A DNA stretch of 64,000 nucleotides from a bacterium. GTDB taxonomy: Bacteria > J088 > JAWLBW01. This document shows positions 1 through 64,000 of this stretch, in pieces. A program made the position numbers and the translations under genes. Positions within the stretch are counted from its first letter, which is position 1, and each line of letters opens with the position of its first letter. Below the pieces are notes generated by a model. The model searched no databases. It worked only from the letters and a program-made list of their open reading frames with translations, and was not told where the DNA came from. The stretch covers positions 1 through 64,000 of the forward strand of contig JAWLHK010000024.1 in the NCBI GenBank assembly GCA_041690355.1, in the 5' to 3' direction.

Positions 1-83
1 CAGACATACTCTACCATCCGGCCAGCCGGGGGCGCGAGGAGCGACCCCTCGACCCGGCAGGGGGCTTGAAAACAACCGGCCGA

Positions 84-629
84 TCAGTGCGACGCGAAGG
101 GGATGGCCAGATCCTTGCCGCCGAGAAGGTTCTGAAAGACCAGATTGATGCGCCGGGGCGCCGTGGCCCCGCGGGGAAACCGCGCCCGGTACCGCAGCCG
201 TTTGCGCTCACCGGCCTTGATGTAGTCCGGGGTCTCGCTCGAAAAGAGCAGCCGGTAGTCCCAGTCGCCCGTGGCGTCGGGGAGCGCCAGGTAGAACGTA
301 TAGTCGTCCCAGCGGAAATCCTTGGAACCGCGGTTGTCGACGCTCATTTCGACGAGAAGAATGAGCTCGCCCCCCTCTTCGAACGCCCCCGGCTTCACCG
401 ACAGAGTCAGCGTGCGCCACTCGACGCGGCCGTCATTCGCGGCGAAGAGATACTGAAAGGCCGTATCGGTCGTGCGCGTTCCCGCGTAGGCATAGGTCGC
501 GTGGCGTTCGACCTGACTAGCGCCCGGTTGTCCCGATCGCGCCATGGAGGAAGGCCGCCCCGCCGCCGAACCCGACGCGCATGCGGCCGCCAGCCAAACC
601 AGCATCCCCGCGAATACGAAACGCATCAT
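84..629 (-). CDS. Hypothetical lipoprotein (Ig-like/DUF4352-like C-terminal region)
   Basis: Signal peptide with lipobox LAAAC; beta-rich VEMSVDNRG...YIKAGE pattern; 4-bp overlap with upstream gene. Confidence 0.65.
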   Translation of the reverse strand: MMRFVFAGMLVWLAAACASGSAAGRPSSMARSGQPGASQVERHATYAYAGTRTTDTAFQYLFAANDGRVEWRTLTLSVKPGAFEEGGELILLVEMSVDNRGSKDFRWDDYTFYLALPDATGDWDYRLLFSSETPDYIKAGERKRLRYRARFPRGATAPRRINLVFQNLLGGKDLAIPFASH

Positions 630-1597
630 GAACCGGCCCTCCGCGTTGCGCCCATGGGCCGCACCGGCGTGTGCAGCGGCCGCCCGGCGCCGCCGAAAAT
701 CTTGCGCTCGCCGGCATACAGGGCCTTACCGCGCCAGGCGAACTTCGGCAGCTTCGGTCCGTTCCACCAGCCGTGGAAAACGCTGTGACCGCTCGCGGCC
801 TCGACGAGAATCCAGTCGCCGCGCCGTTCGCCCGCGGGCGGACGCCAGAAGGCGACCCAGCCATCGCCCATCAGGCGGGCGCGCATGTCGCCGGGCGTGC
901 GCCAGCGCTGCACGAACTTGCGGGCGGCCGAATCGTACAGACCGAAAACGCCCGGTTCGGCGCGGCTGCGCACGAGAATTCGCCCTTTCTGGAAATCGAG
1001 CACCGAGACGTCGCCGAGCCGAACGCGCGTGTGATGGCCCTCGGCGAGGCTGATGCGATCGAGCACCGGCTGATCGCCCAGCGTGTTCAGCAGGTAGACG
1101 AACTGCGCATCGCGGTAGAACTCATGCTTCGAAAAGAGGGCGGCCCCCGAAAAAAAGCGGGCCGGGCGCGCGGTGCCGATCGGATAGAGATAGGACCCGT
1201 AGAAGTGCGAGAAGAGCACCTTGCCGTGACGCGCATCGAGAATGGCGGTTCCGGTCAGACGCTGATCACGCAGTTCGGGAAGCTCTTCGAGCGTGCAGCG
1301 GGTGAAATCAATCTGAACGACGTACGACGCCTTGCGGTCGCAATAGGAGTAGTAGGCCGTGCCCGTGCCGGTCTCGAAGGCCATGCGGCACTGGTTGGCC
1401 TCCTCGGTTCCGCCGAAGCGCTCGAAGAGCTCGCGCGCCAGCATGCAGGTATTGCCCGACTCCATCCCCCGCACGGCATTCGCGGCCGTATTGACCTGTA
1501 CGGTCGGCCGATCGACGTTCTGCTCCCACGCGCTCGGCAGCTGCGAGGCGGGCGCGGCCGCCGAGGCGGCAAGGATGATGGCGGCCAGCAGGTTCAT
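626..1597 (-). CDS. Hypothetical secreted protein
   Basis: ATG at 1597 gives MNLLAAIILAASAAA signal peptide; 4 Cys in N-terminal half; beta-rich C-terminal half. Confidence 0.6.
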   Translation of the reverse strand: MNLLAAIILAASAAAPASQLPSAWEQNVDRPTVQVNTAANAVRGMESGNTCMLARELFERFGGTEEANQCRMAFETGTGTAYYSYCDRKASYVVQIDFTRCTLEELPELRDQRLTGTAILDARHGKVLFSHFYGSYLYPIGTARPARFFSGAALFSKHEFYRDAQFVYLLNTLGDQPVLDRISLAEGHHTRVRLGDVSVLDFQKGRILVRSRAEPGVFGLYDSAARKFVQRWRTPGDMRARLMGDGWVAFWRPPAGERRGDWILVEAASGHSVFHGWWNGPKLPKFAWRGKALYAGERKIFGGAGRPLHTPVRPMGATRRAGS

Positions 1598-1682
1598 GGT
1601 CACAAAGCAGGCAACTCGGCCCGGCGGCACCGGGCGCCAACAGTATAGCAGCCGCTCTGCCCGGCGTCGACCGGGCCGGAAA

Positions 1683-1944
1683 TTTACGATTTACGATTGA
1701 CGATTGACGATTTCATCGGCAAGGTCCTTGGCGCTTGGCGCTTAGTCAAGTGACGAATGACGAGTGACGAATTACCGTTCGTCTCCAGCTGACGGCGCGG
1801 ATGGAAGGAGCGCGACAGCGAGAGGGCGCACTCGAGTGACGGGTGACGAATGACGAGGACGAGTTCAGGCAAGAGCGCCGGCAGGAACCTTGAAACACCT
1901 TGTCCTTGCCTCGTTGGCGCTCAGCGCTCGGCGCTTGGCGCTTG
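1683..1944. repeat. Cluster of five period-7 tandem arrays
   Basis: TTTACGA x2 + TTGACGA x2 (1683-1710); CTTGGCG x2 (1727-1740); TGACGA(A/G) x3 (1751-1771); TGACG(G/A)(G/A) x3 (1837-1857); TTGGCGC/TCAGCGC/TCGGCGC/TTGGCGC (1914-1941). Confidence 0.9.
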
Positions 1945-1954
1945 CTCCCGGCGC

Positions 1955-3016
1955 TCAGGCCTTGCGCTTGGGATGCGCATGCCGGTGGTGCAGATCCGGC
2001 ACGTGGGGGTGCGCGTGTACAAGCCGCACATGCCGGTGGGGATGGGAGTGTGGCTCGGTCACGGGCCCCTCGTGCACATGCCGGTGATGCTCGTCGTGCA
2101 CGTGCAGATGCTCATGCTCCATCTCCTCGTGAACGTGCAGGTGCGCATGCCGCTCGCGCAGAAGAATGACGACGCCGAGGGCCATGATCACGAAGGCGCT
2201 CTCTTCCACCAGAGAAATCCGCTCTCCCAGGAGTGGAACGGCCGCCAGCGCGCCCAGGAACGGGGCGGTCGCGAACCATGCGGCCTCGCGCACGGCGCCG
2301 ATCCAGCGCAGGGCGTAGGTGTCAAGAACGATGCTGATGCCGTAGCTGAAAAACCCGAGCAGCAGGGCCGCCCCGGCGAAACCGGCGGCGGGAACGGCGT
2401 CGCCGATCAGGAGCGCGAGCGATACGTTGACCGCCCCAGCCCCCAGTGTCTTCGCGAGCGCGATGGCCACCGGATCGCGCAGCGACAGCCGCTGTGTGAG
2501 GTTGTTGTCGAGGGCCCAGGCAAGGCAGGCCGCGAAGAGAAAGGCCACCCCCGCCCATTCGGCCCGCAGCGCCCCCGGCTGCCATGCCAGGAGCAGCGCA
2601 CCCGAAAAGACGAGGAGCGTGGCGAAGGCGACGGCCCGCCCCAGGTATTCGCCGAAGAACACCACCGCGAGCAGGATCGTGAGCGGCCCTTCGAGATTGA
2701 GCAGGAGCGCCCCGGCCAGTCCCGACACCCGCTCGAGCCCGAGCAGCATGCAGACGGGGCCCACGATTCCGCCGGCGACCAGGATGGCCGTGAGAAGGGG
2801 AACATCGGTGCGCCGGAGGGCCGCTTCGCGCGCCGCCCGGCCGTACAGCGCCTTGAGAATCAGCAGCCCGGTACCTCCGCCCAGATAGAGCAGGCCGGCC
2901 AGCATGAGCGGCCCGACGCCGTCGAGCAGGAGCTTCGCCAGCGGCGCGCTCAGGCCGAAGAGCAGCGCCGCTGCGAGCCCGAAGGCCGCGCCTTTGTACT
3001 GTTCGCCGTGCGCCAT
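1955..3016 (-). CDS. DMT/EamA family transporter with His-rich C-terminal tail
   Basis: About 10 TM helices, two EamA-like repeats (LLNLEGPLT..., WALDNNLT), tail HAHLHVHEEMEHEHLHVHDEHHRH...PDLHHRHAH. Confidence 0.9.
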   Translation of the reverse strand: MAHGEQYKGAAFGLAAALLFGLSAPLAKLLLDGVGPLMLAGLLYLGGGTGLLILKALYGRAAREAALRRTDVPLLTAILVAGGIVGPVCMLLGLERVSGLAGALLLNLEGPLTILLAVVFFGEYLGRAVAFATLLVFSGALLLAWQPGALRAEWAGVAFLFAACLAWALDNNLTQRLSLRDPVAIALAKTLGAGAVNVSLALLIGDAVPAAGFAGAALLLGFFSYGISIVLDTYALRWIGAVREAAWFATAPFLGALAAVPLLGERISLVEESAFVIMALGVVILLRERHAHLHVHEEMEHEHLHVHDEHHRHVHEGPVTEPHSHPHRHVRLVHAHPHVPDLHHRHAHPKRKA

Positions 3017-3054
3017 GCGTCCCCTTCCCCATCATTGTCCCGCGCCGGCCGTCC

Positions 3055-3096
3055 ATTTACTAGAATTTACAGATTACGATTTACGATTGACGATTT
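3055..3096. repeat. Period-7 array (TTTACGA/TTGACGA family)
   Basis: atttac...gattacgatttacgattgacgattt. Confidence 0.8.
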
Positions 3097-3216
3097 CCTG
3101 GTTTCCCGGGACATTGCTGCGCCTCCTATCCTCGTTTTCTATCACAGATTCAGGAATCAGGAGTCCCGGAAGGCGCGGCGCTTGGCGCACGGCGCCGAAC
3201 CGGTTAGGCTGTGAGG

Positions 3217-3861
3217 ATGCGTACGCTCATCACAGGCGCGAGCCGGGGACTCGGCGCCGCCCTCGTCGACGCCTTTCTCCCCCACGGCGAAGTGCTCGGC
3301 ATCGCGCGCCAACTGAACCGCGAAGCCACTGGGTTCCGCCCTGTCCAGGCGGATCTGACTACGGAGGACGGCCTCGAGACGGTCCTGGCGGCCGTCGGCG
3401 AGACGCCGCTCGGAACCATCGTCCACAACGCCGGTATCCTCGGCGCCCGCGCGCCGATCGCCGATTATCCGGAAGCGGACTGGGACCGCGTGCTTGAAAT
3501 CAACCTCACGGCCCCGTTCCGCCTGACGCGGCGCCTGCTTCCCCGGATGGCGCGCGGCGGGTGCATCCTCTTCGTTTCGTCGGGGGCCGGCCGCCGCGCC
3601 GCGCCGGAGTGGGGGGCCTATGCCGTGAGCAAGTTCGGCATCGACGGTCTCGCCCTGCTGCTCGCCGAGGAGGTTCGCGAAGCGGGGATCCGCGTGCACA
3701 GCATCAATCCGGGGGGCATGCGCACGGCCATGCGGGCGGCGGCATATCCGCAGGAGGATCCGGCGCGCGTGCCCGACCCCGCGCAGATCTCTCCGTTCTT
3801 CGTCGAGGTCGCCCGGGCGGCCGCCGGAACCTTCCCGGTCCTGCTCGATGCGAAACGGTGA
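3217..3861 (+). CDS. SDR family oxidoreductase (YciK-like)
   Basis: TGASRGLG cofactor motif, NAG, YAVSK catalytic YxxxK, INPGGMRTAMRAAAYP. Confidence 0.92.
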   Translation: MRTLITGASRGLGAALVDAFLPHGEVLGIARQLNREATGFRPVQADLTTEDGLETVLAAVGETPLGTIVHNAGILGARAPIADYPEADWDRVLEINLTAPFRLTRRLLPRMARGGCILFVSSGAGRRAAPEWGAYAVSKFGIDGLALLLAEEVREAGIRVHSINPGGMRTAMRAAAYPQEDPARVPDPAQISPFFVEVARAAAGTFPVLLDAKR

Positions 3862-3877
3862 GCGGCGCGCCATTCAA

Positions 3878-4050
3878 TTGACAATTTACGATTGACGATT
3901 GACGATTTTCCGGCAAGAGCACCGGAAAAACCCGTTCGTCCTTAGCTGACGGCCGTGAGTGCCTTGCCTCGGAATCCGGCATTGACCATTGACCATCGAC
4001 CATCGACCATCGACCATTGATCATTCGCGCAGCGATCATTCGCGCAGCGA
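3878..4050. repeat. Period-7 arrays plus 15-bp tandem duplication between convergent genes
   Basis: TTGACAA/TTTACGA/TTGACGA x2 (3878-3905); AT(T/C)GACC x5 + ATTGATC (3981-4022); TCATTCGCGCAGCGA x2 (4021-4050). Confidence 0.9.
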
Positions 4051-5067
4051 TCAACCGACCATGAGGTAATCGTCGCCGCGCCGGTATCCGAAGCCGTGCA
4101 GCGACGCGGCGATCAGCTCCCGCGCCCCGTGGTTCGTGACGTAGACGAGCACGAACGGGCGCCCTTCTGCGCCATCTCTCGCGAGCCACGCGGGGGCTTC
4201 GACACCGGCCCCCTCGTAGACCCGGCCGATCTTGCGGGGATCGATGTCGATCCAGCGCTCGATGGCCACCCCGCGGGCAAGCAGGCGGCGCACCCGGCGG
4301 CGCGAGAGCATTCCCGCCCCCCAGATGACGATCGGCCGGCCGGTGGCCAGACGGGGATCCCGGGCCAGATACGCGGCCCGCAGCGCATCGAAGGCCGCGC
4401 GGGAATAGCGTTCGTCGGTGCGTGACGTGCGGTCGGCCCGCTCGGCCCAGTCGAGGAGCACGCGGTCAACTTTCCCCATCGCGTACCCGGCAGCGTGCAG
4501 GCGCAGCCACAGATCGTAGTCTTCGGGAAACGGGCCGTCGGCATAGCCCCCCACGGCGCGCACGGCCTCGCCTCGGAAGAGGACGCTCGGGTGGGCGAAC
4601 GGACTTTCCACGTAAATCTCGTCGCGCACGTCCTCGGCCGTGAGCACGCCGTTCTGCCAGCGGATGTACTCCCGGTAACCGGCCTGCACGGCCTCTTCGG
4701 GCACCACGCGCACGCGGGTCGCGACCAGGGCCGCCCGGGGATTCGCGCGCATCCAGTCGATCTGGAGCGCCAGCCGTTCGGGGTGCATGACGTCGTCGGC
4801 GTCCATGCGCGCGACGAGGGGATACCGGGCCTCGGCGAGCCCGCGGTTGAGCGCGGCGACGAGGCCGACGCGCCCCGGGCGCAGCAGGCGGATGCGGGGA
4901 TCGTGCACGGCCGCCACCGTCTCGGCGCTCGCGTCTTCGGAACCGTCGTCGACGGCGAGCAGCTCCCAGTGCGCATGGGTCTGCGCCCCGATCGAGGCCA
5001 GCGTCTGCGCCAGGGTCGCCGCGGCATTGCGCATCGGCAAGACGATGCTGACGCCGTCGCTGCTCAT
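4051..5067 (-). CDS. Glycosyltransferase family 2 with C-terminal Rossmann-like extension
   Basis: VSIVLP, VDDGS, RMDADD (DxD), EDYDLW motifs; C-terminal IVIWGAG. Confidence 0.92.
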   Translation of the reverse strand: MSSDGVSIVLPMRNAAATLAQTLASIGAQTHAHWELLAVDDGSEDASAETVAAVHDPRIRLLRPGRVGLVAALNRGLAEARYPLVARMDADDVMHPERLALQIDWMRANPRAALVATRVRVVPEEAVQAGYREYIRWQNGVLTAEDVRDEIYVESPFAHPSVLFRGEAVRAVGGYADGPFPEDYDLWLRLHAAGYAMGKVDRVLLDWAERADRTSRTDERYSRAAFDALRAAYLARDPRLATGRPIVIWGAGMLSRRRVRRLLARGVAIERWIDIDPRKIGRVYEGAGVEAPAWLARDGAEGRPFVLVYVTNHGARELIAASLHGFGYRRGDDYLMVG

Positions 5068-5116
5068 GAGGAACCGAAGGGGGAACCGATGGGGAAACCG
5101 GATCGGGCGGCGTCGC

Positions 5117-6256
5117 TCACGCGTTCGCGCGGAAATCGACCGGCTTCATCCCCGCGCTCAGCTCGAGCATCTTCTCGACCGACCGCCGCGCGCCGGCGAT
5201 GACGTCCTGGCCGACCTCGACCGTCGGCGTCAGGGTCTGCAGCGACGCGTAGATGTTGTCGAGGTTGATCTTCTGCATGTACGGGCAGAGCACGCAGGGG
5301 CGCACGAACTCGATGTCGGGACTCGCGGCGGCCACGTTGTCGGCCATCGAGCACTCGGTGACCATGACGATCTTCTTCGATCCCGACGTGCGCACGTCGT
5401 TGATCATGCCCGCCGTCGACCCGACGTAGTCGGCCTCGGCGCAGACCTCGGGGGGGCATTCGGGATGGGCCAGGACGCGCACGCCGGGGAACTTTTCGCG
5501 CAGTTCGCGGATCTGCCCGGGCGTGAAGCGCTCGTGCACGATGCAGGCGCCGAACGTGGCGATGACCTTGATGTTCGTCTTCGCGGCGACGTTGGCGGCC
5601 AGAAAGCGATCGGGCGCGAAGATGACCGAATCGGTACCCCACTCGGCGGCGATCTTCTCGACGACGTGCACCGCGTTCGACGAGGTGCAGCAGACATCGG
5701 CTTCGGCTTTCACTTCGGCCGACGTGTTGACGTAGACGACGACCGGAATTCCGGGGTGCTTCTCCTTGAGCAGCCGCAGATCGGCCGCCGTGATCGACTC
5801 GGCCAGCGAGCAGCCGGCCGAGGGGTCGGGAATGAGCACCGTGCGGTCGGGGGCGAGAACCTTGACCGTCTCGGCCATGAAGTGCACCCCGCACATCATG
5901 ATGACGGGCGCCTCTTCGGCCTTCAGCGCCGCGGCCTTGCGGGCGAGCTCCAGGGAATCGCCGACGAAATCGGCCACCCCCAGGTAGATCTCGGGCGACT
6001 GGTAGTTGTGCGCAAGGATGTAGGTCTGCTTTTCCTTCTTCAGACGGTTGATCTTCAGGATCAGCGGCGCCTTCAGAATCCAGTCTTCTTCGCGGATGAG
6101 CCCGTAGGCGCGCGCCCAGATCTCGCGTGTTTCAGCCTCGACCTCGTCGGTGAAGTCGGCGTCGCGATAACGGATGACGGGCACCGGCACGTCGTGGCGC
6201 GGGGTCACCCGGGTATTGATGCTTCCGTCAGGGGTGCAGGTCAGTGCTTCGTCCAT
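5117..6256 (-). CDS. nadA: Quinolinate synthase NadA
   Basis: ILAHNYQ, GDSLELA, CGVHFMAET, AGCSLA, YVNTSA, ACIVH, AHPEC, CPYM (three Fe-S Cys); start placed at ATG 6256. Confidence 0.96.
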   Translation of the reverse strand: MDEALTCTPDGSINTRVTPRHDVPVPVIRYRDADFTDEVEAETREIWARAYGLIREEDWILKAPLILKINRLKKEKQTYILAHNYQSPEIYLGVADFVGDSLELARKAAALKAEEAPVIMMCGVHFMAETVKVLAPDRTVLIPDPSAGCSLAESITAADLRLLKEKHPGIPVVVYVNTSAEVKAEADVCCTSSNAVHVVEKIAAEWGTDSVIFAPDRFLAANVAAKTNIKVIATFGACIVHERFTPGQIRELREKFPGVRVLAHPECPPEVCAEADYVGSTAGMINDVRTSGSKKIVMVTECSMADNVAAASPDIEFVRPCVLCPYMQKINLDNIYASLQTLTPTVEVGQDVIAGARRSVEKMLELSAGMKPVDFRANA

Positions 6257-6311
6257 AATCCTACAGTCTACCACGGCGGGCGGGAGGGGTCCTCTCGGAC
6301 GTCTTTCATAT

Positions 6312-6350
6312 CTCGTATCCGGCAGCTCGTTTCTGGAAGCTCGTATCCGG
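6312..6350. repeat. 14-bp (2x7) degenerate tandem repeat
   Basis: CTCGTATCCGGCAG CTCGTTTCTGGAAG CTCGTATCCGG. Confidence 0.7.
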
Positions 6351-6561
6351 TCCGATATCCCGGTGTCTCGATTCTCGTTTTCCCTTTTCGTTCGGAACCC
6401 ATTTCCGTCTGGCCGGCGACGCGAGAGTCGGCGGTCGCACTCGAACGAACCTGCGTGGGTCGTCCACGCTGAGAGCAGCGAACACACTGACTTCCCGCTC
6501 CACGCTTTTCGGCGGAACTCGGCGGAACAACGAAACACGCATAACCTGTACGGTGATACGG

Positions 6562-7038
6562 ATGGATAACGATCAGCTCATCGAAAACCTGAACGACCTG
6601 CTTCAGACGGAGTACGACGCCGTGCACGCCTACATCACGTGCATCAAGAATGTCGACGACGAAAACATTCTCGACCACCTGACTCAGTTTCTCTCCGACC
6701 ACAATCACCACGTCGGCTTCATCGCCGAACAGGTGCGCAAGGCCGGCGGCGAGCCCAAGGCGCGCCCCGATTTCAAGGGGCCCTTTCTCAAGGGGCTCAC
6801 CGGAATCATGAGCAAGCTGGGCGACAAGAACGCGCTGCGCGTCATGGTACAGAACGAAACGCTTACGAACCGCACCTACGACAAAGAGGTCGAGAAGGAT
6901 TACCCGGGTGAAATCCTGGCGAGACTGCACGACTTCCAGGGTGACGAACGCCGCCACAAGGCGTGGCTCGAAGAGCAGCTCTCTGACTACGACGAAACAC
7001 ACGCCCGCCGCGAAGAGCGTCCGGGCGCCCAGCCGTAA
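6562..7038 (+). CDS. Ferritin-like domain protein (DUF2383-like)
   Basis: LNDLLQTEYDAVHAY, DHNHH, NE..TN..Y, DERRHKAWL four-helix diiron-type pattern. Confidence 0.85.
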   Translation: MDNDQLIENLNDLLQTEYDAVHAYITCIKNVDDENILDHLTQFLSDHNHHVGFIAEQVRKAGGEPKARPDFKGPFLKGLTGIMSKLGDKNALRVMVQNETLTNRTYDKEVEKDYPGEILARLHDFQGDERRHKAWLEEQLSDYDETHARREERPGAQP

Positions 7039-7104
7039 TTCCGAGGCCGGACGGGTCGTCTCGTCCGGCTTCTTCGGCCTGCACGGAACAGTGCACGCAA
7101 CAGC

Positions 7105-8016
7105 ATGGCGCACGCAACGGAAGTCGTCGTCGAGGGGCACCGGCTGCAGCTGTCGAACCTGAACAAGGTCTTCTATCCCGCCGACGGATTCACGAAGGCT
7201 CAGGTCATCGACTTCTACCGCCGCGTCGCCCCCGTGCTGCTGCCGCACCTGCACGACCGCCCGGTGACCCTGAAGCGGTATCCCGACGGCGTCAACGGGA
7301 GCCACTTCTACGAAAAACGCTGCCCCGTGCACCGGCCGGCGTGGATCCCGACCGCGAAGATCTGGAGCAGCGAGCGGACCGGACATATCAATTTCTGCCT
7401 GATCAACGACCTGCCCACCCTCATGTGGGCGGCCAACCTGGCCAACCTCGAGGTGCACACCTACCTGCATCTCTCGTCGGCCCCTGCGCGCCCGACGAGC
7501 CTCGTCTTCGATCTCGACCCCGGCCCCCCTGCCGACCTGCTCGCCTGCGCGCGGGTGGCGCTGCTCGTGCGCGAGCTCTACGATACGCTCGGGCTCAAGA
7601 CGTGGGCCAAGACCTCGGGCTCGAAGGGTATCCAGGTCTACGTTCCGCTCAACACGGCGGTGGACTATGCGGCTACCAAAGCCTTCGCGCGCGCGACCGC
7701 CGAGCTGCTCGAGAAGCGCCACCCCGATCTGGTCGTCTCGAACATGCGCAAGGCGCTGCGTACGGGAAAGGTGCTGGTGGACTGGAGTCAGAACGACGCG
7801 CACAAGACGACCGTCTCGGTTTACTCGCTCCGGGCCCGCGAGCACCCGACCGTATCGCTGCCGGTGGAATGGACGGAGATCGAGCAGGCCGTCGCCGATG
7901 GAGACACCGAGCCGCTGGTCTTTCGCTGGGACGCGGCGCGCGATCGGGTCGAGCGCCGCGGCGATCTCTTCGCGCCCCAGCTCTCGCTGCGGCAGACCCT
8001 TCCCCACCTCGCCTGA
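7105..8016 (+). CDS. ligD: NHEJ LigD primase-polymerase domain protein (stand-alone)
   Basis: LSNLNKVFYP, RYPDG..FYEK, FDLDPG, KTSGSKG, VLVDWSQN, YSLRAR..PTVS; no ligase or phosphoesterase domain. Confidence 0.93.
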   Translation: MAHATEVVVEGHRLQLSNLNKVFYPADGFTKAQVIDFYRRVAPVLLPHLHDRPVTLKRYPDGVNGSHFYEKRCPVHRPAWIPTAKIWSSERTGHINFCLINDLPTLMWAANLANLEVHTYLHLSSAPARPTSLVFDLDPGPPADLLACARVALLVRELYDTLGLKTWAKTSGSKGIQVYVPLNTAVDYAATKAFARATAELLEKRHPDLVVSNMRKALRTGKVLVDWSQNDAHKTTVSVYSLRAREHPTVSLPVEWTEIEQAVADGDTEPLVFRWDAARDRVERRGDLFAPQLSLRQTLPHLA

Positions 8017-8093
8017 TCGGCGCCCGCCCGGCGGGCGCCGGCCTTTGACCCGCCCGGCCGTTTCGCTGCCCAATGGGAGACAGGAGGAGTACC

Positions 8094-8939
8094 ATGCGCA
8101 CCGTTTCTGCCCTACTGCTGTCGCTGAGCCTCGGACTCGCCTGCGCCACGACCGGACCCAACAAGGGAGAACTGAACCTCATCTCGCCTGCACAGGAGGC
8201 GCAGATCGGCGAGCAGGTCGACGCCGAGGTGCGCCAGCAGTTTGACGTGCGCTCGAGTGCCGAGTGGACGCGCTACCTGCAGGCGCTCGCGAAGCGGATC
8301 GCGGTGGCGACACCGCTCGAGGGCTCCGACTTCCGCGTCCACCTGATCATGGACCCGGCCATCAATGCCATGGCCATCCCCGGGGGCGACATCTACGTCA
8401 ACAGCGGTCTCGTGCTGGCCGCCGAAAACGAGGCCGAGCTCGCGGGGGTGATGGCCCACGAAATGGGGCACGTGGTCGAGCGCCACGGGACCGAACAGCT
8501 CTCGCGCGCCCTCGGATTCCAGGCCGTCGCGGGGCTCGCTCTCGGCGAGAATCCGGGACTCCTCGCCCAGCTCGTCGCCCAGGTCGGGGGCACGGCGACC
8601 CTGTTGCGTTTCGGGCGCGACGCCGAGCGCGAAGCCGACGAACTGGCCGTCGCCTATCTGTATCATGCAGGGCTCGACCCACGGGGCATCGTGCAGTTCT
8701 TCGAGCTTCTGGCCGCGCAGGAACCTGCCTCGCCGCGCTTTCTGGCGTGGCTCCAGTCGCACCCGTTGACCGAAGACCGTATCGCGGATGCCCGGCGGAT
8801 GATCTCGCGGCTCGAGCCGAAACCGGTGCGCAGCGACAGCGAGGAATTTCACGCCTTCAAGCGCAAAGTGCGCGGGGCCGTGTCAGACCGCTCCGCGCCG
8901 CCGGCCGTCGCAGACCTGCCGGCCGATGCCTCGCGTTAG
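8094..8939 (+). CDS. M48 family metallopeptidase lipoprotein (BepA/LoiP-like)
   Basis: Lipobox LGLAC, NAMAIPGG, HEMGH (HExxH), EREAD, SHP; SD GGAGGAG. Confidence 0.92.
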   Translation: MRTVSALLLSLSLGLACATTGPNKGELNLISPAQEAQIGEQVDAEVRQQFDVRSSAEWTRYLQALAKRIAVATPLEGSDFRVHLIMDPAINAMAIPGGDIYVNSGLVLAAENEAELAGVMAHEMGHVVERHGTEQLSRALGFQAVAGLALGENPGLLAQLVAQVGGTATLLRFGRDAEREADELAVAYLYHAGLDPRGIVQFFELLAAQEPASPRFLAWLQSHPLTEDRIADARRMISRLEPKPVRSDSEEFHAFKRKVRGAVSDRSAPPAVADLPADASR

Positions 8940-10456
8940 AAGCTGACCGGCGGCGCGGCGCTGAAGAGCAGCTTGAGGTCTTCGTCGTCGAAGTGCAGGC
9001 CGCCCCCCGCAAAGTAGAACGGAACCCGGTGCCGGTTGACGAGATCCTCGGCCCCGGCCGTCACGAAGAAGTGGTTCAGGAAGTACCAGTTCAGCTCGGC
9101 CTTCAGGTTCGGGTTGTTGTCGCGCGTGAAGTCGTAGGCGTGCACGGCGAGCTGCAGGTCGGGGTCGACGATGGCGTAGTCGAGCCCCACGCCCCCCGTG
9201 TTCTGGATGATTCCGCCGCGCAGCGTGATGCCGTAGAACTTCTTGGCGAGCTGGGCGCTGAACTTGATCTTGTTCTCGAACTCTGCCACCTGCCGATCGC
9301 TCACGATGGCGCCGGTCGCCGGATCGCGCACGATGGTGCGCGTATGGTCGAGCCGCCCCATCGGATCGTCGATCACTTCGAACAGATAGTACTTGTCTTC
9401 CTTGGGCTGGATGCGCAGGCCGAAATAGCTCTTCAGGCCGCCGGCGCCCGTGCGGTTCACCAGGCGGTCGTCGTTGGTTTCGTTGAACCGGTACTCGCCC
9501 CGGTAGTGCACGATCGTGCGCAGGTCACGCACCTGCTGCAGCACGACATTGACCCCTTCGAGCGCGTCGTTGAGCTTGTTGACGGTGGCCTCGTCGGTGA
9601 GCAGCTTCCCGATCGTACCCTCGCCCCGGTTGAGGCGACCGGTGATCTCCTGCAGATCGGCCGCGGCCGCGTCGAGGCGGGTGACCACCCGGTTGGCGTC
9701 TCCGACCGTGTCGTCGAGCTTCGGGCGCAGGTCGGCCACCGCATCGCTGACCGAGCCGACGAAGCCGCGGGCGTCGACCGCCACGCGGTTCACGTTGTCG
9801 AGCAGCTCGGGGGCCTGCTCCTCGAGCATCCGCGCGATGCGGTTGACGGTGGCAATCGTGTCGCGCACCCCGGCGCGGTTCTCGATCACCGCCTCGTTGA
9901 GGTTGCGCGTGAGCGCCTCCATGGAGAGCACGATGGAGCGCAGGCTCTGCTGCATCTCGGGCGTTCCGACAGCGTAGCGCAGCGACCGGGTGACCGCCTT
10001 GATGTCGGCGCTGATTTCGGTCAGCTGCTCGGCCAGGCGCTCGAAGTCGGGGGGCGCATAGGTCGTGACGATCGTGTCGCCGGGCTTGAGCAGCGCGGCC
10101 TCTTCGGAGCCCGGATCGACTTCCAGATATTTCTCGCCGAGAATGCCCGCGGTTTTGACGGCGATCGAGGCGTCTTCGTGAATCTGCACACCGCGCAGAA
10201 ACTTCATCGTGATGCGTGCGCGCTTCTGGTAGAGCTCGATGGCCGTGACCTCGCCGACCTTGATGCCGGCGATGAGGATGGGGGTCTGCGGTTCGATGCC
10301 GTAGGCCGAGTCGAGCACGGCGTAAAGCGGATAGCCCTCGGCCTGGCGAAAGCTGAACCCGCCCAGCTGCAGCGTGCCCCAGGCGAGAATGCCGAGGGTG
10401 ACGAGCACGAAGAGGCCGACGATGGCGCGGGTCGACAACAGACGGGGTTCGGCCAC
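8936..10456 (-). CDS. mlaD: MCE/MlaD family protein with long coiled coil and C-terminal beta-rich domain
   Basis: N-terminal TM, IAGIKVGEV and GILGEKYLEVDPG MCE motifs, GEGTIGKLL, downstream of mlaE/mlaF. Confidence 0.88.
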   Translation of the reverse strand: MAEPRLLSTRAIVGLFVLVTLGILAWGTLQLGGFSFRQAEGYPLYAVLDSAYGIEPQTPILIAGIKVGEVTAIELYQKRARITMKFLRGVQIHEDASIAVKTAGILGEKYLEVDPGSEEAALLKPGDTIVTTYAPPDFERLAEQLTEISADIKAVTRSLRYAVGTPEMQQSLRSIVLSMEALTRNLNEAVIENRAGVRDTIATVNRIARMLEEQAPELLDNVNRVAVDARGFVGSVSDAVADLRPKLDDTVGDANRVVTRLDAAAADLQEITGRLNRGEGTIGKLLTDEATVNKLNDALEGVNVVLQQVRDLRTIVHYRGEYRFNETNDDRLVNRTGAGGLKSYFGLRIQPKEDKYYLFEVIDDPMGRLDHTRTIVRDPATGAIVSDRQVAEFENKIKFSAQLAKKFYGITLRGGIIQNTGGVGLDYAIVDPDLQLAVHAYDFTRDNNPNLKAELNWYFLNHFFVTAGAEDLVNRHRVPFYFAGGGLHFDDEDLKLLFSAAPPVSF

Positions 10457-11214
10457 TATTTCACCTGAATGGGGCCGTCGGTAGAACGTCCCTGAATGAA
10501 CTGAACGACGGCGGGGTCCTTGCTGGTGCGAAAGGCCTCGGCGGTACCGTCGAAGGCGATGCGCCCGTTGAGCAGCAGCGCGACATGGTCGGCAAGGTCG
10601 TAGGTAACTTTGAGATCGTGGGTCACGATGACGCAGGTGTACGGGTTCTTCTCGCGCGTCGAGCGGATGCTCCGCACGATCACGTCGCTCAGGACGGGGT
10701 CGAGACCGGTCGTCGGTTCGTCGAAGAGCACGATGTCGGGATCGAGGACGATGGCCCGGGCCAGCCCGATCCGCTTGCGCATCCCCCCCGACAGTTCGGC
10801 CGGAAACTGATCGCCCAGATTGCCGAGCCCGACCAGGCCGAGGGTCTCGTCGACCCGGGCCACGATTTCAGACTCCGTGAACCCGCCGCGCTCCCGCATG
10901 GGGAAGGCAACGTTCTCGCGGGCGCTCATGGAGTCGAACAGGGCCGCGTGCTGAAAACACATGGCCATTCTCCGGAGTAGCTCCCGGCGCTGCCCCCGCC
11001 GGGCGCGCAGAAAATCGACCCCTTCGAATACGATCGTTCCCGAGTCGGGGGCCAGCAGACCGAGCAGATGTTTCAGCAGAACGCTCTTGCCCGAACCCGA
11101 CAACCCCATGATCACTGTAATCTCACCCCGGCCGATCGTCAAATCGACGCCGCGAAGAACCGTATTCTCCTTGAAGCTCTTGTGCAGATCGCGGATTTCG
11201 ACGACGGCTTCCAT
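10456..11214 (-). CDS. mlaF: ABC transporter ATP-binding protein MlaF
   Basis: GLSGSGKS, LSGGMRKR, LFDEPTTGLDP, VTHD. Confidence 0.92.
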   Translation of the reverse strand: MEAVVEIRDLHKSFKENTVLRGVDLTIGRGEITVIMGLSGSGKSVLLKHLLGLLAPDSGTIVFEGVDFLRARRGQRRELLRRMAMCFQHAALFDSMSARENVAFPMRERGGFTESEIVARVDETLGLVGLGNLGDQFPAELSGGMRKRIGLARAIVLDPDIVLFDEPTTGLDPVLSDVIVRSIRSTREKNPYTCVIVTHDLKVTYDLADHVALLLNGRIAFDGTAEAFRTSKDPAVVQFIQGRSTDGPIQVK

Positions 11215-12008
11215 CAGTACATCAACGCCGTGAGAAAGTAATCAAGAATGAGCAGCGACACCGAACTCACGACGACGGCTTTCGTGGTCGCGAGACCCAC
11301 GCCGCGCGCGCCCCCCGAGCTGTTGTAGCCGAAATAGGAGCAGATCGAGGCGATGAGCAGTCCGAAAACGGCGGCCTTGACCTCGCCCGAATAGAGGTCG
11401 GAGAGGTCGACCATCTGCAGCGTACGGCCGACGAAGACATTGTGGGTCACGCCGAGAAGCCGCACGGTCACGAAATAGGCCCCCATGGTTCCGCAGAACG
11501 TGAACAGCGCGGCGAGCAGCGGCATCATGAGCAGCGAGGCCACGATGCGCGGCGTGACCAGGTAGTGCACAGGATTGATGTCCATCGTCGAGAGGGCGTC
11601 GATCTGCTCGTTTTCGCGCATGTAGCCGATCTCGGTGGCCATGGCGCTGCCGGCGCGCGCGGTGACCATGAGGCCGGTCATGACGGGCGCGAGCTCACGC
11701 GTCAGACTCAGCAGCACCGACGGCCCGATCAGGTATTCGGCGCTGAACAGGCGAAAGGCATAGGAGCCCTGCAGGGCAAAGACCATGCCCGTGAACGTGC
11801 CGGTCAGGGCGATGATGAAGAAGCTCTGGGCGCCGATGAACTCGAGCTGGGCCAGAAAAAGGTGGGTGCGGAACGGGCGGCGGAAGGTCATGGCGGCCGC
11901 CTGGGCGAACAGGAGAATGATGCCGCCGAGGTGATCGAGAAAGTCGGTAATCGATTCGCCGACGAGGCCGAGCGTGTCGACCGTGCGCCGCACGAAACGG
12001 TTCAGCAC
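11214..12008 (-). CDS. mlaE: ABC transporter permease MlaE
   Basis: RELAPVMTG, ARAGSAMATEIGYMR..EQIDAL, GGARGVG.ATT.AVV. Confidence 0.94.
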   Translation of the reverse strand: MLNRFVRRTVDTLGLVGESITDFLDHLGGIILLFAQAAAMTFRRPFRTHLFLAQLEFIGAQSFFIIALTGTFTGMVFALQGSYAFRLFSAEYLIGPSVLLSLTRELAPVMTGLMVTARAGSAMATEIGYMRENEQIDALSTMDINPVHYLVTPRIVASLLMMPLLAALFTFCGTMGAYFVTVRLLGVTHNVFVGRTLQMVDLSDLYSGEVKAAVFGLLIASICSYFGYNSSGGARGVGLATTKAVVVSSVSLLILDYFLTALMY

Positions 12009-13147
12009 CGCAGCCCCGCTTCGCTTTCGCCCAGGTAGACGCGCGGCACCCGATGCGAGACGTTGCAGCAGACTTCGTAGGCGATGGTGCCGGTCCAGTC
12101 ACCCCACTCGTCTGCGGTGACGGCGGCGGGCCCCAGGCCGCCGAAGAGCGTGACCGGCATGCCCGTTTCGGCCCCGGCGACGTCGGTCAGATCGACCATG
12201 AACATGTCCATGCAGACGCGGCCGGCCACCGGCACACGGCGGCCGCCGGCCGTCACCTGGCCTGCGTTCGAGAGCCGGCGGGCAACGCCGTCGGCATAGC
12301 CGGCCGGCACCACGCCGATGATCGAATCACGGCCGGCGACCCAGCTGGCGCCATAGCTCACGCTCTGGCCGCGGCGCACGCGGCGGATCTGGACGACGGC
12401 CGACGTGAACTCCATGACGGGCTGCAGCGAGCCCCTCGCCCGCAGCGCTTCGGCCGGATACCCGCCGTAGAGCATGATGCCCGGGCGCACCAGGTCGCCG
12501 GGAACGGGGTGCTCGAACATGAGGGCGGCGCTGTTCGCAAGGTGCAGATGCGGCACTTCGCCCACCGCCTTGAGCAGATGGTCGGCCGCCGAGGAAAGGA
12601 GGATCCCCTGCTCACGCGTGACTCCCGGATCGGGCTGGTCGGCGTGCAGCGGGTGACTGAACAGGCCGCGCACCGTGAGGGCGGGATACTCGGCCAGGCT
12701 GCGGGCAAACGCCGCGAAGCCGTTCAGGTCGAACCCCAGGCGGGCCATGCCCGTATCGATTTTGAGGTGGACCGCGGCGCGACGGTCGAGCCGCAGCGCG
12801 GCCGCATGCAGGCGCCGGGCGGTATCTTCGTCGGGCACGCTGCAGGTGACCCCCTGCGCCAGCGCTTCGGATTCTTCGCCGGGAAACAGGGCCCCGAGGA
12901 GGAGAATCTCGGCATGAATGCCCGATTCGCGCAGCTGAACCGCCTCGTCGAGAGTGGCCACGCCGAACCAGATGCAGCCGGCCGTCTGCAGGGCGCGCGC
13001 GACGGGAACGGCGCCGTGCCCGTAGGCATCACCCTTGACCACGGCCACGACGGCGCGATCGCCGGCCAGCCGCTGCGCCTCGCGGTAATTCGCGATCAGC
13101 CGATCGAGGTGAATGAGCGCGCGCGTGGGTCGGCCGTCAGGGAGCAT
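12002..13147 (-). CDS. alr: Alanine racemase
   Basis: AVVKGDAYGHG (PLP Lys), HLKIDTGMARLG, VRPGIMLYG, GYADG, GRVCMD. Confidence 0.97.
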   Translation of the reverse strand: MLPDGRPTRALIHLDRLIANYREAQRLAGDRAVVAVVKGDAYGHGAVPVARALQTAGCIWFGVATLDEAVQLRESGIHAEILLLGALFPGEESEALAQGVTCSVPDEDTARRLHAAALRLDRRAAVHLKIDTGMARLGFDLNGFAAFARSLAEYPALTVRGLFSHPLHADQPDPGVTREQGILLSSAADHLLKAVGEVPHLHLANSAALMFEHPVPGDLVRPGIMLYGGYPAEALRARGSLQPVMEFTSAVVQIRRVRRGQSVSYGASWVAGRDSIIGVVPAGYADGVARRLSNAGQVTAGGRRVPVAGRVCMDMFMVDLTDVAGAETGMPVTLFGGLGPAAVTADEWGDWTGTIAYEVCCNVSHRVPRVYLGESEAGLRC

Positions 13148-13260
13148 GGTTGCAGAACGGGCAGCGAGGAAACCGGGAGCCGGAAAGCAATCAGTGTATC
13201 AGAGCCCCGCCGCCGATGCTGCGGCCCGCGCATGCAGGAATGCCCGGAGGCCGCAGGCGC

Positions 13261-15363
13261 TCAGTTTGCGCGGTAGATCCGCAACGCACCGTCCCACTGG
13301 ATCCCTTCGCCGTAATACCCGGTGTAGGCCGTGTCGACGACGAGCAGGATCGGACGGCCCTGACCGTCGAACGCGATATCGGCAGCGCGCCCGGGGCCCA
13401 CCTCGATGGGCGCCGAGAAACCCGTTGCGCCGGGCAACCGTTCCGCGTAAAAGACGTAGGGCTGCGACGTGTTCCCGATTACCGGATCGTACTTGAAGTA
13501 CTCGGCCGCCCAGACGGCCGCCAGCCGGCCTTCGGGAGACAGCTTCATGCGCGGGGCATAGAAGTTGATGTAATCGAAGTCGGTCGGCGCCATCGGCCGG
13601 AATGGGGCGAACCCGCCGCCGTTCGGATCGGTGGCCAGCGTCAGGGTCGTGGCCGGCGCGAAGAACCAGACGTTCGAGTAGTCATTGCCGAGGAATACGT
13701 CTTCGGCGCCGACGGTCGCCTGGTCGAACGATTCCAGATACGCAGCCGTTGCCGCCGTCACCGTCGGGCCGAACGAGAGGCGCGTGGGCGAATCGACGAG
13801 AGAGGTACGGTAATATTCGTAGGCGAATGTCGAGGTGTTCTGATCAATCCAGTAGACCGTCGGAAGCCCGTTGGCGCCGAGCCGGTCGCCGAACTGCACG
13901 CCCCAGTACTGGTAGTAGCTCGTGGCTTTGAGGGCCCGGCGCGCAAAGGCGCCGTTTTCGATGACGTCGACGGCGGCCGTGGTCATGGCCGAAGGAAAGA
14001 CGGCAAAGATCCGGTCGTCGACGACGCGCACGTCTACCGACCGATTGTAGTAATAGCCCATGTCGGCGTGGCGCACGACGGGGCTTTCGAAGCCGCCCGC
14101 CGCCGCGCCGCGCACGATCGCGGCATAGGCGTAGCCCCAGTCGTCGTCGGCCGCGTAGGCGATCACCGGCCGCCCGGCGCCGTCAAAATCGAAGGCCAGC
14201 GTGCCGTAATTCAGATTTCCGTTGCGCATCGGGTAGAGCGGGAACGGAGCGGTCGTCCGGCTGAACGCATAGCCGTCGACCGTGCGCAGGTACTCGATGC
14301 CCCCGTCGCTGACCGTCGCGACATGCAGACCGTCGGGGCGCAGCGCGAGCACGCCGGCAGGCTCGTTACCCTGCCCGTAGTACGAGGCGATGCGCCGGCC
14401 CGTGAAGCCGCTGACCGCCGTCTGTTCGAGCGGCGGCGGCGGCGCGATACCGGTATCGATGACCCCGCCGTCGGGGAGAAAGTCGAGGTGGCCGAATTTG
14501 TTGCCGGTCAGCGCCGCCATGCGCAGGCCGCCGGTGATCGAGCCGCCCATCCGGGCGAGCAGGTCGAGGGGAATGCCGACCGTGAGCGCGTTTCCGGCGA
14601 ACGTGGCGGCCAGCGGGCGCACCGCCTCGGCCGTGACAAGCCGGACGTAGCCGCGGTCGACCGGCGTGAAATCAATGGTCGCCTCGACGCCGAGCGCGGC
14701 CGACGTAACCGGGCGGCCGAGCGAGGCGGCGAGCGCGTTCATGCGCGGGAGCAGCACGCTGTCGCGCCCGGTCGCCGCATTGCGGTCGACGTCGAGTTCG
14801 AGGATGCCGCGCACGCTGCCGTCGCCCGCGTTCCAGGGCGCATCGACCGCGTTGCGGAACCCGACGCGGATGAAGACCGCATCGGTGCCCCAGGCGACGG
14901 TCACGTCCGACACGTCGGGCGACCAGGCCGGGGCCGTCTTGCCCGAAGCGTAGACCGGGAGCGAAGCGGCCGGGTCGCGCGCCAGCACCGAGGGATAGAC
15001 GGTAATATCAACGACCGTTTCGACCCCGGCTTTCACGTCGGCGGTCGCATCGCCGGAGTATCCGTGCACCAGCTCGGCGGTCGATCGGATGAGTCCCAGA
15101 ACCCGCACGAGCCGATTCGGGCCGGGTTTTACGGGAAGTGCGACCGAGCGCTCGCGCACCCGCTGAACCACGGGCTTTTCCATGTCGTCGGCCGAAACGA
15201 CCACCAGCCACTCCGAGGGCACGACGGCGTTCTCGCTGGCGTGCGGCAGGTAGCCGGCCGCCGGCAGTTCGAGGCGGATGACGCCCCGCTCTTCACTGTC
15301 GATACGCGCGCAGGCCGTCAGCGCGACCAGCCCCAGGACCCCAATCAATCCCAACCGTTTCAT
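13261..15363 (-). CDS. Large hypothetical lipoprotein, beta-rich (possible C-terminal beta-propeller)
   Basis: Lipobox LTAC after MKR + hydrophobic stretch; repeated (I/L)AFD..GRP.I motifs; SD AGGAG. Confidence 0.75.
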   Translation of the reverse strand: MKRLGLIGVLGLVALTACARIDSEERGVIRLELPAAGYLPHASENAVVPSEWLVVVSADDMEKPVVQRVRERSVALPVKPGPNRLVRVLGLIRSTAELVHGYSGDATADVKAGVETVVDITVYPSVLARDPAASLPVYASGKTAPAWSPDVSDVTVAWGTDAVFIRVGFRNAVDAPWNAGDGSVRGILELDVDRNAATGRDSVLLPRMNALAASLGRPVTSAALGVEATIDFTPVDRGYVRLVTAEAVRPLAATFAGNALTVGIPLDLLARMGGSITGGLRMAALTGNKFGHLDFLPDGGVIDTGIAPPPPLEQTAVSGFTGRRIASYYGQGNEPAGVLALRPDGLHVATVSDGGIEYLRTVDGYAFSRTTAPFPLYPMRNGNLNYGTLAFDFDGAGRPVIAYAADDDWGYAYAAIVRGAAAGGFESPVVRHADMGYYYNRSVDVRVVDDRIFAVFPSAMTTAAVDVIENGAFARRALKATSYYQYWGVQFGDRLGANGLPTVYWIDQNTSTFAYEYYRTSLVDSPTRLSFGPTVTAATAAYLESFDQATVGAEDVFLGNDYSNVWFFAPATTLTLATDPNGGGFAPFRPMAPTDFDYINFYAPRMKLSPEGRLAAVWAAEYFKYDPVIGNTSQPYVFYAERLPGATGFSAPIEVGPGRAADIAFDGQGRPILLVVDTAYTGYYGEGIQWDGALRIYRAN

Positions 15364-15371
15364 GGCGGCTC

Positions 15372-16193
15372 CTACTTTTCGTCCGGGAGATGAATGCGAA
15401 TCGTCACCGACGACGGTCTGCGGGCGTCGGTCGGCTGCTGATTGATCGGCGGCAGGCCGCCCCCGCCCAGATTCGGGGCCCCCGAGGCCGGCGCAAAGCC
15501 GAAATCGCCGGCCGCCGATTCGGCGTCGTCGCGCGTCACGGCGCTGCGGGCCGACCCCTTACCCTTGACGCTCACGCTCCGATCGAGGGCGCGCAGCGCC
15601 GCTTCGTCGAGCATCAGGGCGGCGCCCGGCGGCAGGCTGGGGCCCACCTGGCTGCGGCCACCGGCCGCCAGCACGATGTTGCCGGGAATCTTCGGGTCGC
15701 TGCTGCGTACGTCGACCGAGCCTTCGAGCACGGTTACCGTCGACCCTTCGCCTTCGGGGCCGGTTTCGACGACGAACTCGGTGCCGCGCACGCCGGCGAC
15801 GGCGGTCGGGGTCCCGAGCTCAAACTTGTTGCGACCGGCCAGATACTTCGAAACGGCGGCCTTCACCTTGCCGCTCCACAATTTGAAGAAGCTGCGGCGT
15901 TCGCCCTGCGGCTTGTAGACGAACTCGTTCAGCTCGAGCTCGCTCGCGGCGGCCATGCTCATCGACGATCCGTCGTTCAGCTTGAGACGGGCGCTCGACG
16001 AGGCGGCGGTCCTGATCCGGTCGCCCAGAAAGAGCGCTTCGCCGGGCTGCAGCCGGCCCCATTTCTCGGCGCCCGCGTGGCGCACCTGCACCTTGCCGAG
16101 CACGATACTGGCGGTTCCGATGCGCTCGGGTTCGGCGCCGGAAGCCGGCGCGGCGAGCGCGAGCAGCAGAAGCATGGAGGTGAAAAGGCGCAT
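15372..16193 (-). CDS. FecR-domain secreted protein
   Basis: Signal peptide; GDRIRT...LNDGS, TPTAVAGVRGTEF, VTVLEGSV FecR signature. Confidence 0.88.
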   Translation of the reverse strand: MRLFTSMLLLLALAAPASGAEPERIGTASIVLGKVQVRHAGAEKWGRLQPGEALFLGDRIRTAASSSARLKLNDGSSMSMAAASELELNEFVYKPQGERRSFFKLWSGKVKAAVSKYLAGRNKFELGTPTAVAGVRGTEFVVETGPEGEGSTVTVLEGSVDVRSSDPKIPGNIVLAAGGRSQVGPSLPPGAALMLDEAALRALDRSVSVKGKGSARSAVTRDDAESAAGDFGFAPASGAPNLGGGGLPPINQQPTDARRPSSVTIRIHLPDEK

Positions 16194-16203
16194 GGCTGTC
16201 CCC

Positions 16204-17850
16204 TTACCACCGGGCCTGAATGCCCAGGGCATAAATCACGCGTTGGTAATCGAAAAGGTCGACGCTCGAGCGGTTGCGCACGTAGCGCAGATCGACGCCG
16301 GCGCCCCAGACCTGCCCCTGGACGCCGAGTTCGGCGCCGGCCGACAGTTCATTGTCACTGCGGTCTTCGAGGCTCACCCCGCCGTCGGCACCCGGCAGCA
16401 CGAAGGGATTATCATAGTTGCGCCCGGTATAGGCGACCTGTGCGCCGAAGCGCCAGAGTCGTCCGAGCGGCAAGTCGGCCTGCAGGCCGCCGCGGTAGCC
16501 GCTGTGCGACCAGACGTTGCCCTCACCCTCGGCATCGCCGAGCAGGTAGGCCACGTACGGGCTCAGGCTGCCGCGCCGATCGAGAAACGACCAGCTGTAG
16601 AAGAGCGTCGCCTCGTTGCTGAGGCTGTCGCGGGTCTGCGCGTAGGTCGCGCCGCCGACCGTCAGTGCGGCCGGGTCGCTCGCGAAGTCTTCCATCGAGA
16701 GCGTATTCGCGACCCCGACGCCGTGATCGCCGGTTCGAAAGACGTACGTCGGGCTGATGCTGTGGGTGCGCGAATAGAGATTGTAGGTGGCGCCGTCTCC
16801 CAGCGGCCCGAGCACTGAAAGGGAGAACTGGTACGGGAGCGCCGCGTAGTGCTCGCCCTCGCTCCAGCTCAACCCGGCCGCCGGCGCGTGATTCGTGACG
16901 TCGAACCGGTCGAGCACGTCGCGGTTGTTCAGATGATAGCTCTGGTAGAGGTGGTAGCCGAGGCTGCCGCGCAGCCCCCCGGCGATATCCGGCGACCACC
17001 CGCCGCCCAGCCGCAGCACGGCGCGGTCGCCGGCCCGGTCGGAGATCTCGGCCGGCGTAAACAGGCCGCCGTCGGTGGGCACGAGCAGCACGTTCGTGTC
17101 GTATTCGTTGCGCACCGAAACATAGACGTCCCAGGTCTTGCGCGCACGCCCTTCAAGGCGGTCGAGCGCGGCCCGGGCGGGGCCTCCTGCGTCGCCGTCG
17201 GGATCGAGGGCGGCAGCGCGCGCAAGCTCGGCCTTCGCCTCCTCTTTGCGCCCGAGGCGGTAAGCGGCGAGCCCGCTGAAGAGCAGCGTTTCAGGCTCGA
17301 GCTCGCGATCGAGTTCGCGGGCCCGGGCCAGCGCTTCGCGCGCCGCTTCGTCCTGCCCCTGCGCGTAGCGGGTCAGGCCGAGAAAGTAGTGCGCATCGGC
17401 CTCGGCTGCGTCGGCGGCGATCGCCTTCTCGAGCGCCCGGACGGCCTTCGCATACTGCTCGCTGCGGTAATAAATGACGCCGCGCGTGAGATCGACGCGC
17501 GCGCCCGCCTTCTCAGCCCGCTTGAGCGTCTTGAGCGCCTGCGCGTACTTTCCCTCGAACGACTGCGCCTGGGCGACGATCAGCAGCGCCGCGGCGTTGT
17601 CGGCGTCGGCCTTGAGCACCTGGCGCGCGGTTCTGCGGGCGTCTGCATACCAACCGCTGTCGAGCTCGGCCTGCGCGCGCTCGAGCAAGGCGGCGAGCGC
17701 CGCCTCGTCAGGCACGCTCTTCGCGGCCGGTTCCGTCGCCGCCGCGGGCGCTTTGGATCTGGCGCGCTTCTGCGCCGCGGCCGAACCGGGCGCCGCCATC
17801 AGGACGAGGAGACCAACGAGCACGAACAGAGAAGGAGACAGACGCAACAT
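16204..17850 (-). CDS. TPR-repeat plus outer-membrane beta-barrel protein (Slam-like architecture)
   Basis: Signal peptide, several TPRs, EYDTNV barrel-start motif, alternating beta strands, C-terminal W. Confidence 0.78.
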   Translation of the reverse strand: MLRLSPSLFVLVGLLVLMAAPGSAAAQKRARSKAPAAATEPAAKSVPDEAALAALLERAQAELDSGWYADARRTARQVLKADADNAAALLIVAQAQSFEGKYAQALKTLKRAEKAGARVDLTRGVIYYRSEQYAKAVRALEKAIAADAAEADAHYFLGLTRYAQGQDEAAREALARARELDRELEPETLLFSGLAAYRLGRKEEAKAELARAAALDPDGDAGGPARAALDRLEGRARKTWDVYVSVRNEYDTNVLLVPTDGGLFTPAEISDRAGDRAVLRLGGGWSPDIAGGLRGSLGYHLYQSYHLNNRDVLDRFDVTNHAPAAGLSWSEGEHYAALPYQFSLSVLGPLGDGATYNLYSRTHSISPTYVFRTGDHGVGVANTLSMEDFASDPAALTVGGATYAQTRDSLSNEATLFYSWSFLDRRGSLSPYVAYLLGDAEGEGNVWSHSGYRGGLQADLPLGRLWRFGAQVAYTGRNYDNPFVLPGADGGVSLEDRSDNELSAGAELGVQGQVWGAGVDLRYVRNRSSVDLFDYQRVIYALGIQARW

Positions 17851-17931
17851 GCACTCACAGGGAACGGGGAAACGGGCGGGCACAGGAACGCCCGGCCGGC
17901 GGCCGGATTCTCCTTCTGCGCCCCGGTGTAC

Positions 17932-17961
17932 ATGCTAGTCGAACGGCGGCAAGGGTGTCAA
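17932..17961 (-). promoter_or_regulatory. Putative sigma70 promoter of TPR-FecR-lipoprotein operon
   Basis: TTGACA-N18-TAGCAT on minus strand. Confidence 0.5.
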
Positions 17962-18088
17962 ATGGCGCATGTGACCGGGCGCACACGGTTTTTTCGGCTG
18001 CCGGAACCGAGGTTCGACGCATTGCGCCGACGGGCCCCGGTCGACTACAATTCTCTCTTCTGCACGCCTCTCTGGAAGGGAATCTGAC

Positions 18089-19228
18089 ATGGCCAGCCGC
18101 TTTCTCAAGGGGAACCTCATCGATCCGAAGCCGCTCGACCGTAATCTCAAGGTCAGCGACCTGATCGACGACTACTTTCTCGCCTACAACGCGGGCCGCC
18201 TGCGCGAAGCCTGCCACGTCTACGCCCAGAAGATGCTCGGCAGGAACGTGACCGTCGGCATGAGCATCACGGGCGCCCTGACGCCCGCAGGGCTCGGCCG
18301 TTCCTCGGTGGTTCCGCTCATCGAGCGGGGGCTCGTCGACTGGATCGTGTCGACCGGGGCCAACCTCTATCACGACACCCACTTCGGCATCGGCCTGCAG
18401 CTGCGCCAGGGGAGCCCGTTCTACGACGACACCCGCCTGCGCGAAGAAGCCGTCATCCGCATCTACGACGTCGTCTTCGAATACGACGTGCTTCTGAAGA
18501 CCGACGCCTTTTTCCGCGAAGTCGTGGCTCAACCCGAGTTCCAGCGCGAAATGAGCACGGCTGAATTTCACTACCTCATCGGCAAGTACGTGCTGGCCCG
18601 CGAGAAGGCGCTCGGGATCAAGAAGCGCTCCATTCTCTCAGCCGCCCACCTGGCCGGCGTGCCGATCTATACGTCTAGCCCGGGTGACTCGTCCATCGGC
18701 ATGAACGTCGCGGCCCTGAGCCTGGGAGGCAACCAGCTGCGCTTCGACGTCAGCCGCGACGTCAACGAAACGGCCGCCATGGTGCTCGCAGCCAAGCGCG
18801 AGGGGGGCGAAAGCGGCGTGCTTATCTTCGGCGGCGGCAGCCCCAAGAACTTCATGCTCCAGACCGAACCGCAGATTCAGGAAGTGCTGGGCATCGACGA
18901 GAAGGGGCACGACTATTTCGTGCAGATCACCGACGCCCGCCCCGATACGGGGGGGCTTTCGGGGGCGACACCAAGCGAGGCGGTCAGCTGGGGCAAGGTC
19001 GATCCGAACCGGCTGCCCGACACCGTCGTCTGCTACACCGACTCGACCATCGCCATGCCGATGATGACCGCCTACGCCATCGAAAAGGTCGGCCGCCGTC
19101 CGCTGAAGCGCCTTTATGACCGGCGCGAAGAGCTCGTCGCGAAGCTGCAGGCCGAGTATGAAAAGGCGCAGGCACGCAAGAAGCGCAAGGCCCGCCAGAC
19201 GACGCGCCGCAAGGCCATCGGCGGATGA
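18089..19228 (+). CDS. speY: Deoxyhypusine synthase-like / homospermidine synthase
   Basis: [43 protein letters not shown] (catalytic Lys). Confidence 0.9.
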
Positions 19229-19231
19229 GGA

Positions 19232-19264
19232 GATTGACGATTTACAATTGACGATTTACGATTT
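19232..19264. repeat. Period-7 array (TTTACGA/TTGACGA family)
   Basis: GATTGAC GATTTAC AATTGAC GATTTAC GATTT directly after stop codon. Confidence 0.85.
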
Positions 19265-19394
19265 GCCGGCAAGGGCGAGACACACCTTTCACCCCGAAAC
19301 TTCCCCTTTCTCACCGGGCACGGCGTGGGCGGTTCGCAAATTTGAGCGATTTTCGGTATAATTTTGTAACCTTTTGACGCCCCGCGTTACCACC

Positions 19395-20051
19395 ATGAAG
19401 AAATTCAACATTTCCAGTGAGATGGTTTTCAAGATCGAGCGCCTGTCGGTGACCGCGTTCGTCGTGCTCGCCTGCGCGGTCTCGTTTCTCTACGTCAATG
19501 ATCTGAACAGCGAGATCGCCCAGTCGGGGGGCCGCTTCACGCAGCTCCATACGTGGGTGGACAATTACATCCCCCTCCTCCCCGATTTCGTCTACTTCTA
19601 CTACCTCTACTACGTCTGGGTCGTGCTCACCGCCGTCGCCGTCACCGAACGCGACAGCTTCTACCACGCGGCGGCCGCCTTCGCCGTGCTGCAGACGTTA
19701 GCCATCAGTACCTTCATCATCTTCCCCTCGAAGATGAGCCGCCCTGAAATCGTCGGCGTCGGGTGGAGCGAAGATATGGTGCGCACGATTTACTCGCTCG
19801 ATGTCGGCTTCAACCTGCTGCCCAGCCTGCACGTAGGCCACTCGGTGCTCGTCGCCCTGGCCTTCTGGACGTACAAGCGCTCCTGGTTCCCCTTCGTGGC
19901 CCTGGGCACCTTCCTGATCACGCTGTCGACTGTGTTCATCAAACAGCACTACATCATCGACATCCCCTTCGGGCTGCTGTACGCGGTGGTCGCCTTCTAC
20001 GTCACGGTTCCGGTTTCTCAGTTCGTGCAGAGCTACCAGCAGCGCGCCTGA
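19395..20051 (+). CDS. PAP2-superfamily membrane protein (AUR1/IPC-synthase-like)
   Basis: About 6 TM, NLLPSLHV and KQHYIID motifs; TATAAT at 19357-19362. Confidence 0.85.
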   Translation: MKKFNISSEMVFKIERLSVTAFVVLACAVSFLYVNDLNSEIAQSGGRFTQLHTWVDNYIPLLPDFVYFYYLYYVWVVLTAVAVTERDSFYHAAAAFAVLQTLAISTFIIFPSKMSRPEIVGVGWSEDMVRTIYSLDVGFNLLPSLHVGHSVLVALAFWTYKRSWFPFVALGTFLITLSTVFIKQHYIIDIPFGLLYAVVAFYVTVPVSQFVQSYQQRA

Positions 20052-20097
20052 CGCCATTCGGGTACCGACGCGCGCCCGGGTCTGCTACGCTGGGAGC

Positions 20098-20892
20098 ATG
20101 CAGACGCACTCCCTCGCCCGTTCATGGGTTCTGGCAACGACCCTGGCGCTGGCGGCCTGTGCCGGCGGCCAACGCATGCCTTCCGACGCGCAGACTTCTG
20201 CCGGGCAGGCCCCCGCGTCCGATTCCGTCAATTCCTACGAAACGTTTGAAGACGCCCTGACGGTCATCGGCCGGGGCGACGTCCCGTCCATTCTCGGGCT
20301 GCGGCAGGAGCCGACCCGGCCCGAAACCGTCCAGTTTCTCAACGGCCTGTATGCGCGCTATGGACGTGTCCTGCGCATTCACGCCCTCGTCGCCAACGAT
20401 GTCGGCGACATTCACCGGGGCATCTTCATGGCCGCCCATCAGGGGGGGCCGTTTTTCTGGGAGCTGGAGAAAGCCGGCGACCGGTATACCGTCGTGCGGG
20501 GCACGACCGAGTCACCGCGCCTGCTCGAGGGCGTGACGCCGCCGGATGAGGCGGTCGCGGCCGCTCGGCGCTTCATCGACCGGATTTCGGCCGGCGAGAC
20601 CGAGGCCGCGTTCGAAGAGATCGTCTGCAACTGCATCCGGCGCGAAGACTTCGAGGCCCAGGCGCGCGGTCTGCGCGAACACGGGGGCGCCGAGCAGGAG
20701 CGCCGGCTGATCGGGGCCGAATCAGTACCCGGCCTCGAAGACCGGCTGGTTACCCTGCACTTCCTGAGCCGGCGTGCGAACGGGCCCCTCGGGTTTCACA
20801 TCGTGATGTGGCGGCCGGAGACGGAGTGGCGCGTGAATTCCGTCCAGTGGTCCCAAGACGACCTGATTCCCGCCCGACCGCTGCGCCCCTGA
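20098..20892 (+). CDS. Hypothetical lipoprotein
   Basis: Lipobox LAAC; two similar alpha/beta halves. Confidence 0.7.
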   Translation: MQTHSLARSWVLATTLALAACAGGQRMPSDAQTSAGQAPASDSVNSYETFEDALTVIGRGDVPSILGLRQEPTRPETVQFLNGLYARYGRVLRIHALVANDVGDIHRGIFMAAHQGGPFFWELEKAGDRYTVVRGTTESPRLLEGVTPPDEAVAAARRFIDRISAGETEAAFEEIVCNCIRREDFEAQARGLREHGGAEQERRLIGAESVPGLEDRLVTLHFLSRRANGPLGFHIVMWRPETEWRVNSVQWSQDDLIPARPLRP

Positions 20893-20894
20893 GG

Positions 20895-21100
20895 CAGTCG
20901 GCGGTCACCAGTCAGCAGTCACCAGTCGACAGTTAGCAGTCACGAGTCGACAGTCACGAGTCGACAGTCACCAGTCGAACTTGCACCAGTCGACAGGCGG
21001 AAGTCACCGGTCGACTGCCGGCCACCGAGGGTATCGGTGGCCCGCCGCCGGGCAGCTCGCCCGCATGATTCCGCCCAGCGCCCAGCGACCAGCTACCGGC
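20895..21100. repeat. Period-7 arrays between convergent genes
   Basis: About 12 units of CAGTC(AC/AG/GA)/GAGTCGA (20895-21012); CCCAGCG x2 + ACCAGCT (21074-21094). Confidence 0.9.
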
Positions 21101-21107
21101 CCCTGCC

Positions 21108-23525
21108 TCACTGCGCGATGATGTTGAACTCGACGCGGCGGTTCTTCTCGCGGCCTTCTTCAGTGTCGTTGGGCGCGATGGGACGCTCTTCGCCGTAGCC
21201 CTGGGCCTTCAGGCGTTCAGACTCGATACCGCGGGCGGCCAGGTAGTCCTTGACCGCCTGGGCCCGCTGCTGGCTGAGCTTCAGGTTGTACGCGTCGGCC
21301 CCCGAGCTGTCGGTGTGGCCTTCGATGACGACCTGCATCGAGGGGCTGTCCTTGATGGCCTGCGCGATTTCGTCGAGCAGCGGATACGAGTCGAAGAGAA
21401 TCGTGGCCTTGCCCGTAGCGAAGCGGATTTTCTCTTTGATCTCGATGTTTTCCTTCGTGATCTGAATCTTATCGAAGCCCTGCAGCTCGAAGCGCACATC
21501 GGTGGTCTGGCCGTTGGCGATGCGCACCTGCTTGGTATCGGCCTTGTAGTTGGGCGCGGCGGCCTTCACGGCGTACTCGCCCGCCGGCAGCTTCTGCACG
21601 AAGGCGCCCGATTCCGGATCGGCCACGATGTTCGAGAACTCGCCGTTCGGCGACGAGATGACCGCGTAGACCCCCTGGCCGGTCTTGGCGTCGACGACCA
21701 CGCCGCGCAGCGTGCCGGCGGTGACGACGGGGTTCAGCACGAAGTTGGCCAGCGTCGTGCGTCCGCTCACGATTGCGATGTTCGTGACGGCCGGTTCGTA
21801 GCCCTGGGCCATGGCCTTGACCTGATAGGTACCCGGCTCGACCTTGTCTTCGAACTGACCGGTTTCGGGGTTGGCCGCGATCGGACGCACCTTCGGATTG
21901 TTAAAGCTGATGACGCCCGCCACCGGACGTCCGTCGCGCGTTTCGAGCTTGCCCATGAGCGTGCCGAAACGCTGAATCGGCTCGAGGCGGAAGTTGACGC
22001 GGGTCGTGCGCTTGTCGACGACGCGGATGCGCTTGGTCTGCGGGTTGAAGCCGTTCGCCACGACCTTGACGGTGTATGTATCGGGCGTCATGCGCGCTTC
22101 GAATTTGCCCGAGAGCGGGTCGGTCGCCACGTTGGGCAGGTTCGTCCCCTCGAACGAGAGCGAGGCGAGCACCGGCTTGTTCTTGTCGTCGACGACGACG
22201 CCGGTGAAGACCCCGACCTTCTCGATCGGTTCGAGCTTGAAGTTGATGGCCACCTCGCGGCCCGCCTGAATCGCGACGGCCCCCTGCGCCGGCTTGTAGT
22301 TTTCCTTGCGCGCGCTCACGGTCACGTCGCCGAGGGGGAAGGCGTAACTCGTGAAGCGGCCCTGGCTGTCGGTGATCAGATCGGTCACGTTCTGACCGGG
22401 AAAGGAGACGATCGTGTCGGCCAGCGGGAGGCCGGTCTTGGCGTCGAAGACCAGGCCGCGGATCTTGCCCTCTTTGGGGGCCGGCGGCGGCGGCGGCGTG
22501 AAGTTGTAGGCGATGCCCAGGTTCGCCGTCCAGTCGGGCATGATCTCTTCGCGCGTATCGGTCAGGCTCTGTTCGGGCACGACGCCGTCGGTCATGCCGA
22601 GCAGTCCGGCCCCGAGGTCGGCGTACAGATCGATGACCAGGCCGCCGACCGGAAAGAAGCGCAGGCCCGGGGTCAGCCGCTGCGGGCTCGTGTTCCAGCG
22701 CCGCTTCTCGCCGATGTAGTAGCCGTTCAGGTCCGAGTACTGCTCGGTCGTGTACTCGAGGATGATCGAAAGGAAGTTCTGCGGAATTTCAATGCCGAGG
22801 CCGCCGACCCAGACGTCGTCGTCGGGAGGGATGCCGAGGGCGAACATCTGATGTTCCGAACCACCCGACGTCTCGAGCACGTTGCCCGCATTGTCGCGGA
22901 AGTAGCCGGCGTTCAGGAGAATGCGCAGCGGAAACGGATCGGGCAACACGGTGAAGTCGAACGTCGGCAGCGTGCGAATCCCGAAGGAGGTTGCACTGAA
23001 CTCCGGCCCGATGTTCCCCTGTTTCGTGTTGAAGCGCAGCCAGAGGTCGCCGCCGAGAAAAAAGAACTCGTTCGTCTCGAAGCCGAACTTGGTACCGATC
23101 TGCAGGTCGCCGTTGGCCTGCACCAGGGTCGGCCGTCCCATGATCAGTTCGTCGCGGTACTGGTGCGAAGTCGTCAACCCCGCGATGTAGAGCTCCATCC
23201 AGTCGGCGGTCGAAATCGTGATGTTGCCGTACGTCTCAAGGTGGCGGTGAAAGAAGTTCGGCGCCAGAAAATCGTTCTGCTGCCAGTACTGCATCCCGGT
23301 GCCGACCGCGAAGCCCCCCTGGTCTGGCGTGTAGCCGGAGACGAGGCGAAAGAGCCCGGTGCCGCCGTTGCGCGTGACCGAGAGGCGGGGGGGAACCTTT
23401 TTCTCTTCGGGCGCACCCGGTCGGGGCGCGGGTGCGTTCTGAGCCGGGGCCGGCGCCGGAGCAACGAGGCCCGCAGCCAGAGACAGGATCAGAGAGAAGA
23501 GGAAGAAGTACCGGGTGACGCGCAT
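21108..23525 (-). CDS. OmpA-family protein: putative N-terminal beta-barrel, four carboxypeptidase-regulatory-like repeats, C-terminal OmpA domain
   Basis: Signal peptide; TPPPPPAP linker; four ~83-aa repeats G.V.D...G.F...Y.V.A...Y...F.L; IEGHTDS...YNLKLSQQRA...NRRVEF. Confidence 0.9.
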   Translation of the reverse strand: MRVTRYFFLFSLILSLAAGLVAPAPAPAQNAPAPRPGAPEEKKVPPRLSVTRNGGTGLFRLVSGYTPDQGGFAVGTGMQYWQQNDFLAPNFFHRHLETYGNITISTADWMELYIAGLTTSHQYRDELIMGRPTLVQANGDLQIGTKFGFETNEFFFLGGDLWLRFNTKQGNIGPEFSATSFGIRTLPTFDFTVLPDPFPLRILLNAGYFRDNAGNVLETSGGSEHQMFALGIPPDDDVWVGGLGIEIPQNFLSIILEYTTEQYSDLNGYYIGEKRRWNTSPQRLTPGLRFFPVGGLVIDLYADLGAGLLGMTDGVVPEQSLTDTREEIMPDWTANLGIAYNFTPPPPPAPKEGKIRGLVFDAKTGLPLADTIVSFPGQNVTDLITDSQGRFTSYAFPLGDVTVSARKENYKPAQGAVAIQAGREVAINFKLEPIEKVGVFTGVVVDDKNKPVLASLSFEGTNLPNVATDPLSGKFEARMTPDTYTVKVVANGFNPQTKRIRVVDKRTTRVNFRLEPIQRFGTLMGKLETRDGRPVAGVISFNNPKVRPIAANPETGQFEDKVEPGTYQVKAMAQGYEPAVTNIAIVSGRTTLANFVLNPVVTAGTLRGVVVDAKTGQGVYAVISSPNGEFSNIVADPESGAFVQKLPAGEYAVKAAAPNYKADTKQVRIANGQTTDVRFELQGFDKIQITKENIEIKEKIRFATGKATILFDSYPLLDEIAQAIKDSPSMQVVIEGHTDSSGADAYNLKLSQQRAQAVKDYLAARGIESERLKAQGYGEERPIAPNDTEEGREKNRRVEFNIIAQ

Positions 23526-23590
23526 GACTGGCTCCTACCTTGTCGGCACACCTGTAGTAAGGGGGTCTGCCGGCCGGAAAGGTTTTCCAT

Positions 23591-23619
23591 ATTAAACCGG
23601 ACCCCACAGGGTGTGTCAA
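23591..23619 (-). promoter_or_regulatory. Putative sigma70 promoter of OmpA-family gene
   Basis: TTGACA-N17-TTTAAT on minus strand. Confidence 0.6.
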
Positions 23620-23759
23620 GAAAAAACCAGAGCAAGCATGGGCAGTTACGGCGTGATCGTGCTCACGCCGAGCCGAATCGGCAAGAGTGCCGGAACCGGG
23701 CAAGAGACGGGAGAAAGCGGGGGGGGCCTCAACGCGGCCCACGGGGAGAATGGCGCGCG

Positions 23760-24941
23760 CTATTCGACGCGCCAGTAAACGGTGCGCACCTCGTTCGAGC
23801 CCCGGCGGCGCTGCAGGACGGCCGTGGCGGTATATTCGAGGTCGCCGACCAGCGCCGACGAGGTCACCGAGTAGAGGTCGCTGCGGATGTCGATCTTGCC
23901 GAGAATGCGCTTGAAGAGATCGCCCGTGCCGTAGGCCGAGAGCACCTGCTGCACCTCGCTCATGGAGCGAAACGGTTCGGCGCTGCGCTCGTCAACGATG
24001 GCCTGGGCCGCCTCGAGGGTCATCTCGGGGTCGAGAAACTGGAGCGCTTCGACGCCGGCCGTGTTGACGTTCATCTTGGCCAGGCCCGCCCCCTCGCGCG
24101 GATAGACCGTCACGTGGGGCGCAATGGCCGTCCAGGCCTCCATGCCGATGCCGTCGATGAGCCGCAGCTCCGAGGGGCTGAAGATGGGGGCGTTGCGGGC
24201 CATGAAGCCCGGGTTGAGCTGCTGGTAGTAGCTGCTCTCGGCGCCGCCGGTCGACGCGTTGTCGTCGGCATCGATCCAGTCGACCAGCTTCGGCACGAGC
24301 TCCTGCGCAACCTGCTCTTCGAGCCCGCAGGCGATGAAGAAGTTCACGAACTGCTGCGCCAGGGGACTCTGCGGGTCGAGGCCGCGGGGAATGTCGAGCT
24401 TGTTCAGGTTGACCTTGCCCGATTCATCGCGGATGAGCAGCTTGACGGCCGCCCCCGTGTCGCCGAGCGGCAGGGCCGGCGTCTGCGGATTCATGAGCGC
24501 CCAGACCTCGTCCATGGCACCGCCGTTCTGCATGCCCATGGCCATCATGTCCGAGAGGCCGCCCATGCCGCCCGCGGCGTCCTGCCCGCCGGCCTCCTCC
24601 TCTGCCGCCATCTCGTAGGCGTAGTAATCGATGAACGCGCCGTTGGCCTGATCGCGTTCGAGGTCTGAAGCGAGCAGCACCTTGGCCGCCTCGACACCGA
24701 CCTCGGCGAAGTAGCGCCCCTGCTGCGAAAGGCGGTGGTTGGTCATCATCGACATTTCGACGCGCGTGTTGTAGGCGAACTCGACGATGAGCGTCAGCAT
24801 GAGCACCATGGCCATGAGCGTGACGATCAGGGCGGCGCCGCGCTCGTTGCCGACCACGCTCCCGCCCCGCACGCCTCGCGCCAGGCGCCCGCGCAGAACA
24901 GCCATCGCGTGTCCGGCGGATTTCTGCTGCGGCGCGCTCAC
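23760..24941 (-). CDS. gspK: T2SS minor pseudopilin GspK
   Basis: RGAALIVTL prepilin-type start, DESGKVNLN, DWIDAD, ELRLIDGI, NVNTA. Confidence 0.93.
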   Translation of the reverse strand: MSAPQQKSAGHAMAVLRGRLARGVRGGSVVGNERGAALIVTLMAMVLMLTLIVEFAYNTRVEMSMMTNHRLSQQGRYFAEVGVEAAKVLLASDLERDQANGAFIDYYAYEMAAEEEAGGQDAAGGMGGLSDMMAMGMQNGGAMDEVWALMNPQTPALPLGDTGAAVKLLIRDESGKVNLNKLDIPRGLDPQSPLAQQFVNFFIACGLEEQVAQELVPKLVDWIDADDNASTGGAESSYYQQLNPGFMARNAPIFSPSELRLIDGIGMEAWTAIAPHVTVYPREGAGLAKMNVNTAGVEALQFLDPEMTLEAAQAIVDERSAEPFRSMSEVQQVLSAYGTGDLFKRILGKIDIRSDLYSVTSSALVGDLEYTATAVLQRRRGSNEVRTVYWRVE

Positions 24942-25831
24942 GGGTTGCCCCCCTGCTGATTCACGCGGATGCGGCTGCCGTCGGGCATGTTGACCGGGGC
25001 GCCGAGCATGTTGCGCAGCTGCTGCCCGCGCAGGTCCTGCTGCCCCTCGCCGCCGTTCGTATCCTTCGGCGGCTCGACCTCGTTGAGCAGGGTCGGAGCA
25101 AAGAGCGGCATGCGCACGATCTTGCTGAAGAGCAACGGCTTCTTCGGGTTGTCTTCGTCATCGACCCAGAGCGTGACCTCGATGGCGGCCGGCATGACGT
25201 GATTCTGCTGGCGGCTGTCCCAGGTATCGTTCCAGTACTTGTTCTTGGCGTCGAGGAAGCGGAAGTTGAGGCCCCGAATTCCCTCGAGCAGCGGATAGAT
25301 GTCGCCGCCGCCGCCCGGATCGTCATCGAGCGTGAAGTCGTTGCGATACATCAGATCGGTGCGCTCGGCCCTGTAATCGGTTTCGGTAAAGTATCCCACT
25401 TCCATGTGATCACTCTGGCGATCGTCGTCCCCTTCGGCCGCGATGATGTAGTGCGCGACCGTCGTGAAATCGACGCGGTCGCGGGGAAACCCTTCGGAGT
25501 CGCCGTTGATGCCGAGAAAGATCGTGCGGGTGCCCTCGGCCCCTTCGATCTGCCCCGTACCGCCCGCCGTCGCGGTGCCCCCTCGGCCCTGGGCCGCGGT
25601 CGTGTTCTGCACCTGGGTCGCGTCCAGATAGGCCGACTGCAGCTCCATCTCCATGCGCTGCAGGGCGATGCGCGCGGCCTGGTAGCGTTCGGCCTTGCGC
25701 TCGACCCGCTGCTTGGTCTCGACCGACATCACGAAGCTCTCGTACACGAAGGTCAGCACCATCCCCAGCATGAGGAGCGCCACCGCGACCTCGATGAGCG
25801 TGAAGCCGCTAGATGATCTTCTGGGTGACAT
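24938..25831 (-). CDS. gspJ: T2SS minor pseudopilin GspJ
   Basis: GFTLIEV N-methylation motif, W...WDS...P.AIEV, operon position. Confidence 0.88.
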   Translation of the reverse strand: MSPRRSSSGFTLIEVAVALLMLGMVLTFVYESFVMSVETKQRVERKAERYQAARIALQRMEMELQSAYLDATQVQNTTAAQGRGGTATAGGTGQIEGAEGTRTIFLGINGDSEGFPRDRVDFTTVAHYIIAAEGDDDRQSDHMEVGYFTETDYRAERTDLMYRNDFTLDDDPGGGGDIYPLLEGIRGLNFRFLDAKNKYWNDTWDSRQQNHVMPAAIEVTLWVDDEDNPKKPLLFSKIVRMPLFAPTLLNEVEPPKDTNGGEGQQDLRGQQLRNMLGAPVNMPDGSRIRVNQQGGNP

Positions 25832-26285
25832 AGTGCCTGAGCTGATAGGTGCGCCGCTGACTGCCGTCGCGCCACGATACCTCGACGAGAATCGACTTGA
25901 TGGTCATGCCCTGCGGCAGCAGCATGACGATGGGGAGCACGGCCGGATCGACGTCGTCGAGCACGGCCTCGACCTCGTAGTCGGGGTACTCGCGCGTCAA
26001 CTCCTCATTGACCTCGAGCACCTGATCGAACCCCTGGGCGCGCAGGATCATGCGCTCCATCGTGTCTTCGGCGATCATCGAGGCCACCGTGAGCCGGCGG
26101 ATGCGATCGTGCGCCGCCACGCTCTGGCGCTGCAGCGCGAGCAGGGACACGAAGGCGGTCGACAGCAGGGCGACCGAGACCATGACCTCGATGAGCGTGA
26201 ACCCGGCCCGCCGGCGCAGGCGTACGCGGATTTGCGCCGGGCGCTCCTGCGCTTCCCGACGCGGCGATGTCGCGGTACGGTTCAT
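25809..26285 (-). CDS. gspI: T2SS minor pseudopilin GspI
   Basis: GFTLIEVMVSV motif, VEVSW, operon position. Confidence 0.85.
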   Translation of the reverse strand: MNRTATSPRREAQERPAQIRVRLRRRAGFTLIEVMVSVALLSTAFVSLLALQRQSVAAHDRIRRLTVASMIAEDTMERMILRAQGFDQVLEVNEELTREYPDYEVEAVLDDVDPAVLPIVMLLPQGMTIKSILVEVSWRDGSQRRTYQLRHYVTQKII

Positions 26286-26287
26286 GG

Positions 26288-26833
26288 TCAGGCCTTACGC
26301 GTGATCTCGACATGCCCCGGCAGGATTTTCACCGTGCCGGTGACAGGCTGAATGAACAGCGTGAACTTGTTCTTGTTGTGATCTTCGATGTGGATCGTCG
26401 TCGGCTCGACGAAGCCGTGGGGGAAAAAGCGGACCACGACGACGCCGTCGGAGCGCTTGCCGAGCCGCGGGCTCTGCACGTCGGTGATGCGCACCGTGGC
26501 CGGGAAGCTGCTGCGCTCCTTGACGAACGTATCCTGGACCTTCACGTTCTCGACGGTGGCCCCGTCGACCTGCGGCGTCTCGACCCAGTACTCGCCCTTC
26601 TCGATGTCGATGTTGAGAAGAAAGGCTTTCTTGCGGAAGACCGACTCGTTGTAGAGATAGCGCACCGTCCCCTGAAAGCGGCGCATCGCTCCCTTGGCCC
26701 GCACCTCTCCCAGATCCATGAGGCGCGGCGTAACGATGGCGACGGAGATGCTCAGGATGAGCACCACCATCGTCAGCTCGATAAGGGTGAACCCCTTATT
26801 CTTTTTCAGAAGACCAGTTCGTGATATCCGCAT
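26288..26833 (-). CDS. gspH: T2SS minor pseudopilin GspH
   Basis: GFTLIEL motif, RFFPHG, TG.VKI; ATG 26833 overlaps the gspG 3' end. Confidence 0.85.
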   Translation of the reverse strand: MRISRTGLLKKNKGFTLIELTMVVLILSISVAIVTPRLMDLGEVRAKGAMRRFQGTVRYLYNESVFRKKAFLLNIDIEKGEYWVETPQVDGATVENVKVQDTFVKERSSFPATVRITDVQSPRLGKRSDGVVVVRFFPHGFVEPTTIHIEDHNKNKFTLFIQPVTGTVKILPGHVEITRKA

Positions 26834-27224
26834 TCTTGGCCGTGCCGCCCGGTTCACCGTCGGCGCCGTAGCTGATCACGTCGAACTCGCCGTGCGAGCC
26901 GGGCGACAGGTACACATAAGGCTTGTTCCACGGATCCTGCTTCATGCCCCCCTTGATGTAGGGGCCCGAGCCGTCCTGGCCCGCCTCGGTCAGCGCCTTC
27001 AGACCCATCTGGGTCGTCGGATACGTGCCATGATCGAGTTTGTACAGCTCGAGCGCGCTTTCAATCGCCTTGATGTCGGCCTTCGCCTTGACGCGCTTGG
27101 CCTTGTCGGCGTTGTCGAGCAGGTTGACGGTCACCAGGGTGGCCAGCAGCCCCATGATGACGACGACGACCATGATCTCGATCAGGGTGAACCCGCGTTG
27201 ATCCCGCTTTTTTTCCGCACTCAT
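26796..27224 (-). CDS. gspG: T2SS major pseudopilin GspG
   Basis: RGFTLIEIMVVVVI, ALELYKLD.G.YPTT..GL.AL, DPW..PY.Y.SPG, SYGADG. Confidence 0.97.
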   Translation of the reverse strand: MSAEKKRDQRGFTLIEIMVVVVIMGLLATLVTVNLLDNADKAKRVKAKADIKAIESALELYKLDHGTYPTTQMGLKALTEAGQDGSGPYIKGGMKQDPWNKPYVYLSPGSHGEFDVISYGADGEPGGTAKNADITNWSSEKE

Positions 27225-27289
27225 GTCAACTCCCGAAAAATTGGGTCTGGCAGGCCGGCCGCCTTCCGGCGATCCGCCTGCGGTAAACG

Positions 27290-28531
27290 TCATCCGCCCA
27301 CCAGCTGGTTCATCTGGAACAGCGGCAGCAGAATGGAAATCATGATGAAAAAGACGATGCCGGCCATGACGATGATCATCACAGGCTCGAGCATGGCGGT
27401 CAGGCCGGTGATAACCGACTCGACTTCGTTGTCGTAGGCCTCGGCGACCTTGAGCAGCATGCCCTCGAGTTCGCCGGACTTTTCGCCGATCGCCACCATG
27501 TGGATGACGATGGGGGGAAACACGCCGCTGCGCTTGAGCGGCTCGGCGATCGAGGCACCTTCGGAGATGCTCTCGCGCGCCTGCGTGATGGCGTCTTCGA
27601 TGATCCGGTTGCCGACGATGTTGCGCACGATGTCGAGGCTCATGAGCACGTTGACGCCGCTCGCCAGCAGCGTCGACAGCGTGCGCGTGAAGCGGCTGAT
27701 GGCGACCATGCGCACGAGCCGGCCGAACAGCGGCGCTCGCAGCGAGAAGGCATCGAACCGGTGGCGTCCCTTTTCGGTCGACACCCAGCGCCTGAATCCC
27801 CAGACAGAAAACCCCATCATCCCCAGCACGCCCCACCAGTAGTTGCTCACGAAGCTAGACACCTGGATGAGAATCTCGGTGTAGATCGGCAACGCCTGGT
27901 TGGTCTCTTCGAAAATCGACGTAATCTTGGGGATGACGAAGACGAAGAGCACGCCGATGACCCCCATCATGAGAAACATCATGATGACCGGATAGGTCAT
28001 GGCGGCCGCGATCTTGTTGCGCAGCTTCACCTGGCTCTCGGTGTAGTCGGCGAGCCGCTGCAGCACGATTTCGAGCGTGCCCGAGCTTTCGCCGGCGCGA
28101 ATCATGTTCACGTACAGATCCGAGAACACGCGCGAAGACTGGCGCAGGGCGTCGGCCAGGCTCGCCCCCTCGTTGACCCGGTCCTTGACGTTAGACACGA
28201 TGCGCTTGAGACGCATGTTGTCGATCTGTTCGATGAGCGCGTTCAGACTCTCCATGAGCGGGAGCCCGGCGCCGAGCAGCGTCGAGAGCTGGCGGGTCAT
28301 GACGGCGATGTCGCCGGGGGCCACGCGCGTGAAGGCGTTGCGCAGGTCGACCTGACCCAGCGAGAACGAGCGTCCTTCCTTGACGGCTTCGCTGTGCCCC
28401 TCGATCACGTCGGTGGCAAACAGCCCCTGCTTGCGCAGCTTCGCCCGGGCCGCCTTCAGATTTTCGGCGTCGATGACCCCCTTCAGGCTCTTGCCCGCCG
28501 GGGTCATGGCGCGGTATTCGAAAAGCGGCAC
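27290..28531 (-). CDS. gspF: T2SS inner-membrane platform protein GspF
   Basis: TRQLSTLL.AG, AGESSGTL, AMTYP, GEKSGELE. Confidence 0.96.
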   Translation of the reverse strand: MPLFEYRAMTPAGKSLKGVIDAENLKAARAKLRKQGLFATDVIEGHSEAVKEGRSFSLGQVDLRNAFTRVAPGDIAVMTRQLSTLLGAGLPLMESLNALIEQIDNMRLKRIVSNVKDRVNEGASLADALRQSSRVFSDLYVNMIRAGESSGTLEIVLQRLADYTESQVKLRNKIAAAMTYPVIMMFLMMGVIGVLFVFVIPKITSIFEETNQALPIYTEILIQVSSFVSNYWWGVLGMMGFSVWGFRRWVSTEKGRHRFDAFSLRAPLFGRLVRMVAISRFTRTLSTLLASGVNVLMSLDIVRNIVGNRIIEDAITQARESISEGASIAEPLKRSGVFPPIVIHMVAIGEKSGELEGMLLKVAEAYDNEVESVITGLTAMLEPVMIIVMAGIVFFIMISILLPLFQMNQLVGG

Positions 28532-28534
28532 CGG

Positions 28535-30283
28535 TTACTCCACCGTATCTTCCTGGGTGACGCGAAGAACTTCTTCGATCGTCGTCATCCCGGCAATGAC
28601 CTTGTCTGCGCCGTCGTCGCGCAGCGAGCGCATGCCGTCGGCGGCGGCCTGCCGCTTGATCGTGTTCGAATCGACGTTCTTCAGCACGAGCTGGCGAATC
28701 TTGTCGGTCATGATCATCATTTCGTAGATGCCGCTGCGGCCCTTGTATCCCGAGCTGAGGCACTGGTCGCAGCCCTTCCCGCGATAGACGACGTTGTCTT
28801 TCAGCTGCTCGGGCTTGAGGCCGACCTCGGCCAGCTCCTCGCGCGTCGGCGTGTAGGCTTCCTTGCAGTTCGCGCAGATCGTGCGCACGAGGCGCTGGGC
28901 CATGACGGCGACGAGCGAACTCGAGACCAGAAACGGCTCGACGCCCATGTCGGTCAGACGGGTGATGGCGCCGGCGCTGTCGTTGGTGTGCAGCGTAGAG
29001 AACACGAGGTGACCGGTGAGCGACGCCTGAATGGCGATCTCGGCCGTCTCCAGGTCGCGCATTTCGCCGATGAGCACGACGTCGGGATCCTGACGCAGGA
29101 TGGAACGGAGCGCCGAGGCGAAGGTCAGCTCGATCTTCGGGTTGACCTGAATCTGGCTGATCCCGCGCAGCTGATATTCCACCGGATCTTCGACGGTGAT
29201 GATGTTGATGTCTTCGCTGTTGATCGTGGCGAGACAGCCGTAGAGCGTCGTCGTCTTGCCCGAACCGGTCGGGCCCGTGACCAGAAAGATGCCGTGGGGC
29301 AGATTGATGATCTTGCGGATGCGCGACAGGTTGTCCTGCGAAATCCCGATGCGGTCGAGCTCCATGAGCACGGCCGAACGATCGAGCAGACGCATGACGA
29401 CGCGTTCGCCGAAGCTGGTCGGCAGTGTCGAAACGCGGATGTCGATGTCCTTGCCGGCGATCTTCGTACGGATACGGCCGTCCTGCGGCAGGCGCTTCTC
29501 GGCGATGTTCAGCCCGGACATGATCTTCACGCGGCTGATGATCGAGCTCTGAAACCGCTTGGGCGGCCGCAGCACGTTGCGCAGAATGCCGTCGACGCGA
29601 AAGCGGACGGCGATATCCTTTTCGCCCGGCTCGATGTGAATGTCGCTGGCCCGGTCCTTGACGGCCTGAAAAATCAGCGAGTTGATGAGCTTGATGATCG
29701 GGGCTTCGTCGGTGGCGTCGAGCAGATCTTCGACGTCTTCGGCTTCGAGATCGTGGGCGACGCTGTCGAGCCCCTCTTCTTCGAGCCCGCCGACCAGGTC
29801 AGCCGTATCCTTGCGCTCGTAGACGGCGTTGATGATGGCGACGATCTTCTCCGAAGCCGCGACGCCGACGCGCACCGGGCGCCCCAGCAGGGCGGCGACG
29901 TCGTCGACGGCGGTGAGATCGAAGGGATCGCTGACGAGCACTTCGACTTCGTCGTCGACTTCGGCGATGGGGACGATTTCGTAGCGGCGCGCGAAGTTGA
30001 TGGGAATGTCGCGCACGAGCTCGGGAACGGCGATCTTCTCGTTCACGTCGCCGCGCCAGGGGATGTCGGCCTGCAGGGCCAGGGCGCGCGACAGCTCGTC
30101 TCCCGTGACCGCCTTCATGCGCACCAGAACTTCGCCGAGACGTCCGCCTTTTTCCTGCTGCTGCTCGAGCGCCTCGTCGAGCTGCTGCTCGGTGAGTCGG
30201 GTCGTGGCGCGCAGAATCTCGCCGACACGCTTGGTCGCAAGCATGCTCGTATCGATGGACGACGCTACCTGTCCGGCTTCCAT
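28535..30283 (-). CDS. gspE: T2SS ATPase GspE
   Basis: ASDIHIEP, GPTGSGKTTT, LRQDPDV..IGEMRD, CxxC...CxxC; start at ATG 30283. Confidence 0.96.
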   Translation of the reverse strand: MEAGQVASSIDTSMLATKRVGEILRATTRLTEQQLDEALEQQQEKGGRLGEVLVRMKAVTGDELSRALALQADIPWRGDVNEKIAVPELVRDIPINFARRYEIVPIAEVDDEVEVLVSDPFDLTAVDDVAALLGRPVRVGVAASEKIVAIINAVYERKDTADLVGGLEEEGLDSVAHDLEAEDVEDLLDATDEAPIIKLINSLIFQAVKDRASDIHIEPGEKDIAVRFRVDGILRNVLRPPKRFQSSIISRVKIMSGLNIAEKRLPQDGRIRTKIAGKDIDIRVSTLPTSFGERVVMRLLDRSAVLMELDRIGISQDNLSRIRKIINLPHGIFLVTGPTGSGKTTTLYGCLATINSEDINIITVEDPVEYQLRGISQIQVNPKIELTFASALRSILRQDPDVVLIGEMRDLETAEIAIQASLTGHLVFSTLHTNDSAGAITRLTDMGVEPFLVSSSLVAVMAQRLVRTICANCKEAYTPTREELAEVGLKPEQLKDNVVYRGKGCDQCLSSGYKGRSGIYEMMIMTDKIRQLVLKNVDSNTIKRQAAADGMRSLRDDGADKVIAGMTTIEEVLRVTQEDTVE

Positions 30284-30391
30284 TCCCTGTCCTTCCTCTT
30301 CATCCCGCCGGCAGCAAGGCCGGTCATTCCCATTCTTCGCCAAATCGCCCTGCCTGAGCAGGGGAGTTCGGGCGCGCTTGATCTCTACATC

Positions 30392-32776
30392 TTAACGAGC
30401 CGGAGCTCCGTTCGCAGGCTCCGGCGCGGTCCCCGGCGTCGGGGCCGTGGCGGGCGGCGCCGACTCGGGGAGAAAGGCGTCGCCGGTTTCGGGCGCCGCC
30501 GGCTCGTTATCAGCCTCGTCGACTACGGCAGGCTGCGGCCCCCCGTCTGCAGGCGTGGCAGGCGCGGGCGTTTCGCGCGCCGGCGGGGCCGTCTCGACCG
30601 GGCCGGGGCGCGCCGCGGGGGCGATGGCGGCCGGGCCCTGACGATCCGCCCCGCCAGCTGCCGACGGCGCCGTGTCCTGCACGGCCGCCGGGCGGGCCGA
30701 CCGTTCGCGCGGCTCGCTTTCGAACAGCACCTCGTCCTGGATCCCATCGTCGCCGACGATGGGCCCGTACGTGCGCCGGAAGGTGTACTCGTCGTTCAGG
30801 GGGGCCACGTAAGCGTCTTCGCGGAAGCGGTGGAAGAATTCTTCGCGCTTGTCGGAGTACCGCTGCATTTCTTCGCGCGTCGTCACGACATAGGGGGTCA
30901 GAAAAATCAGCAGATTCGTCTTGCGGCTCGTGTTGTTCGAGGCGCGAAAGAACCAGCCGAGCACCGGAATGTCGCCCAGCACCGGTATCTTGCCCTCGCT
31001 GCGGCTCAGCTCGTCGGACATCAGGCCGCCGATGACGACCGTCTGCCGATCCTTGACCACGACCGTCGTCTTCGCGCTGCGCTTGCGGGTGATGAGCCCC
31101 TGCTGGTTGACGTTGAGGCCGGCGGGCGCCGAGGCCTGAACGCTCGAAATCTCCTGCTCGAGCTTCAGCTTGACCTTGCCGCCGGCATTGATCTGCGGCG
31201 TGATCTTGAGCGTGATGCCCACATCCTGACGCTCGATCGACGTGAGCACGTTGCCGCCGGTCGTGGCCGTCTGCCCCGTAATGAACGGAACGTTCTGGCC
31301 GACGACGATTTCGGCGTCTTCGTTGTCGCTCGTCAGGATGTTCGGGGTCGACAGGATGTTGACGGTGTCGTCGGTCTGCAGGGCGCGCAGCAGGGCGCCG
31401 AGGCCGAAAATCTGCACGCCGTTGAAGTCGATGGGCTTGGCCAGCGCGCCGAGAAACAGTCCCGAAAACGAGGGGACGCCCGTGGTGCCCACCGACAGCG
31501 TGTTCAGGCCGCCGAGGGCCTGGCCGCCGAAGGCGACGCCGTCGCCGCCGTTGATCTCGGTGCCCGAGTGCCAGGCCAGGCCGAGCTCGCGCACCTTGTC
31601 GACGCTCACTTCCATGATCACGGCCTCGACGTAGACCTGGCTGCGCGGAATGTCGAGTTTGCGGATAATCTCGCGCAGCCGGTTGTAGTCGCCGGGAGAA
31701 CTGATGATGATGAGCGAATTCGTGCGCTTGTCGGGGGTGATCTTGATTCCCCCCTCGAACTCGGCGACCGCCGGTGCGGCCGCAGCCCCCTGCTGTCCGG
31801 GCTGTCCGGCGGGCGGGCGCCGGGCGGCGGCCCCTCCGGCCCCCTGCTGGGCAAAACCGGCCAGGGTCGACGACAGTTCCTCGGCGTTGGCGTAGGAAAG
31901 GTAGTAGACGTGAATCGTGCCGCCCGCCGTCTCGGGCTTCACGTCGAGCTTGGCGAGCAGCGCCTTGACGTCGGCCAGCTCCGACGACGAGGCGATGACG
32001 ATGACCGAATTGAGCGCGTCGATGGGAATGACCCGCACCTGCGAACCCGAGGCGACGGCCGCGCCCCCTGTCGCCCTGCGCCGGGCCACGCGCGGGCTCG
32101 CCTGCCCCGGCGCCGTCGCGCCCGCCTGGGCGGCAAAGACGTCCTGCACGATGCGCGCGGCTTCCTGCGCCGAGATATTCTCGAGTTTGAGCATCTCCAT
32201 GGCCTGCTCGCTTCCCTCGACATCAATCGATTCGAGCAGCTCGAGCATGCGGTTGATCTGCAGGGCCGTGTCGCCGATGATCAGCAGGTTCGTCGGCGGG
32301 TAGGCCACGACCGTGCCGTACGAACTCGAAAACTGCTTGAGCAGATTGGAGACTTCGTTCGCGTCGACGTAGCTGAGCTGCACGATGCGGGTGACGAACT
32401 GTTCGCGCGCCGCCAGGGCACCCTTTCCCGAAGAAATGTCGGTCGGGTTCTTGATCGCGTTCTGCAGGGGTACGACCTTGTAAATCGGGCCGGTCTGCAC
32501 GATGGTAAGGTTGCGGAACTCGAGGGCGGCGAGAAAGACGCGGTAGGCCTCTTCGATCGACAGCGGCGTGGGGCTGATGATCGTCACCTTGCCCCGCACC
32601 CGCTCGTCGATCATGAAGTTGCGGCCCGTCAGCTTCGAAATCGTCTTGACCAGCTCTTCGATATCGACGTCCTTGAAATCCATGGTCACGCGCGTAGTAC
32701 GCTGCGCGGCCGCGGGACGTGCGTGTCCGAGCGGGACGAACAAAGCGACAAGCAGAAGGGGGAGCCAGACCCTCAT
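30392..32776 (-). CDS. gspD: T2SS secretin GspD
   Basis: DFKDVDI, N-domain repeats, LDIPRSQVYVEAVIME, P.LGDIP.LGWFFR; Pro/Ala-rich tail. Confidence 0.96.
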   Translation of the reverse strand: MRVWLPLLLVALFVPLGHARPAAAQRTTRVTMDFKDVDIEELVKTISKLTGRNFMIDERVRGKVTIISPTPLSIEEAYRVFLAALEFRNLTIVQTGPIYKVVPLQNAIKNPTDISSGKGALAAREQFVTRIVQLSYVDANEVSNLLKQFSSSYGTVVAYPPTNLLIIGDTALQINRMLELLESIDVEGSEQAMEMLKLENISAQEAARIVQDVFAAQAGATAPGQASPRVARRRATGGAAVASGSQVRVIPIDALNSVIVIASSSELADVKALLAKLDVKPETAGGTIHVYYLSYANAEELSSTLAGFAQQGAGGAAARRPPAGQPGQQGAAAAPAVAEFEGGIKITPDKRTNSLIIISSPGDYNRLREIIRKLDIPRSQVYVEAVIMEVSVDKVRELGLAWHSGTEINGGDGVAFGGQALGGLNTLSVGTTGVPSFSGLFLGALAKPIDFNGVQIFGLGALLRALQTDDTVNILSTPNILTSDNEDAEIVVGQNVPFITGQTATTGGNVLTSIERQDVGITLKITPQINAGGKVKLKLEQEISSVQASAPAGLNVNQQGLITRKRSAKTTVVVKDRQTVVIGGLMSDELSRSEGKIPVLGDIPVLGWFFRASNNTSRKTNLLIFLTPYVVTTREEMQRYSDKREEFFHRFREDAYVAPLNDEYTFRRTYGPIVGDDGIQDEVLFESEPRERSARPAAVQDTAPSAAGGADRQGPAAIAPAARPGPVETAPPARETPAPATPADGGPQPAVVDEADNEPAAPETGDAFLPESAPPATAPTPGTAPEPANGAPAR

Positions 32777-32801
32777 CAGAATCTCCAGTGCGGCGCCGAA
32801 G

Positions 32802-33734
32802 CTACCGCAGGTTGTAGTTAAACGTCATCGGCTGATCATTACGCGAGATGTTGATCGTGAAGTTCTTCTCCGTCTTCAGACTCTGAAACAACTGCAGAGC
32901 CTTTTCAGGAGAATCGATCGCCACGCCGTTGATGCTCTGGATGACGTCGCCGTTCTGCATCCCGATAGACATGTAAACGCTGTCGGGCTTGATGGCGAAA
33001 ATCTTGTAGCCGTCGATCTGGCCGTTCTTGAAGTTCGGCACGACCCGGGCCTGCGTGAGCAGCGGCCCCAGGTTCGACATCGACTTCTCGAACTCTTCTT
33101 TGGGAATTTCAAACTGCCCCGGCGCGACTTCCTGCACCGGAAAACCGGCGCCCGCGTCGCCCGTCGGCTGCAGCGTGACCGGTTCGGGCTCGGCCGGTCC
33201 CCGCGCGGGGCGCGAGGGCCGATTGGGAATCTCGCGCTCGTCGTAGAGGGTCAGAATCTCTTTGCGTCCGTTGTTGAGGATCGTTACCGAACCCCGGTTG
33301 ATCTCGAGCACCTCGGCCTGACCGCCGATCAGCTCGCCGATCTTGACGACCTCGGTCTTGCCCGAAACCTGCACGACGCAGTAGCTGAGGCGCGGCGGGC
33401 CGGCAATCGTCCCCAGCAGCGTCGCCTGAATCGTCGCCTTAACGGGCTCGCCGTCGGGAATGCCCGACTCGGGCGGCGGAGCGACGTCTTCAACCTTTGC
33501 GTTGAGCAGATTACGGTCGAGAATCACGCTGTAATCCGCCAGGGTCGCCGGCCGGGCCTTCTCGGCCGGCTGGGCCGCAACCGCCGGCTTTGCCTCGGGC
33601 ATCGGCACGAAGCGGTCGATGGCCTCGCGCACGAGAAACCCCGCCAGCACGTACGCGATGGCGATGATCAACGCGCCGTTGGCCGCCCAGTAGAACCGGC
33701 GATACTGTTCGAGAACCCGATCGAAATCCACCAT
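32802..33734 (-). CDS. gspC: T2SS protein GspC with PDZ domain
   Basis: N-terminal TM, RNLLN, L.GTI HR domain, GYKIFAIKP.S....GMQNGDVI.SING. Confidence 0.92.
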   Translation of the reverse strand: MVDFDRVLEQYRRFYWAANGALIIAIAYVLAGFLVREAIDRFVPMPEAKPAVAAQPAEKARPATLADYSVILDRNLLNAKVEDVAPPPESGIPDGEPVKATIQATLLGTIAGPPRLSYCVVQVSGKTEVVKIGELIGGQAEVLEINRGSVTILNNGRKEILTLYDEREIPNRPSRPARGPAEPEPVTLQPTGDAGAGFPVQEVAPGQFEIPKEEFEKSMSNLGPLLTQARVVPNFKNGQIDGYKIFAIKPDSVYMSIGMQNGDVIQSINGVAIDSPEKALQLFQSLKTEKNFTINISRNDQPMTFNYNLR

Positions 33735-33813
33735 AACCGTTACTCATCCCCCCCGCAGCGATGACAGACGACCCCCTTGAGGCCGTGCATCCGCGCACGC
33801 CATAAAGCCAGTC

Positions 33814-33843
33814 ATTCTAACACCCTGCCCTTCCCTGCATCAA
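33814..33843 (-). promoter_or_regulatory. Putative sigma70 promoter (extended -10) of gsp operon
   Basis: TTGATG-N18-TAGAAT with TG upstream of -10. Confidence 0.55.
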
Positions 33844-33922
33844 GAAATACGCTCGTTGTTCCCGACAGTTACCCCTCCTGTATGCCTCCGGGGGGTCGAG
33901 GCTCGGTACCCGGGCGCCACCG

Positions 33923-34681
33923 TCAATCGTACAGATTTACCATGACCAGCATGCGCCGCGAACCCCGGCGGATGCCGAGCGAGACCACCTCGTCTTCGCG
34001 AAACCGGGCCTCGAGATGTTCGTACTCGTGCCCGGCCCCGAAGGGGAGGCCGTTGACGATCTCCACGATGTCGCCGGGGGCCACCCCGAAGACGTCGGCG
34101 GCCTCGTATGGCACGGGGTGGGCGACCCGCAGGGCCGCAAAATTCCCCCGCAGCGGCACCGACTGCCAGTCGACGCGCGGCAGGATTTCGAGGGCCAGTT
34201 TACGGGCGAGGTCGATGCGCGGGGCGCTCGAAGGGCGGGTAGACACCGGAGGCTCGGCGCCGGCCGATGGCAGGGTCATGACGCCGGTGCCGGCCGGAGA
34301 CGACAACGTGAGACGACCGGGTCCGATGGTGACGACGCGGATGCCCCCCTCAAGCAGGTCGCCGGCGCGCACCGGAAACCGGTGGCCGGCCTGTTCGAGA
34401 ATGGCGGTGCGGTCGCCGGCCGGTTGCAGGTGGGTTGCCCTCAGCCGGGGGCCGTCGTCAGACCATTCGGGGGGATAGGCGGCGCTCGCCCGGTTTACCC
34501 AGTCTGCCGAAGCCTTGCGGCTCTCGCGGCCGCGGCCGTCCAAGGGCAGATCGTTCCACACCCGCCGGTCGAGCACGAAGTCGAGCACGGCGTAGGCAAA
34601 GAGCAGCGAAAGCGCGAGGTGCAGGGTAAACCCGTACTGGTCGTAAAGGGTGCGCAGGCGATGGACCAAGCGTTGCTGCAT
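33923..34681 (-). CDS. Divergent GspC-like protein (TM + HR-like + PDZ)
   Basis: Single N-terminal TM; AILE....F.V.AGD.L..G.RVV.I...RLTL; GVAPGDIVEIVNG...LGIRRG PDZ-like. Confidence 0.7.
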   Translation of the reverse strand: MQQRLVHRLRTLYDQYGFTLHLALSLLFAYAVLDFVLDRRVWNDLPLDGRGRESRKASADWVNRASAAYPPEWSDDGPRLRATHLQPAGDRTAILEQAGHRFPVRAGDLLEGGIRVVTIGPGRLTLSSPAGTGVMTLPSAGAEPPVSTRPSSAPRIDLARKLALEILPRVDWQSVPLRGNFAALRVAHPVPYEAADVFGVAPGDIVEIVNGLPFGAGHEYEHLEARFREDEVVSLGIRRGSRRMLVMVNLYD

Positions 34682-34773
34682 GAAGAAAAAACCCACAAGG
34701 CCGGGCGGGGTGTCGTGTTTTGCGACAAAAACCGGCGTATATCCCGCGCGTCGTTCCGTTTCCCTTGTCCGGT

Positions 34774-34789
34774 AGCAGATGCCGTGCCA
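34774..34789 (-). promoter_or_regulatory. Putative sigma54 promoter
   Basis: TGGCACGGCATCTGCT, GG-N10-GC, about 90 bp upstream of the GspC-like gene. Confidence 0.6.
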
Positions 34790-34946
34790 GCGGGTGATCG
34801 GACGTCGTCCCGGCGGTCGCTGCCCGCAAAACGCAGCGCGCGCGGTAAGTCTGCGCACGGGTCCGGGGGCGGGGGCACAGCCCGCCGGGGCCCGGCAGAA
34901 GGCCGGAGATTCCCGCACGCCCCCTGAGATACGGTACCATGATTCC

Positions 34947-35543
34947 ATGGAGCATCTGGACAGCGCACTGACTCTTTTCGCCAGCCTGATTCTCGGGGCG
35001 TTCGGTTTTCCGTTCCCCGAAGAAGTCATACTGCCGGCGGGGGGTATCTCTGCCTATCCGTCGACGACGCGCCTCGGGATCGTGGCCGGAGCCGGTTACC
35101 TGGGCATCGTCGTCGCCGACAACCTCCTGTTTGCGGTCGGCCGCCTGCTCGGCGCGCGCCTGCTCGAGCGGCCGCGATTTGCCCGGCTGTTTCCGTCCCA
35201 CCGGCGCGAGAAGGTCGAGGGGTGGCTGTCGAAGCGAGGCGACTACGCGATCGCCATGCTGCGCTTCACGCCGGGGTTCCGCGCTCCCGGCTATTTCTCG
35301 GCGGGCACGCTCGGCTACTCCTGGCGCCGGTTCCTGCTCATCGATTCCCTGCTCGCCATGGTCTCGGTGACGCTGCTGGTCGGTCTGGGCTACCACCTGG
35401 GCGAAGACTGGCCGGCCATCGTCGCCGCCGCGAAGGCGCAGCTGGGTCCGATTCTCGGGGGCGCGGCGCTGCTGGCGGCCGGCTATGCGGCATGGCGCTG
35501 GCACCGGGCGAGGCTCAAGCGCCAGGCCCCCAGCGTCGGCTGA
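34947..35543 (+). CDS. DedA family membrane protein
   Basis: GFPFPEEVIL, AD..LFAVGR, RFTPGFR, F...D. Confidence 0.9.
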   Translation: MEHLDSALTLFASLILGAFGFPFPEEVILPAGGISAYPSTTRLGIVAGAGYLGIVVADNLLFAVGRLLGARLLERPRFARLFPSHRREKVEGWLSKRGDYAIAMLRFTPGFRAPGYFSAGTLGYSWRRFLLIDSLLAMVSVTLLVGLGYHLGEDWPAIVAAAKAQLGPILGGAALLAAGYAAWRWHRARLKRQAPSVG

Positions 35544-35631
35544 GCCGACTCAGGCCCGGCACTTCGGGACACGGCGCGCGTGCCGACATGCGACTACCGC
35601 CGGCAGAGGCCCCTGCGGTATGCTGTGCGGC

Positions 35632-37635
35632 ATGGGTAACCGCCGCCTCTCCCTGCCAATTCTCTCCCTGTCCCTCCTGCTCGGCACCGCCTGCGCCGAG
35701 CCCGAACCGGTTGACGCGCCGTCGCGTGCCGGCGTGCACTTTTCGCCGGCGGAGTATGATGCCGGTGATTTCTTCGCGATCCCCTTTCCCTCGTCGCTGC
35801 GGGTACGCGACGGCGTCGTCGACCTGAGTGCCCTGCCCGCACGCCGGACGAACTACCTTCTGCGGAACTTTCTGCCCCTCTTCGAGGATCGGCTGCGCGC
35901 GTTCTCGCCCAACGGCGCCGTACTCTTCGTGCTCGAGGCCGAACCCGCGCCCGGCGCCCTCCCCTCGGCCACCGACAGCACACGGCCGGATTCTCCCGTA
36001 CAGCTCGTGAACGTCGAGCCGGGCTCGCCGCGCTTCGGCGAACGCATTCCTGTCGAATCGCGGTTCGCCCCGCTGGGAAATTCGTTTCAGCCCGACCGCA
36101 CCCTCACGCTGCTTCCCGTGCCCGGCTTCGTGCTCGCCCACGACGAGCGCTATGCAGCCCTGGTCCTGCGGAATCTCGGCCCCGACGTAAAGCCCGCCCC
36201 GGCGTTCGCCGATCTGCTCTCGAACCCGCGCCTGCATCCCGCTGCAGACTTTCAGACGCTGCTCGACGCCCTGCCCGCCCTGGAGATAGCGGCAGGCGAC
36301 CTGGCCGCCGCCACCGTGTACCGCACGGCCGACCCCACGCGCAACGTACGTCTCGCACAGCAGATCGTGCGCCGGCAGGCGCGCCCCGAAGCGACCGGTT
36401 TCGAACCGGACCCGTATCCCTACGCCCGCTGCCTGACGCAGGAGACGGCGAGTTTCACGCTGGTCCAGGGAAAGACGCGCGTGCCGATCTTTCTTCGGGG
36501 GAAGACGCCGTTCACGCAGCCCGGCGAGGGCGTATTCGCGTACGGCGACGACGGTTTCCCCGGCGTGCAGTCGTGGGAAGAGGTTCCCTTCACGCTCAGC
36601 ATCCCCGACGGGCCGGTCCCCGCGGGCGGATTTCCCCTCGTCCTCTACCAGCACGGCGCAGGGGGTTCGCGGCATTCCTTCGTGCGCGACGGCACGGCCT
36701 GCAGCCTCGCCCGCCGCGGCGTCGCCGGCCTGGGGATCGATTTCATCCTGCACAGCGACCGCAACCCGCCGCCGTACCACGACACGATGTTCCTGCTCGT
36801 CAACCCGAACAACGTGCCGGCCGCCCTCGACGTCGAGAACCAGGCGGCCGTCGATCTGTTCACGCTGGCACGCCTCGCGCCCGGGCTGCGGGTCCCCGCG
36901 GGTACCATCGGCAATGCAGAACCGATCGGTTTCGACACGGCGCGCGTCGGCTACATCGGCCACTCGCAGGGGGCCTTCGTGGGCGTACCTTTTCTCGCCT
37001 TCGCCGAAGACGTCTCGGCCGGCATCCTTTCGGGGAGCGGCGGGCACATGATCACCTTCATCACCGATCGTATCGCCGGGCAGTCCATCGACCTGCAGCT
37101 CTACCTCGGGCTCGAAGACGCCGACGCCATTGAAGACGGCGTGGCCGTCCTGCTCGGCATCCCCGGCGAGAAGCCCGATCGCTTTCACTTTCTCTTCACG
37201 CTTATCCAGATGATCGCCGATCCGGTCGATCCCGTGAACTACGCGCGCGCCGTCTGGCGCGAGAGCGCGCACCCGAAGCATGTCTACCAGAGCGCGGGTC
37301 TGCTCGATCCATTCGATCCGCCGGGGGTCAACGAGGCGCTCGCCGTCGCCCTCGGTGTCGACCTCGTCGCGCCGGTCGCCATCCCCTACCGAAATGCCGA
37401 ACTCGGGGGGGCGGCCGTGCTCGACGGCCCCGTGAAGGGGAACCGGCAGGCGGGCGGCCGCGCCATCACGGCCGTGAACACGCAGTTCCCCGCCGGCGAT
37501 CACTGGGTCTATCTCTCCGACGTCATCGCGCGGCGCCAGGGAACCGACTTCATGGCGTCTGCGGTCACGCAACCGGTCCCCACGTTCCCCGCCCGCTGCG
37601 CGTGGGCCGCCGGCGGAACGCTCGCCTGTCCGTAG
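35632..37635 (+). CDS. Lipoprotein with alpha/beta-hydrolase domain
   Basis: Lipobox GTAC; PFPS..R N-terminal domain; LYQHG, GHSQG nucleophile elbow, DPVNYA, C-terminal His. Confidence 0.82.
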   Translation: MGNRRLSLPILSLSLLLGTACAEPEPVDAPSRAGVHFSPAEYDAGDFFAIPFPSSLRVRDGVVDLSALPARRTNYLLRNFLPLFEDRLRAFSPNGAVLFVLEAEPAPGALPSATDSTRPDSPVQLVNVEPGSPRFGERIPVESRFAPLGNSFQPDRTLTLLPVPGFVLAHDERYAALVLRNLGPDVKPAPAFADLLSNPRLHPAADFQTLLDALPALEIAAGDLAAATVYRTADPTRNVRLAQQIVRRQARPEATGFEPDPYPYARCLTQETASFTLVQGKTRVPIFLRGKTPFTQPGEGVFAYGDDGFPGVQSWEEVPFTLSIPDGPVPAGGFPLVLYQHGAGGSRHSFVRDGTACSLARRGVAGLGIDFILHSDRNPPPYHDTMFLLVNPNNVPAALDVENQAAVDLFTLARLAPGLRVPAGTIGNAEPIGFDTARVGYIGHSQGAFVGVPFLAFAEDVSAGILSGSGGHMITFITDRIAGQSIDLQLYLGLEDADAIEDGVAVLLGIPGEKPDRFHFLFTLIQMIADPVDPVNYARAVWRESAHPKHVYQSAGLLDPFDPPGVNEALAVALGVDLVAPVAIPYRNAELGGAAVLDGPVKGNRQAGGRAITAVNTQFPAGDHWVYLSDVIARRQGTDFMASAVTQPVPTFPARCAWAAGGTLACP

Positions 37636-37702
37636 CGTACGCGGGCCGGGGCCCCTCCCGCACCGATTGCGACCGCAGCTACCGCATGCTAAGCTATGCG
37701 GC

Positions 37703-38521
37703 ATGGCAATAAGGAAGGCCATTGCAGATGCGTTCCTGAAAGGGCTTCGCCTCGTCACGCTTCCGCTCCTGACGCTGGTACTTCTCGGGGCAAGACCGCT
37801 CGATCGCGGGACCGAGGTCACGGTGTTCGGCGGCGGAGGTGTTTATGAGGAAAGCTACTCCAGCTGCGGCACTACCTATTCCTACCAGCGACAGCGCCAG
37901 GTCGGCGGGGTCTCTGTACGGCACCGCTTCGAAGAGGATCTCACCATAAGCGGCTACCTCGCGGGGTTCGAAAGCCGCGACCTGCAGGGGCGTGCCGTCG
38001 ATGAAGAGTCGGGCCAGATATCAGACCCTTCGCTCAGCAAGAGCTTCAGCGGGATCGGCGCCGTTCGTATCGGCACCGAGAAGGAAGGAATCGGGGCAGA
38101 CATCGGCGCAGGTCTCGGCTACTTCGACGAGACCACCCTCTTGCCTTTTCCCACCGCGAGCGTGCGACTCAAGCCGACGCCTGAATTCTACCTGCAGTTT
38201 TCGGCGCTCGACGCTGAGGATTGGTTGCGCAGAATCCCCGTATCCATCGGGCTGGGGTACCGCGGGCGGCATCTGCACACCGCCTACACCCTTCCGGTCG
38301 AGCACGGCGAGTTCGGGGGGATTGAAGTCGATCTGCGAACCGACCTGGGGCTCGCACTCGGCGGCACGCTGCGCCTGGCCGAATCGGGAGAGTTCGGGCC
38401 TCGTAACGCGGGCCTGTTTCGCATAGCGTACTTTCTGCATCCGGCTGGCGTACAGAAGCCCCACCCGCCGGCGATACGGCTGCCTGACCTTGACTCCTCC
38501 GACCGCGAAGAACTCTGGTGA
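37703..38521 (+). CDS. Hypothetical exported protein, possible beta-barrel
   Basis: Hydrophobic N-terminus, alternating Gly/aromatic strands; lower GC than neighbours. Confidence 0.6.
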   Translation: MAIRKAIADAFLKGLRLVTLPLLTLVLLGARPLDRGTEVTVFGGGGVYEESYSSCGTTYSYQRQRQVGGVSVRHRFEEDLTISGYLAGFESRDLQGRAVDEESGQISDPSLSKSFSGIGAVRIGTEKEGIGADIGAGLGYFDETTLLPFPTASVRLKPTPEFYLQFSALDAEDWLRRIPVSIGLGYRGRHLHTAYTLPVEHGEFGGIEVDLRTDLGLALGGTLRLAESGEFGPRNAGLFRIAYFLHPAGVQKPHPPAIRLPDLDSSDREELW

Positions 38522-38618
38522 GGCGAGCCAGTTCCGGTCCGTCACTGCTACACGGCAGGCGCGAACTGTACCGTTCCGCTCCGCCCCGGTCCGCGGATTC
38601 CGCCCGGAATTCTGCCGT

Positions 38619-38634
38619 TGGCACAGCCTTCGCT
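38619..38634 (+). promoter_or_regulatory. Putative sigma54 promoter of OsmC-family gene
   Basis: TGGCACAGCCTTCGCT, GG-N10-GC, 38 bp upstream of ATG; SD GAGGT. Confidence 0.55.
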
Positions 38635-38672
38635 ACCTTATCGGGGCGAACACGCAGCCAGCGAGGTATCGC

Positions 38673-39122
38673 ATGCACCCTTTTCCCCACCTGTACACCG
38701 TCGCCGCCCATTCGTCGCCCGAAGCGAACGTCACGCTCTCGAGCGGGCGGCTTGCCGATCTGACCACGGCATCGCCTGCCGAGTTCGGGGGCCCCGGCGA
38801 TCAGTGGTCGCCCGAGACGCTGCTGGTCGGCGCCGCCGGCGACTGCTTCAACCTGACCTTTCACGCCATTGCGAAGGCGTCGAAGTTCGACTGGATCTCG
38901 CTGCGCACCGAGGTGCAGGGGACCCTGGACCGCCCCGAGGGGAAAATCAGGTTCACGCGGCTCGTCATCCGCGCTCGCCTCGTCATCCCGCCCGGAGCCG
39001 ACGCCGAGAGGGCACGCAGGCTGATGCAGAAATCCGAAGACAACTGCCTCGTGACGCAGTCCCTGAACGCCGAGATCGATTTCCAGAGCGAGGTCGAGGT
39101 CGACGCCCCCCAGCCCGCCTGA
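38673..39122 (+). CDS. OsmC/Ohr family protein
   Basis: PAEFGGPG..WSPETLL..A..DCF and CLVTQSL (two conserved Cys). Confidence 0.92.
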   Translation: MHPFPHLYTVAAHSSPEANVTLSSGRLADLTTASPAEFGGPGDQWSPETLLVGAAGDCFNLTFHAIAKASKFDWISLRTEVQGTLDRPEGKIRFTRLVIRARLVIPPGADAERARRLMQKSEDNCLVTQSLNAEIDFQSEVEVDAPQPA

Positions 39123-39128
39123 ACGGCG

Positions 39129-39236
39129 CAAGCGCCAAGCGCTGAGCACCAAGCGCTGAGCACCAAACCGGAAGGACCTTCGGCGCAAGGTACTGTCCTG
39201 CAGAATCGTCAATCGTTAATCGTCATTCGTCAATTG
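39129..39236. repeat. Two period-7 arrays between convergent genes
   Basis: CAAGCGC x2 TGAGCAC CAAGCGC TGAGCAC (39129-39163); AATCGTC AATCGTT AATCGTC ATTCGTC (39204-39231). Confidence 0.9.
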
Positions 39237-39246
39237 CTCCGACTCG

Positions 39247-39846
39247 TCACTTCCTCCGAAAAACCCCTTCCCACTCGAGCCCTTCGCGTCCCGGGAGGCT
39301 GTGCCGCGAAGGTTCGAAGCGGAGAAGCTCGAAGTCGGCGGCGAACAGGGATCGGATGTCGTCGGGTACGCTGTCGTAGGGCGGTCCTCCGGGCGGCAGG
39401 CCCACGAAGAAGACACCGATGAACACGCCGCCCGGTTTCAACCATTGCGCGCACTGCCGGACGTAATCTGCGCGACGGGCCGGATCGATGGCGCAGAAGC
39501 AGGTCAGCTCGACCCAGGCATCGAAGCTCGCATGCCACTCGGGGCGCTCGGCAAAGAGATCTCCGACGACCCATTCTGCCTCGACCCCTTTCTGCGAGGC
39601 GAGCGCGCGAGCCGCCTCGATCGCCTCGGGAGCGAAGTCGAGCCCGGTGACCGCAAGCCCCTTGCCGGCCAGCGCACAGACGTCGTGGCCGCGCCCGCAT
39701 CCCGGCACGAGCACCCGCGCGCCGCGCGGAACGTATTCGTCGGTGAGCCGCTGCAGATTGGGCGAGGGCTGGCCGAGATCCCATCCCGTGCGCCCCTCGC
39801 GATACCGTTCTCCCCAGAATTCGGGGCGATCCACTTCGTTCGACAT
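39247..39846 (-). CDS. TPMT-family class I SAM methyltransferase
   Basis: W..RY..GRTGWDLG, VLVPGCGRGHD, E.TCFCAI.P..R, GGPP. Confidence 0.92.
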   Translation of the reverse strand: MSNEVDRPEFWGERYREGRTGWDLGQPSPNLQRLTDEYVPRGARVLVPGCGRGHDVCALAGKGLAVTGLDFAPEAIEAARALASQKGVEAEWVVGDLFAERPEWHASFDAWVELTCFCAIDPARRADYVRQCAQWLKPGGVFIGVFFVGLPPGGPPYDSVPDDIRSLFAADFELLRFEPSRHSLPGREGLEWEGVFRRK

Positions 39847-39995
39847 GAGTTTTCTGTTTCAGTGTGGAGTTTTCAAGTGTTCAGTCACTTCGCTTGCCGT
39901 CAATTGTAAAGGGTTCGAATGACGGATGCCGTGGGTCCGGGCCAAATCGTTTTCCGGACTCGTCACTCGTAACTTCCACTGCTACCCTGTAGGCC

Positions 39996-42488
39996 ATGCA
40001 TGCTTCATGGTCCATCGCTCTCCTGGCGTCCGGCCTGCTGGGTGCCCTTGCGCTCGCCGCCGACGTCCACGCCGATCCCCTGAACGCCGCCCCGCGTGCG
40101 CACCTGGACGCCTCGGGGTGGAAACGCGTGCGCGGCGCCATCACCGCCGAACAGGATGCCGTGCCCCGGCTGGCCGTCGACGGCGACCCCGAGACCGCGT
40201 GGAGACCGGATCCGGAGGCCGTCGACGAGGCGTGGATAACCTTCGATTTCACGCGTCCGTGGACGGCCCGCCCAACGTGGACCCGACTCTCGACCCGCTG
40301 GAACAAGGCCCCCACGTGGTTCCGCTGGGAAGTCTCCGACGACGGCGCGAACTGGTTCGCGATCGCCACCCGCCACCCGCAGGGGATCAGCGAGACCACC
40401 GAGGCCGAGGTGCGCGGCCCCTTTCTGCGCCTGGTCGTCCCCAGCGAGGCGGGGGTGGGGCTCGCCGAGGTCACCCTCCACGCCGCGCCGAGGAGGGGCA
40501 GAACCCTCGCCCCCCCGACGGTCGCGCCCACGGACAACCGGGTGCGCCTCGCCTGGTCGGCAGAAGGACTGCACGATCTTCTGGAGTTCCGCATCTGGCG
40601 CGAGTGGGCCGCGGCCGGCGGCGGAATGCCGCGCTCCGTCCTGCTCGGCGCCGCGCCGGTGACGGTCTGGACCGACGTCGTCGAATTTCCACCCGAGGCC
40701 GACACACGGTTCCGCTGGCGCGTCGAGGCGCTCGGCTTCGACGGTAGCGTTCTAGCCGAAGCGACGACCGGATTCCATTCCTTCGCAGCGCGAAGCCCGG
40801 CCCCGTTCGCCCTCCGCGGCGTCGTCGAAGGCTATTACGGCCCACGCTATCCCGACGCCGCGCGCGAAGACTTCGTGCGCTTCGTGGGAAACCAGGGGGG
40901 CAACTTCTATCTCTACGCACCGAAGCTCGACCCGTATCACCGTGCGGAGTGGCGCACGCCGTATCCCCCCGAACGGCTCGCGCATTTCGCGCAGCTCACG
41001 ACGCTCGGCCGCGAACACGGCGTCGATTTCGCATGGTCGCTGTCGCCGGGGGTCGATTACGATCCGGCCTCCAACGCCGATCGCGCCGCCGTCCTCGCCA
41101 AGTTCCGCGCCATGCAGCAGGCGACGGGGATGCGCTGGTTCGGCCTGCTCATGGACGACATCTCCGTCGCCATCGACGCCACGACGGCCACGCAGCAGGC
41201 CGCGCTCGCGAACGACGTGCTGGCCGCGCTGCGTGAAAACGATCTCGAAGCGCGCCTTCTCTTCGTGCCCACGGTCTATCACGGGCAGCCCGACGGGTTC
41301 TCGGTTTCGAAGCGGCAATATCTCGGCGCGCTGTCGACGCTCGACGCCTCGATCCCCGTCGTGTGGACGGGGCCGGGAATCTTCTCCGAATCCATTGCGC
41401 GGGCCGACGTGGCGCCCGCCGCCGCGCTCGTGGGGCGGCCGCTTCTGCTCTGGGATAACTTTCCGGCGAACGACCTCATCTACACGCGGCGGCTCTTTCT
41501 TAATCCGCTCACGGGCCGCGACGCCGATCTGGCCGATCCCGCGGTCGTCTCGGGCCTGCTCGCGAATCCGATGTGGGCGCCGGCGGCCAATCGCCTTCCG
41601 GTCGGTTCGGTGCTGCGCTGGCTTCGCGATCCCGAGGCCTATGCCGAATCCACGGCCGGTTCCGCGACCGTGCCTCCCGAGTGGACGGCTGACGGGCTGC
41701 CGCCCGAGATGCGCGAATGGGTGCGCCTGTTCGACGTGCGCGCCCTGCCCGAAGCGGTGACGACGGCCGCCGAAGCAATTCCCCTCGCGGCGCTCGAAGC
41801 CTGGCGCGACGGCCACTGGCCCGCGCCCGACCTGCTCGAGCAGGCGGCGCTTCTCTACGTCGCGCCCACGCTGCTGCGGCGCATCCCGCGGGCCGACCTG
41901 GCGGCGGAGCTCCACCCCTTCGCGCACAAAGGGTCACTGCTCGGCGAGGCGCTGCTCGCCGCCTGGGTGGAACTGGAACACAGCGCCCGCTCGGGCGGCG
42001 GCGATGTGGCATCCGCCGCGGCTCCCCTGGTCGCCGCGGCCCGGGCCCACGAGTGGGTCCTCAACGAAGGGGGTATCGAAACGGTGCTCGACTTCGTGCT
42101 CGCAAACCCGCCCGCCCTTGCGCCGCAGGGACCGGCGGTCTCGGCCACGGTTCCGCAGCTCGCATCGGCCGGCGACGCGGTCGATCTCGTGTTCACCGGC
42201 GGCCGCAAGGTCCGCCTGTTCGGCCTGCCGGGCGCTGAAGGGGACCCTGCGACCGGCCGGTTCCGGTGGACCCCCGACCGCCCGGGCGCCGAGCGCTGGG
42301 TCGCCGTCGTCGACGGGGATACCGGGACGACGGTGCGCTACGGCCTCATCCGCGTCGCCGGGCCGTCTTCTGCCGGCGCCGGGTGCGCCTGCGAGTCGAG
42401 CCCTCCCGGAGACGGCGCCGCGGTCGCCCTGCTCATGGCGCTGATGCTCGCGCGGCGTCGCCCGGCGCGGCGTTTTCGCGCCGGATGA
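39996..42488 (+). CDS. GH84 beta-N-acetylglucosaminidase with N-terminal F5/8-type-C-like domain and MYXO-CTERM-like tail
   Basis: RGVVEGYYG, YLYAPK.DPYHR..W, FGLLMDDI (catalytic DD), WDNFPAND; C-terminal GCAC + TM + RRR. Confidence 0.88.
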   Translation: MHASWSIALLASGLLGALALAADVHADPLNAAPRAHLDASGWKRVRGAITAEQDAVPRLAVDGDPETAWRPDPEAVDEAWITFDFTRPWTARPTWTRLSTRWNKAPTWFRWEVSDDGANWFAIATRHPQGISETTEAEVRGPFLRLVVPSEAGVGLAEVTLHAAPRRGRTLAPPTVAPTDNRVRLAWSAEGLHDLLEFRIWREWAAAGGGMPRSVLLGAAPVTVWTDVVEFPPEADTRFRWRVEALGFDGSVLAEATTGFHSFAARSPAPFALRGVVEGYYGPRYPDAAREDFVRFVGNQGGNFYLYAPKLDPYHRAEWRTPYPPERLAHFAQLTTLGREHGVDFAWSLSPGVDYDPASNADRAAVLAKFRAMQQATGMRWFGLLMDDISVAIDATTATQQAALANDVLAALRENDLEARLLFVPTVYHGQPDGFSVSKRQYLGALSTLDASIPVVWTGPGIFSESIARADVAPAAALVGRPLLLWDNFPANDLIYTRRLFLNPLTGRDADLADPAVVSGLLANPMWAPAANRLPVGSVLRWLRDPEAYAESTAGSATVPPEWTADGLPPEMREWVRLFDVRALPEAVTTAAEAIPLAALEAWRDGHWPAPDLLEQAALLYVAPTLLRRIPRADLAAELHPFAHKGSLLGEALLAAWVELEHSARSGGGDVASAAAPLVAAARAHEWVLNEGGIETVLDFVLANPPALAPQGPAVSATVPQLASAGDAVDLVFTGGRKVRLFGLPGAEGDPATGRFRWTPDRPGAERWVAVVDGDTGTTVRYGLIRVAGPSSAGAGCACESSPPGDGAAVALLMALMLARRRPARRFRAG

Positions 42489-43962
42489 CGCCGGTCTCGA
42501 GCGGGCGGTACAGCGCCCCGTCGGGCCCGACCCGTACCCCGGTCTCGGGAAAGTCGTGCGCCGACAGCCAGCGGATGAGATCGGCGGCGGTCCCCTCGGG
42601 ATCCGGCTCGGGAATCCCGCGGCCGGTCTGACGCGTCGAGCGGATCCTGCCGCGGACAAAGCGCCCTTTACGGTCGACATCCAGCGCCAGAACCAGGCCG
42701 GTACCATTGAAACCCGTGAGGTTGAAGGCGCCGTAAGTGGCGAAGTTCCCCAGCGAGTAGGCGATCAGCCTGCGCTTGTAGATCTCCATGGCGCGCGGCA
42801 CGTGCGGGCCGTGCCCGAGCACGACATCGGCGCCCACGTCGATCATCCGACGGGCGAACTGCATGACGTCGCCGCGCGACTCGCCGTAGAATACCTCAGG
42901 TTTCTTCGGCACGTGCAGGGCCTCGAACCCTTCGGCGCCGCCGTGAAAGGAGACGATCATGACGTCGACGTCGTTCGCGACTTCGCCCACGAGCAGCGCC
43001 GCCTGGTCGAGGCGCAGACTGTTGTTCGTGATTTCAGACGAGTGAAAGGCCACCATGCCGATGATCAGGTTCCGCTTCCGGTAGAACGTCCAGGTGCCGG
43101 GGGCGCCCGACCACCGCACGCCCGAGCGCGACAGGTGCTGCTCGGTCTGCGCCCGGCAGAACTCGCCGAAATCGTGGCTGTGGTTGTTGGCGAGCGAGAC
43201 GAGATTCACGCCGGCTTCCTTCAGATGGCGCACGTACTCCGAGGGGGTACGAAAGGCAAAGCACTTCTGCCCCGGACGGCACTTCTGCGTCGATCCGCCG
43301 TCGCAGAGCGGGCCCTCGAGGTTGGCGAAAATGACGTCTCCATCCTTCAGCAGCTCAGCCACGCGACCGAGGGGTCCCCCGGCAGAGCCCGTGGGGAGCA
43401 TCGGGTACGGGTAGTCGGTGCCCATCATGACATCGCCGACCGCCAGAATCCTCAGGTAGCGACCATCGGGCACCGTCAGAGCCGATACGCGCGCCGCCGC
43501 TTTCGCTTTCTCCATGGCCTCGACGATGGCGAGGTACTCATCGGCCTTCTTCAAGACCTCTTCCAGATCGGGGCGCGTTGGCGCAAGCTCCTGTACGCGC
43601 GTCCAGTTCGCTCTGGCTTCGCGAAAGCGACGGAGCATGAAGTTGGCCCACCCCAGCTCCCACCGGCAGTCGACGGCGAGCTGCGGGGCGTCGGCACAGA
43701 TGGCCAGGAGCCTGGCGGCTTCGTCGAAATCTTTCTCCTTCAGCGCGCGCAGCCCGCGGGTCCAGGCCTCGGCCGGGTCAGGCAACGCCTCCGGCGTCTC
43801 CCGGGCGGGACTCGGCGCAGACACGGCGGCCGGAGGCACGGGGGCCGGTCGATGTGGCGGCACGGGTGCGGCTACCTTGGCGGGCTCACGCACGGGGGCG
43901 CCTGCACAGGCCGCCAGGATCGCACCGGCGAGGAGCATGGCCATCGCGTTGACTTTGCGCAT
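42433..43962 (-). CDS. CapA-family metallophosphoesterase lipoprotein with TPR
   Basis: Lipobox LAAC; GDVMMG, NLEGPL, LANNH..DFG, SFHGG.E, GHGPHV, YSLGNF. Confidence 0.9.
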   Translation of the reverse strand: MRKVNAMAMLLAGAILAACAGAPVREPAKVAAPVPPHRPAPVPPAAVSAPSPARETPEALPDPAEAWTRGLRALKEKDFDEAARLLAICADAPQLAVDCRWELGWANFMLRRFREARANWTRVQELAPTRPDLEEVLKKADEYLAIVEAMEKAKAAARVSALTVPDGRYLRILAVGDVMMGTDYPYPMLPTGSAGGPLGRVAELLKDGDVIFANLEGPLCDGGSTQKCRPGQKCFAFRTPSEYVRHLKEAGVNLVSLANNHSHDFGEFCRAQTEQHLSRSGVRWSGAPGTWTFYRKRNLIIGMVAFHSSEITNNSLRLDQAALLVGEVANDVDVMIVSFHGGAEGFEALHVPKKPEVFYGESRGDVMQFARRMIDVGADVVLGHGPHVPRAMEIYKRRLIAYSLGNFATYGAFNLTGFNGTGLVLALDVDRKGRFVRGRIRSTRQTGRGIPEPDPEGTAADLIRWLSAHDFPETGVRVGPDGALYRPLETGVIRRENAAPGDAARASAP

Positions 43963-44100
43963 CGAAAAAGCTTACCGAAAACCAGGCCATAAGGCGAAAC
44001 GTCCCCGGTCGACCCAGCCGCCGCCCCACGCGAAGAACGGGCTCGCCAACTGGAAAAATTCCCCCGCTTCGGATAGAGTATAGGATTACCGGCAAGTTCC

Positions 44101-44174
44101 GGCGGCGTAGCCAAGTGGCCAGGCAGAGGTCTGCAAAACCTTGTACCCCAGTTCGAATCTGGGCGCCGCCTCCA
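44101..44174 (+). tRNA. tRNA-Cys (GCA)
   Basis: Acceptor stem GGCGGCG/CGCCGCC, anticodon loop CTGCAAA, GTTCGAATC T-loop, U73 discriminator, encoded CCA. Confidence 0.97.
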
Positions 44175-44180
44175 ATGTCG

Positions 44181-44218
44181 AAGGCCGAAATCCACACGGG
44201 TTTCGGCCTTTTCTTTTT
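44181..44218 (+). terminator. Intrinsic terminator after tRNA-Cys
   Basis: Perfect 10-bp stem AAGGCCGAAA/TTTCGGCCTT followed by T-rich tract. Confidence 0.85.
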
Positions 44219-44323
44219 CCTCCTTCTCCGCTGTTCATCGGAGTGCCCCGGGGCCCGGTGCGCGACCGGTCGTTGTGTCTTGCTGTCCGTCGTTGGCCCA
44301 TCCTGACCGTGAGGAGGGTTCGA

Positions 44324-45922
44324 ATGGCCGACGACACGCCGCTCTGGAGTTCGCTCTCGGGAAAACCCCGCAGCTATCCACGCCTCGAAGGAGACGTCCA
44401 CGTCGACGTGGCGGTGGTCGGGGCCGGCGTGGCCGGCATCATGACCGCCTGGTATCTCAAGCAGGCGGGTGCCCGGGTGGCGCTGGTCGAACGCAACCAT
44501 CTCGTCGCGGGCGAGACGCATCATACGACGGCGCACCTGACCGGGCTCCCCGACGCCGAGTTCTCGCGCCTGCGCCGGGCCTTGGGGAGCACGAAGGCAC
44601 GCGGCGTCTGGGACAGCGAGATGGCCGCCATCGATCTCCTGGAGCACGCCGTCAGGAGGAACAACATCGACTGCGGCTTCGAGCGCGTGCCCGCCGTGAA
44701 GTATGCCCCGACGCACAAGGACGTGCGCAGCCTCGAGCGCGAGATGCGGGCCATGCGCAAGCTCGGCATCGACCTCGAAGAAACGACCGACGTCCCGCTC
44801 CCCCACGCGGCCGCCTTTCGCATTCAGGGGCAGGCGAAGATCAACCCGGTGCGCTTTCTGCGCAGCATCGCCGCCATGATCCCGGGCGACGGGTCGCACG
44901 TCTTCGAACACTCGCCCGTCCACCACGCCGTCAACGGAGTCGTTCGCACGCACGACGGATTCGTGCGTTCAGAGGCCATCGTACTGGCGACCCACTACCC
45001 CTTCGGCGATCTGCGCATCGTGCCGAAACTGCACCCGAGCCTGACGTACGCCATCGCCGTCACCGGTCGTCACCGGCTGCGCAACGAGCTCTATTTCGAC
45101 AACCTCGACCCCTATCACTACATCCGGCTGCACGACCGGTACGTGATCATCGGCGGCGAGGATCACCCGATCGGGACCCCGGCCGCCGGCGAAGAGCACT
45201 GGGCGCGCCTCGTCGAGTTCACGCGGCAGACGGTCATGGAGAACCCCGTCGTTCGCCACCAGTGGTGCGGCGAGGTGCTCGAGACCCTCGACAGCCTCCC
45301 CTACGTCGGGCACCACTCTTCGGCGTCGTCGCGCTATATCGCGACCGGCTTCGCGGGCACCGGAATTACCTGGGGAACGCTGGCCGCGCGCATCAACGCC
45401 GATCTGATTCTCGGCCGCCCGAACGCATTCGCAGACCTCTTCGACCCCGACCGCATCGGGCGGCTGCGCGGCATCCGGCGAGCCGTGCGCTACAACGTCT
45501 CGGTCGCCCATCAACTCGTGCGCGGCTGGAGCCAACCGAAGTCCGACGAGCACATCGATGCGCTTCGCCCGGGCGAAGGAGTCGTCGTGCATCACGGTCT
45601 ACATCCGGTCGCCGTCTCGGTAGACGAGAACGGCGAGGTGCGCGCCGTGTCTGCGGTCTGCACCCACCTGGGCTGCATCGTCGCTTGGAATCCGGCCGCG
45701 AAAACCTGGGACTGCCCTTGCCACGGATCCCGTTACGAGGCCGACGGCGAAGTGCACACCGGGCCCGCCACCCGGCGGCTCGAGCCGGTAGACCTGGATG
45801 AGCTGGGCCCCGACACGCGCCCCCGGGTGCATCTCAAGGAAACCGATCTTCCCGGCGACGACACGCACCCCCCGAAGCAGCCGGGACATCGACCGGCCGC
45901 AAACAAACCTCCGGAGGAGTAA
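44324..45922 (+). CDS. FAD-dependent oxidoreductase with C-terminal Rieske domain (YhfW-like)
   Basis: VVGAGVAG, G.T.HTTAH, ATHYP, D.LPYVG, canonical CTHLGC...DCPCHGS. Confidence 0.92.
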   Translation: MADDTPLWSSLSGKPRSYPRLEGDVHVDVAVVGAGVAGIMTAWYLKQAGARVALVERNHLVAGETHHTTAHLTGLPDAEFSRLRRALGSTKARGVWDSEMAAIDLLEHAVRRNNIDCGFERVPAVKYAPTHKDVRSLEREMRAMRKLGIDLEETTDVPLPHAAAFRIQGQAKINPVRFLRSIAAMIPGDGSHVFEHSPVHHAVNGVVRTHDGFVRSEAIVLATHYPFGDLRIVPKLHPSLTYAIAVTGRHRLRNELYFDNLDPYHYIRLHDRYVIIGGEDHPIGTPAAGEEHWARLVEFTRQTVMENPVVRHQWCGEVLETLDSLPYVGHHSSASSRYIATGFAGTGITWGTLAARINADLILGRPNAFADLFDPDRIGRLRGIRRAVRYNVSVAHQLVRGWSQPKSDEHIDALRPGEGVVVHHGLHPVAVSVDENGEVRAVSAVCTHLGCIVAWNPAAKTWDCPCHGSRYEADGEVHTGPATRRLEPVDLDELGPDTRPRVHLKETDLPGDDTHPPKQPGHRPAANKPPEE

Positions 45923-45925
45923 GCG

Positions 45926-46183
45926 ATGGCGACCCAACCGATTCCCGGAACCGAACGCGGCAAACGGCTGGCCGGCGGATTCGCCGTCGCCGGCGCCGTC
46001 GCCATCGTGCTCTCGTACTTCGTCCTCTTCGCGCCGTGGACGGCGGCGCCGCTGCTCGGACTTCTCCTGCGCGTGGCCGGCCTGCTGCTGCTCGGGTTCG
46101 CGGCATTCTACTTCTGGGCGGCCTGGCGGCAGTCCAATCAGGGGTCGGGGCGGCCGCCCGGCGGCGAGTACCGGGGCAAGTAA
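45926..46183 (+). CDS. Small 2-TM membrane protein
   Basis: Two hydrophobic segments; SD GGAGGAG; 3 bp after upstream stop. Confidence 0.6.
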   Translation: MATQPIPGTERGKRLAGGFAVAGAVAIVLSYFVLFAPWTAAPLLGLLLRVAGLLLLGFAAFYFWAAWRQSNQGSGRPPGGEYRGK

Positions 46184-46207
46184 GGCCGAGGGATCCCCCA
46201 CATCGGG

Positions 46208-46609
46208 TTACGGCACGCGGTACAGATAGGCCGCAATGTCGCGGGCCTCGGCCTCGGTGAGGCCGAGCGCCGGCATGGCCGTTCCCGGCGCGAACGCCTG
46301 CGGATTGCGCAGCCATCGGACCAGATTGGCCGGCGAATTGGCCAACTGGCCGCCGATGTACATCTGATGGCGGAAGTCGGTCAGCTGCGGGCCGACGCGC
46401 CCGCGCGCCTGTGCAATACCGGGAATGACATGACAGGCGCCGCAGCCGTACTTCACGATCGCATCCCTGCCCCGCCCCACGTCCCCTTCGAGCTCCCAGA
46501 CCGGCTCGGTCGGGTGCGTGCCGCCGCCCCGCAGCCACAGGTGCGCGCTGATGCCGATCAGGGCGACCAGAGCGCCGGCCAGGGTGACCAGGATAGCCCG
46601 CTGTTCCAC
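46208..46609 (-). CDS. Membrane-anchored class I cytochrome c
   Basis: CGACH, GP.L, distal Met PGTAMP. Confidence 0.9.
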   Translation of the reverse strand: MEQRAILVTLAGALVALIGISAHLWLRGGGTHPTEPVWELEGDVGRGRDAIVKYGCGACHVIPGIAQARGRVGPQLTDFRHQMYIGGQLANSPANLVRWLRNPQAFAPGTAMPALGLTEAEARDIAAYLYRVP

Positions 46610-47563
46610 TCAGCCCTCCTCTGCAGGGGAACGCCGCAACGCATCGGCCCGGTCGACCCGCGCGGCAAGGCGGCGCAGATGCGTCGCGAACAACGCCAGG
46701 GCCGCCCCCGCCAGCACGGCCCCCGCCGGCATCCACATGACCATGCCGGCGATCTGCTGATCTTCGAGCGGCGTCCACGTCGAGGCCGAAAGCCGTTGCC
46801 CGTAGGCGCGGTAGAGCGGGCGCGGCGCGAACGCGATCAGCATCCCCAGGGCCGAACCGTGCAGCGAGGTCAGAAAGAGCAGCAGCGCCCCTTCGCTCCC
46901 CGCCGGGCGCCGGCGAGAGACCGGGTCGAGTACGGCGTGCCAGAAGAGCAGCGCCGCCAACAGGAAGACGGCATGCTGCGCTTCGTGCACCCAGGTATTG
47001 AAGAGCGCCGCATCGTACAGGCGCGGGGCGTGCCAGAACCAGATCGCCGCGGCGTAGACGGCCCCGGCCGCCGCCGGATGTCCGGAGAGGGATCTCACCG
47101 TGCGCCATCCGGGACGCGTGAGCCAGCGGCGGGCCAGAAAGCGACGGGCCCGATGCGGCAGGCCCCCGAATATGACCGTGAAGGGGCGTCCGAGCGTCAG
47201 GAGGGGGGGCGCCAGCACGAGCAGCGCGAGGTGCTGCACCATGTGCACCCAGAACAGCGCGGCCCCGAGCCGGTGGATCGGCGAAAGCAGGGCGGCCGCC
47301 AGCAGAAGCCAGCCGGCGAGAAAGCCGGCAACGGCGCCAGGGCCGATGCCGTGGCCCGTGCCGGCGCGGCCCCACAGCCGCCGTACGCCCCACCCGTAGG
47401 CGAACAGCAGGACCAAGAGCAGCGCGACGGGCCAGGGCTCGTACGTCCACCCGTACGACGGCGCCGCGAGCTGGTTCGTATGCGCCGACGCAGACAAAGG
47501 CCATCCCCAGACGACGAGCCCGGAGACGGTGACGGCCGCGCGAGAAAAGGTTCGGCTCAGCAT
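46610..47563 (-). CDS. ctaG: Cytochrome c oxidase assembly factor (caa3-type CtaG)
   Basis: HMVQH, WFWHAP.LY, H..QH, EDQQIAG..MW.P. Confidence 0.9.
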   Translation of the reverse strand: MLSRTFSRAAVTVSGLVVWGWPLSASAHTNQLAAPSYGWTYEPWPVALLLVLLFAYGWGVRRLWGRAGTGHGIGPGAVAGFLAGWLLLAAALLSPIHRLGAALFWVHMVQHLALLVLAPPLLTLGRPFTVIFGGLPHRARRFLARRWLTRPGWRTVRSLSGHPAAAGAVYAAAIWFWHAPRLYDAALFNTWVHEAQHAVFLLAALLFWHAVLDPVSRRRPAGSEGALLLFLTSLHGSALGMLIAFAPRPLYRAYGQRLSASTWTPLEDQQIAGMVMWMPAGAVLAGAALALFATHLRRLAARVDRADALRRSPAEEG

Positions 47564-47961
47564 GCGCGAAGGTAGAAGAAAATGGGAATGCTCTGCACGA
47601 GGATGATCATCAGCCCGGCTGCATCCAGCATCACGCCGAGGCGCGCCGTGTCGTAGCCCGCCGCCGCCGCGATGCCCTCCTCGCGGACGGTCGCCAATTC
47701 GCGCCGGCAGCGGCGCGCGATCATGCCCGCTCCCGCCGCCAGACCGACGGTCGCAACGGTGAGCCCGAGAAGCGCGACCACGACGCCGTTGAGCGGACCG
47801 AGCGCCAAAGCAGGAAACCCCCGCTGACATCCCCACTCGGCGATGTACCAGGCGCCGGCAAGATGGAGCAGCCACGCAACCATCCCGCCGAGCAGGCCGG
47901 CGGCAAGGCGCAGGCGCGACACGCCGTCACCCCCGTGCAGCACGGTACCCTCCTCAGACAT
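47557..47961 (-). CDS. 3-TM membrane protein of oxidase operon
   Basis: Three hydrophobic segments, W.LH and two Cys; overlaps both neighbours. Confidence 0.75.
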   Translation of the reverse strand: MSEEGTVLHGGDGVSRLRLAAGLLGGMVAWLLHLAGAWYIAEWGCQRGFPALALGPLNGVVVALLGLTVATVGLAAGAGMIARRCRRELATVREEGIAAAAGYDTARLGVMLDAAGLMIILVQSIPIFFYLRAC

Positions 47962-50461
47962 AAGCCCCCACGTGCAGTGCCAGGTACAGGGTAACGCCCA
48001 GCGCAGCCGTGAAACCCCAGAGCAGAAAGCCGAGCCGCGTGGCGTTCTCCAGCATCGGCGTGCGGGCGAGAGCGGCGCGACGCGTGAGCCTGAGCACCCC
48101 GAGCGTCCAGATCGTCGCGACCAGGGCGAGCAGGAGATAGGCCGTCGACGGCGCGTACCAGGCGGCCGCGTAGGCGTTGGCCCCGGGAAGAAAAGGGGTC
48201 TGCCAGAGAAGGATTCCGTGGAAAATCAGGAAGCCGCCCCCCGCGGCAAGAGCCATGGCCAGCGGCGCCAGCGGGCTCTGCGACGCGTTCGGCTGCATGC
48301 GGCGCGCGGCCGCGCGCATCGCGACCGCCCCGATCGGCATCAGGAGATAGGCGGCCGCCGGAAGCAGCAGCCCGGGAAGTGGGAGCCCACCCTGCGGCCA
48401 CGCGGCGGAATAGATGCGCAGGTAGAAATAGCTGAACACGAGCACCCCGAAACCCATGCCGAGAGTCGTCAGCGCCCCGATCATGCCCCACCAGCCGGTT
48501 CCGCGTCGGGCGACGAGCGGGAGCCCGGCCGCGAGCGCCGTGCCGCCGGCCTGAATTTTCGCCAGCGTCGCCGGGTGCGGCAAGAGCCAGGCAATCACGG
48601 CCGCGAACAGGCCGATGAGGCCGGCAACGGTGAGGAGGTAAATCTTTACGAGCACTCCGAAAAAGACCAGCAGCAGGGCCAGGGCGGCCGTCAGCGGCTG
48701 CAACGTCGAGCTGGGAAGCCATTGCACCGACTCGGGTTCGCCCGTGAGCACGTCTGTCGCGAGGGTCGCCCGCCATCCGACGGGAGCCCGGTCGAGCGCC
48801 TCCCGCGCCTGCCGCGAAGCTCCCGGCTCTTCCACATTCCCCTCCCAGGCCGGATGACGGCCTCCGACCCGTGGCGGCCGCTCCCAGGCGAAGATGGCGG
48901 GCGGCGACGGCAGGGTCCACTCGAGGCTCCCGCCCCCCCAGGGGTCAGACCCCGCCGGTTCGCCCGCGCGCATGCTGCGCAGGAGATTGACGACGAACAC
49001 GAGCACGCCGAGGGCCATCAGATAGGCGCCTCCGGTCGAAACCAGGTTGTATCCGTCGACGTTCAGCGAAGCCGGATAGCTGTAGACGCGGCGGGGCATG
49101 CCGTACAGCCCCATGATGTGCATCGGAAAGAAGGCGACGTTGAAGCCGATGAAGATGAGCCCGAACGCGATCCGGCCCGCCCCTTCGCTCAGCAGGCGGC
49201 CGGTGAACTTGGGATACCAGTAGGAAATGCCGCCCAGGAGGGGAAAAAGAACCCCGCCGATGATCACGTAGTGAAAGTGCGCCACGACGAAGAACGTGTC
49301 GTGCACCTGCAGATCGAAGGGGACGACGGCCACCATGACCCCCGTCACGCCCCCGGCGACGAAGAGAAAGAGAAACCCGAGCACGTACAGCAGGGGCGTC
49401 TTCAGCGCCGGCCGGCGCCCCCACAGGGTCGCGATCCACGCGAAGACCTGCGCGCCGCTCGCCAGCGCGATCATGAGGCTCGCCCCCGAGAAGAACAGCA
49501 GCGAGAGTTTCGGCAGCCCCGCGGCGAACATGTGGTGCACCCAGAGGCCGAAACTCACGAAGCCGGTGACCACGACCGCCATGACCACCCAGAGGTATCC
49601 GGCGAGCGGCCGCCGCGCGAACGTGGGTACGATCATCGAGACGACCCCCGTGGCGGGCAGGAACATGATGTAGACCTCAGGGTGCCCGAAGAACCAGAAC
49701 AGATGCTGCCAGAGCAGGCTGCTGCCGCCCCCCTGCGGGTCGAAGAACGGCATCCCGAATGCGCGCTCGAGCTCGAGCAGAAGAGTGGCCACGAGCAGCG
49801 TGGTGAACGCGAAGACGATCATGAGTCCCGTCACGAGCATCGTCCACGCAAAGAGCGGCATGCGGTGGAGCGCCATGCCCGGCGCGCGGAACTTCAGGAT
49901 GGTCACGACGATCTCGATGCCGGCCGTGATGCCCCCCACCTCGACGAGGCCGAGCGCGAGCAGCCAGAAGTCGAGACCACGCCCGGAGTAGCGCGTGCCC
50001 GACAGCGGCGTGTACGCGAACCAGCCGGCATCGGGGATGAGGTTCACGAAGAACGTGGCGTAGAAGAGAATGCCTCCGAAAAGAAAGCACCAGTAGCCGA
50101 ATGCGCTCAGGCGGGGAAAGGCGAGATCACGCGCGCCGATCTGCAGCGGCAGCAGGTAGACGGCAAGCCCCTCGACGAACGGCACGGCGAACAGGAACAT
50201 CATCGTCGAGCCGTGCATTGTGAACAGCTCGTTGTAGAGCTGCGGGCCCAGGATGCCGTTCTCGGAAACAGCCAGCTGGGTGCGCATCAGCAGCGCGAGT
50301 ACGCCCCCCAGCAGAAAGAAGACGAACGACGTGACGAGAAACCGCTTGCCGACCGGCTGATTGTTGACGACGGCGAGCCAGCCGACGAAGCCGGGGCGGT
50401 TCTCCCAGGTGTGATCGAAGTCGGACGGCGGCGGGGGCGAGTGACGGCGCGGCATGGTCAC
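47954..50461 (-). CDS. ctaD: Heme-copper oxidase subunit I fused to a degenerate subunit III-like domain
   Basis: TMHG, WFFGHPEVY, LWVHHMF, AHFHY, GMPRR; about 250 extra aa with several TM. Confidence 0.95.
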   Translation of the reverse strand: MTMPRRHSPPPPSDFDHTWENRPGFVGWLAVVNNQPVGKRFLVTSFVFFLLGGVLALLMRTQLAVSENGILGPQLYNELFTMHGSTMMFLFAVPFVEGLAVYLLPLQIGARDLAFPRLSAFGYWCFLFGGILFYATFFVNLIPDAGWFAYTPLSGTRYSGRGLDFWLLALGLVEVGGITAGIEIVVTILKFRAPGMALHRMPLFAWTMLVTGLMIVFAFTTLLVATLLLELERAFGMPFFDPQGGGSSLLWQHLFWFFGHPEVYIMFLPATGVVSMIVPTFARRPLAGYLWVVMAVVVTGFVSFGLWVHHMFAAGLPKLSLLFFSGASLMIALASGAQVFAWIATLWGRRPALKTPLLYVLGFLFLFVAGGVTGVMVAVVPFDLQVHDTFFVVAHFHYVIIGGVLFPLLGGISYWYPKFTGRLLSEGAGRIAFGLIFIGFNVAFFPMHIMGLYGMPRRVYSYPASLNVDGYNLVSTGGAYLMALGVLVFVVNLLRSMRAGEPAGSDPWGGGSLEWTLPSPPAIFAWERPPRVGGRHPAWEGNVEEPGASRQAREALDRAPVGWRATLATDVLTGEPESVQWLPSSTLQPLTAALALLLVFFGVLVKIYLLTVAGLIGLFAAVIAWLLPHPATLAKIQAGGTALAAGLPLVARRGTGWWGMIGALTTLGMGFGVLVFSYFYLRIYSAAWPQGGLPLPGLLLPAAAYLLMPIGAVAMRAAARRMQPNASQSPLAPLAMALAAGGGFLIFHGILLWQTPFLPGANAYAAAWYAPSTAYLLLALVATIWTLGVLRLTRRAALARTPMLENATRLGFLLWGFTAALGVTLYLALHVGAYV

Positions 50462-51451
50462 TTACTCCAGCATCTCGAGGTAGTCGACCAGGGCGTGCAG
50501 GTCGACCGGCGAAAGATAGGTGGGCGGCATGAGGTTGCCCGGCTTGATCGCCTGGGGATTCGCGATCCATCCCATCAGGCTGCCGCGCGTGTTGGGGAGC
50601 GTGCCCGCCCCGAGGGTCAGGCGCGAACCGATGTGCGTGAGATCGGGGCCGATATCCCCTGCTGCCGGCGTTCCGGCGATGGCGTGGCAACCGGCGCAGC
50701 CGGCTTCGCCGAAGACATCCTTTCCCCTGCGCTGCGCCTCGGTCCGGGGCGCGGGTGTGGGGGCCAGCCGCGCGCGCACCCAGGCATCGAATTCCGCGTG
50801 CGGCAGGGCCACGACCTCGAAGGCCATGTGCGCATGCTGCAGTCCGCAGAATTCGGCGCACTGACCGCGGAACAAGCCCGGCCGGCCGGCCTGCAGGGTC
50901 AGCGCCGTGTCGTGGTCGGGGAGCAGGTCCATCTTGCCGTGCAGCGCGGGCACCCAGAAGCTGTGAATGACGTCGGCCGAGCGGAGGCGAACGCGAACGG
51001 GAACGCCGACGGGGATGTGCAGTTCGTTCGCCGTCACGATCCCCTGCTCGGGATAGCGAACGGCCCACCACCACCGGTACCCCTCGACCTCGACGGTCAG
51101 TCCGGGTTCGGGCTCGCGCAGGCGCACCGTGGCGATCACGGTCATGATCATGAGGCCGATGAGGATGACCGCCGGGATGGCGATGCCCCCCACCACGATG
51201 AACACGGTCTGCCGTTCGGCGTCGCCGTGGCCGGCCTCGTCCCGGGGTCCCCGGCGCACAATGGCCACGAGCGCGAGGACGGTAACGAGAAGCAGAACCG
51301 CCGTGGCGATCACGAACATGAAGTTGCCGAGGGTGAGCGCGTTCTTCGCTGCCGCTGACGCCGGATCAAGCACCGATTGGATCCGGTTGCCGCACCCGGT
51401 GCCGGCGAGCGCAAGGGCCATCCCTCGACGAAGCGCGCCGCGTGCCATCAC
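50462..51451 (-). CDS. coxB: Cytochrome c oxidase subunit II with fused cytochrome c (caa3-type)
   Basis: Lipoprotein-like GTGC, DVIHSFWVP, CAEFCGLQHAHM (CuA), CAGCH. Confidence 0.95.
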   Translation of the reverse strand: MMARGALRRGMALALAGTGCGNRIQSVLDPASAAAKNALTLGNFMFVIATAVLLLVTVLALVAIVRRGPRDEAGHGDAERQTVFIVVGGIAIPAVILIGLMIMTVIATVRLREPEPGLTVEVEGYRWWWAVRYPEQGIVTANELHIPVGVPVRVRLRSADVIHSFWVPALHGKMDLLPDHDTALTLQAGRPGLFRGQCAEFCGLQHAHMAFEVVALPHAEFDAWVRARLAPTPAPRTEAQRRGKDVFGEAGCAGCHAIAGTPAAGDIGPDLTHIGSRLTLGAGTLPNTRGSLMGWIANPQAIKPGNLMPPTYLSPVDLHALVDYLEMLE

Positions 51452-52902
51452 CGCTGCTCCCGCTCGAAGGTCTGCGCCACGAGAACGTACTCCACCAGCG
51501 CCCCGAGTTCGGCATCCGTAAGCCGCCCCTCGTAGGCAGGCATGGGCGTTCCCCGCTCGGGCTCGAGCACGAATTCGCGAATCTCCTTGCGGCTCAACCG
51601 CTCGTCACTGCGGGCGAAATCGGGGCCGACCTTGCGCCCATCGCCGGCCACCGCATGACAGCTCGTGCACCCCTTGTCGGCGAAGAGCTGCCGGCCACGC
51701 TCGGCCAGTTCGGTCAACTCGATACCGGGCGGCACCGTTGGGGGCTGCTCGCGTGGCCAGCCGGTCCACGGAGACTGGATGCGAATTTCGGACAGGACAA
51801 CGAGCAGCGCGGCGGTGACCACGATGGCCCCCGAGAAAATCGGCCGCTTGCGCACGCCGCGCCAGGGTGAGCGATCGAGCAACGGCAGGAGCAGCAGAAA
51901 TCCCAGCACGAAAAGCGGAAGCAGCACGACGATCGGCACCGCCAGCCAGGGCGGGAGCAGCGCAATCATGGTGCTGTACCAGGCGTACCACCACTCCTCC
52001 ATGGGGAACACCGTTTCGACGAGATTCGCTTCGGGGTTCGGCAGGGGCGGACCCAGGATCACGGCCAGGGCCACGGCCACGAGAAAGACGACGAGTGCCA
52101 TGCCCCCCGACTTGGCCGTCGTTTCGGGAAAGAACATCTCGCCGTATTTGTCGGAATGTTTCTGTTCGTCATAGAGCCTGCGCTGCGCCTCGGCCGACGG
52201 CACCGGCTCGCGCCGCTCGCGCAGCGAGGTCGTGCCGTGCAGCACGACGAGATACAGGTGCCATCCGGCCAGCGCGAGCAGCAGCAAGGGGATCATCACG
52301 ACGTGCACGCTGAAGAACCGGCTCAGGGTGCGCGCGCCGATTTCGGTGCCCCCCTGCACGATGATCGCCAGTTCGTCGCCCAGCAGCGGAACCCGGTTGA
52401 ACATGTGCAGCACGACGCGGATGGCGTACATCGCCCGGGTATCCCAGCGCAGCACGTATCCGGTAAAGGCCATCGTCAATACGAGCACGAACATGCCCAC
52501 GCCGACGTAGTACGTCCCCTCTCGAGGCGACTTGTAGCCGCCGACGAGCAGGATGCGGAACAGGTGTGAGAAGAGCATGACGACCATGAGGCCGGCCGTC
52601 CAGTAGTGCAGTCCGCGAATGAAGTTCCCCAGCGGCTGCTCGCGCGTGATGGCGACGACGCTGTCGAAGGCCGTGTCGGGCGAGGGGGAGTAGGTGAGCG
52701 TCATGAGGGCGCCGGTGGCGACCATGACGCCGAGCAGGGTCAGGAGGGTGGCGCCATCGCCGTAGTACCACGATCCCTTGGCCACCCTGCGATCGAGAAA
52801 GTGCCGCCAGACCGGACCCAGCCCGAACCGGTCGACGACCCACCGGCGGCTGCGTTCTGCCTGCTGCAACGCCCGTCTGCGAATGGCCGAAAGCACATGC
52901 AC
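51448..52902 (-). CDS. Cytochrome b (unsplit) fused to C-terminal cytochrome c
   Basis: RGLHYW...HLFR, FTGY.L.WD, TLSRFFSVH...H heme ligands; CTSCH...MP. Confidence 0.93.
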   Translation of the reverse strand: MHVLSAIRRRALQQAERSRRWVVDRFGLGPVWRHFLDRRVAKGSWYYGDGATLLTLLGVMVATGALMTLTYSPSPDTAFDSVVAITREQPLGNFIRGLHYWTAGLMVVMLFSHLFRILLVGGYKSPREGTYYVGVGMFVLVLTMAFTGYVLRWDTRAMYAIRVVLHMFNRVPLLGDELAIIVQGGTEIGARTLSRFFSVHVVMIPLLLLALAGWHLYLVVLHGTTSLRERREPVPSAEAQRRLYDEQKHSDKYGEMFFPETTAKSGGMALVVFLVAVALAVILGPPLPNPEANLVETVFPMEEWWYAWYSTMIALLPPWLAVPIVVLLPLFVLGFLLLLPLLDRSPWRGVRKRPIFSGAIVVTAALLVVLSEIRIQSPWTGWPREQPPTVPPGIELTELAERGRQLFADKGCTSCHAVAGDGRKVGPDFARSDERLSRKEIREFVLEPERGTPMPAYEGRLTDAELGALVEYVLVAQTFEREQR

Positions 52903-52908
52903 GCTCGT

Positions 52909-53382
52909 TCACGTCATGGGTGGCAGGGATAGGAGATCGATCTCGAGAATATCGTCACGGATGCGGTTCGCGTACCGGTAGAGCGGGCGGCTCGGGGGCC
53001 CGGCCCGGGGGTTGCCTTCCTTGTCGAAGATCCCCCCATGGCAGGGGCAGAAGAACCACTCGCTCCCCGGGTCCCAGTTGACCGGGCAGCTGAGATCGGT
53101 GCAATTGCGCGAGTAGACCACGGTTTCGGCCGCCGTGGGACGCCACACGAAGACCGCCTTTTCCCGCAAGGCGCTGGCCTCATCCCCACGGGGGACCGGA
53201 ACGACGGCGCGGGTCACGGGACCGACGGGAAAGGAAGCGAGCGGCCCCACGGGCTGCCACCACTCCTTGCGTCGCTCGAGCGCCGGCGCGATTCCAAAAA
53301 TGAGCGCGGGAATTCCGAGGACGCCGGCCGTGACGACCCCGATACCCTGCACGAAGCCGATGAGCAGTTTTCGCCGTTCCAC
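52909..53382 (-). CDS. Rieske-type Fe-S subunit of bc complex with atypical box I
   Basis: Tat-like ERRKLL + TM, CTDLSC, CPCHGG, GPP.RPL. Confidence 0.9.
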   Translation of the reverse strand: MERRKLLIGFVQGIGVVTAGVLGIPALIFGIAPALERRKEWWQPVGPLASFPVGPVTRAVVPVPRGDEASALREKAVFVWRPTAAETVVYSRNCTDLSCPVNWDPGSEWFFCPCHGGIFDKEGNPRAGPPSRPLYRYANRIRDDILEIDLLSLPPMT

Positions 53383-53473
53383 CTGGGCAAGTTAGCACCG
53401 TGCGCCGTGGCGGACAAGGGGGGACGGGGGGGACCTTTGTTCACAACAACGATCTATAGTGGACGAAAGGCAG

Positions 53474-53656
53474 TAAGCACTGAGCGCTGAGCGCCGAGCA
53501 GGCAATGTGCCAACCTGCTTCACCGAAGCGCGGATGGCGAGAACAGGGTTAGCGGAATCTCACAATTCCAGCCGGCACCTGTTCCCTGTTCTGGACAGCA
53601 CTGATAATAAATCGCAAATCGTCAATTCGTCACTCTTCACTCGTCACTCGTCACTT
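53474..53656. repeat. Two period-7 arrays in divergent intergenic region
   Basis: TAAGCAC TGAGCGC x2 CGAGCAG (about 53474-53501); AAATCG/TCACTC(G/T) units (about 53607-53656). Confidence 0.8.
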
Positions 53657-53662
53657 CTCCGC

Positions 53663-55000
53663 ATGGGTCCGCTGCTGCTCAAGGTCTGGCTCCGGGTGCG
53701 GGACAGTTTCTGGTTCCTGCCCCTGCTGATCGCGCTCGCCTCCGTGGGGCTCGCCGCTGCCCTGATCCTCCTCGACGAAATCCGCGACGAAGAATACGCC
53801 GACGCGCCGTGGTGGTTCTACACGGGGAGCGCCGACGGCGCGCGTGATATCCTGGCGACCCTCGCCGGATCGATGATCACCGTAGCCGGTGTCATCTTTT
53901 CGACGACGCTGGTCGCGCTGACGCTCGCGTCGAACCAGTATGGGTCGCGGGTGCTTCGCAACTACACGCGCGATCGCGCGAACCAGCTCGTGCTCGGGAC
54001 GTTCATCGGCAGCTTTCTCTACGCCCTGCTGACCCTGTTGTCGGTGCGGGGCGAGACCTCTACGTTCATTCCCCAGATCGCCATCACGGTCGCCATCGCG
54101 TATGCGCTGACGGCCTTCGTCATGCTCATCTATTTCTTCCACCACATTTCAGAGAGTCTGCAGGCCGAGAACATCGTCGCCAGCGTGGCCGAGGATCTGC
54201 ACCATGCCGTCCGGCACCATTACCCGACCGGCATCGGCAAGCCTCCGCCGAAGGGCCCGCAGACCGACGCGCATGCCTCCCGCGCGAAGGAGGCCGAAGA
54301 CGCAGCGCCGGTGCACGCAAGCCGGGCCGGATACCTGCAGGCCATCGACGGCTCACGGCTCATGCACCTGTGTTCCCGGCACGATCTCCTTCTGCGCATC
54401 CTGGTCCGGCCGGGAAATTTCATTTTCCACGGGGTCGAGCTGTGCCGCGTGTCGCCCGGCAAGGCGCTGACGCCGGAACTGGCCGGGGCACTGAGAGAAA
54501 CGTTCATCTACGGAAGCCAGCGCACGGCAGTCCAGGACGTCGCCTTTCCCCTTCTGCAACTCGTCGACGTGGCCCTGATCGCCCTCTCGCCCTCAATGAA
54601 CAAGCCGCACACAGCGATTTCCTGCGTCGACCGGATTGGCGCAGGGATCAACCATCTGGCGGCACACGAACTCGATTCTCCCTGGCGGCTCGACGACCAG
54701 GGGACCCTGCGCGTGATTGCGCAACCCCGCACCTTCGAAGAGCTGTGCGAAATCGCCTTCAGGCAACTGCGGGAGAATGCCGGACGTCAGCTGCACGTGC
54801 TCGTACGCCTGATGGAAATTTTTGAGGAGATTCTGCGCCAGTGCAGCGATGAGAGCCGACGAAGCGCCATCCGCCGGCAGGCCCGGCTGGCCTTCGACGC
54901 GGGCATGCGCGACCTGGTCGAGCCCGAAGATCGCTCCGTCCTTCGCACCGCCTATGCGCGTTTGTGTTCTCCCGTACCGGTCGCGCCGAAGGAGAAATAG
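53663..55000 (+). CDS. DUF2254 family membrane protein
   Basis: SFWFLP, GSMITVAG..FS...VAL.LAS.QY..R, GY.Q.ID, QD..F...QLVD.A..ALSP..N.P.TA. Confidence 0.9.
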   Translation: MGPLLLKVWLRVRDSFWFLPLLIALASVGLAAALILLDEIRDEEYADAPWWFYTGSADGARDILATLAGSMITVAGVIFSTTLVALTLASNQYGSRVLRNYTRDRANQLVLGTFIGSFLYALLTLLSVRGETSTFIPQIAITVAIAYALTAFVMLIYFFHHISESLQAENIVASVAEDLHHAVRHHYPTGIGKPPPKGPQTDAHASRAKEAEDAAPVHASRAGYLQAIDGSRLMHLCSRHDLLLRILVRPGNFIFHGVELCRVSPGKALTPELAGALRETFIYGSQRTAVQDVAFPLLQLVDVALIALSPSMNKPHTAISCVDRIGAGINHLAAHELDSPWRLDDQGTLRVIAQPRTFEELCEIAFRQLRENAGRQLHVLVRLMEIFEEILRQCSDESRRSAIRRQARLAFDAGMRDLVEPEDRSVLRTAYARLCSPVPVAPKEK

Positions 55001-55106
55001 CCCGGCCCACGGATAGGCACAGACCGCGCAAGATGGCCTGTCGACGAGCCGCGACCCTCGCATCGGCGCCGTCGAGGTGCGAAGGTGGCATTAGGAGGAG
55101 GCAGTT

Positions 55107-55322
55107 ATGCGCGGATTTACCATCTTTCTCGAGGTGCTGATTCTCATCGGCGCCCTGAACTGGGGTCTGATCGGCTTCTTCGAATTCAATCTCGTCGGAG
55201 CCATCTTCGGAGAGACTCTCTCGCGGATCATCTACGCGCTCGTCGGGTTGGCGGCGCTGTACGAGATCATCGCTTGGAAGCCGGTGCACAACCGACTTGC
55301 GTCGCCGGCACATGCCCGGTAG
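55107..55322 (+). CDS. DUF378 family protein
   Basis: IGALNWGLIGFF.FNLV..IFG...SRIIYALVGLA; SD AGGAGG. Confidence 0.92.
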   Translation: MRGFTIFLEVLILIGALNWGLIGFFEFNLVGAIFGETLSRIIYALVGLAALYEIIAWKPVHNRLASPAHAR

Positions 55323-55344
55323 CGCATCGCCGGTTTAACTTCAG

Positions 55345-55377
55345 GTGGGAACGGGCTTACCCGCTCCCACTTTTTTT
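55345..55377 (+). terminator. Intrinsic terminator
   Basis: GTGGGA-ACGGG/CCCG-CTCCCAC stem followed by T7. Confidence 0.8.
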
Positions 55378-55414
55378 GTCTGCCGACTGCCGTCTGAAGA
55401 CTGACGACTGAAAG
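55378..55414. repeat. Period-7 array
   Basis: GTCTGCC GACTGCC GTCTGAA GACTGAC GACTGAA. Confidence 0.8.
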
Positions 55415-56623
55415 CTACCGCGCGCGCACGCTCTGCAACATGGTTCCGCTCATGCGCACCATGCGCCAGTCTCCCATCGGCGTTCCCTGCCCGCTGTTGA
55501 CGATCATGGCGAACGAAAGCCTGTGCTTCGGGTGGGCCCAGGCGCCCGACCCGCCGTAACCGAAGTGTCCGAACGCATGTTTCGAAACGCCGCGCGGCGT
55601 GCCGACCATGTGGTAGCCCATACGCCAGCGCATCGGGACAATGAGAACGTGATCGGGGCGGCGGCTCTGAATCTGTGTGGCGCGCTCCAGCGTCTTTTCT
55701 GAAAGCAGCCGCACGCCGTCGAGCTCGCCGCCGTTCGCCAGGCACCCGTAGAACCGGGCAAGGTCGCGCGCCGTGAACACGCCGTTCGCGGCCGGGATGC
55801 AGGCCATGATCGCGGCCGGCGACGAGAAATCGAAGCCGCCGATCCCCCGCGGCAGCAACGCCGCCTGAAACGGCTCGAAATCACTGGGGAAACCGGCCGC
55901 CCGCAAGGCCGTACGCATCGCGGCGCCCATGAGACGCATCCGCCGGCTTACCTTTCGCTTCCCCGCACGCGGTCCCCGCTCCCGGCGGACGGGGCGAATC
56001 AGCTCGGCCACGCGCGAAACCTGATTCCCGGGCACGCCGACGTAGAAGCCGTCAAGGCCCAGCGGTTCGGCAATTTCTTCTCGCACGAAGCGGGGAAAAG
56101 GCTTTCCGGTCACCCGGCGCACGATTTCTCCGGTCAGGAACCCGTACGTGAGCGCATGGTATGCATGCCGCTCCCCCGCCGGGTGGCGCGGCCGGGCGCG
56201 AGCCAGCCGACCGATCATGCCGTCCCAATCGAGCAGGTCTTCGGCCCGATCGATAAGCGAGCGCACATCGAAGAGCCCGGCTTCGTGGGCGAGAAGGTGG
56301 CGGATGCGGATCTCCCCCTTCCCCTCCTGCGCGAACTCGGGCCAGTAGCGCGCGACCGGGTCTTCATAGTCGATGAGCCCCCGGTCGGCCAGCATGTGCA
56401 CGGCGGTCGACGCGACCCCCTTCGTGGTGGAGTAGGAGACGCTCATGGTGTCGCGCTCCCACGTGTCGCCCGCCCGGTTGCGCACGCCCCCCCACAGGTC
56501 GACGACGAGCTTCCCCTGATGGTACGCGGCGATGGCCGCGCCGCCGGGGTGACTGCGGATCTGGGCCTCGAGGGCCGGGCGCAGGAGAGAGAACCGGGGA
56601 TCGAGAGTACCGTGAATGGACAT
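55415..56623 (-). CDS. Serine hydrolase, beta-lactamase/EstB family
   Basis: YSTTK (SxxK), LLAH.AG, YHA, FGHFG.GG. Confidence 0.92.
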   Translation of the reverse strand: MSIHGTLDPRFSLLRPALEAQIRSHPGGAAIAAYHQGKLVVDLWGGVRNRAGDTWERDTMSVSYSTTKGVASTAVHMLADRGLIDYEDPVARYWPEFAQEGKGEIRIRHLLAHEAGLFDVRSLIDRAEDLLDWDGMIGRLARARPRHPAGERHAYHALTYGFLTGEIVRRVTGKPFPRFVREEIAEPLGLDGFYVGVPGNQVSRVAELIRPVRRERGPRAGKRKVSRRMRLMGAAMRTALRAAGFPSDFEPFQAALLPRGIGGFDFSSPAAIMACIPAANGVFTARDLARFYGCLANGGELDGVRLLSEKTLERATQIQSRRPDHVLIVPMRWRMGYHMVGTPRGVSKHAFGHFGYGGSGAWAHPKHRLSFAMIVNSGQGTPMGDWRMVRMSGTMLQSVRAR

Positions 56624-56705
56624 GCTTACATTGTCCTGGCGTTCTCCCACGGACGCAACGGCCTGGGCGGAAGCGTGCTGCTTTGTCGCTTCGATTTTTC
56701 GCTGC

Positions 56706-57368
56706 TCAGCGGGGCGTGACCAGGATGGGGACCGCATTGCGGAGCGGATCGTCGGTCCATACGGTAACCACCGCCATACCGGCGCCGGGTGCAGGCTTCC
56801 CCTGCACGCGGACCTGCCATCGCCCCTCGGCGACGCGACTCCACGACGCCGACAGCCACGGCTGCGGCACGGTCACGCCCGTCACCGAGGACGCACCGAA
56901 GTTGCGGCGGACCACAGTGGTCACGGGTTCGGTTCCGCCCAGGGCAACGCTGTCGGGGAGCGCTTCGAATACGGGAACGATGTTCACGAGGTAGCGCACG
57001 GTCAATGCGGGCGAGGTCGCGCCCTCTTCATAGAGGGCGATCGTGCGTTCGAGCGGTCCCGCTAGCCCCTGGGGGTCGAGCTGCACGGCCAGGTGTTGCA
57101 TGGCGCCCGGGGTGAAGCGCTTGTCCCGCAGCGAGGGGATGGAGCAGTGACATCCGGCCTCGATGCGGCCGATCACGACATCGCGGTCCGCCACGTTGCG
57201 GAGGGGAATGTAGAAGGTCGGCCGATCGGTTTCGTGTACGCGGCCCGCATGAAACGGCGCCTCCGGCTGCTCCAGGGGGCCCGCCGCAGCCGGCGCGGCC
57301 AGCGCGGCAGAGAACGCCAGACAGACGAGAACGATGTGTTTCCCTTTGCGGTCGGCGAGGTCCCGCAT
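56706..57368 (-). CDS. DUF1573-like Ig-fold secreted protein
   Basis: Signal peptide; N.....VVI..I.AGCHCS.P......PG. Confidence 0.75.
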   Translation of the reverse strand: MRDLADRKGKHIVLVCLAFSAALAAPAAAGPLEQPEAPFHAGRVHETDRPTFYIPLRNVADRDVVIGRIEAGCHCSIPSLRDKRFTPGAMQHLAVQLDPQGLAGPLERTIALYEEGATSPALTVRYLVNIVPVFEALPDSVALGGTEPVTTVVRRNFGASSVTGVTVPQPWLSASWSRVAEGRWQVRVQGKPAPGAGMAVVTVWTDDPLRNAVPILVTPR

Positions 57369-57375
57369 GAGCCGA

Positions 57376-57948
57376 TCACTTCCCCTTCTTCCGTTCCGGC
57401 GCCTTGGAGCCGAGTGCGGCATTGAGCGACTTGCGCACATGGTCCATCGGCGTCACGCCGATCAGCGGCGCGGCGGCAAGGTAGCCGTCCCGATCGAAAA
57501 TGAGCGAGACGGGAAACGCGCGGCGGAACTGGTAGGCCTCCCGAAGGAGCTCGAAGTTGAACCACTCTTCATCGAGCAGCATCTGGAAGTCGAGTTTGTG
57601 CGTCCGGGCCCAGGCGCTGGCGTCGTCCTGCGAGTTGCCGACGTTCATGTAGAGAAACTGTACGGGCTTGCCCGCATATTCCTTGCGCAGCTTCTTGATG
57701 TCGGGAATCTCGTCGACACAAGCCTTGCAGGGGATCGTGAACATGATCAACATCAGCGCCTTGCGCGATTCCGGCGGCACGAACGAATTCTCGCCCAGGA
57801 CCTCGCTCAGGTTGAACAGGTTCCCCTCCAGATCGACGGCGACGAGGTCGGGGGCCGGCTTGCCGCGGTCCTTTCCCGCCGCTTCGAGCGGCAGCGGAAT
57901 CAGGGCGAGTGCCGAAAAGAGGACCATAGAGGAAATCAGATGTTTCAT
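57376..57948 (-). CDS. TlpA-like redoxin/thioredoxin-fold protein
   Basis: Signal peptide, APDL...DLEG, CKAC (CxxC), AFP cis-Pro loop. Confidence 0.85.
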   Translation of the reverse strand: MKHLISSMVLFSALALIPLPLEAAGKDRGKPAPDLVAVDLEGNLFNLSEVLGENSFVPPESRKALMLIMFTIPCKACVDEIPDIKKLRKEYAGKPVQFLYMNVGNSQDDASAWARTHKLDFQMLLDEEWFNFELLREAYQFRRAFPVSLIFDRDGYLAAAPLIGVTPMDHVRKSLNAALGSKAPERKKGK

Positions 57949-59456
57949 CGCCGGCGGCCTCCTTGCAGCGGGTTCAGAACAGAGTGAAAGGCGGCATCGC
58001 AGCCGCTCATGGCCACGGCCTGGCGGATGGCGAGCGTCCGATTTCCGCCGGCTCCGGAGAGTGCCGACGAGCATTGCGGATCGTCGGAGCCGAGGCGCGA
58101 GAGCTCGCGCCCGTCGACCAGGGAGACGACCTGCATCCCGAATTCCCCTTCGAACGTATGGAGATTCGGGGTCAAGGCCGTGTCGACCGACGACTCGATC
58201 ACCGAGCGCACGGCGATGCCGAAGCCGCGGCGGCGCAGTTCGGCGTTCCCCTCGTTGCCGCGCAGGCCCTTTCGGCTTCCGCGCTCGATGCGCACATACC
58301 CGGCCTGCTGCACCGTCGCGGCCAGCCGGCTCTCGATGTCGGCCTTGAGTTCGGCGGGTAGCCCCCCTTCCACGGCGGAATCGTCGACGAGCACGACGAC
58401 CGGCAGGACCCGTTCACCGGGGACGACGTTTGCCGTCAGGCGCAAGGTCGGGGCCGCAATACCCGCAGCGGAGGCCGCCTCCCCGGCGATCGTGATGACA
58501 AAGCCGGCTTCGCCCTCGTACCCGCCGTCGTCCTCGAGCTGCACGATGCCGCGGCCTCGGCTATCGGTGCGCGCCTGCGCGACCACGCGGAGGCGCGGCT
58601 CCTCGGCGCGAACCTCGAAGGGAACGCCGGCGGCGGTGAGCAGACGGCCGCCCGCATCGCGAAACCCGACGACGAACTGCGGCGGCGAATCCGATTCCAC
58701 GCCGGCGGCCAGGACGAAGCGATCGCCCTCGCGGCGCACCTGGAGAGAAGACACCAGGCCGGCAAGGCGCCGGCGGGCATCTTCAACGGACTGCCGGAGT
58801 CCCGCGAGGCGCTCGGCCGGAAGCATGCCGTACTTCTCGAGAACCGTGGAGCGCTCCACGGCTTTCGCGTAGGCAACGAATGCCGAACCCACATCACCGC
58901 GCTTCAGCGCCGCACTGGCATGCGTCAGGTCGGCCCGGGCTTCGGACGCTTCGGCGTCGACGATCGCCCCGGTCGTGCGCTCGTAATCGGCGCGCGAAAA
59001 CGGAACGCGCACCCAGACGGTCTGAAAGCGCGCGCCATTCTCTTCGTACAGTTCCCAATAGGTTTCAAAGCGGCGCCGATCCAGCTGCAGCGTGTGCTGG
59101 CCGCCCAGCTTGAGCTCAACACGGATATCCTGGCGGCCCGTGCTGTCGGAGTCTTCCGTATACCGGCTGTCGACCTCGACGCCGAGCCAGTGCACGATGC
59201 CGTCAACGGCCTGCGCGGTTGCCTGCCGTACGGCCTCGTCTTCCGGTCCGTTCCAGATGGACGAGCGTACGCGAACATAGTTGCTGCGCCCGACGAAGTA
59301 CCCGTTCCCCTCCCCCTGCGCGGCTTCGATCCACGCCGGCCGTGGACCCGACCGTTCGAGAAGCGCGCCTCCTGCAGGCTTTCCCGTGTGCGCACAGGCA
59401 GCCAGAAGGAAAAATGCTCCCAGAGCACACGAATGATACAGGGCACGGATGGACAT
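57945..59456 (-). CDS. Hypothetical lipoprotein (LPP20-like N-terminus)
   Basis: Lipobox LAAC, RPAWI...YFVG.S, YWE. Confidence 0.7.
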   Translation of the reverse strand: MSIRALYHSCALGAFFLLAACAHTGKPAGGALLERSGPRPAWIEAAQGEGNGYFVGRSNYVRVRSSIWNGPEDEAVRQATAQAVDGIVHWLGVEVDSRYTEDSDSTGRQDIRVELKLGGQHTLQLDRRRFETYWELYEENGARFQTVWVRVPFSRADYERTTGAIVDAEASEARADLTHASAALKRGDVGSAFVAYAKAVERSTVLEKYGMLPAERLAGLRQSVEDARRRLAGLVSSLQVRREGDRFVLAAGVESDSPPQFVVGFRDAGGRLLTAAGVPFEVRAEEPRLRVVAQARTDSRGRGIVQLEDDGGYEGEAGFVITIAGEAASAAGIAAPTLRLTANVVPGERVLPVVVLVDDSAVEGGLPAELKADIESRLAATVQQAGYVRIERGSRKGLRGNEGNAELRRRGFGIAVRSVIESSVDTALTPNLHTFEGEFGMQVVSLVDGRELSRLGSDDPQCSSALSGAGGNRTLAIRQAVAMSGCDAAFHSVLNPLQGGRRR

Positions 59457-59657
59457 GTGGACCGCCTGACGTCAAAAAAAAGAGGCCGGAAGGACGGCGG
59501 AAAACGCTCCGCGGGGCTCGATTGCCCGGGAGGGAAACGGCGCCGAAGCCCTCGGTGAATCGAGGGAATTATAGCAGCGCAGCGGGGGTGTCGCAAAGCG
59601 AGCGTCCGGTATCCTTAACGCACGGATCGGGCCGCCGCATCAGCAGATTCGCACGGT

Positions 59658-60056
59658 CTACCGAGGTGGCCACATCTGTGCGCTCGTCCGGCGGATATTC
59701 TCGACGACCGCATCCATGCCGCACGCCGATTCGGCCGCCTGCGAACTCAGGATCGTTCCGGTCTTGAGGGACTTGACGCGCATGGTCAGCAGGCAGGTTG
59801 AACCGAGCTTTTCAAGTTCACCCTCGTTCATCAGGGCTGCATCACGAACAGACGCGTCGACGACCTTGAGTCCCGGCAGCGCGGAAAGCTCCTGCGCCAT
59901 CTCGTTCGTCAGCGCGCGGCGAAACGCCTCCAGGGCGGGGAGACCTTCGGTTATCTGAATGTCAAAGAAGAGAAGCGTCTTCGCCTTCTCCTGGGCCCCG
60001 GCGGGGGCCGCGGCGAGAATAACGGCCACGGCAATAAGCGATAATCGCAACAACAT
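59658..60056 (-). CDS. Small secreted protein, internally deleted paralog of the N-terminal domain of 60106-61734
   Basis: Signal peptide; TLLFFDIQ, RDAAL, EKLGSTC, KS.KTG shared with neighbour. Confidence 0.65.
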   Translation of the reverse strand: MLLRLSLIAVAVILAAAPAGAQEKAKTLLFFDIQITEGLPALEAFRRALTNEMAQELSALPGLKVVDASVRDAALMNEGELEKLGSTCLLTMRVKSLKTGTILSSQAAESACGMDAVVENIRRTSAQMWPPR

Positions 60057-60105
60057 GGATGCACCCGTCGACACGGCGACGCCCTCTCTCATACGCGCGT
60101 GAACT

Positions 60106-61734
60106 TCAGTATTGCCCGCCAAGCCGGAGGGCGACGAAGTAGGACGTGTTACCCCCGAAGTAATAAGCGCCGACGTCGGCTCCGAGCTGCGCATAGCGAA
60201 ACCAATCGAGGCCGAGGACGGCCCCGACGGCGAACGAAGTCTTCTTCTGGTACTCAGAAGCATCGCAAAACCACACTTCGATGTCGTTGCCCATGCATCT
60301 GTAAATCACGGTATCCGTGTAATCGATCAGCCCGAGACGCGCGGCTCCTCGATACCGCAGATTATTCCAGCCAAATCCGTTCAGGCCGCCTTGAAGCCCG
60401 TACCCAGAAACGCTGACATCATAGTGCATGGCGTCAAAGTACCAGCCGCCAGCAGAAAGGGACTTGTAACCGGCTTCGGCCTCGAACGATATGCTCCCGC
60501 CATCCGGCAGCCTCCGAGACCCGCCGGACTCCGTTCTTTCGACGCCGTCTTCGTTCTCAATCTTTCGAGTATGCTTTACCTGAAGCGACGTAGGCATGAG
60601 GGCCGCACCGAAATTCGCGGCGACCCACCAGGGGCGGGCTTCGGCAAGCGGGGCAACGATGGTCGTCGTCGAGAGAGGCATGGCAAAAACGCTCGTCACT
60701 TTCGGCCGCTGAAATCGCTTGTACACCTCGACATCGTGCCAACCCGGCCGGATCGAAAGCGTATCGGGCGTCCATCCGTCGCCGAAGAAATAGCTGCCAT
60801 CCAGGGCGATGCGTGCCCCGGGCGGATTCGATACGACTTTCAGCGTAGCACTCTTTTCAAAAAGGTCGCGGTACGATTCCTCGCCATACTGTTCCCGGAA
60901 GCGGGCTGCGAGCGCCGCCTTCTGGGGCGCGGCAGAATGGGAGCTCGTGACAATCTGGAGCAGCTGCTTGATCTCCGAACGCTTCCGGTTGGCGAGTTTC
61001 TGCCACTCGGCTGCGCGCGCCCGGCCCTGGCGGACATAGGGATTTCCGATGTCAGAGTGCGCGAAAACTCGCCACGCCTGAGCTGCACCGTCGGGGTCCC
61101 GATGGCCGATGGATTCACGTCCGATAGCGAGGTTCCAGGCCGCCAACGCCTCACCGCCGGTGATACCACGGCCCGAACTGAGATCAGACATCAGCGGCTG
61201 TATCGGCGCCAGTTTCGAGCCCGGCAGAGCCACCGGCGCAGCAATCGCCTGTGGCGGCGCATCAAGGGTACTCGCAACCCGGGAGGCTGCTCCACGGACG
61301 ACGTCGACCAGTGACTCGGGGTCACAGGTACTTTTCTCGTCAACCGCCGAGACGATGGCCCCCGTTTTCGTCGACTTGATGACCAGCGACAGGCCGCACT
61401 GCGAACCGAGCTTCTCAATCTGCGCCTCAGCCATCAGATTCACTCCGGGCAAGGCACGGGCCATGGCGAACCGGCATTCGGCTTTCGAGCAATCAGCAAG
61501 AGAGAACCGGCGCTGCAGCAGCAGGGCGTCGCGGGTCGCGCGATCCATCACCGTGACCGTTCCGCCGCGAGCCAGGGCATTTCCCATGGCGCTGGTAAGA
61601 AACCGCTCGGCCCCCCTGACGTCTTCCAAGGCAGAGTCCACCTGAATATCGAAAAAAACGAGCGTCTGTCTTTCGTTCGACTGGGCGAACGCAGTTGAGG
61701 CGAGCAGAAGAAGCGCACAGGAAAGAAAACGCAT
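60106..61734 (-). CDS. PEGA-domain exported protein with putative C-terminal beta-barrel
   Basis: Signal peptide; LKVVSNPPGA.I.LDG....G.TP PEGA motif; amphipathic strands ending in Y. Confidence 0.75.
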   Translation of the reverse strand: MRFLSCALLLLASTAFAQSNERQTLVFFDIQVDSALEDVRGAERFLTSAMGNALARGGTVTVMDRATRDALLLQRRFSLADCSKAECRFAMARALPGVNLMAEAQIEKLGSQCGLSLVIKSTKTGAIVSAVDEKSTCDPESLVDVVRGAASRVASTLDAPPQAIAAPVALPGSKLAPIQPLMSDLSSGRGITGGEALAAWNLAIGRESIGHRDPDGAAQAWRVFAHSDIGNPYVRQGRARAAEWQKLANRKRSEIKQLLQIVTSSHSAAPQKAALAARFREQYGEESYRDLFEKSATLKVVSNPPGARIALDGSYFFGDGWTPDTLSIRPGWHDVEVYKRFQRPKVTSVFAMPLSTTTIVAPLAEARPWWVAANFGAALMPTSLQVKHTRKIENEDGVERTESGGSRRLPDGGSISFEAEAGYKSLSAGGWYFDAMHYDVSVSGYGLQGGLNGFGWNNLRYRGAARLGLIDYTDTVIYRCMGNDIEVWFCDASEYQKKTSFAVGAVLGLDWFRYAQLGADVGAYYFGGNTSYFVALRLGGQY

Positions 61735-61905
61735 GTGGGGTACCAGATATATAGGATGCGACATTCTACCGGGTCGAGCGCACCTCAACAAAGCCGGCTC
61801 TCGGTGTTTTCAGACGTGACAAAGACTCGACGCCTTTCTGAAACGTTTTTGATTTAGGACAAGGCCCTTGGGTAGAGTGTTGGAAACCCGAACCCTGCGT
61901 TGCTC

Positions 61906-62712
61906 ATGTTCGAACAACACGCCGCGACCGACGACGAACTCTACGGCCGCGACCCGAAGCGCATCGACTTCGCCATCAAGTGGATCGAGCGGACGCTCGT
62001 CCCCTGGCACCGCGCCGAAGTGACCGGCGTGGAGCGAATCCCCGCGGGCAAAGGGCTCTATGTGGGGAACCACAGCGCGGGCTCGATGCTGCTCGACACG
62101 TACCTCGCCGGATGGGCCATCTACCGCCGGCGCGGCATCGAAGATATTCCCTACGCGCTCGCACACGACCTGATTCTCGACCTCCCCATCGCGCGCCAGC
62201 TCATGCGCCCCGTCGGCGCCGTGCGTGCGAACCATGAGAACGCGGCGCGTCTCTTTGCCGACGGCCACAAGCTGATCGTGTATCCGGGCGGCGAAGCCGA
62301 GACCTTCCGCAAATTCAGCGACCGCAACCGAATCCTGTTCGGCGGGCGCACCGGCTACGTCCGTCTTGCCCTGCGGCATGGCGTGCCGATCATCCCCGTC
62401 GTCGGCCAGGGGGCGCATGCGTCGTTCATGGTGCTGCACGACATGCCCGGCGTGGCCAGGGCGCTGCGCCTTGACCGGCTGCTGCGCGTGAAGACCTGGC
62501 CGCTCACGCTGAGCCTCCCCTGGGGGCTGACCCTCGGTCCCCCGCTGTTCTTTCTCCCCTTCCCCGTGAAGATCCGGGTGGAGTTTCTCGAGCCCATCCT
62601 TTTCGACCGTTCCGGCGAAGCGGCGGCGCGGGACGAGGCCTACGTGCGCGCCTGTGCCGACCGGGTGGAGGCGGAGATGCAGGCGGCGCTGACGCGACTG
62701 GCGGCACTCTAG
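61906..62712 (+). CDS. Lysophospholipid acyltransferase family protein
   Basis: VGNHSAG...D, VYPGG..E, G.VRLAL..GVPIIPV. Confidence 0.9.
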   Translation: MFEQHAATDDELYGRDPKRIDFAIKWIERTLVPWHRAEVTGVERIPAGKGLYVGNHSAGSMLLDTYLAGWAIYRRRGIEDIPYALAHDLILDLPIARQLMRPVGAVRANHENAARLFADGHKLIVYPGGEAETFRKFSDRNRILFGGRTGYVRLALRHGVPIIPVVGQGAHASFMVLHDMPGVARALRLDRLLRVKTWPLTLSLPWGLTLGPPLFFLPFPVKIRVEFLEPILFDRSGEAAARDEAYVRACADRVEAEMQAALTRLAAL

Positions 62713-62752
62713 TCGGCAGTCTTCAGTAGGCAATCTTCAGTCATCAGTCGGC
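62711..62752. repeat. Period-7 array (reverse-complement family of 55378 array)
   Basis: AGTCGGC AGTCTTC AGTAGGC AATCTTC AGTCATC AGTCGGC. Confidence 0.85.
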
Positions 62753-62905
62753 GGGCCGGATCCGTTCGTGTCGAGCCGACGTCCGGCAGCTGTGCGAACG
62801 GCGACGGCGAGACAGGCGCCCGGACAGCCATGCCCGTCCCCTCGCTGTCGCGCTCACTCTGTTACGCGCCGTCAGCTCGGGACGAACGGATTCAGCAGAC
62901 ACCAG

Positions 62906-63544
62906 TCATCGGTCGGTGACCCGCTTCCGTCCTCGTCGGGCATCGCCCCCCGCCAGCATCCCGTACCGCAGCGTGTCGCTCACGACGTCGACCATGGCCT
63001 CGAGACGCCTTCGGTCGGGAACATGCCCCGCCTGGAAGAGCGAGGCGAGACCGTGGAAGGCAGACCAGCTCGCGAACTTCAGATCGTCACGGCGGCCGCG
63101 GAGGAGCCCGGCGGCGATGCAATCGTCCAAGGGACCGTCGGCAATGTGGTTGAAGTCCTTCACGGCCGCCTGCAGCTCGGGGTTGTGCGGGCGATCGCCG
63201 GCGCGCCGATCAAACATCAGACGGTACAGCGCCGGCTCGTCGGCGGCGAAGGTCACGTAGGCGCGCGCCGTGGCCCGCAGCCGAAGCAGCAGATCGCGTT
63301 CTTCCTCCAGCGCCCGCACGTAGCGGTCGGCCAGTTGCCGGAATCCGGCGGCGCGAATGCAATCGAGGATGTCGGCCTTGTCGGCGAAATAGGAATACGG
63401 CGTCGAGCGGCTGACCCCTGAGGCCTGGGCAAGCGCGCGCATCGTGACACCCTCTTCACCCTGCTCTGCGAAGACACGCACGGCCAGCTGGGCAAACTGC
63501 ATCCGGAAAGACCGAATCTGCGAAGCGTCGAGCGGCAAGGTCAT
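62906..63544 (-). CDS. TetR/AcrR family regulator (WHG-type C-terminus)
   Basis: VTMRALAQASGVSRSTPYSYFADK HTH; YRLMF; WSAFHG. Confidence 0.93.
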   Translation of the reverse strand: MTLPLDASQIRSFRMQFAQLAVRVFAEQGEEGVTMRALAQASGVSRSTPYSYFADKADILDCIRAAGFRQLADRYVRALEEERDLLLRLRATARAYVTFAADEPALYRLMFDRRAGDRPHNPELQAAVKDFNHIADGPLDDCIAAGLLRGRRDDLKFASWSAFHGLASLFQAGHVPDRRRLEAMVDVVSDTLRYGMLAGGDARRGRKRVTDR

Positions 63545-63566
63545 GAAAGGAAGTGTACCAGAACGC

Positions 63567-63592
63567 TTGACAGCGTCAATTGACATTGTCAA
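63567..63592. promoter_or_regulatory. Tandem palindromic operator (probable TetR sites)
   Basis: TTGACAGCGTCAA immediately followed by TTGACATTGTCAA, between divergent genes. Confidence 0.75.
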
Positions 63593-63642
63593 AATGGCCG
63601 GAACGCTGTCCTGTTCCCCCTTCTGGAACCCGAGGTGCTCTC

Positions 63643-64000
63643 ATGCCTGCCGATCCGGTTTACCGATCCCCCGCCGCGCGGGACGCCGTGTTCGCTGCCT
63701 ATGACCGGGCGCTCGCGGCGTGGCCCGTGCCGTACGCGACCGTCCGGGTGCCCACGGCCTTCGGGCAGACCCACGTGGTGCTCTGCGGAGACGAGCATGC
63801 GCCGCCGCTCGTCCTGCTGCACGGGGGCGGCGGGAGCGCCATCGACTGGCGGTGGAACGTGGAGCCTCTCTCCCGCCGCTTCCGCCTGGTGCTCCCCGAT
63901 ATTCCGGGGGAACCGGGAAAGACCGCGGGGGCCCGCCCGGCGTACGCGTCGGGGAACCATGCGGCGTGGCTCGGGGAGGTTCTGCGGGAACTCGGGCTGG
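63643..64000 (+). CDS. Alpha/beta fold hydrolase (partial, runs off window; absent from ORF track)
   Basis: Translated by hand: MPADPVYRSPAARDAVFAAYD.AL..WPVP...VPTAFGQTHV..CG...APPLVLLHGGG; SD GAGGT. Confidence 0.88.
   Translation, partial: MPADPVYRSPAARDAVFAAYDRALAAWPVPYATVRVPTAFGQTHVVLCGDEHAPPLVLLHGGGGSAIDWRWNVEPLSRRFRLVLPDIPGEPGKTAGARPAYASGNHAAWLGEVLRELGL

Follow-up and report, generated by a model that had tools for sequence, protein, structure and literature searches.

Several described respiratory systems can be set beside the locus analyzed here: the caa3 oxidase of Thermus thermophilus, for which we know of no described linked Rieske or cytochrome b genes, the obligate bcc-aa3 supercomplex of actinobacteria, the b6c and b6f complexes, and the cytochrome b clades that carry a C-terminal cytochrome c domain. 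In the oxidases, the residues with roles in the K-pathway are K362 of helix VIII (R. sphaeroides), Thr359, and a Glu in TM2 of subunit II. The D-pathway contains an Asn gate made up of N121, N139 and N207, and mutation of N139 or N207 in aa3 is reported to abolish pumping while turnover persists, with N139T, N139D and N207D being known decoupling mutations (bioRxiv 10.1101/040717; PMC7196763). The NOR families of the heme-copper superfamily are described as lacking the cross-link Tyr and as having altered proton channels (Murali 2024). The published cytochrome b-cytochrome c clades are reported to be scattered over Planctomycetes, Verrucomicrobia, Acidobacteria and other groups, and this distribution is explained by lateral transfer. 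No description of a variant bc-caa3 family such as the one reported below was found in the open literature.

Operon layout and cofactor ligands

The window, that is, the whole stretch of DNA that was analyzed, is 64,000 nucleotides long (contig JAWLHK010000024.1, assembly GCA_041690355.1). Seven translationally coupled genes whose junctions abut or overlap are located on its minus strand at 46208-53382, and their identities were assigned by Pfam and NCBIfam profile searches. They encode a 157-aa Rieske iron-sulfur subunit (52909..53382; Pfam PF00355, 33.3 bits), a 484-aa cytochrome b-cytochrome c fusion (51448..52902; Pfam Cytochrome_B 134 bits, Cytochrom_C 42.7 bits), a 329-aa CoxII with a C-terminal cytochrome c domain of the caa3 type (50462..51451; TIGR02866, 169.2 against a cut-off of 147.7), an 835-aa CoxI+III fusion with a CoxIII-like tail (47954..50461; TIGR02891, 678.6 against a cut-off of 670.75), a 134-aa three-helix membrane protein that matched no family in Pfam or NCBIfam (47557..47961), a caa3-type CtaG, which is a copper-site assembly factor (46610..47563; Pfam PF09678, 182 bits) and for which we infer the ATG at 47561-47563 as the start, and a 133-aa membrane-anchored class I cytochrome c (46208..46609; Pfam Cytochrom_C, 28.7 bits).

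All seven frames are open, and the heme b, CuA, CuB/heme a and CxxCH ligands are all intact. The invariant sets consist of four heme-b His, the CuA residues H, C, E, C, H and M, six CoxI His with the cross-link Tyr, and three CxxCH motifs. The initial annotation had described seven abutting or overlapping genes with intact ligands, and both the profile searches and the ligand conservation bear this out. CoxII is a CuA subunit II with fused cytochrome c, in which H163, C198, E200, C202, H206, M209, C252, C255 and H256 each show 97% conservation or more across 65 sequences; the CtaC actinobacterial model scored 122 against a cut-off of 250. The anchored cytochrome c contains a CGACH motif and a Met-Pro axial ligand motif, and its residues C56, C59, H60, M112 and P113 are likewise conserved in at least 97% of 33 sequences. 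For a survey of the family, 80 related loci were taken from the genomes of named species, whose labels span about ten phyla; 39 of these loci contain a CtaG homolog.

The 134-aa protein has a homolog in 46 of the 80 loci. It contains a conserved AW..HL...Y.I.E(F/W)GC motif and a C-terminal Cys, with W30, E42, G44, C45, P126, L131 and C134 as the conserved residues. The AF2 model of this protein (pLDDT 91) consists of three helices, and no look-alike was found among solved structures. Modeling of the protein in complex with CoxI+III resulted in a score of 0.82, compared to 0.00 for the best control; a mark of 0.82 was attained by 58 of 80 solved complexes and by 2 of 110 mismatched pairs. The runs share at least 89% of contacts, and the partner pLDDT was at least 77. 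The model covered this protein and CoxI+III, and with CoxII in place the predicted docking site may be taken in the real enzyme. The 3-TM protein is predicted to be an extra oxidase subunit, and with the subunit docked on helices VII-VIII its invariant membrane Glu and Cys may assist proton entry.

Substitutions in the Rieske, cytochrome b and oxidase subunits

The Rieske subunit begins with a twin-Arg motif that is followed by one TM anchor. Box I consists of C94-T-D96-L-S-C99 (53086-53103) and box II of C112-P-C-H115-G-G (53032-53049). The canonical ligand set is two Cys and two His, arranged as C-x-H-x-G-C in box I and C-x-C-H in box II; the operon protein retains the four Cys together with the box II His and carries an Asp in place of the box I His. 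In PDB alignments CTDLSC is placed on the Thermus CTHLGC, with D96 (codon 53095-53097) falling on the box I His, and Asp was found in 79/79 related loci that have a Rieske gene. Together with the codon check, these results confirm the His-to-Asp change that had been noted initially. Asp is also present in 12 of the best 13 representatives from 1.84 billion proteins and in 16 of 150 among the matches listed, while the close representative P0244 retains the box I His. Within the family the four Cys, the disulfide pair and H115 are invariant, and the twin-Arg motif is conserved. Since H115 is the sole invariant His, the family has no substitute His ligand. Gly and Phe occupy the positions where higher-potential Rieske proteins carry H-bond donors, and all NCBIfam subtype scores were below cut-off (PetC, 41 vs 250; proteobacterial Rieske, 36.6 vs 97.4; actinobacterial QcrA, 26 vs 275). 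Judging from its position and from general Fe-S chemistry, Asp96 is probably a cluster ligand and the potential of the cluster is probably lowered.

The cytochrome b consists of a b6-like N-terminal half joined to a subunit-IV-like half and a C-terminal class I cytochrome c domain, whose CTSCH lies inside 51655-51675. Scores against the NCBIfam subtypes were below cut-off (cytochrome b6, 162 vs 325; QcrB_actin, 97 vs 500). In an alignment of 26 sequences, the His pairs of both hemes, bL and bH (H99, H113, H200 and H215 in 484-aa numbering), were invariant, as were the GYxLRWD[ET]R, EEW and CxxCH motifs. The cd1 helix reads GYVLRWDTR (from 52441), and the Qo stretch reads P300-M-E-E-W-W-Y-A-W308 (51979-52005). 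Instead of the canonical LPW(G/D)Q and P-[EDV]-W-[YF], the family therefore has L-R-W-D-[ET]-R and P-x-E-E-W-W, with one Glu and the Trp retained. The Qo motif is EEWW in 111 and EEWY in 5 of the best 120 cytochrome b homologs. In the HMMER alignment, W304 and W305 are placed on the W and Y of the reference PVWY. The earlier description of a PEWY-to-EEWW change holds for the PMEEWW stretch, with E303 and W304 each found in 80/80 loci; E303 corresponds to motif position 1 or 2 depending on a one-residue gap in this alignment.

The substitutions in the oxidase affect both proton pathways. In the PDB alignment, ASGAQVFAW of CoxI is placed on the mycobacterial PTGIKFFNW, so that the K-channel Lys is a Gln (Q338, codon 49448-49450), and PRLSA is placed on PRLNA, so that the N139-equivalent is a Ser (S119, codon 50105-50107). 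The other variant proton-path residues are E97 (50171-50173), V101 (50159-50161), R111-D112, E183 (49913-49915) and A334-S335. In terms of the reference positions, the N121-equivalent is Val, the N207-equivalent is Glu, the G117-equivalent is an extra Glu in helix II, and the P358/T359-equivalents are Ala/Ser. In CoxII, a hydrophobic residue stands where TM2 normally carries the Glu of the K-channel entrance (region 51167-51214), a loss also supported by alignment to the canonical paralog of the same genome. The K-pathway set of Lys, Thr359 and subunit II Glu is thus represented by Gln, Ser and a hydrophobic residue. The loss of the Lys is not unprecedented, since K- and D-channel variants of archaeal A-family oxidases are already in print (PMC8239418).

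These changes are shared by the CoxI homologs. Of 120 homologs, 119 have Gln in place of the Lys, as do 59/62 readable oxidases of the related loci. The N139-equivalent is Thr in 103, Ser in 13 and Ala in 4 of the 120; the N121-equivalent, which is Leu or Val in the family, is Asn in 0/120 homologs and 0/66 loci; and the N207-equivalent is Glu in 119/120 homologs and 64/65 loci. The extra Glu and the entrance Asp of the D-pathway are each found in 120/120, and the Glu286 position is Glu in 115 and Asp in 5. The six His ligands of heme a, heme a3 and CuB and the helix-VI cross-link Tyr are present in all 120 and invariant in the CoxI alignment (A3). H260, E262 and Y264 are kept in the operon protein, as are the D132-, E286- and Y288-equivalents. 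The Lys-to-Gln and D-channel changes first noted in CoxI are therefore confirmed, and N121, N207, the helix II Glu and the subunit II Glu are added to them.

Distribution, selection and alternative readings

The gene order Rieske-cytb-CoxII-CoxI was found in 55/80 loci. CoxI is present in 68/80, and 9 of the 12 loci without it have <900 bases beyond cytochrome b. The module is present in many MAGs labelled as anaerobes, e.g., Desulfobulbaceae and Syntrophobacteraceae. The Rieske Asp, the Qo change and the Lys-to-Gln change occur together in 59 of 62 readable loci; the exceptions among the loci are L115, which keeps Lys, L111, which keeps Asn, L098 with Met and L080 with Leu. As L115 pairs the bc part with a Lys-bearing oxidase and P0244 keeps the Rieske His, the substitutions are not strictly interdependent. 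The co-occurrence predicted by the initial annotation is therefore real, but its term "jointly rewired" goes further than the data in that operon genes are inherited together and co-occurrence does not demonstrate functional coupling. All seven genes are under purifying selection, with dN/dS values of 0.02-0.44 in eight close pairs (comparisons with unsaturated dS) and of 0.05-0.44 for the Rieske gene. The same residues recur across the independent assemblies of the 80 loci and among metagenome proteins numbering in the hundreds, and are thus not private mutations.

The same genome contains a canonical caa3 paralog, with Asn, Asn, Asn and PTGVK at the corresponding positions, and an ACIII marker, which suggests a division of labour. 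The operon cytochrome b is the only cytochrome b in the genome. Because the operon encodes the sole Rieske/cytochrome b complex in this genome and in genome G042, the module may be the main complex III. A search for quinone genes in this organism gave no MenA or MqnA/D family match and no Ubi hydroxylase above cut-off.

With a probability of roughly 0.6, the operon is a functional quinol:O2 oxidoreductase module that belongs to a distinct, laterally transferred, uncharacterised subfamily and uses a variant mechanism. The family-wide substitutions, the purifying selection and the canonical paralog strongly support the earlier proposal of a functional variant. The best-surviving alternative, to which we give perhaps one chance in four, is an ordinary, fully coupled bc-caa3 segment in which the substitutions are compensated and the donor, Q-cycle and full pumping are unchanged. 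The retention of the cofactor ligands, the D132-, E286- and Y288-equivalents, the Qo Glu and the box II His is in keeping with this, as are the CoxI and CoxII scores above the NCBIfam equivalog cut-offs and the status of the operon as the only Rieske/cytochrome b complex in both genomes. However, at least six positions that hardly vary in other families have changed jointly and are fixed across roughly ten phylum labels, a canonical caa3 and an ACIII marker are at hand in the genome, and single changes of the N139T/D and N207D type are reported to decouple the model enzymes.

It is unlikely that the bc part operates without a bifurcated Q-cycle, with a cluster-less or structural Asp-Rieske protein and the cytochrome b-c fusion serving simply to oxidize quinol or to pass electrons on to the oxidase. 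The loss of the defining His and the strongly altered Qo pocket and Rieske docking helix (EEWW, LRWD[ET]R) point in this direction, but the family shows no variation at the four Cys, H115 or the disulfide pair, the conserved twin-Arg export motif serves folded cofactor proteins, and the Rieske dN/dS is low. The idea of "no Q-cycle" is without support, since the complex retains the invariant His pairs of both b hemes along with the Qo Glu and the box II His. Less probable still, and very improbable overall, is an oxidase that acts on NO or another acceptor, or a module that takes a non-quinol donor. The altered proton channels resemble those of NOR-type relatives (Murali 2024), and many carriers are the anaerobe-labelled MAGs mentioned above; however, the NOR signature is the missing Tyr and an FeB site with Glu, and this family invariably has the Tyr and three CuB His typical of O2 reductases, together with the CuA site, which makes NO an unlikely acceptor, while CtaG is encoded in the operon and CoxI scores above the equivalog cut-off for cytochrome c oxidase. 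Gene decay, a cluster of pseudogenes and sequencing errors confined to this assembly, suggested by nothing more than the unusual residues themselves, are ruled out by the homolog survey with its 80 independent assemblies, the seven open frames and dN/dS values well below 1.

Proposed mechanism and comparison with known systems

In a module with such a variant mechanism, quinol would be oxidized at Qo, and bifurcation into the two b hemes could still run because neither the box II His nor the motif Glu has been lost. The Cys2-His-Asp [2Fe-2S] center would have a potential below that of a standard Rieske center. Electrons would pass from the cytochrome c domain fused to cytochrome b, possibly via the anchored cytochrome c, to the CoxII cytochrome c domain, CuA, heme a and heme a3-CuB, where O2 would be reduced to water. 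From the operon linkage and the fused cytochrome c domains, we infer a III-IV supercomplex, in which the conserved 3-TM protein would be an additional oxidase subunit. Because the K-path is dismantled, substrate protons would enter via the carboxylate-rich, rebuilt D-path, and, compared with canonical A1 oxidases, the H+/e- ratio is probably lower or gated in another way. Pumping could plausibly be reduced or uncoupled, as N139T, N139D and N207D are described as decoupling mutations. This proton-path reading relies on homologous positions in Rhodobacter/Paracoccus and on the phenotypes of mutants, and a natural enzyme that has co-adapted need not behave in the same way.

A more specific version is tentative, at about three chances in ten: in the module, a natural "one-channel" oxidase of the A type may be permanently wired to a bc complex with a Cys2-His-Asp Rieske center, the K-path being abandoned and every proton entering by a D-path lined by carboxylates (the Asp, two new Glu, and Thr/Ser). 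It would form a low-potential, weakly or non-pumping quinol:O2 supercomplex, spread by lateral transfer to consume O2 in sediment or microoxic bacteria, including sulfate-reducer lineages. If this is true, it would be the first case in nature of a bc complex whose Rieske-fold cluster has a carboxylate ligand, and a natural counterpart to the laboratory "decoupled" oxidase mutants. A widespread, unstudied respiratory family consistently replaces residues long held to be near-invariant, namely a Rieske cluster His and residues of the oxidase proton channels.

The module is similar to the Thermus thermophilus caa3 oxidase (PDB 2YEV) in its CoxI+III fusion and in its CoxII with fused cytochrome c. 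Chain 2yev_B is the best solved relative of the operon CoxII (E 1.3e-61), and 2yev_A matches CoxI residues 29-691 (E 3e-118). Unlike 2YEV, the proteins of the present family carry Gln in place of the K-path Lys, lack the Asn gate, contain two extra Glu and are accompanied by a different small subunit. As in the actinobacterial bcc-aa3 supercomplex (PDB 6ADQ, 7RH5), complexes III and IV would be wired by membrane-bound c-type domains with no soluble carrier, and the mycobacterial CoxI is the best PDB match to the operon CoxI (E 4e-133). In contrast, the actinobacterial system keeps the Rieske His and, by alignment of CoxI, the Lys and Asn, whereas the present genes are in one operon and cytochrome c is fused to cytochrome b.

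The cytochrome b is similar to the published clades in having a C-terminal class I cytochrome c domain; those clades have PEWY or PDWY, and EEWW is not mentioned in the main text describing them. It is also similar to the Bacillus/Firmicutes b6c menaquinol:cytochrome c reductase and cyanobacterial b6f in its b6-like N-terminal half, for which the best NCBIfam and PDB matches are cytochrome b6, and in the 15-residue spacing of the helix-D His (H200, H215). It differs from both in lacking the heme-cn Cys, with YGDGA where b6 has YCLGG, in the fusion of cytochrome b with subunit IV, and in the Asp of Rieske box I. The Thr/Ser at the N139-equivalent and the carboxylate at the N207-equivalent resemble the Rhodobacter/Paracoccus aa3 mutants N139T, N139D and N207D. 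Unlike in the laboratory mutants, these changes are natural and fixed, and because N121 and the K-path residues are also lost and an additional Glu is present, the phenotype of the family is not readable from single mutants.

Composition of the operon and its altered residues

The operon consists of seven open frames on the minus strand of 46208-53382, which abut or overlap by a few bases. Searches against Pfam and NCBIfam identified a Rieske protein of 157 amino acids (52909-53382), a cytochrome b of 484 amino acids carrying a class I cytochrome c domain at its C-terminus (51448-52902), a CoxII-cytochrome c fusion (50462-51451; TIGR02866, 169.2 against a cut-off of 147.7), a CoxI+III fusion of 835 amino acids (47954-50461; TIGR02891, 678.6 against a cut-off of 670.75), a Caa3-type CtaG with an inferred start (46610-47563), and a membrane-anchored cytochrome c (46208-46609). 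These are the genes and coordinates that the initial annotation had listed, and both were correct, as was the 3-TM protein of 134 amino acids (47557-47961), which matched no family in Pfam or NCBIfam. Neither promoter-like sites (1 against 0.5 expected) nor terminator-like sites (8 against 5.3 expected) exceeded chance within 45700-53800.

On the plus strand, 44141-45922 encodes a fusion of a DAO-family, FAD-dependent oxidoreductase with a canonical Rieske domain (CTHLGC...CPCHGS), followed by an 85-amino-acid ORF without a family (45926-46183); both are convergent with the last gene of the operon. The FAD-Rieske fusion was rejected as an operon partner because it is not linked elsewhere: 49 of the other 80 loci were matched, and among the 12 matches listed from them the FAD part was covered in one (L071), the other 11 being cross-hits to the Rieske domain. 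No link to the operon was evident for the divergent DUF2254 membrane protein (53507-55000, plus strand), nor for two further minus-strand flanking genes, a PGA_cap-family protein with a TPR repeat (42433-43962) and a beta-lactamase-fold protein (55415-56737).

Alignment to solved structures showed that box I of the Rieske protein reads C-T-D-L-S-C, in the place of C-T-H-L-G-C in Thermus and the further Rieske proteins listed. The annotated change of the box I His to Asp (D96, codon 53095-53097) is therefore confirmed, and the residue test that defines a Rieske protein, the box I His, came out negative. A Rieske centre is defined by its two-His ligation, which also gives it a high potential that depends on pH. 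Box II has the standard sequence (C-P-C-H-G-G) and is followed by G and F (CPCHGGIF); high-potential Rieske proteins carry Ser and Tyr at those positions, where they hydrogen bond to the cluster.

The Qo stretch of the cytochrome b-c fusion is P-M-E-E-W-W-Y-A-W (51979-52005). In the HMMER alignment its two Trp pair with the W and the Y of the reference, and the second Glu takes motif position 1 or 2, depending on a one-residue gap. The deviant motif is thus real, and its earlier description as a change from PEWY to EEWW holds for an ungapped alignment. The test for the defining Qo motif came out negative, and those for the cofactor sites came out positive. The cd1 helix, which lines the Qo site and takes up the Rieske head, reads G-Y-V-L-R-W-D-T-R as opposed to G-Y-S-L-P-W-D-Q in b6, and the Cys that carries heme cn in b6 is missing (Y-G-D-G-A versus Y-C-L-G-G).

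In CoxI, A-S-G-A-Q-V-F-A-W aligns on the mycobacterial P-T-G-I-K-F-F-N-W, so that the K-pathway Lys is replaced by Gln (Q338, 49448-49450), and P-R-L-S-A aligns on P-R-L-N-A, which places Ser at the N139-equivalent (R. sphaeroides numbering). Alignment to solved structures hence bears out both the K-channel and the D-channel change first noticed, and the residue that defines the A-family K-path is absent. These alignments, together with a comparison with the canonical paralog in the same genome, revealed additional deviations: Val at the N121-equivalent, Glu (E183) at the N207-equivalent, an extra Glu (E97) one helix turn below the N121 position, Ala and Ser at the P358/T359-equivalents, and a hydrophobic residue at the TM2 Glu position of CoxII, the entrance of the K-pathway. 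The deviations of the operon are real and more extensive than the initial annotation described.

Conservation, selection and distribution of the family

Relatives of the Rieske protein were collected by an exhaustive HMMER search over 1.84 billion representatives. Among the 150 proteins listed, box I has Asp in 16, His in 125 and another residue in 4, and the pattern did not find the motif in 5. All sixteen Asp proteins are within the 21 best-ranked, and Asp is present in 12 of the 13 relatives with E <= 1e-30; the thirteenth, P0244, is a 58%-identical representative that retains His (CTHLSC). For the cytochrome b-c fusion, a search of a 5.8-billion-protein collection in which the 8000 best candidates were scored gave at least 473 relatives with E <= 0.001. 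Identity to the window's protein is 52-60% among the top 120, a set that includes this protein itself; EEWW is carried by 111 of them and EEWY by 5, the pattern finding nothing in 4.

The same depth was used for CoxI+III, again with the window's own protein among the 120 best relatives. The K362 position is occupied by Gln in 119 and Met in 1, N139 by Thr (103), Ser (13) or Ala (4), N121 by Leu (93), Val (15), Met (4), Ile (4) or Ala (4), and N207 by Glu (119) or Asp (1). The extra Glu, at the G117 position, and D132 are present in all 120, as are Y288 and all His ligands; E286 is Glu in 115 and Asp in 5.

A pattern was run over about 186,000 GTDB genomes, each representing one species; of the 96 stretches that it matched, 94 were confirmed, and 80 loci were kept and examined. 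According to the submitters' labels, which can be wrong for MAGs, 33 loci belong to Planctomycetota, 14 to Verrucomicrobiota, 12 to Desulfobacterota-type lineages, 6 to Bdellovibrionota, 5 to Bacteroidota/Rhodothermota, 2 to Armatimonadota, and one each to Myxococcota, Sericytochromatia, Acidobacteriota and Krumholzibacteriia; 4 are unclassified or labelled only 'Deltaproteobacteria'. The Rieske gene was found in 79 of the 80 loci, the missing one being at a contig edge, and all 79 have C-T-D together with the box II His. The Rieske site of the family is made up of four Cys and one His, and a twin-Arg leader is conserved. At the Qo site, E303 and W304 are invariant (80/80), E302 is present in 76/80, and position 305 is Trp in 76 and Tyr in 4.

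CoxI was found in 68 of the 80 loci; of the 12 without it, nine have less than 900 bases past cytochrome b and three have 1368-2541 bases. The K362-equivalent is Gln in 59, Leu in 1 (L080), Met in 1 (L098) and Lys in 1 (L115), and is unreadable in 6 because the alignment is cut. The N139-equivalent is Thr in 46, Ser in 17, Ala in 2 and Asn in 1 (L111), with 2 unreadable; the N121-equivalent is Leu in 51, Ile in 7, Met in 6 and Ala in 2, with 2 unreadable; and the N207-equivalent is Glu in 64 and Asp in 1, with 3 unreadable. The substitutions are accordingly not private to this genome, a possibility that the initial annotation had singled out for checking, and recur family-wide in relatives and loci alike.

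The order Rieske-cytb-CoxII-CoxI on one strand is found in 55 of the 80 loci, and a different arrangement, CoxII-CoxI-(3-TM)-Rieske-cytb, is characteristic of the Desulfobacterota group. Six loci with Desulfobulbaceae/Desulfobacterales labels (L056, L071, L081, L087, L089 and L112) have the order CoxII-CoxI+III-(3-TM)-Rieske-cytb-cytc and form a well-supported subclade; these carriers stand out in that their lineages are usually held to be anaerobic sulfate reducers or cable-bacteria relatives.

The initial annotation regarded the changes in the three subunits as coordinated. They do co-occur almost always, which does not in itself demonstrate interdependence: because the genes travel together, co-occurrence reflects shared descent and not necessarily a functional dependence. 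Mixed states also occur. L115 (Tepidisphaeraceae label) combines an Asp-Rieske and an EEWW cytochrome b, yet its CoxI has the canonical P-T..K; in L111 (Chloracidobacterium label), P-T..Q occurs together with a retained Asn at N139; and L098 (Sericytochromatia) and L080 have Met and Leu at the Lys position. Such exceptional loci show that the bc changes can exist with another residue at the Lys position, and, with P0244, they may represent intermediate steps.

Selection was assessed from Nei-Gojobori dN/dS for eight close pairs of loci, using unsaturated dS. The values over the seven genes were 0.02-0.44 (Rieske 0.05-0.44, cytochrome b 0.05-0.19, CoxI+III 0.06-0.19), well below 1, the outcome that the initial annotation had proposed to look for. 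Decay and sequencing error are excluded. Together with the family-wide occurrence of the residues, this range gives good support to the reading of the operon as a functional variant.

A quick maximum-likelihood tree of CoxI (58 rows) was rooted on a single long-branch outgroup, the canonical paralog, and omitted L115, whose CoxI is truncated at the contig end. It is at odds with the submitters' taxonomy, as Syntrophobacteraceae, Rhodothermales, Armatimonadota and Sericytochromatia rows fall among Planctomycetota, a pattern that fits lateral transfer. L111 is sister to all other rows (SH-aLRT 99). The order of the substitution events is only tentatively hinted at by a quick tree with such an outgroup and without L115.

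The distribution is patchy. In the genome collection, the window's genome falls in a phylum with very few members; G001, a genome of the same family, shares all seven genes and their order, its cytochrome b being 57% identical, and the three other genomes of the phylum gave only distant cytochrome b matches (E 1e-12 to 8.5e-8). When 301 genomes were sampled from the phylum of L043 (Pirellulaceae label), with at most five candidates per genome scored, 4 had a match at E <= 1e-80, centre genome included. The module is thus sparse, and widely scattered.

The 3-TM protein and the host genome

A homolog of the 3-TM protein is present in 46 of the 80 loci, always beside CoxI+III. The conserved positions are W30, E42, G44, C45, P126, L131 and a C-terminal Cys. 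This Cys is almost invariant, helix 1 contains an E-(F/W)-G-C motif, and a His is conserved as well; this pattern could point to metal binding or a disulfide. The predicted model has three long helices (pLDDT 91). The atlas offered only unnamed hypothetical clusters at 0.90-0.91, a Foldseek search against the PDB gave no match at E <= 0.001, and the matches of a wide structural search were all generic helical bundles whose Z, at most 10.4, is below the meaningful level for such folds.

Modelling supports binding of the 3-TM protein to CoxI+III. The complex scored 0.82, compared with 0.00 for the best of three controls; among solved complexes 58 of 80 attained this mark, and among mismatched pairs 2 of 110, counts that are rough because our own alignments were used. 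Contact agreement between runs was at least 89%, with a partner pLDDT of at least 77. The modelled interface is on CoxI residues 193-198, 288-328, 570-573 and 681 of an 833-residue chain, where 288-328 span helix VII, which holds the two CuB His, and run up to helix VIII, the site of the S and Q of the former K-path. Since CoxII was not part of the model, this site may be that of CoxII in the real enzyme.

The host genome (4.64 Mb, marker completeness 100%) encodes only one cytochrome b, that of the variant operon, and three heme-copper oxidases. The second is a canonical caa3 operon on contig 14 (22755-28651; locus L038, 2755-8651) encoding CoxII-c, CoxI, CoxIII, CoxIV, CtaG and CtaA; its CoxI, 42% identical to the variant, reads N, N, N and P-T-G-V-K at the altered positions. 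The third, on contig 1 (about 367448-369582; L039, 5449-7583), pairs a CoxII of 155 amino acids with a CoxI of 556 amino acids that is 31% identical to the variant, and resembles a B-type (ba3-like) oxidase, with a response-regulator/GGDEF gene upstream of it. The ActD marker of alternative complex III was found on contig 2 (265583-266074, 146 bits). In this host, alternative complex III may feed the canonical caa3 oxidase, with the variant bc complex reserved for its own linked oxidase. In genome G042 (Verrucomicrobiales label) the variant is likewise the only cytochrome b, and G041 and G043 each have a second one. In the whole host genome, MqnA/D (PF02621) and MenA (TIGR00751) were not matched and Ubi hydroxylases were below the cut-off; four UbiA-family prenyltransferase genes are present, one of them adjoining the canonical caa3 operon.

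Proposed working of the module and known systems

Ligands for all cofactors of a quinol-to-O2 chain are present and conserved: two b hemes, the Rieske site, three c hemes, CuA, heme a, heme a3-CuB and the cross-link Tyr. Quinol would be oxidised at the remodelled Qo site, which still bears a Glu and the box II His. Asp96 is a candidate fourth ligand of the cluster in place of the lost His, since the Rieske family has no other invariant His, and an anionic ligand combined with the loss of two hydrogen bond donors would lower the cluster potential. The c-type cytochromes, fused and anchored, would then carry electrons to CuA and on to the binuclear site for reduction of O2. The oxidase could alternatively be thought of as a nitric oxide reductase, against which the invariant Tyr and the CuB His argue.

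The K-path is probably unused, as the Lys, Thr and subunit II Glu are gone. Protons may instead be taken up through the D-path, in which the entrance Asp and terminal Glu are kept, Leu/Val, Thr/Ser and Glu replace the Asn gate, and one more Glu is present. For model enzymes, N139T, N139D and N207D are described as abolishing pumping at continued turnover (bioRxiv 10.1101/040717, PMC7196763), and on that basis reduced or differently gated pumping is a reasonable expectation. The specific functional consequences of the substitutions are, as a whole, what we infer from the residues. The operon and the fused cytochrome c domains suggest a joint supercomplex of the bc and oxidase parts.

The module is of clear interest to bioenergetics. 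A conserved, natural His-to-Asp Rieske protein in a quinol-oxidising complex would offer a test of ideas on cluster-potential tuning and on proton-coupled electron transfer at the Qo site. The oxidase half is a natural experiment on a long-running question, the roles of the K-path and of the D-path Asn gate in delivering protons and coupling the pump. In this family, evolution has settled on residues at positions whose single replacement in model enzymes uncouples pumping or abolishes activity. In the anaerobe-labelled lineages, the module may matter for oxygen handling. Going by source names, two carriers are Phragmitibacter flavus (CoxI homolog P0174) and Phycisphaerales bacterium AB-hyl4 (P0045, P0213); both are possibly cultured, which would make the module experimentally reachable.

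Searches of the main texts of open papers turned up neither the box I Asp nor the EEWW motif nor the oxidase clade; among the literature matches listed, the strings CTDLGC and CTDLSC were absent and the EEWW matches were unrelated. Linked complex III-IV operons were reportedly described in 2017 by Soo and co-workers in non-photosynthetic relatives of cyanobacteria. Murali et al. (2024) describe the A-family with two conserved proton channels. According to Degli Esposti et al. (2021), A-family oxidases of archaea include variants of the K- and D-channels, so that loss of the canonical K-path as such has precedents. In its logic, the variant module is similar to the actinobacterial bcc-aa3 supercomplex.

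What the first reader, a model, noticed from the sequence alone, without database searches (positions are those of the whole stretch)
49436..50350. A1-type oxidase (GHPEVY) lacking the K-channel lysine and with altered D-channel
Seen, by manual alignment to R. sphaeroides numbering: IALASGAQVFAW versus IAVPTGIKIFSW (K362 to Q at 49448-49450, T359 to S); DLAFPRLS (D132 kept, N139 to S); GLAVYLLP (N121 to V); AGIEIVVT (N207 to E); VGKRF (Y33 to F); E286 and the cross-linked Tyr kept. CoxII TM2 (FIVVGGIAIP) also lacks the usual entry Glu of LEIxWT. Known: K362 substitutions largely inactivate canonical enzymes and N139/N207 substitutions can uncouple pumping. Inference: alternative proton route or a non-pumping oxidase.
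Basis: partly seen in the sequence, partly recalled or inferred. Interest (0 to 1): 0.75.

Follow-up and report, generated by a model that had tools for sequence, protein, structure and literature searches.

The report
Cytochrome oxidase clade with rewired proton channels
This gene encodes an apparently working oxygen-reducing respiratory enzyme from a widespread bacterial subgroup, also present in the model bacterium Sinorhizobium meliloti, that has lost one of the two textbook proton channels and rebuilt the other with glutamates, so it could test why such enzymes normally need two channels.

Summary
The gene at 47954-50461 (-) is a fused subunit I+III of a caa3-type A-family oxidase. All six His ligands, E286 and the cross-link Tyr are present. 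K362 is Gln (CAG, 49448-49450), T359 is Ser, and N121/N139/N207 are Val/Ser/Glu. CoxII lacks the K-channel entry Glu.

These changes are not private drift. They mark one clade:
- 119 of the 120 best database hits (query included) and 44 of 80 genome loci from eight phyla have Gln at 362.
- All 120 hits and all 44 loci have a previously unremarked Glu at R. sphaeroides position 198. That position is Gly in 33 of 35 canonical loci.
- 0 of 40 clade CoxII have the entry Glu, against 26 of 26 canonical.

S. meliloti pSymB carries a member with the full signature.

My best reading is a functional oxidase in which the K route is dead and a carboxylate-lined D-type route (D132, E207, E117, E198, E286) carries the protons. 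Whether it pumps is unknown.

A-family oxidases without the K lysine are already published (Degli Esposti 2020/21; a 2026 preprint). I did not find this Gln/Glu198 signature in print. I rate it a new variant of a known kind.

Side finding: the operon's Rieske protein has Asp in place of the first His ligand, as do 120 of its 120 best hits (itself included).

The parts
47954..50461 (-). ctaD-ctaE fusion: subunit I+III of the oxidase (835 aa from GTG, 833 aa from the ATG at 50455). The haem a, haem a3 and CuB ligands, E286 and Y288 are canonical. Gln sits at K362, with Glu at R. sphaeroides positions 117, 198 and 207.
   Evidence: AF2 model: pLDDT 87.6, pTM 0.91. Best fold match is 2yev_A, the T. 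thermophilus caa3 I+III subunit: TM 0.83 normalised to the query, 829 columns.
49448..49450 (-). CAG = Gln at the K-pathway lysine (R. sphaeroides K362).
   Evidence: Gln in 119 of 120 hits and 44 of 44 clade loci.
49940..49942 (-). GAG = Glu at R. sphaeroides position 198, mid TM4. This is the clade's invariant hallmark.
   Evidence: Glu in 120 of 120 hits and 44 of 44 clade loci; Gly in 33 of 35 canonical loci. TM4 is helix 159-188 in the model and this Glu is residue 172.
49913..49915 (-). GAG = Glu at N207, the neck of the D pathway.
   Evidence: Glu in 119 of 120 hits and 36 of 44 loci. An acid sits at 204 or 207 in 41 of 44 loci.
50171..50173 (-). GAG = Glu in TM2, one turn above the N121 position (about R. 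sphaeroides 117).
   Evidence: Glu in 120 of 120 hits and 32 of 44 loci, with Gln in 6 more.
50105..50161 (-). TM2-TM3 loop: V at N121 (50159-50161), D132 kept (50126-50128), S at N139 (50105-50107).
49670..49684 (-). The HPEVY stretch of GHPEVY: CuB His, E286 and the cross-link Tyr.
50462..51451 (-). CoxII with a CuA site (CAEFCGLQHAHM) and a C-terminal cytochrome c domain (CAGCH). TM2 (51173-51202) lacks the K-pathway entry Glu.
51448..52902 (-). Cytochrome b (b6-like N-terminal part) fused to a C-terminal cytochrome c domain.
52909..53382 (-). Rieske-type iron-sulfur subunit. Box I reads CTDLSC (Asp in place of the first His ligand) and box II reads CPCHGG.
47557..47961 (-). 134-aa membrane ORF with no family match. 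Weakly conserved ORFs (19-30% identity) sit at the same place in 4 related loci. It may be a small oxidase subunit.
46610..47875 (-). Caa3_CtaG copper-insertion factor. The true start is probably near 47556, because the listed ORF overlaps the 134-aa ORF.
   Evidence: PF09678, E 1.4e-53, residues 159-401.
46208..46609 (-). Monohaem cytochrome c, the last gene of the operon.

Best explanation
The gene encodes the fused subunit I+III of a functional caa3-type cytochrome c oxidase. It belongs to a distinct, monophyletic and horizontally spread sub-clade of A-family haem-copper oxidases, which I call the Gln362/Glu198 clade.

Shown:
- The O2-reducing centre is canonical.
- Both ionisable residues of the K pathway are gone in every member: the subunit I Lys is Gln and the subunit II entry Glu is hydrophobic.
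- The D pathway has lost its Asn triad and Ser lining.
- The D pathway has gained Glu at 207 (or 204) and at 117, plus an invariant Glu at 198.
- D132 is kept in the window's subgroup, and E286 is kept in nearly all members.

Inferred:
- The K route no longer conducts.
- All substrate protons, and any pumped ones, enter through the carboxylate-lined D-type route D132 -> E207 -> E117 -> E198 -> E286.
- E198 acts just below E286 as a second internal proton relay.
- The enzyme is therefore a one-channel A-type oxidase.

In this genome it is the terminal part of a tightly packed seven-gene operon: Asp-variant Rieske, cytochrome b-c, CoxII-c, CoxI+III, a small ORF, CtaG and cytochrome c. The operon encodes a self-contained quinol-to-O2 branch. 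The same genome also has a canonical A1 oxidase, a cbb3 oxidase and two distant HCOs. The coupling stoichiometry is not predictable from sequence.
For: Identity and active site.

Clade-wide conservation of Q362, E198, E207 and E117, and absence of N121: 120 hits, 44 loci, the same-family genome G001 and S. meliloti pSymB.

Monophyly: the Q362 rows lie on one side of a branch with SH-like support 94. In the 50%-representative library the query falls in a starred all-K-less clade of 34 rows.

CoxII entry Glu: 0 of 40 in the clade against 26 of 26 aligned canonical rows.

No clade-specific Lys, Arg or His in the TM6-TM9 region appears in the list, so no compensating Lys was found.

The acid in lower TM4 shifts between 207 and 204 but is present in 41 of 44 loci. 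This suggests selection for a carboxylate facing the channel.

The 5-row branch beside the 29 in that midpoint-drawn tree keeps N121/D132/N139/N207 (Gly198 in 3 of 5) while already lacking Lys. K loss therefore looks separable from D remodelling.

The assembly factor CtaG is in the operon and haem A synthase is in the genome.

Published point mutants show that the number and position of carboxylates in the D channel control proton delivery and coupling (passages of PMC7196763).
Against: No coordinates of the model were available. That E198 faces the channel lumen near E286 rests only on helical periodicity relative to S197, S200, S201 and N207 (positions recalled) and on its mid-helix position.

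In canonical enzymes K362 substitutions are nearly inactive (recalled). No engineered D-channel change is known to rescue them.

In the second subclade D132 is Asn, Ser or Ala in 15 of 44 loci. Three loci (L019, L022, L030) have no acid at 132, 204 or 207. In those the D entrance looks closed too, and some other entry must exist.

The apparent link between loss of K362 and loss of G198 is not significant once relatedness is allowed for: 7 independent pairs, p about 0.125.

There are no functional data for any member.
Confidence: 0.5

Rival explanations
1. The K-type route still works, as an uncharged Ser/Gln/Tyr/water wire like the single channel of B-family (ba3) oxidases. The remodelled D region is partly or wholly closed. 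The enzyme would then behave like a B-type oxidase, with one channel and lower pumping.
For: S299 and Y288 are kept. Position 359 is Ser or Thr in 34 of 44 loci, and Gln can hydrogen-bond water. D132 is lost in 15 of 44 loci and 3 loci have no lower-channel acid. B-family enzymes manage with Thr and Ser at these positions (recalled; the ba3 row of the table read shows T and S).
Against: The subunit II entry Glu, which B-type enzymes keep (the E column), is absent in 40 of 40 clade CoxII. Position 359 is Ala or Asn in 10 of 44 loci. E286, which B-type enzymes lack, is kept in 43 of 44 loci and 115 of 120 hits, together with the invariant E198. The sequence is far from ba3: E about 1e-11 against 1e-133 for aa3.
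Confidence: 0.2
2. It is a naturally uncoupled (non-pumping) oxidase. Protons for water formation come from the cytoplasm, so it is still electrogenic, but the extra carboxylates abolish pumping. It would serve as a fast electron sink for a dedicated branch. This can hold together with the best explanation.
For: N139D and N207D (N131D and N199D in P. denitrificans) abolish pumping at near or above wild-type turnover (passages of PMC7196763). The clade carries Glu at 207 plus two more Glu. Clade operons sit beside periplasmic dehydrogenases: PQQ dehydrogenase in 4 of 15 loci, a molybdopterin oxidoreductase in 1 and XoxF3 clusters. The genome keeps a canonical A1 oxidase.
Against: The D132N/N139D double mutant pumps again, and subclade 2 looks like that arrangement: 132 neutral and an acid at 207 or 204. 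Arg next to the Y33 position and Arg before D132 are conserved and may offset the charge. The pattern has been conserved across eight phyla.
Confidence: 0.3
3. The carboxylate-lined channel conducts a cation other than H+ (for example Na+), which would make this a Na+-motive or cation-coupled oxidase.
For: Four to five acidic residues line one route. In S. meliloti pSymB and in Devosia a Na+/Ca2+-exchanger-family gene sits between coxII and coxI+III.
Against: The exchanger gene was found in only 2 of the 92 loci held, and not in the window. No Na+-binding motif was tested. E286 and the proton-type chemistry are conserved.
Confidence: 0.04
4. It is a decaying or non-oxygen-reducing paralogue (a pseudo-enzyme or a NO reductase), or the substitutions are alignment or sequencing artefacts.
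For: Within the wider K-less clade some representatives lack E286 and/or Y288 (for example P0137, P0138, P0159, P0168, P0216 and P0251).
Against: The ORF is intact, with all metal ligands and the Tyr present. The same residues occur in 119 of 120 relatives at only 52-63% identity. Three independent alignments agree. The operon includes CtaG and a CuA-type CoxII.
Confidence: 0.03

Closest known systems
Thermus thermophilus caa3 oxidase (PDB 2YEV), subunit I/III fusion with CoxII-cytochrome c
   Same: Same architecture. It is the best fold match over the whole 833 residues: TM 0.83 normalised to the query, 0.89 to the target, 829 columns, 30% identity. phmmer gives E 3.1e-118. Here too CoxII carries a cytochrome c domain.
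   Different: Thermus is A2 type, with a Tyr-Ser motif in place of E286 (recalled), and keeps the K channel ('Thermus COX13 fused: K-channel yes', table read). The window enzyme has GHPEVY, Gln at K362 and the Glu-rich D region.
Canonical A1 aa3 oxidases (R. sphaeroides 1M56, P. denitrificans, mycobacterial CtaD 7RH5)
   Same: 38-42% identity by Foldseek. All six His ligands, E286, Y288, S299, R481/R482 and the Mg-site His-Asp are shared. The TIGR02891 cut-off is passed.
   Different: K362, T359, N121, N139, N207, S197/S200/S201, G198 and the CoxII entry Glu are all replaced.
K-channel-less A-family COX described by Degli Esposti et al. (acidophilic Fe oxidisers, Thioclava, Elusimicrobia, Methylacidiphilum, Bacteriovorax) and the COX of Ferrigenium straubiae
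   Same: Both the subunit I Lys and the subunit II Glu are lost in A-family enzymes that keep the active site. I read passages of bioRxiv 10.1101/2020.03.01.968255, Tables S1 and S7 of PMC8239418 and passages of bioRxiv 10.64898/2026.01.22.701106.
   Different: Those enzymes have hydrophobic residues (I, L, V, F, M, A) or Thr at K354, never Gln, in the bacterial A-family COX1 rows of that table (about 85). [quoted passage not shown] Many have two extra N-terminal helices. That study excluded COX1-3 fusion proteins as long branches. A row 'subtype a COX13 fused' is scored 'K-channel yes'. I could not tell whether that row includes this clade or the K-bearing 805-847-aa group seen.
B-family oxidases (T. 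thermophilus ba3)
   Same: They show that a single proton channel without a Lys can serve an O2-reducing HCO (abstract and passages of PMC11214002).
   Different: In ba3 the single channel is the K analogue and the D channel and E286 are absent. Here E286 and a D-type route are kept and the K entry Glu is lost. Sequence similarity is low, E about 1e-11.
Engineered D-channel mutants N139D, N207D and D132N/N139D of R. sphaeroides and P. denitrificans
   Same: Carboxylates are placed at the Asn neck of the D channel. Subclade 2 of the natural clade (132 neutral, acid at 207 or 204) resembles the recoupled double mutant.
   Different: The mutants keep K362, G198 and the Ser lining. The natural clade also has E117 and E198 and no K pathway.
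XoxF3-cox-ctaG-cytochrome c gene clusters of Acidobacteria, Gemmatimonadetes and Verrucomicrobia (BMC Biol 2024, PMC10875860)
   Same: PQQ dehydrogenase genes lie next to clade oxidase operons in 4 of 15 loci examined (L017, L024, L038, L041). This matches the clusters drawn in that paper (passages).
   Different: The window's operon is linked to a Rieske/cytochrome b module instead. In the passages I read, the paper says nothing about the oxidase's proton channels.

Membership tests
A-family haem-copper oxygen reductase, subunit I | Six His ligands (haem a x2, haem a3, CuB x3) and the cross-linked Tyr in helix VI | tested here: met
   H81, H258, H307, H308, H393, H395 and Y262 in 833-aa numbering, aligned to canonical enzymes.
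A-family haem-copper oxygen reductase, subunit I | Profile match above curated cut-offs | tested here: met
   PF00115 at 486.5 bits against 34.8. TIGR02891 at 678.6 bits against 670.75, so only just above.
A-family haem-copper oxygen reductase, subunit I | K channel: Lys in helix VIII with Thr/Ser, plus the entry Glu in subunit II TM2 | tested here: not met
   Gln at K362 and Ser at T359. No Glu in CoxII TM2, 0 of 40 in the clade. S299 and Y288 are kept.
A-family haem-copper oxygen reductase, subunit I | D channel: D132 entrance, Asn triad (121, 139, 207), Ser lining, E286 | tested here: inconclusive
   D132 and E286 are present. All three Asn and S197/S200/S201 are replaced, and Glu sits at 117, 198 and 207. 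Whether the route conducts cannot be told from sequence.
Type A1 (Pereira et al. 2001 definition, recalled) | xGHPEV motif with Glu in helix VI | tested here: met
   FGHPEVY at 49670-49690.
caa3-type cytochrome c oxidase | CoxII with a CuA site and a fused C-terminal cytochrome c domain | tested here: met
   CAEFCGLQHAHM and CAGCH; PF00116 plus PF00034.
caa3-type cytochrome c oxidase | Haem A in both haem sites | not testable with these tools
   A haem A synthase gene is present elsewhere in the genome, at C14:27763-28593.
Subunit I+III fusion oxidases (Thermus caa3-like) | C-terminal subunit III-like helical bundle fused to subunit I | tested here: met
   Foldseek aligns 829 columns to 2yev_A. 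PF00510 is not hit by the query itself, but it is listed for some close relatives and hit by L038.
B-family oxygen reductases | No E286 and no D channel; a K analogue with the subunit II Glu | tested here: not met
   E286 is present, the CoxII Glu is absent, and ba3 matches only at E about 1e-11.
HCO-type NO reductases | No cross-link Tyr and an altered CuB/FeB site | tested here: not met
   Y288 and the three CuB His are present.
K-less '2TM/modified K-channel' COX of Fe oxidisers (Degli Esposti) | Hydrophobic residue at K354, unchanged D channel, often two extra N-terminal TM helices | tested here: not met
   Gln rather than a hydrophobic residue, an altered D channel, and no extra N-terminal helices: the first long helix starts at residue 32.

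The most novel reading that the evidence does not exclude
The Gln362/Glu198 clade is a third proton-channel design within A-family oxidases. It would be a true one-channel enzyme in which a ladder of glutamates (207 or 204, 117, 198) replaces both the Asn-gated D channel and the K channel, with Glu198 as an obligatory new internal proton donor working with E286. In the PVC-type operons it is matched to a re-tuned quinol oxidase module whose Rieske cluster has a Cys2-His-Asp ligand set. That would show that the two-channel arrangement is not required for A-type O2 reduction. It would also give natural 'uncoupled' and 'recoupled' variants in culturable bacteria such as S. meliloti.
Probability: 0.3. 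Interest if true: 0.75.

Novelty: new variant of a known kind. Interest (0 to 1): 0.58.

Why it matters
Why A-type oxidases need two proton pathways, and what in the D channel sets pumping efficiency, has so far been studied almost only with point mutants of three model enzymes.

This clade offers natural material for those questions:
- It is a large, conserved natural variant that lacks the K pathway.
- It carries carboxylates at exactly the positions whose mutation uncouples or recouples the pump.
- It occurs in genetically tractable bacteria: S. meliloti pSymB, Variovorax, Mesorhizobium and Paraburkholderia.
- It is the oxidase that sits beside XoxF3-type PQQ dehydrogenases in soil bacteria, so its coupling ratio bears on the energy yield assumed for those pathways.

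If it turns out to be an ordinary pumping enzyme, that would itself revise the textbook rule that K362 is indispensable.

Tried and rejected
Alignment artefact: rejected. HMMER against PDB, MAFFT with 120 hits plus the canonical paralogue and MAFFT with 80 loci all give the same residue pairs.

Compensating Lys: the list of ionisable residues conserved at 80% or more in either subclade shows no Lys, Arg or His specific to the clade in TM6-TM9. The only clade-specific basic residues lie near the D entrance, and half of the canonical set shares the second:
- Arg next to the Y33 position
- Arg before D132

Link between loss of K362 and loss of G198: the raw table is 47/44/7/2. With 7 independent pairs the sign test gives p about 0.125, so the link is not shown.

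Distances between E198, E286 and the other Glu: not measurable, because no tool returns model coordinates and none lie in /data.

Expression: no RNA holder was listed for 47954-51451.

Rfam and ARAGORN over the window found only tRNA-Cys.

Earlier scan notes: the look-up by place returned nothing.

Literature: searches for this signature and for S. meliloti pSymB ctaD found K-less A-type oxidases but nothing on Gln362/Glu198. Degli Esposti 2020 (BBA, 'On the evolution of cytochrome oxidases consuming oxygen') is not in the library and may bear on D-channel variants. The bioRxiv supplements of 10.1101/2020.03.01.968255 (its Fig. S10) could not be seen.

The first MAFFT run timed out and was repeated with a faster setting.

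Na+/Ca2+ exchanger as a general partner: rejected. tblastn found it in only 2 of the 92 loci held.
Full report
WHAT IS THERE

The finding lies in a minus-strand ORF, 47954..50461 (835 aa from GTG, 833 aa from the ATG at 50455).
- It matches Pfam COX1 at E 9.3e-146.
- It passes NCBI's CtaD_CoxA equivalog cut-off only narrowly, 678.6 bits against 670.75.
- An AlphaFold2 model built on 50 relatives is confident (pLDDT 87.6, pTM 0.91).
- Its best structural match over the whole length is the fused subunit I/III of the Thermus thermophilus caa3 oxidase, 2yev_A (TM 0.83 normalised to the query, 829 columns). The C-terminal 290 residues are therefore a subunit III domain.

The gene sits in a tightly packed seven-gene operon:
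- a Rieske protein (52909..53382)
- cytochrome b fused to a cytochrome c domain (51448..52902)
- CoxII with CuA and a cytochrome c domain (50462..51451)
- CoxI+III
- a 134-aa membrane ORF with no family match (47557..47961)
- Caa3_CtaG (46610..47875)
- a monohaem cytochrome c (46208..46609)

The operon lies between a divergent DUF2254 gene and, downstream, a plus-strand FAD-oxidoreductase-Rieske gene that converges on its last gene. tRNA-Cys lies at 44101..44174.

CHECKING THE OBSERVATION

- The HMMER alignment to the mycobacterial CtaD structures (7rh5_R, E 4.2e-133) is ungapped around the motifs. It pairs SGaQvf with TGiKff, dlafprlS with dvafprlN, glaVyllp with gfaNlvlp and agiEivvt with ggvNmitt.
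- The genome's own canonical A1 paralogue (contig C14, locus L001) has K, T, N, N, N and Y at these columns of the same MAFFT alignment.
- D132, E286, Y288, S299, the six His ligands and R481/R482 are all in place.
- CoxII TM2 has no Glu at the LEIxWT position.

The R. sphaeroides numbers used throughout are recalled. They were transferred through these alignments, not through a direct alignment to 1M56.

IT IS A CLADE, NOT AN ODDITY

Database hits. Among the 120 best hits (52-63% identity apart from the query itself; named ones come from Planctomycetes, Phycisphaerae and Verrucomicrobia), the states are as follows:
- position 362 is Gln in 119 and Met in 1
- position 207 is Glu in 119 and Asp in 1
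- position 121 is never Asn (L 93, V 15, M 4, I 4, A 4)
- position 139 is T 103, S 13, A 4
- position 359 is S 113, T 6, A 1
- D132 is present in 120, Y288 in 120, and E286 is E in 115 and D in 5

Genome loci. A scan of one genome per species returned 80 loci. They split cleanly:
- 44 have Gln at 362 and also Glu at position 198.
- 35 have Lys at 362, and 33 of those have Gly at 198.
- 1 picked an unrelated frame.

It is the clade's only invariant besides Gln362: 44 of 44 loci and 120 of 120 hits.

Tree. On a FastTree of 83 rows rooted on the genome's B-type-like paralogue, the 45 Gln362 rows lie on one side of a branch with SH-like support 94.

Taxonomy. The 44 loci come from eight phyla: 36 Pseudomonadota (19 alpha, 13 beta, 2 gamma), 2 Gemmatimonadota, and one each of Verrucomicrobiota, Planctomycetota, Bdellovibrionota, Acidobacteriota, Rokuibacteriota and Chloroflexota. 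They include cultured Mesorhizobium, Devosia, Variovorax, Delftia, Achromobacter, Bosea, Microvirga, Paraburkholderia and Caballeronia.

Horizontal spread. The query's nearest rows are an Opitutales, an Oligoflexus and a Bythopirellula sequence, which points to horizontal spread. Its own genome belongs to a poorly sampled phylum: only 1 same-family and 3 same-phylum genomes among 40 relatives. The same-family genome has a 59% identical orthologue with the same signature.

A model organism. A tblastn of plasmids found the enzyme on pSymB of Sinorhizobium meliloti. That copy carries the full signature (E117, V121, D132, S139, E198, E207, E286, Y288, S299, S359, Q362) and is 46% identical to the query.

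SUBUNIT II CO-VARIES

At the column of the K-pathway entry Glu, 0 of 40 clade CoxII sequences (39 loci plus the query) have an acid. They have V 19, L 8, A 3, I 3, W 3 and one each of F, G, M and K. All 26 canonical CoxII with that helix aligned have Glu; 4 further canonical rows were truncated. Both ionisable K-pathway residues are therefore lost together, in two different polypeptides.

THE D REGION

Beyond the Asn triad, the Ser lining is also gone in the query: 197 is V, 200 is G, 201 is G and 142 is G.

In its place the clade has the following:
- Glu198
- Glu207, in 36 of 44 loci. Five Burkholderiales loci, three of them among the four PQQ-linked ones, have Glu or Asp at 204 instead, so 41 of 44 have an acid at 204 or 207.
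- Glu one turn above position 121 in TM2: E in 32 of 44 loci, Q in 6, and E in 120 of 120 hits

Two subclades differ.
- In the one holding the query (25 loci), D132 is kept and 139 is Ser, Thr or Gly.
- In the other (19 loci), 132 is Ser, Asn or Ala in 15 of 19 while N139 is kept.
- Three loci (L019, L022, L030) have no acid at 132, 204 or 207.

An Arg next to the Y33 position and an Arg before D132 are conserved in the query's group.

WIDER PICTURE

Against 1.84 billion 50%-identity representatives the query has 19,242 hits. In the best 150, the states at positions 198/362 are:
- G/K in 53
- E/Q in 25
- Gln at 362 with 198 not covered, in 18 fragments
- Glu at 198 with 362 not covered, in 5
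- several other K-less combinations

On a tree of the 100 full-length rows:
- The query sits in a starred clade of 34 rows, none of which has Lys.
- The 5 rows on the other side of that clade's first fork keep N121, D132, N139 and N207 (Gly198 in 3 of 5), with Q, A or V at 362.
- In the other 29 rows (support 99) 24 have Glu198, 3 have Gln and 2 have Ser or Gly; the Asn triad survives complete in none.
- The Lys label needs 9 changes on the tree, at least 7 of them forced by starred branches. K loss is therefore recurrent in the A family.
- The tree is unrooted FastTree, so the order of events is only suggested.

WHAT IS ALREADY KNOWN

Published reports of K-less A-family oxidases:
- Degli Esposti and colleagues described A-family COX1/COX2 pairs that lack K354 and E78. 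The organisms are acidophilic iron oxidisers, Thioclava, Elusimicrobia, Methylacidiphilum and Bacteriovorax. I read passages of the 2020 preprint and Tables S1 and S7 of the 2021 paper.
- A 2026 preprint notes the same for Ferrigenium (passages).

How this clade differs from those reports:
- In that table no bacterial COX1 row has Gln at K354.
- The D channel is reported unchanged.
- COX1-3 fusions were excluded from the analysis as long branches.
[quoted passage not shown] This may refer to the K-bearing group of about 805-847 aa seen. I could not check.

They correspond to clade operons: PQQ dehydrogenases flank 4 of the 15 clade loci whose neighbours I scanned. The other neighbours in that scan were:
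- a molybdopterin oxidoreductase in 1 locus
- ActD in 1 locus
- a Rieske/cytochrome b pair in 1 locus (L007, the same arrangement as the window)
- CtaG in 7 loci

My searches found no description of the Gln362/Glu198 signature.

HOW IT PROBABLY WORKS

Shown:
- a canonical O2-reducing site
- loss of both K-pathway charges
- replacement of the polar D-channel lining by conserved glutamates
- co-inheritance with CtaG, in a genome that makes haem A and also has a canonical A1 oxidase, a cbb3 oxidase and two distant HCOs

Inferred:
- The enzyme is active.
- The K route is non-conducting.
- Protons travel D132 -> E207 -> E117 -> E198 -> E286.

The placement of E198 in the lumen just below E286 rests on two things. 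It lies mid-helix in TM4 (residue 172 of helix 159-188). By helical periodicity it also sits beside the recalled channel-lining positions 197, 200, 201, 204 and 207. The shift of the lower acid between 207 and 204 supports selection for a lumen-facing carboxylate.

The published mutants cut both ways (passages of PMC7196763). N139D and N207D uncouple the pump at high turnover, while D132N/N139D pumps again. The query's subgroup, with extra acids, could be uncoupled. The second subgroup, with the acid moved, resembles the recoupled mutant. I therefore leave the pumping ratio open.

Rivals are a neutral B-type-like K route, a non-pumping oxidase, cation conduction and decay. They are weighed in their own sections.

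SIDE OBSERVATION

The operon's Rieske protein reads CTDLSC where Rieske proteins read CTHLGC.
- The alignment to the T. thermophilus Rieske structure puts Asp on the first His ligand.
- Box II (CPCH) is intact.
- All of its 120 best hits (55-69% identity apart from the query itself) have Asp there, as does the Oligoflexus operon.
- The window's other Rieske domain is canonical.
- At least 18 of these hits share their 'longest contig' length with a CoxI+III hit. That suggests the same contigs.

VERDICT

The general phenomenon, A-type oxidases without the K lysine, is already published. The specific Gln362/Glu198/Glu207/Glu117 design, its breadth, its co-variation with CoxII and its presence in S. 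meliloti appear not to be described. I rate it a new variant of a known kind, with moderate-to-high interest for bioenergetics because it is directly testable.

Noticed in passing
window 52909-53382 (-): The Rieske subunit of the operon has Asp in place of the first His ligand of the [2Fe-2S] cluster (CTDLSC; box II CPCHGG is kept). All of its 120 best hits (itself included) and the Oligoflexus operon (L007) have the same. The alignment to T. thermophilus Rieske 3fou_A confirms the column. One literature search found nothing on it. This predicts a Cys2-His-Asp cluster with altered potential.
   Followed up: partly
L092 5853-6926 (S. meliloti pSymB) and L014 6911-7975 (Devosia nitrariae): A Na+/Ca2+-exchanger-family gene sits between coxII-c and coxI+III inside the clade operon, abutting ctaD (the two share one base in the annotation). 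tblastn found it in only these 2 of the 92 loci held.
   Followed up: partly
P0131, P0150, P0209: On the branch beside the 29, three of the five rows (P0131, P0150, P0209) have Trp at the E286 position, no Lys at 362 and an otherwise canonical D channel (Ser at 121 in P0209).
   Followed up: no
P0137, P0138, P0159, P0168, P0216, P0251: Inside the Glu198 clade some 50%-cluster representatives have lost E286 and/or the cross-link Tyr (for example Y288 to F or H). These may be derivatives that no longer reduce oxygen.
   Followed up: no
L024, L025, L027, L041, L042: In these five Burkholderiales members (three with a PQQ dehydrogenase gene adjacent) the lower TM4 acid has moved from 207 to 204 (LLEA or LLDA). 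Position 204 is the one whose Gly-to-Asp mutant is known in P. denitrificans (recalled).
   Followed up: partly
window 44141-45922 (+) and 44101-44174 (+): An FAD-dependent oxidoreductase (DAO family) is fused to a canonical C-terminal Rieske domain. The listed ORF start overlaps tRNA-Cys (44101-44174), so the true start must lie further downstream.
   Followed up: no
G000 contigs C14, C3, C1 (loci L001, L003, L004, L005): The genome carries five HCO subunit I genes: a canonical A1, a CcoN-CcoO fusion (754 aa), and two distant HCOs (572 and 502 aa) that match no equivalog model above its cut-off.
   Followed up: partly
window 51448-52902 (-): Cytochrome b carries a C-terminal c-type haem domain in one 484-aa protein (b6-like N-terminal part, more membrane helices, then cytochrome c). 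With the cytochrome c domain on CoxII this gives a fully wired quinol-to-O2 chain in one operon.
   Followed up: no
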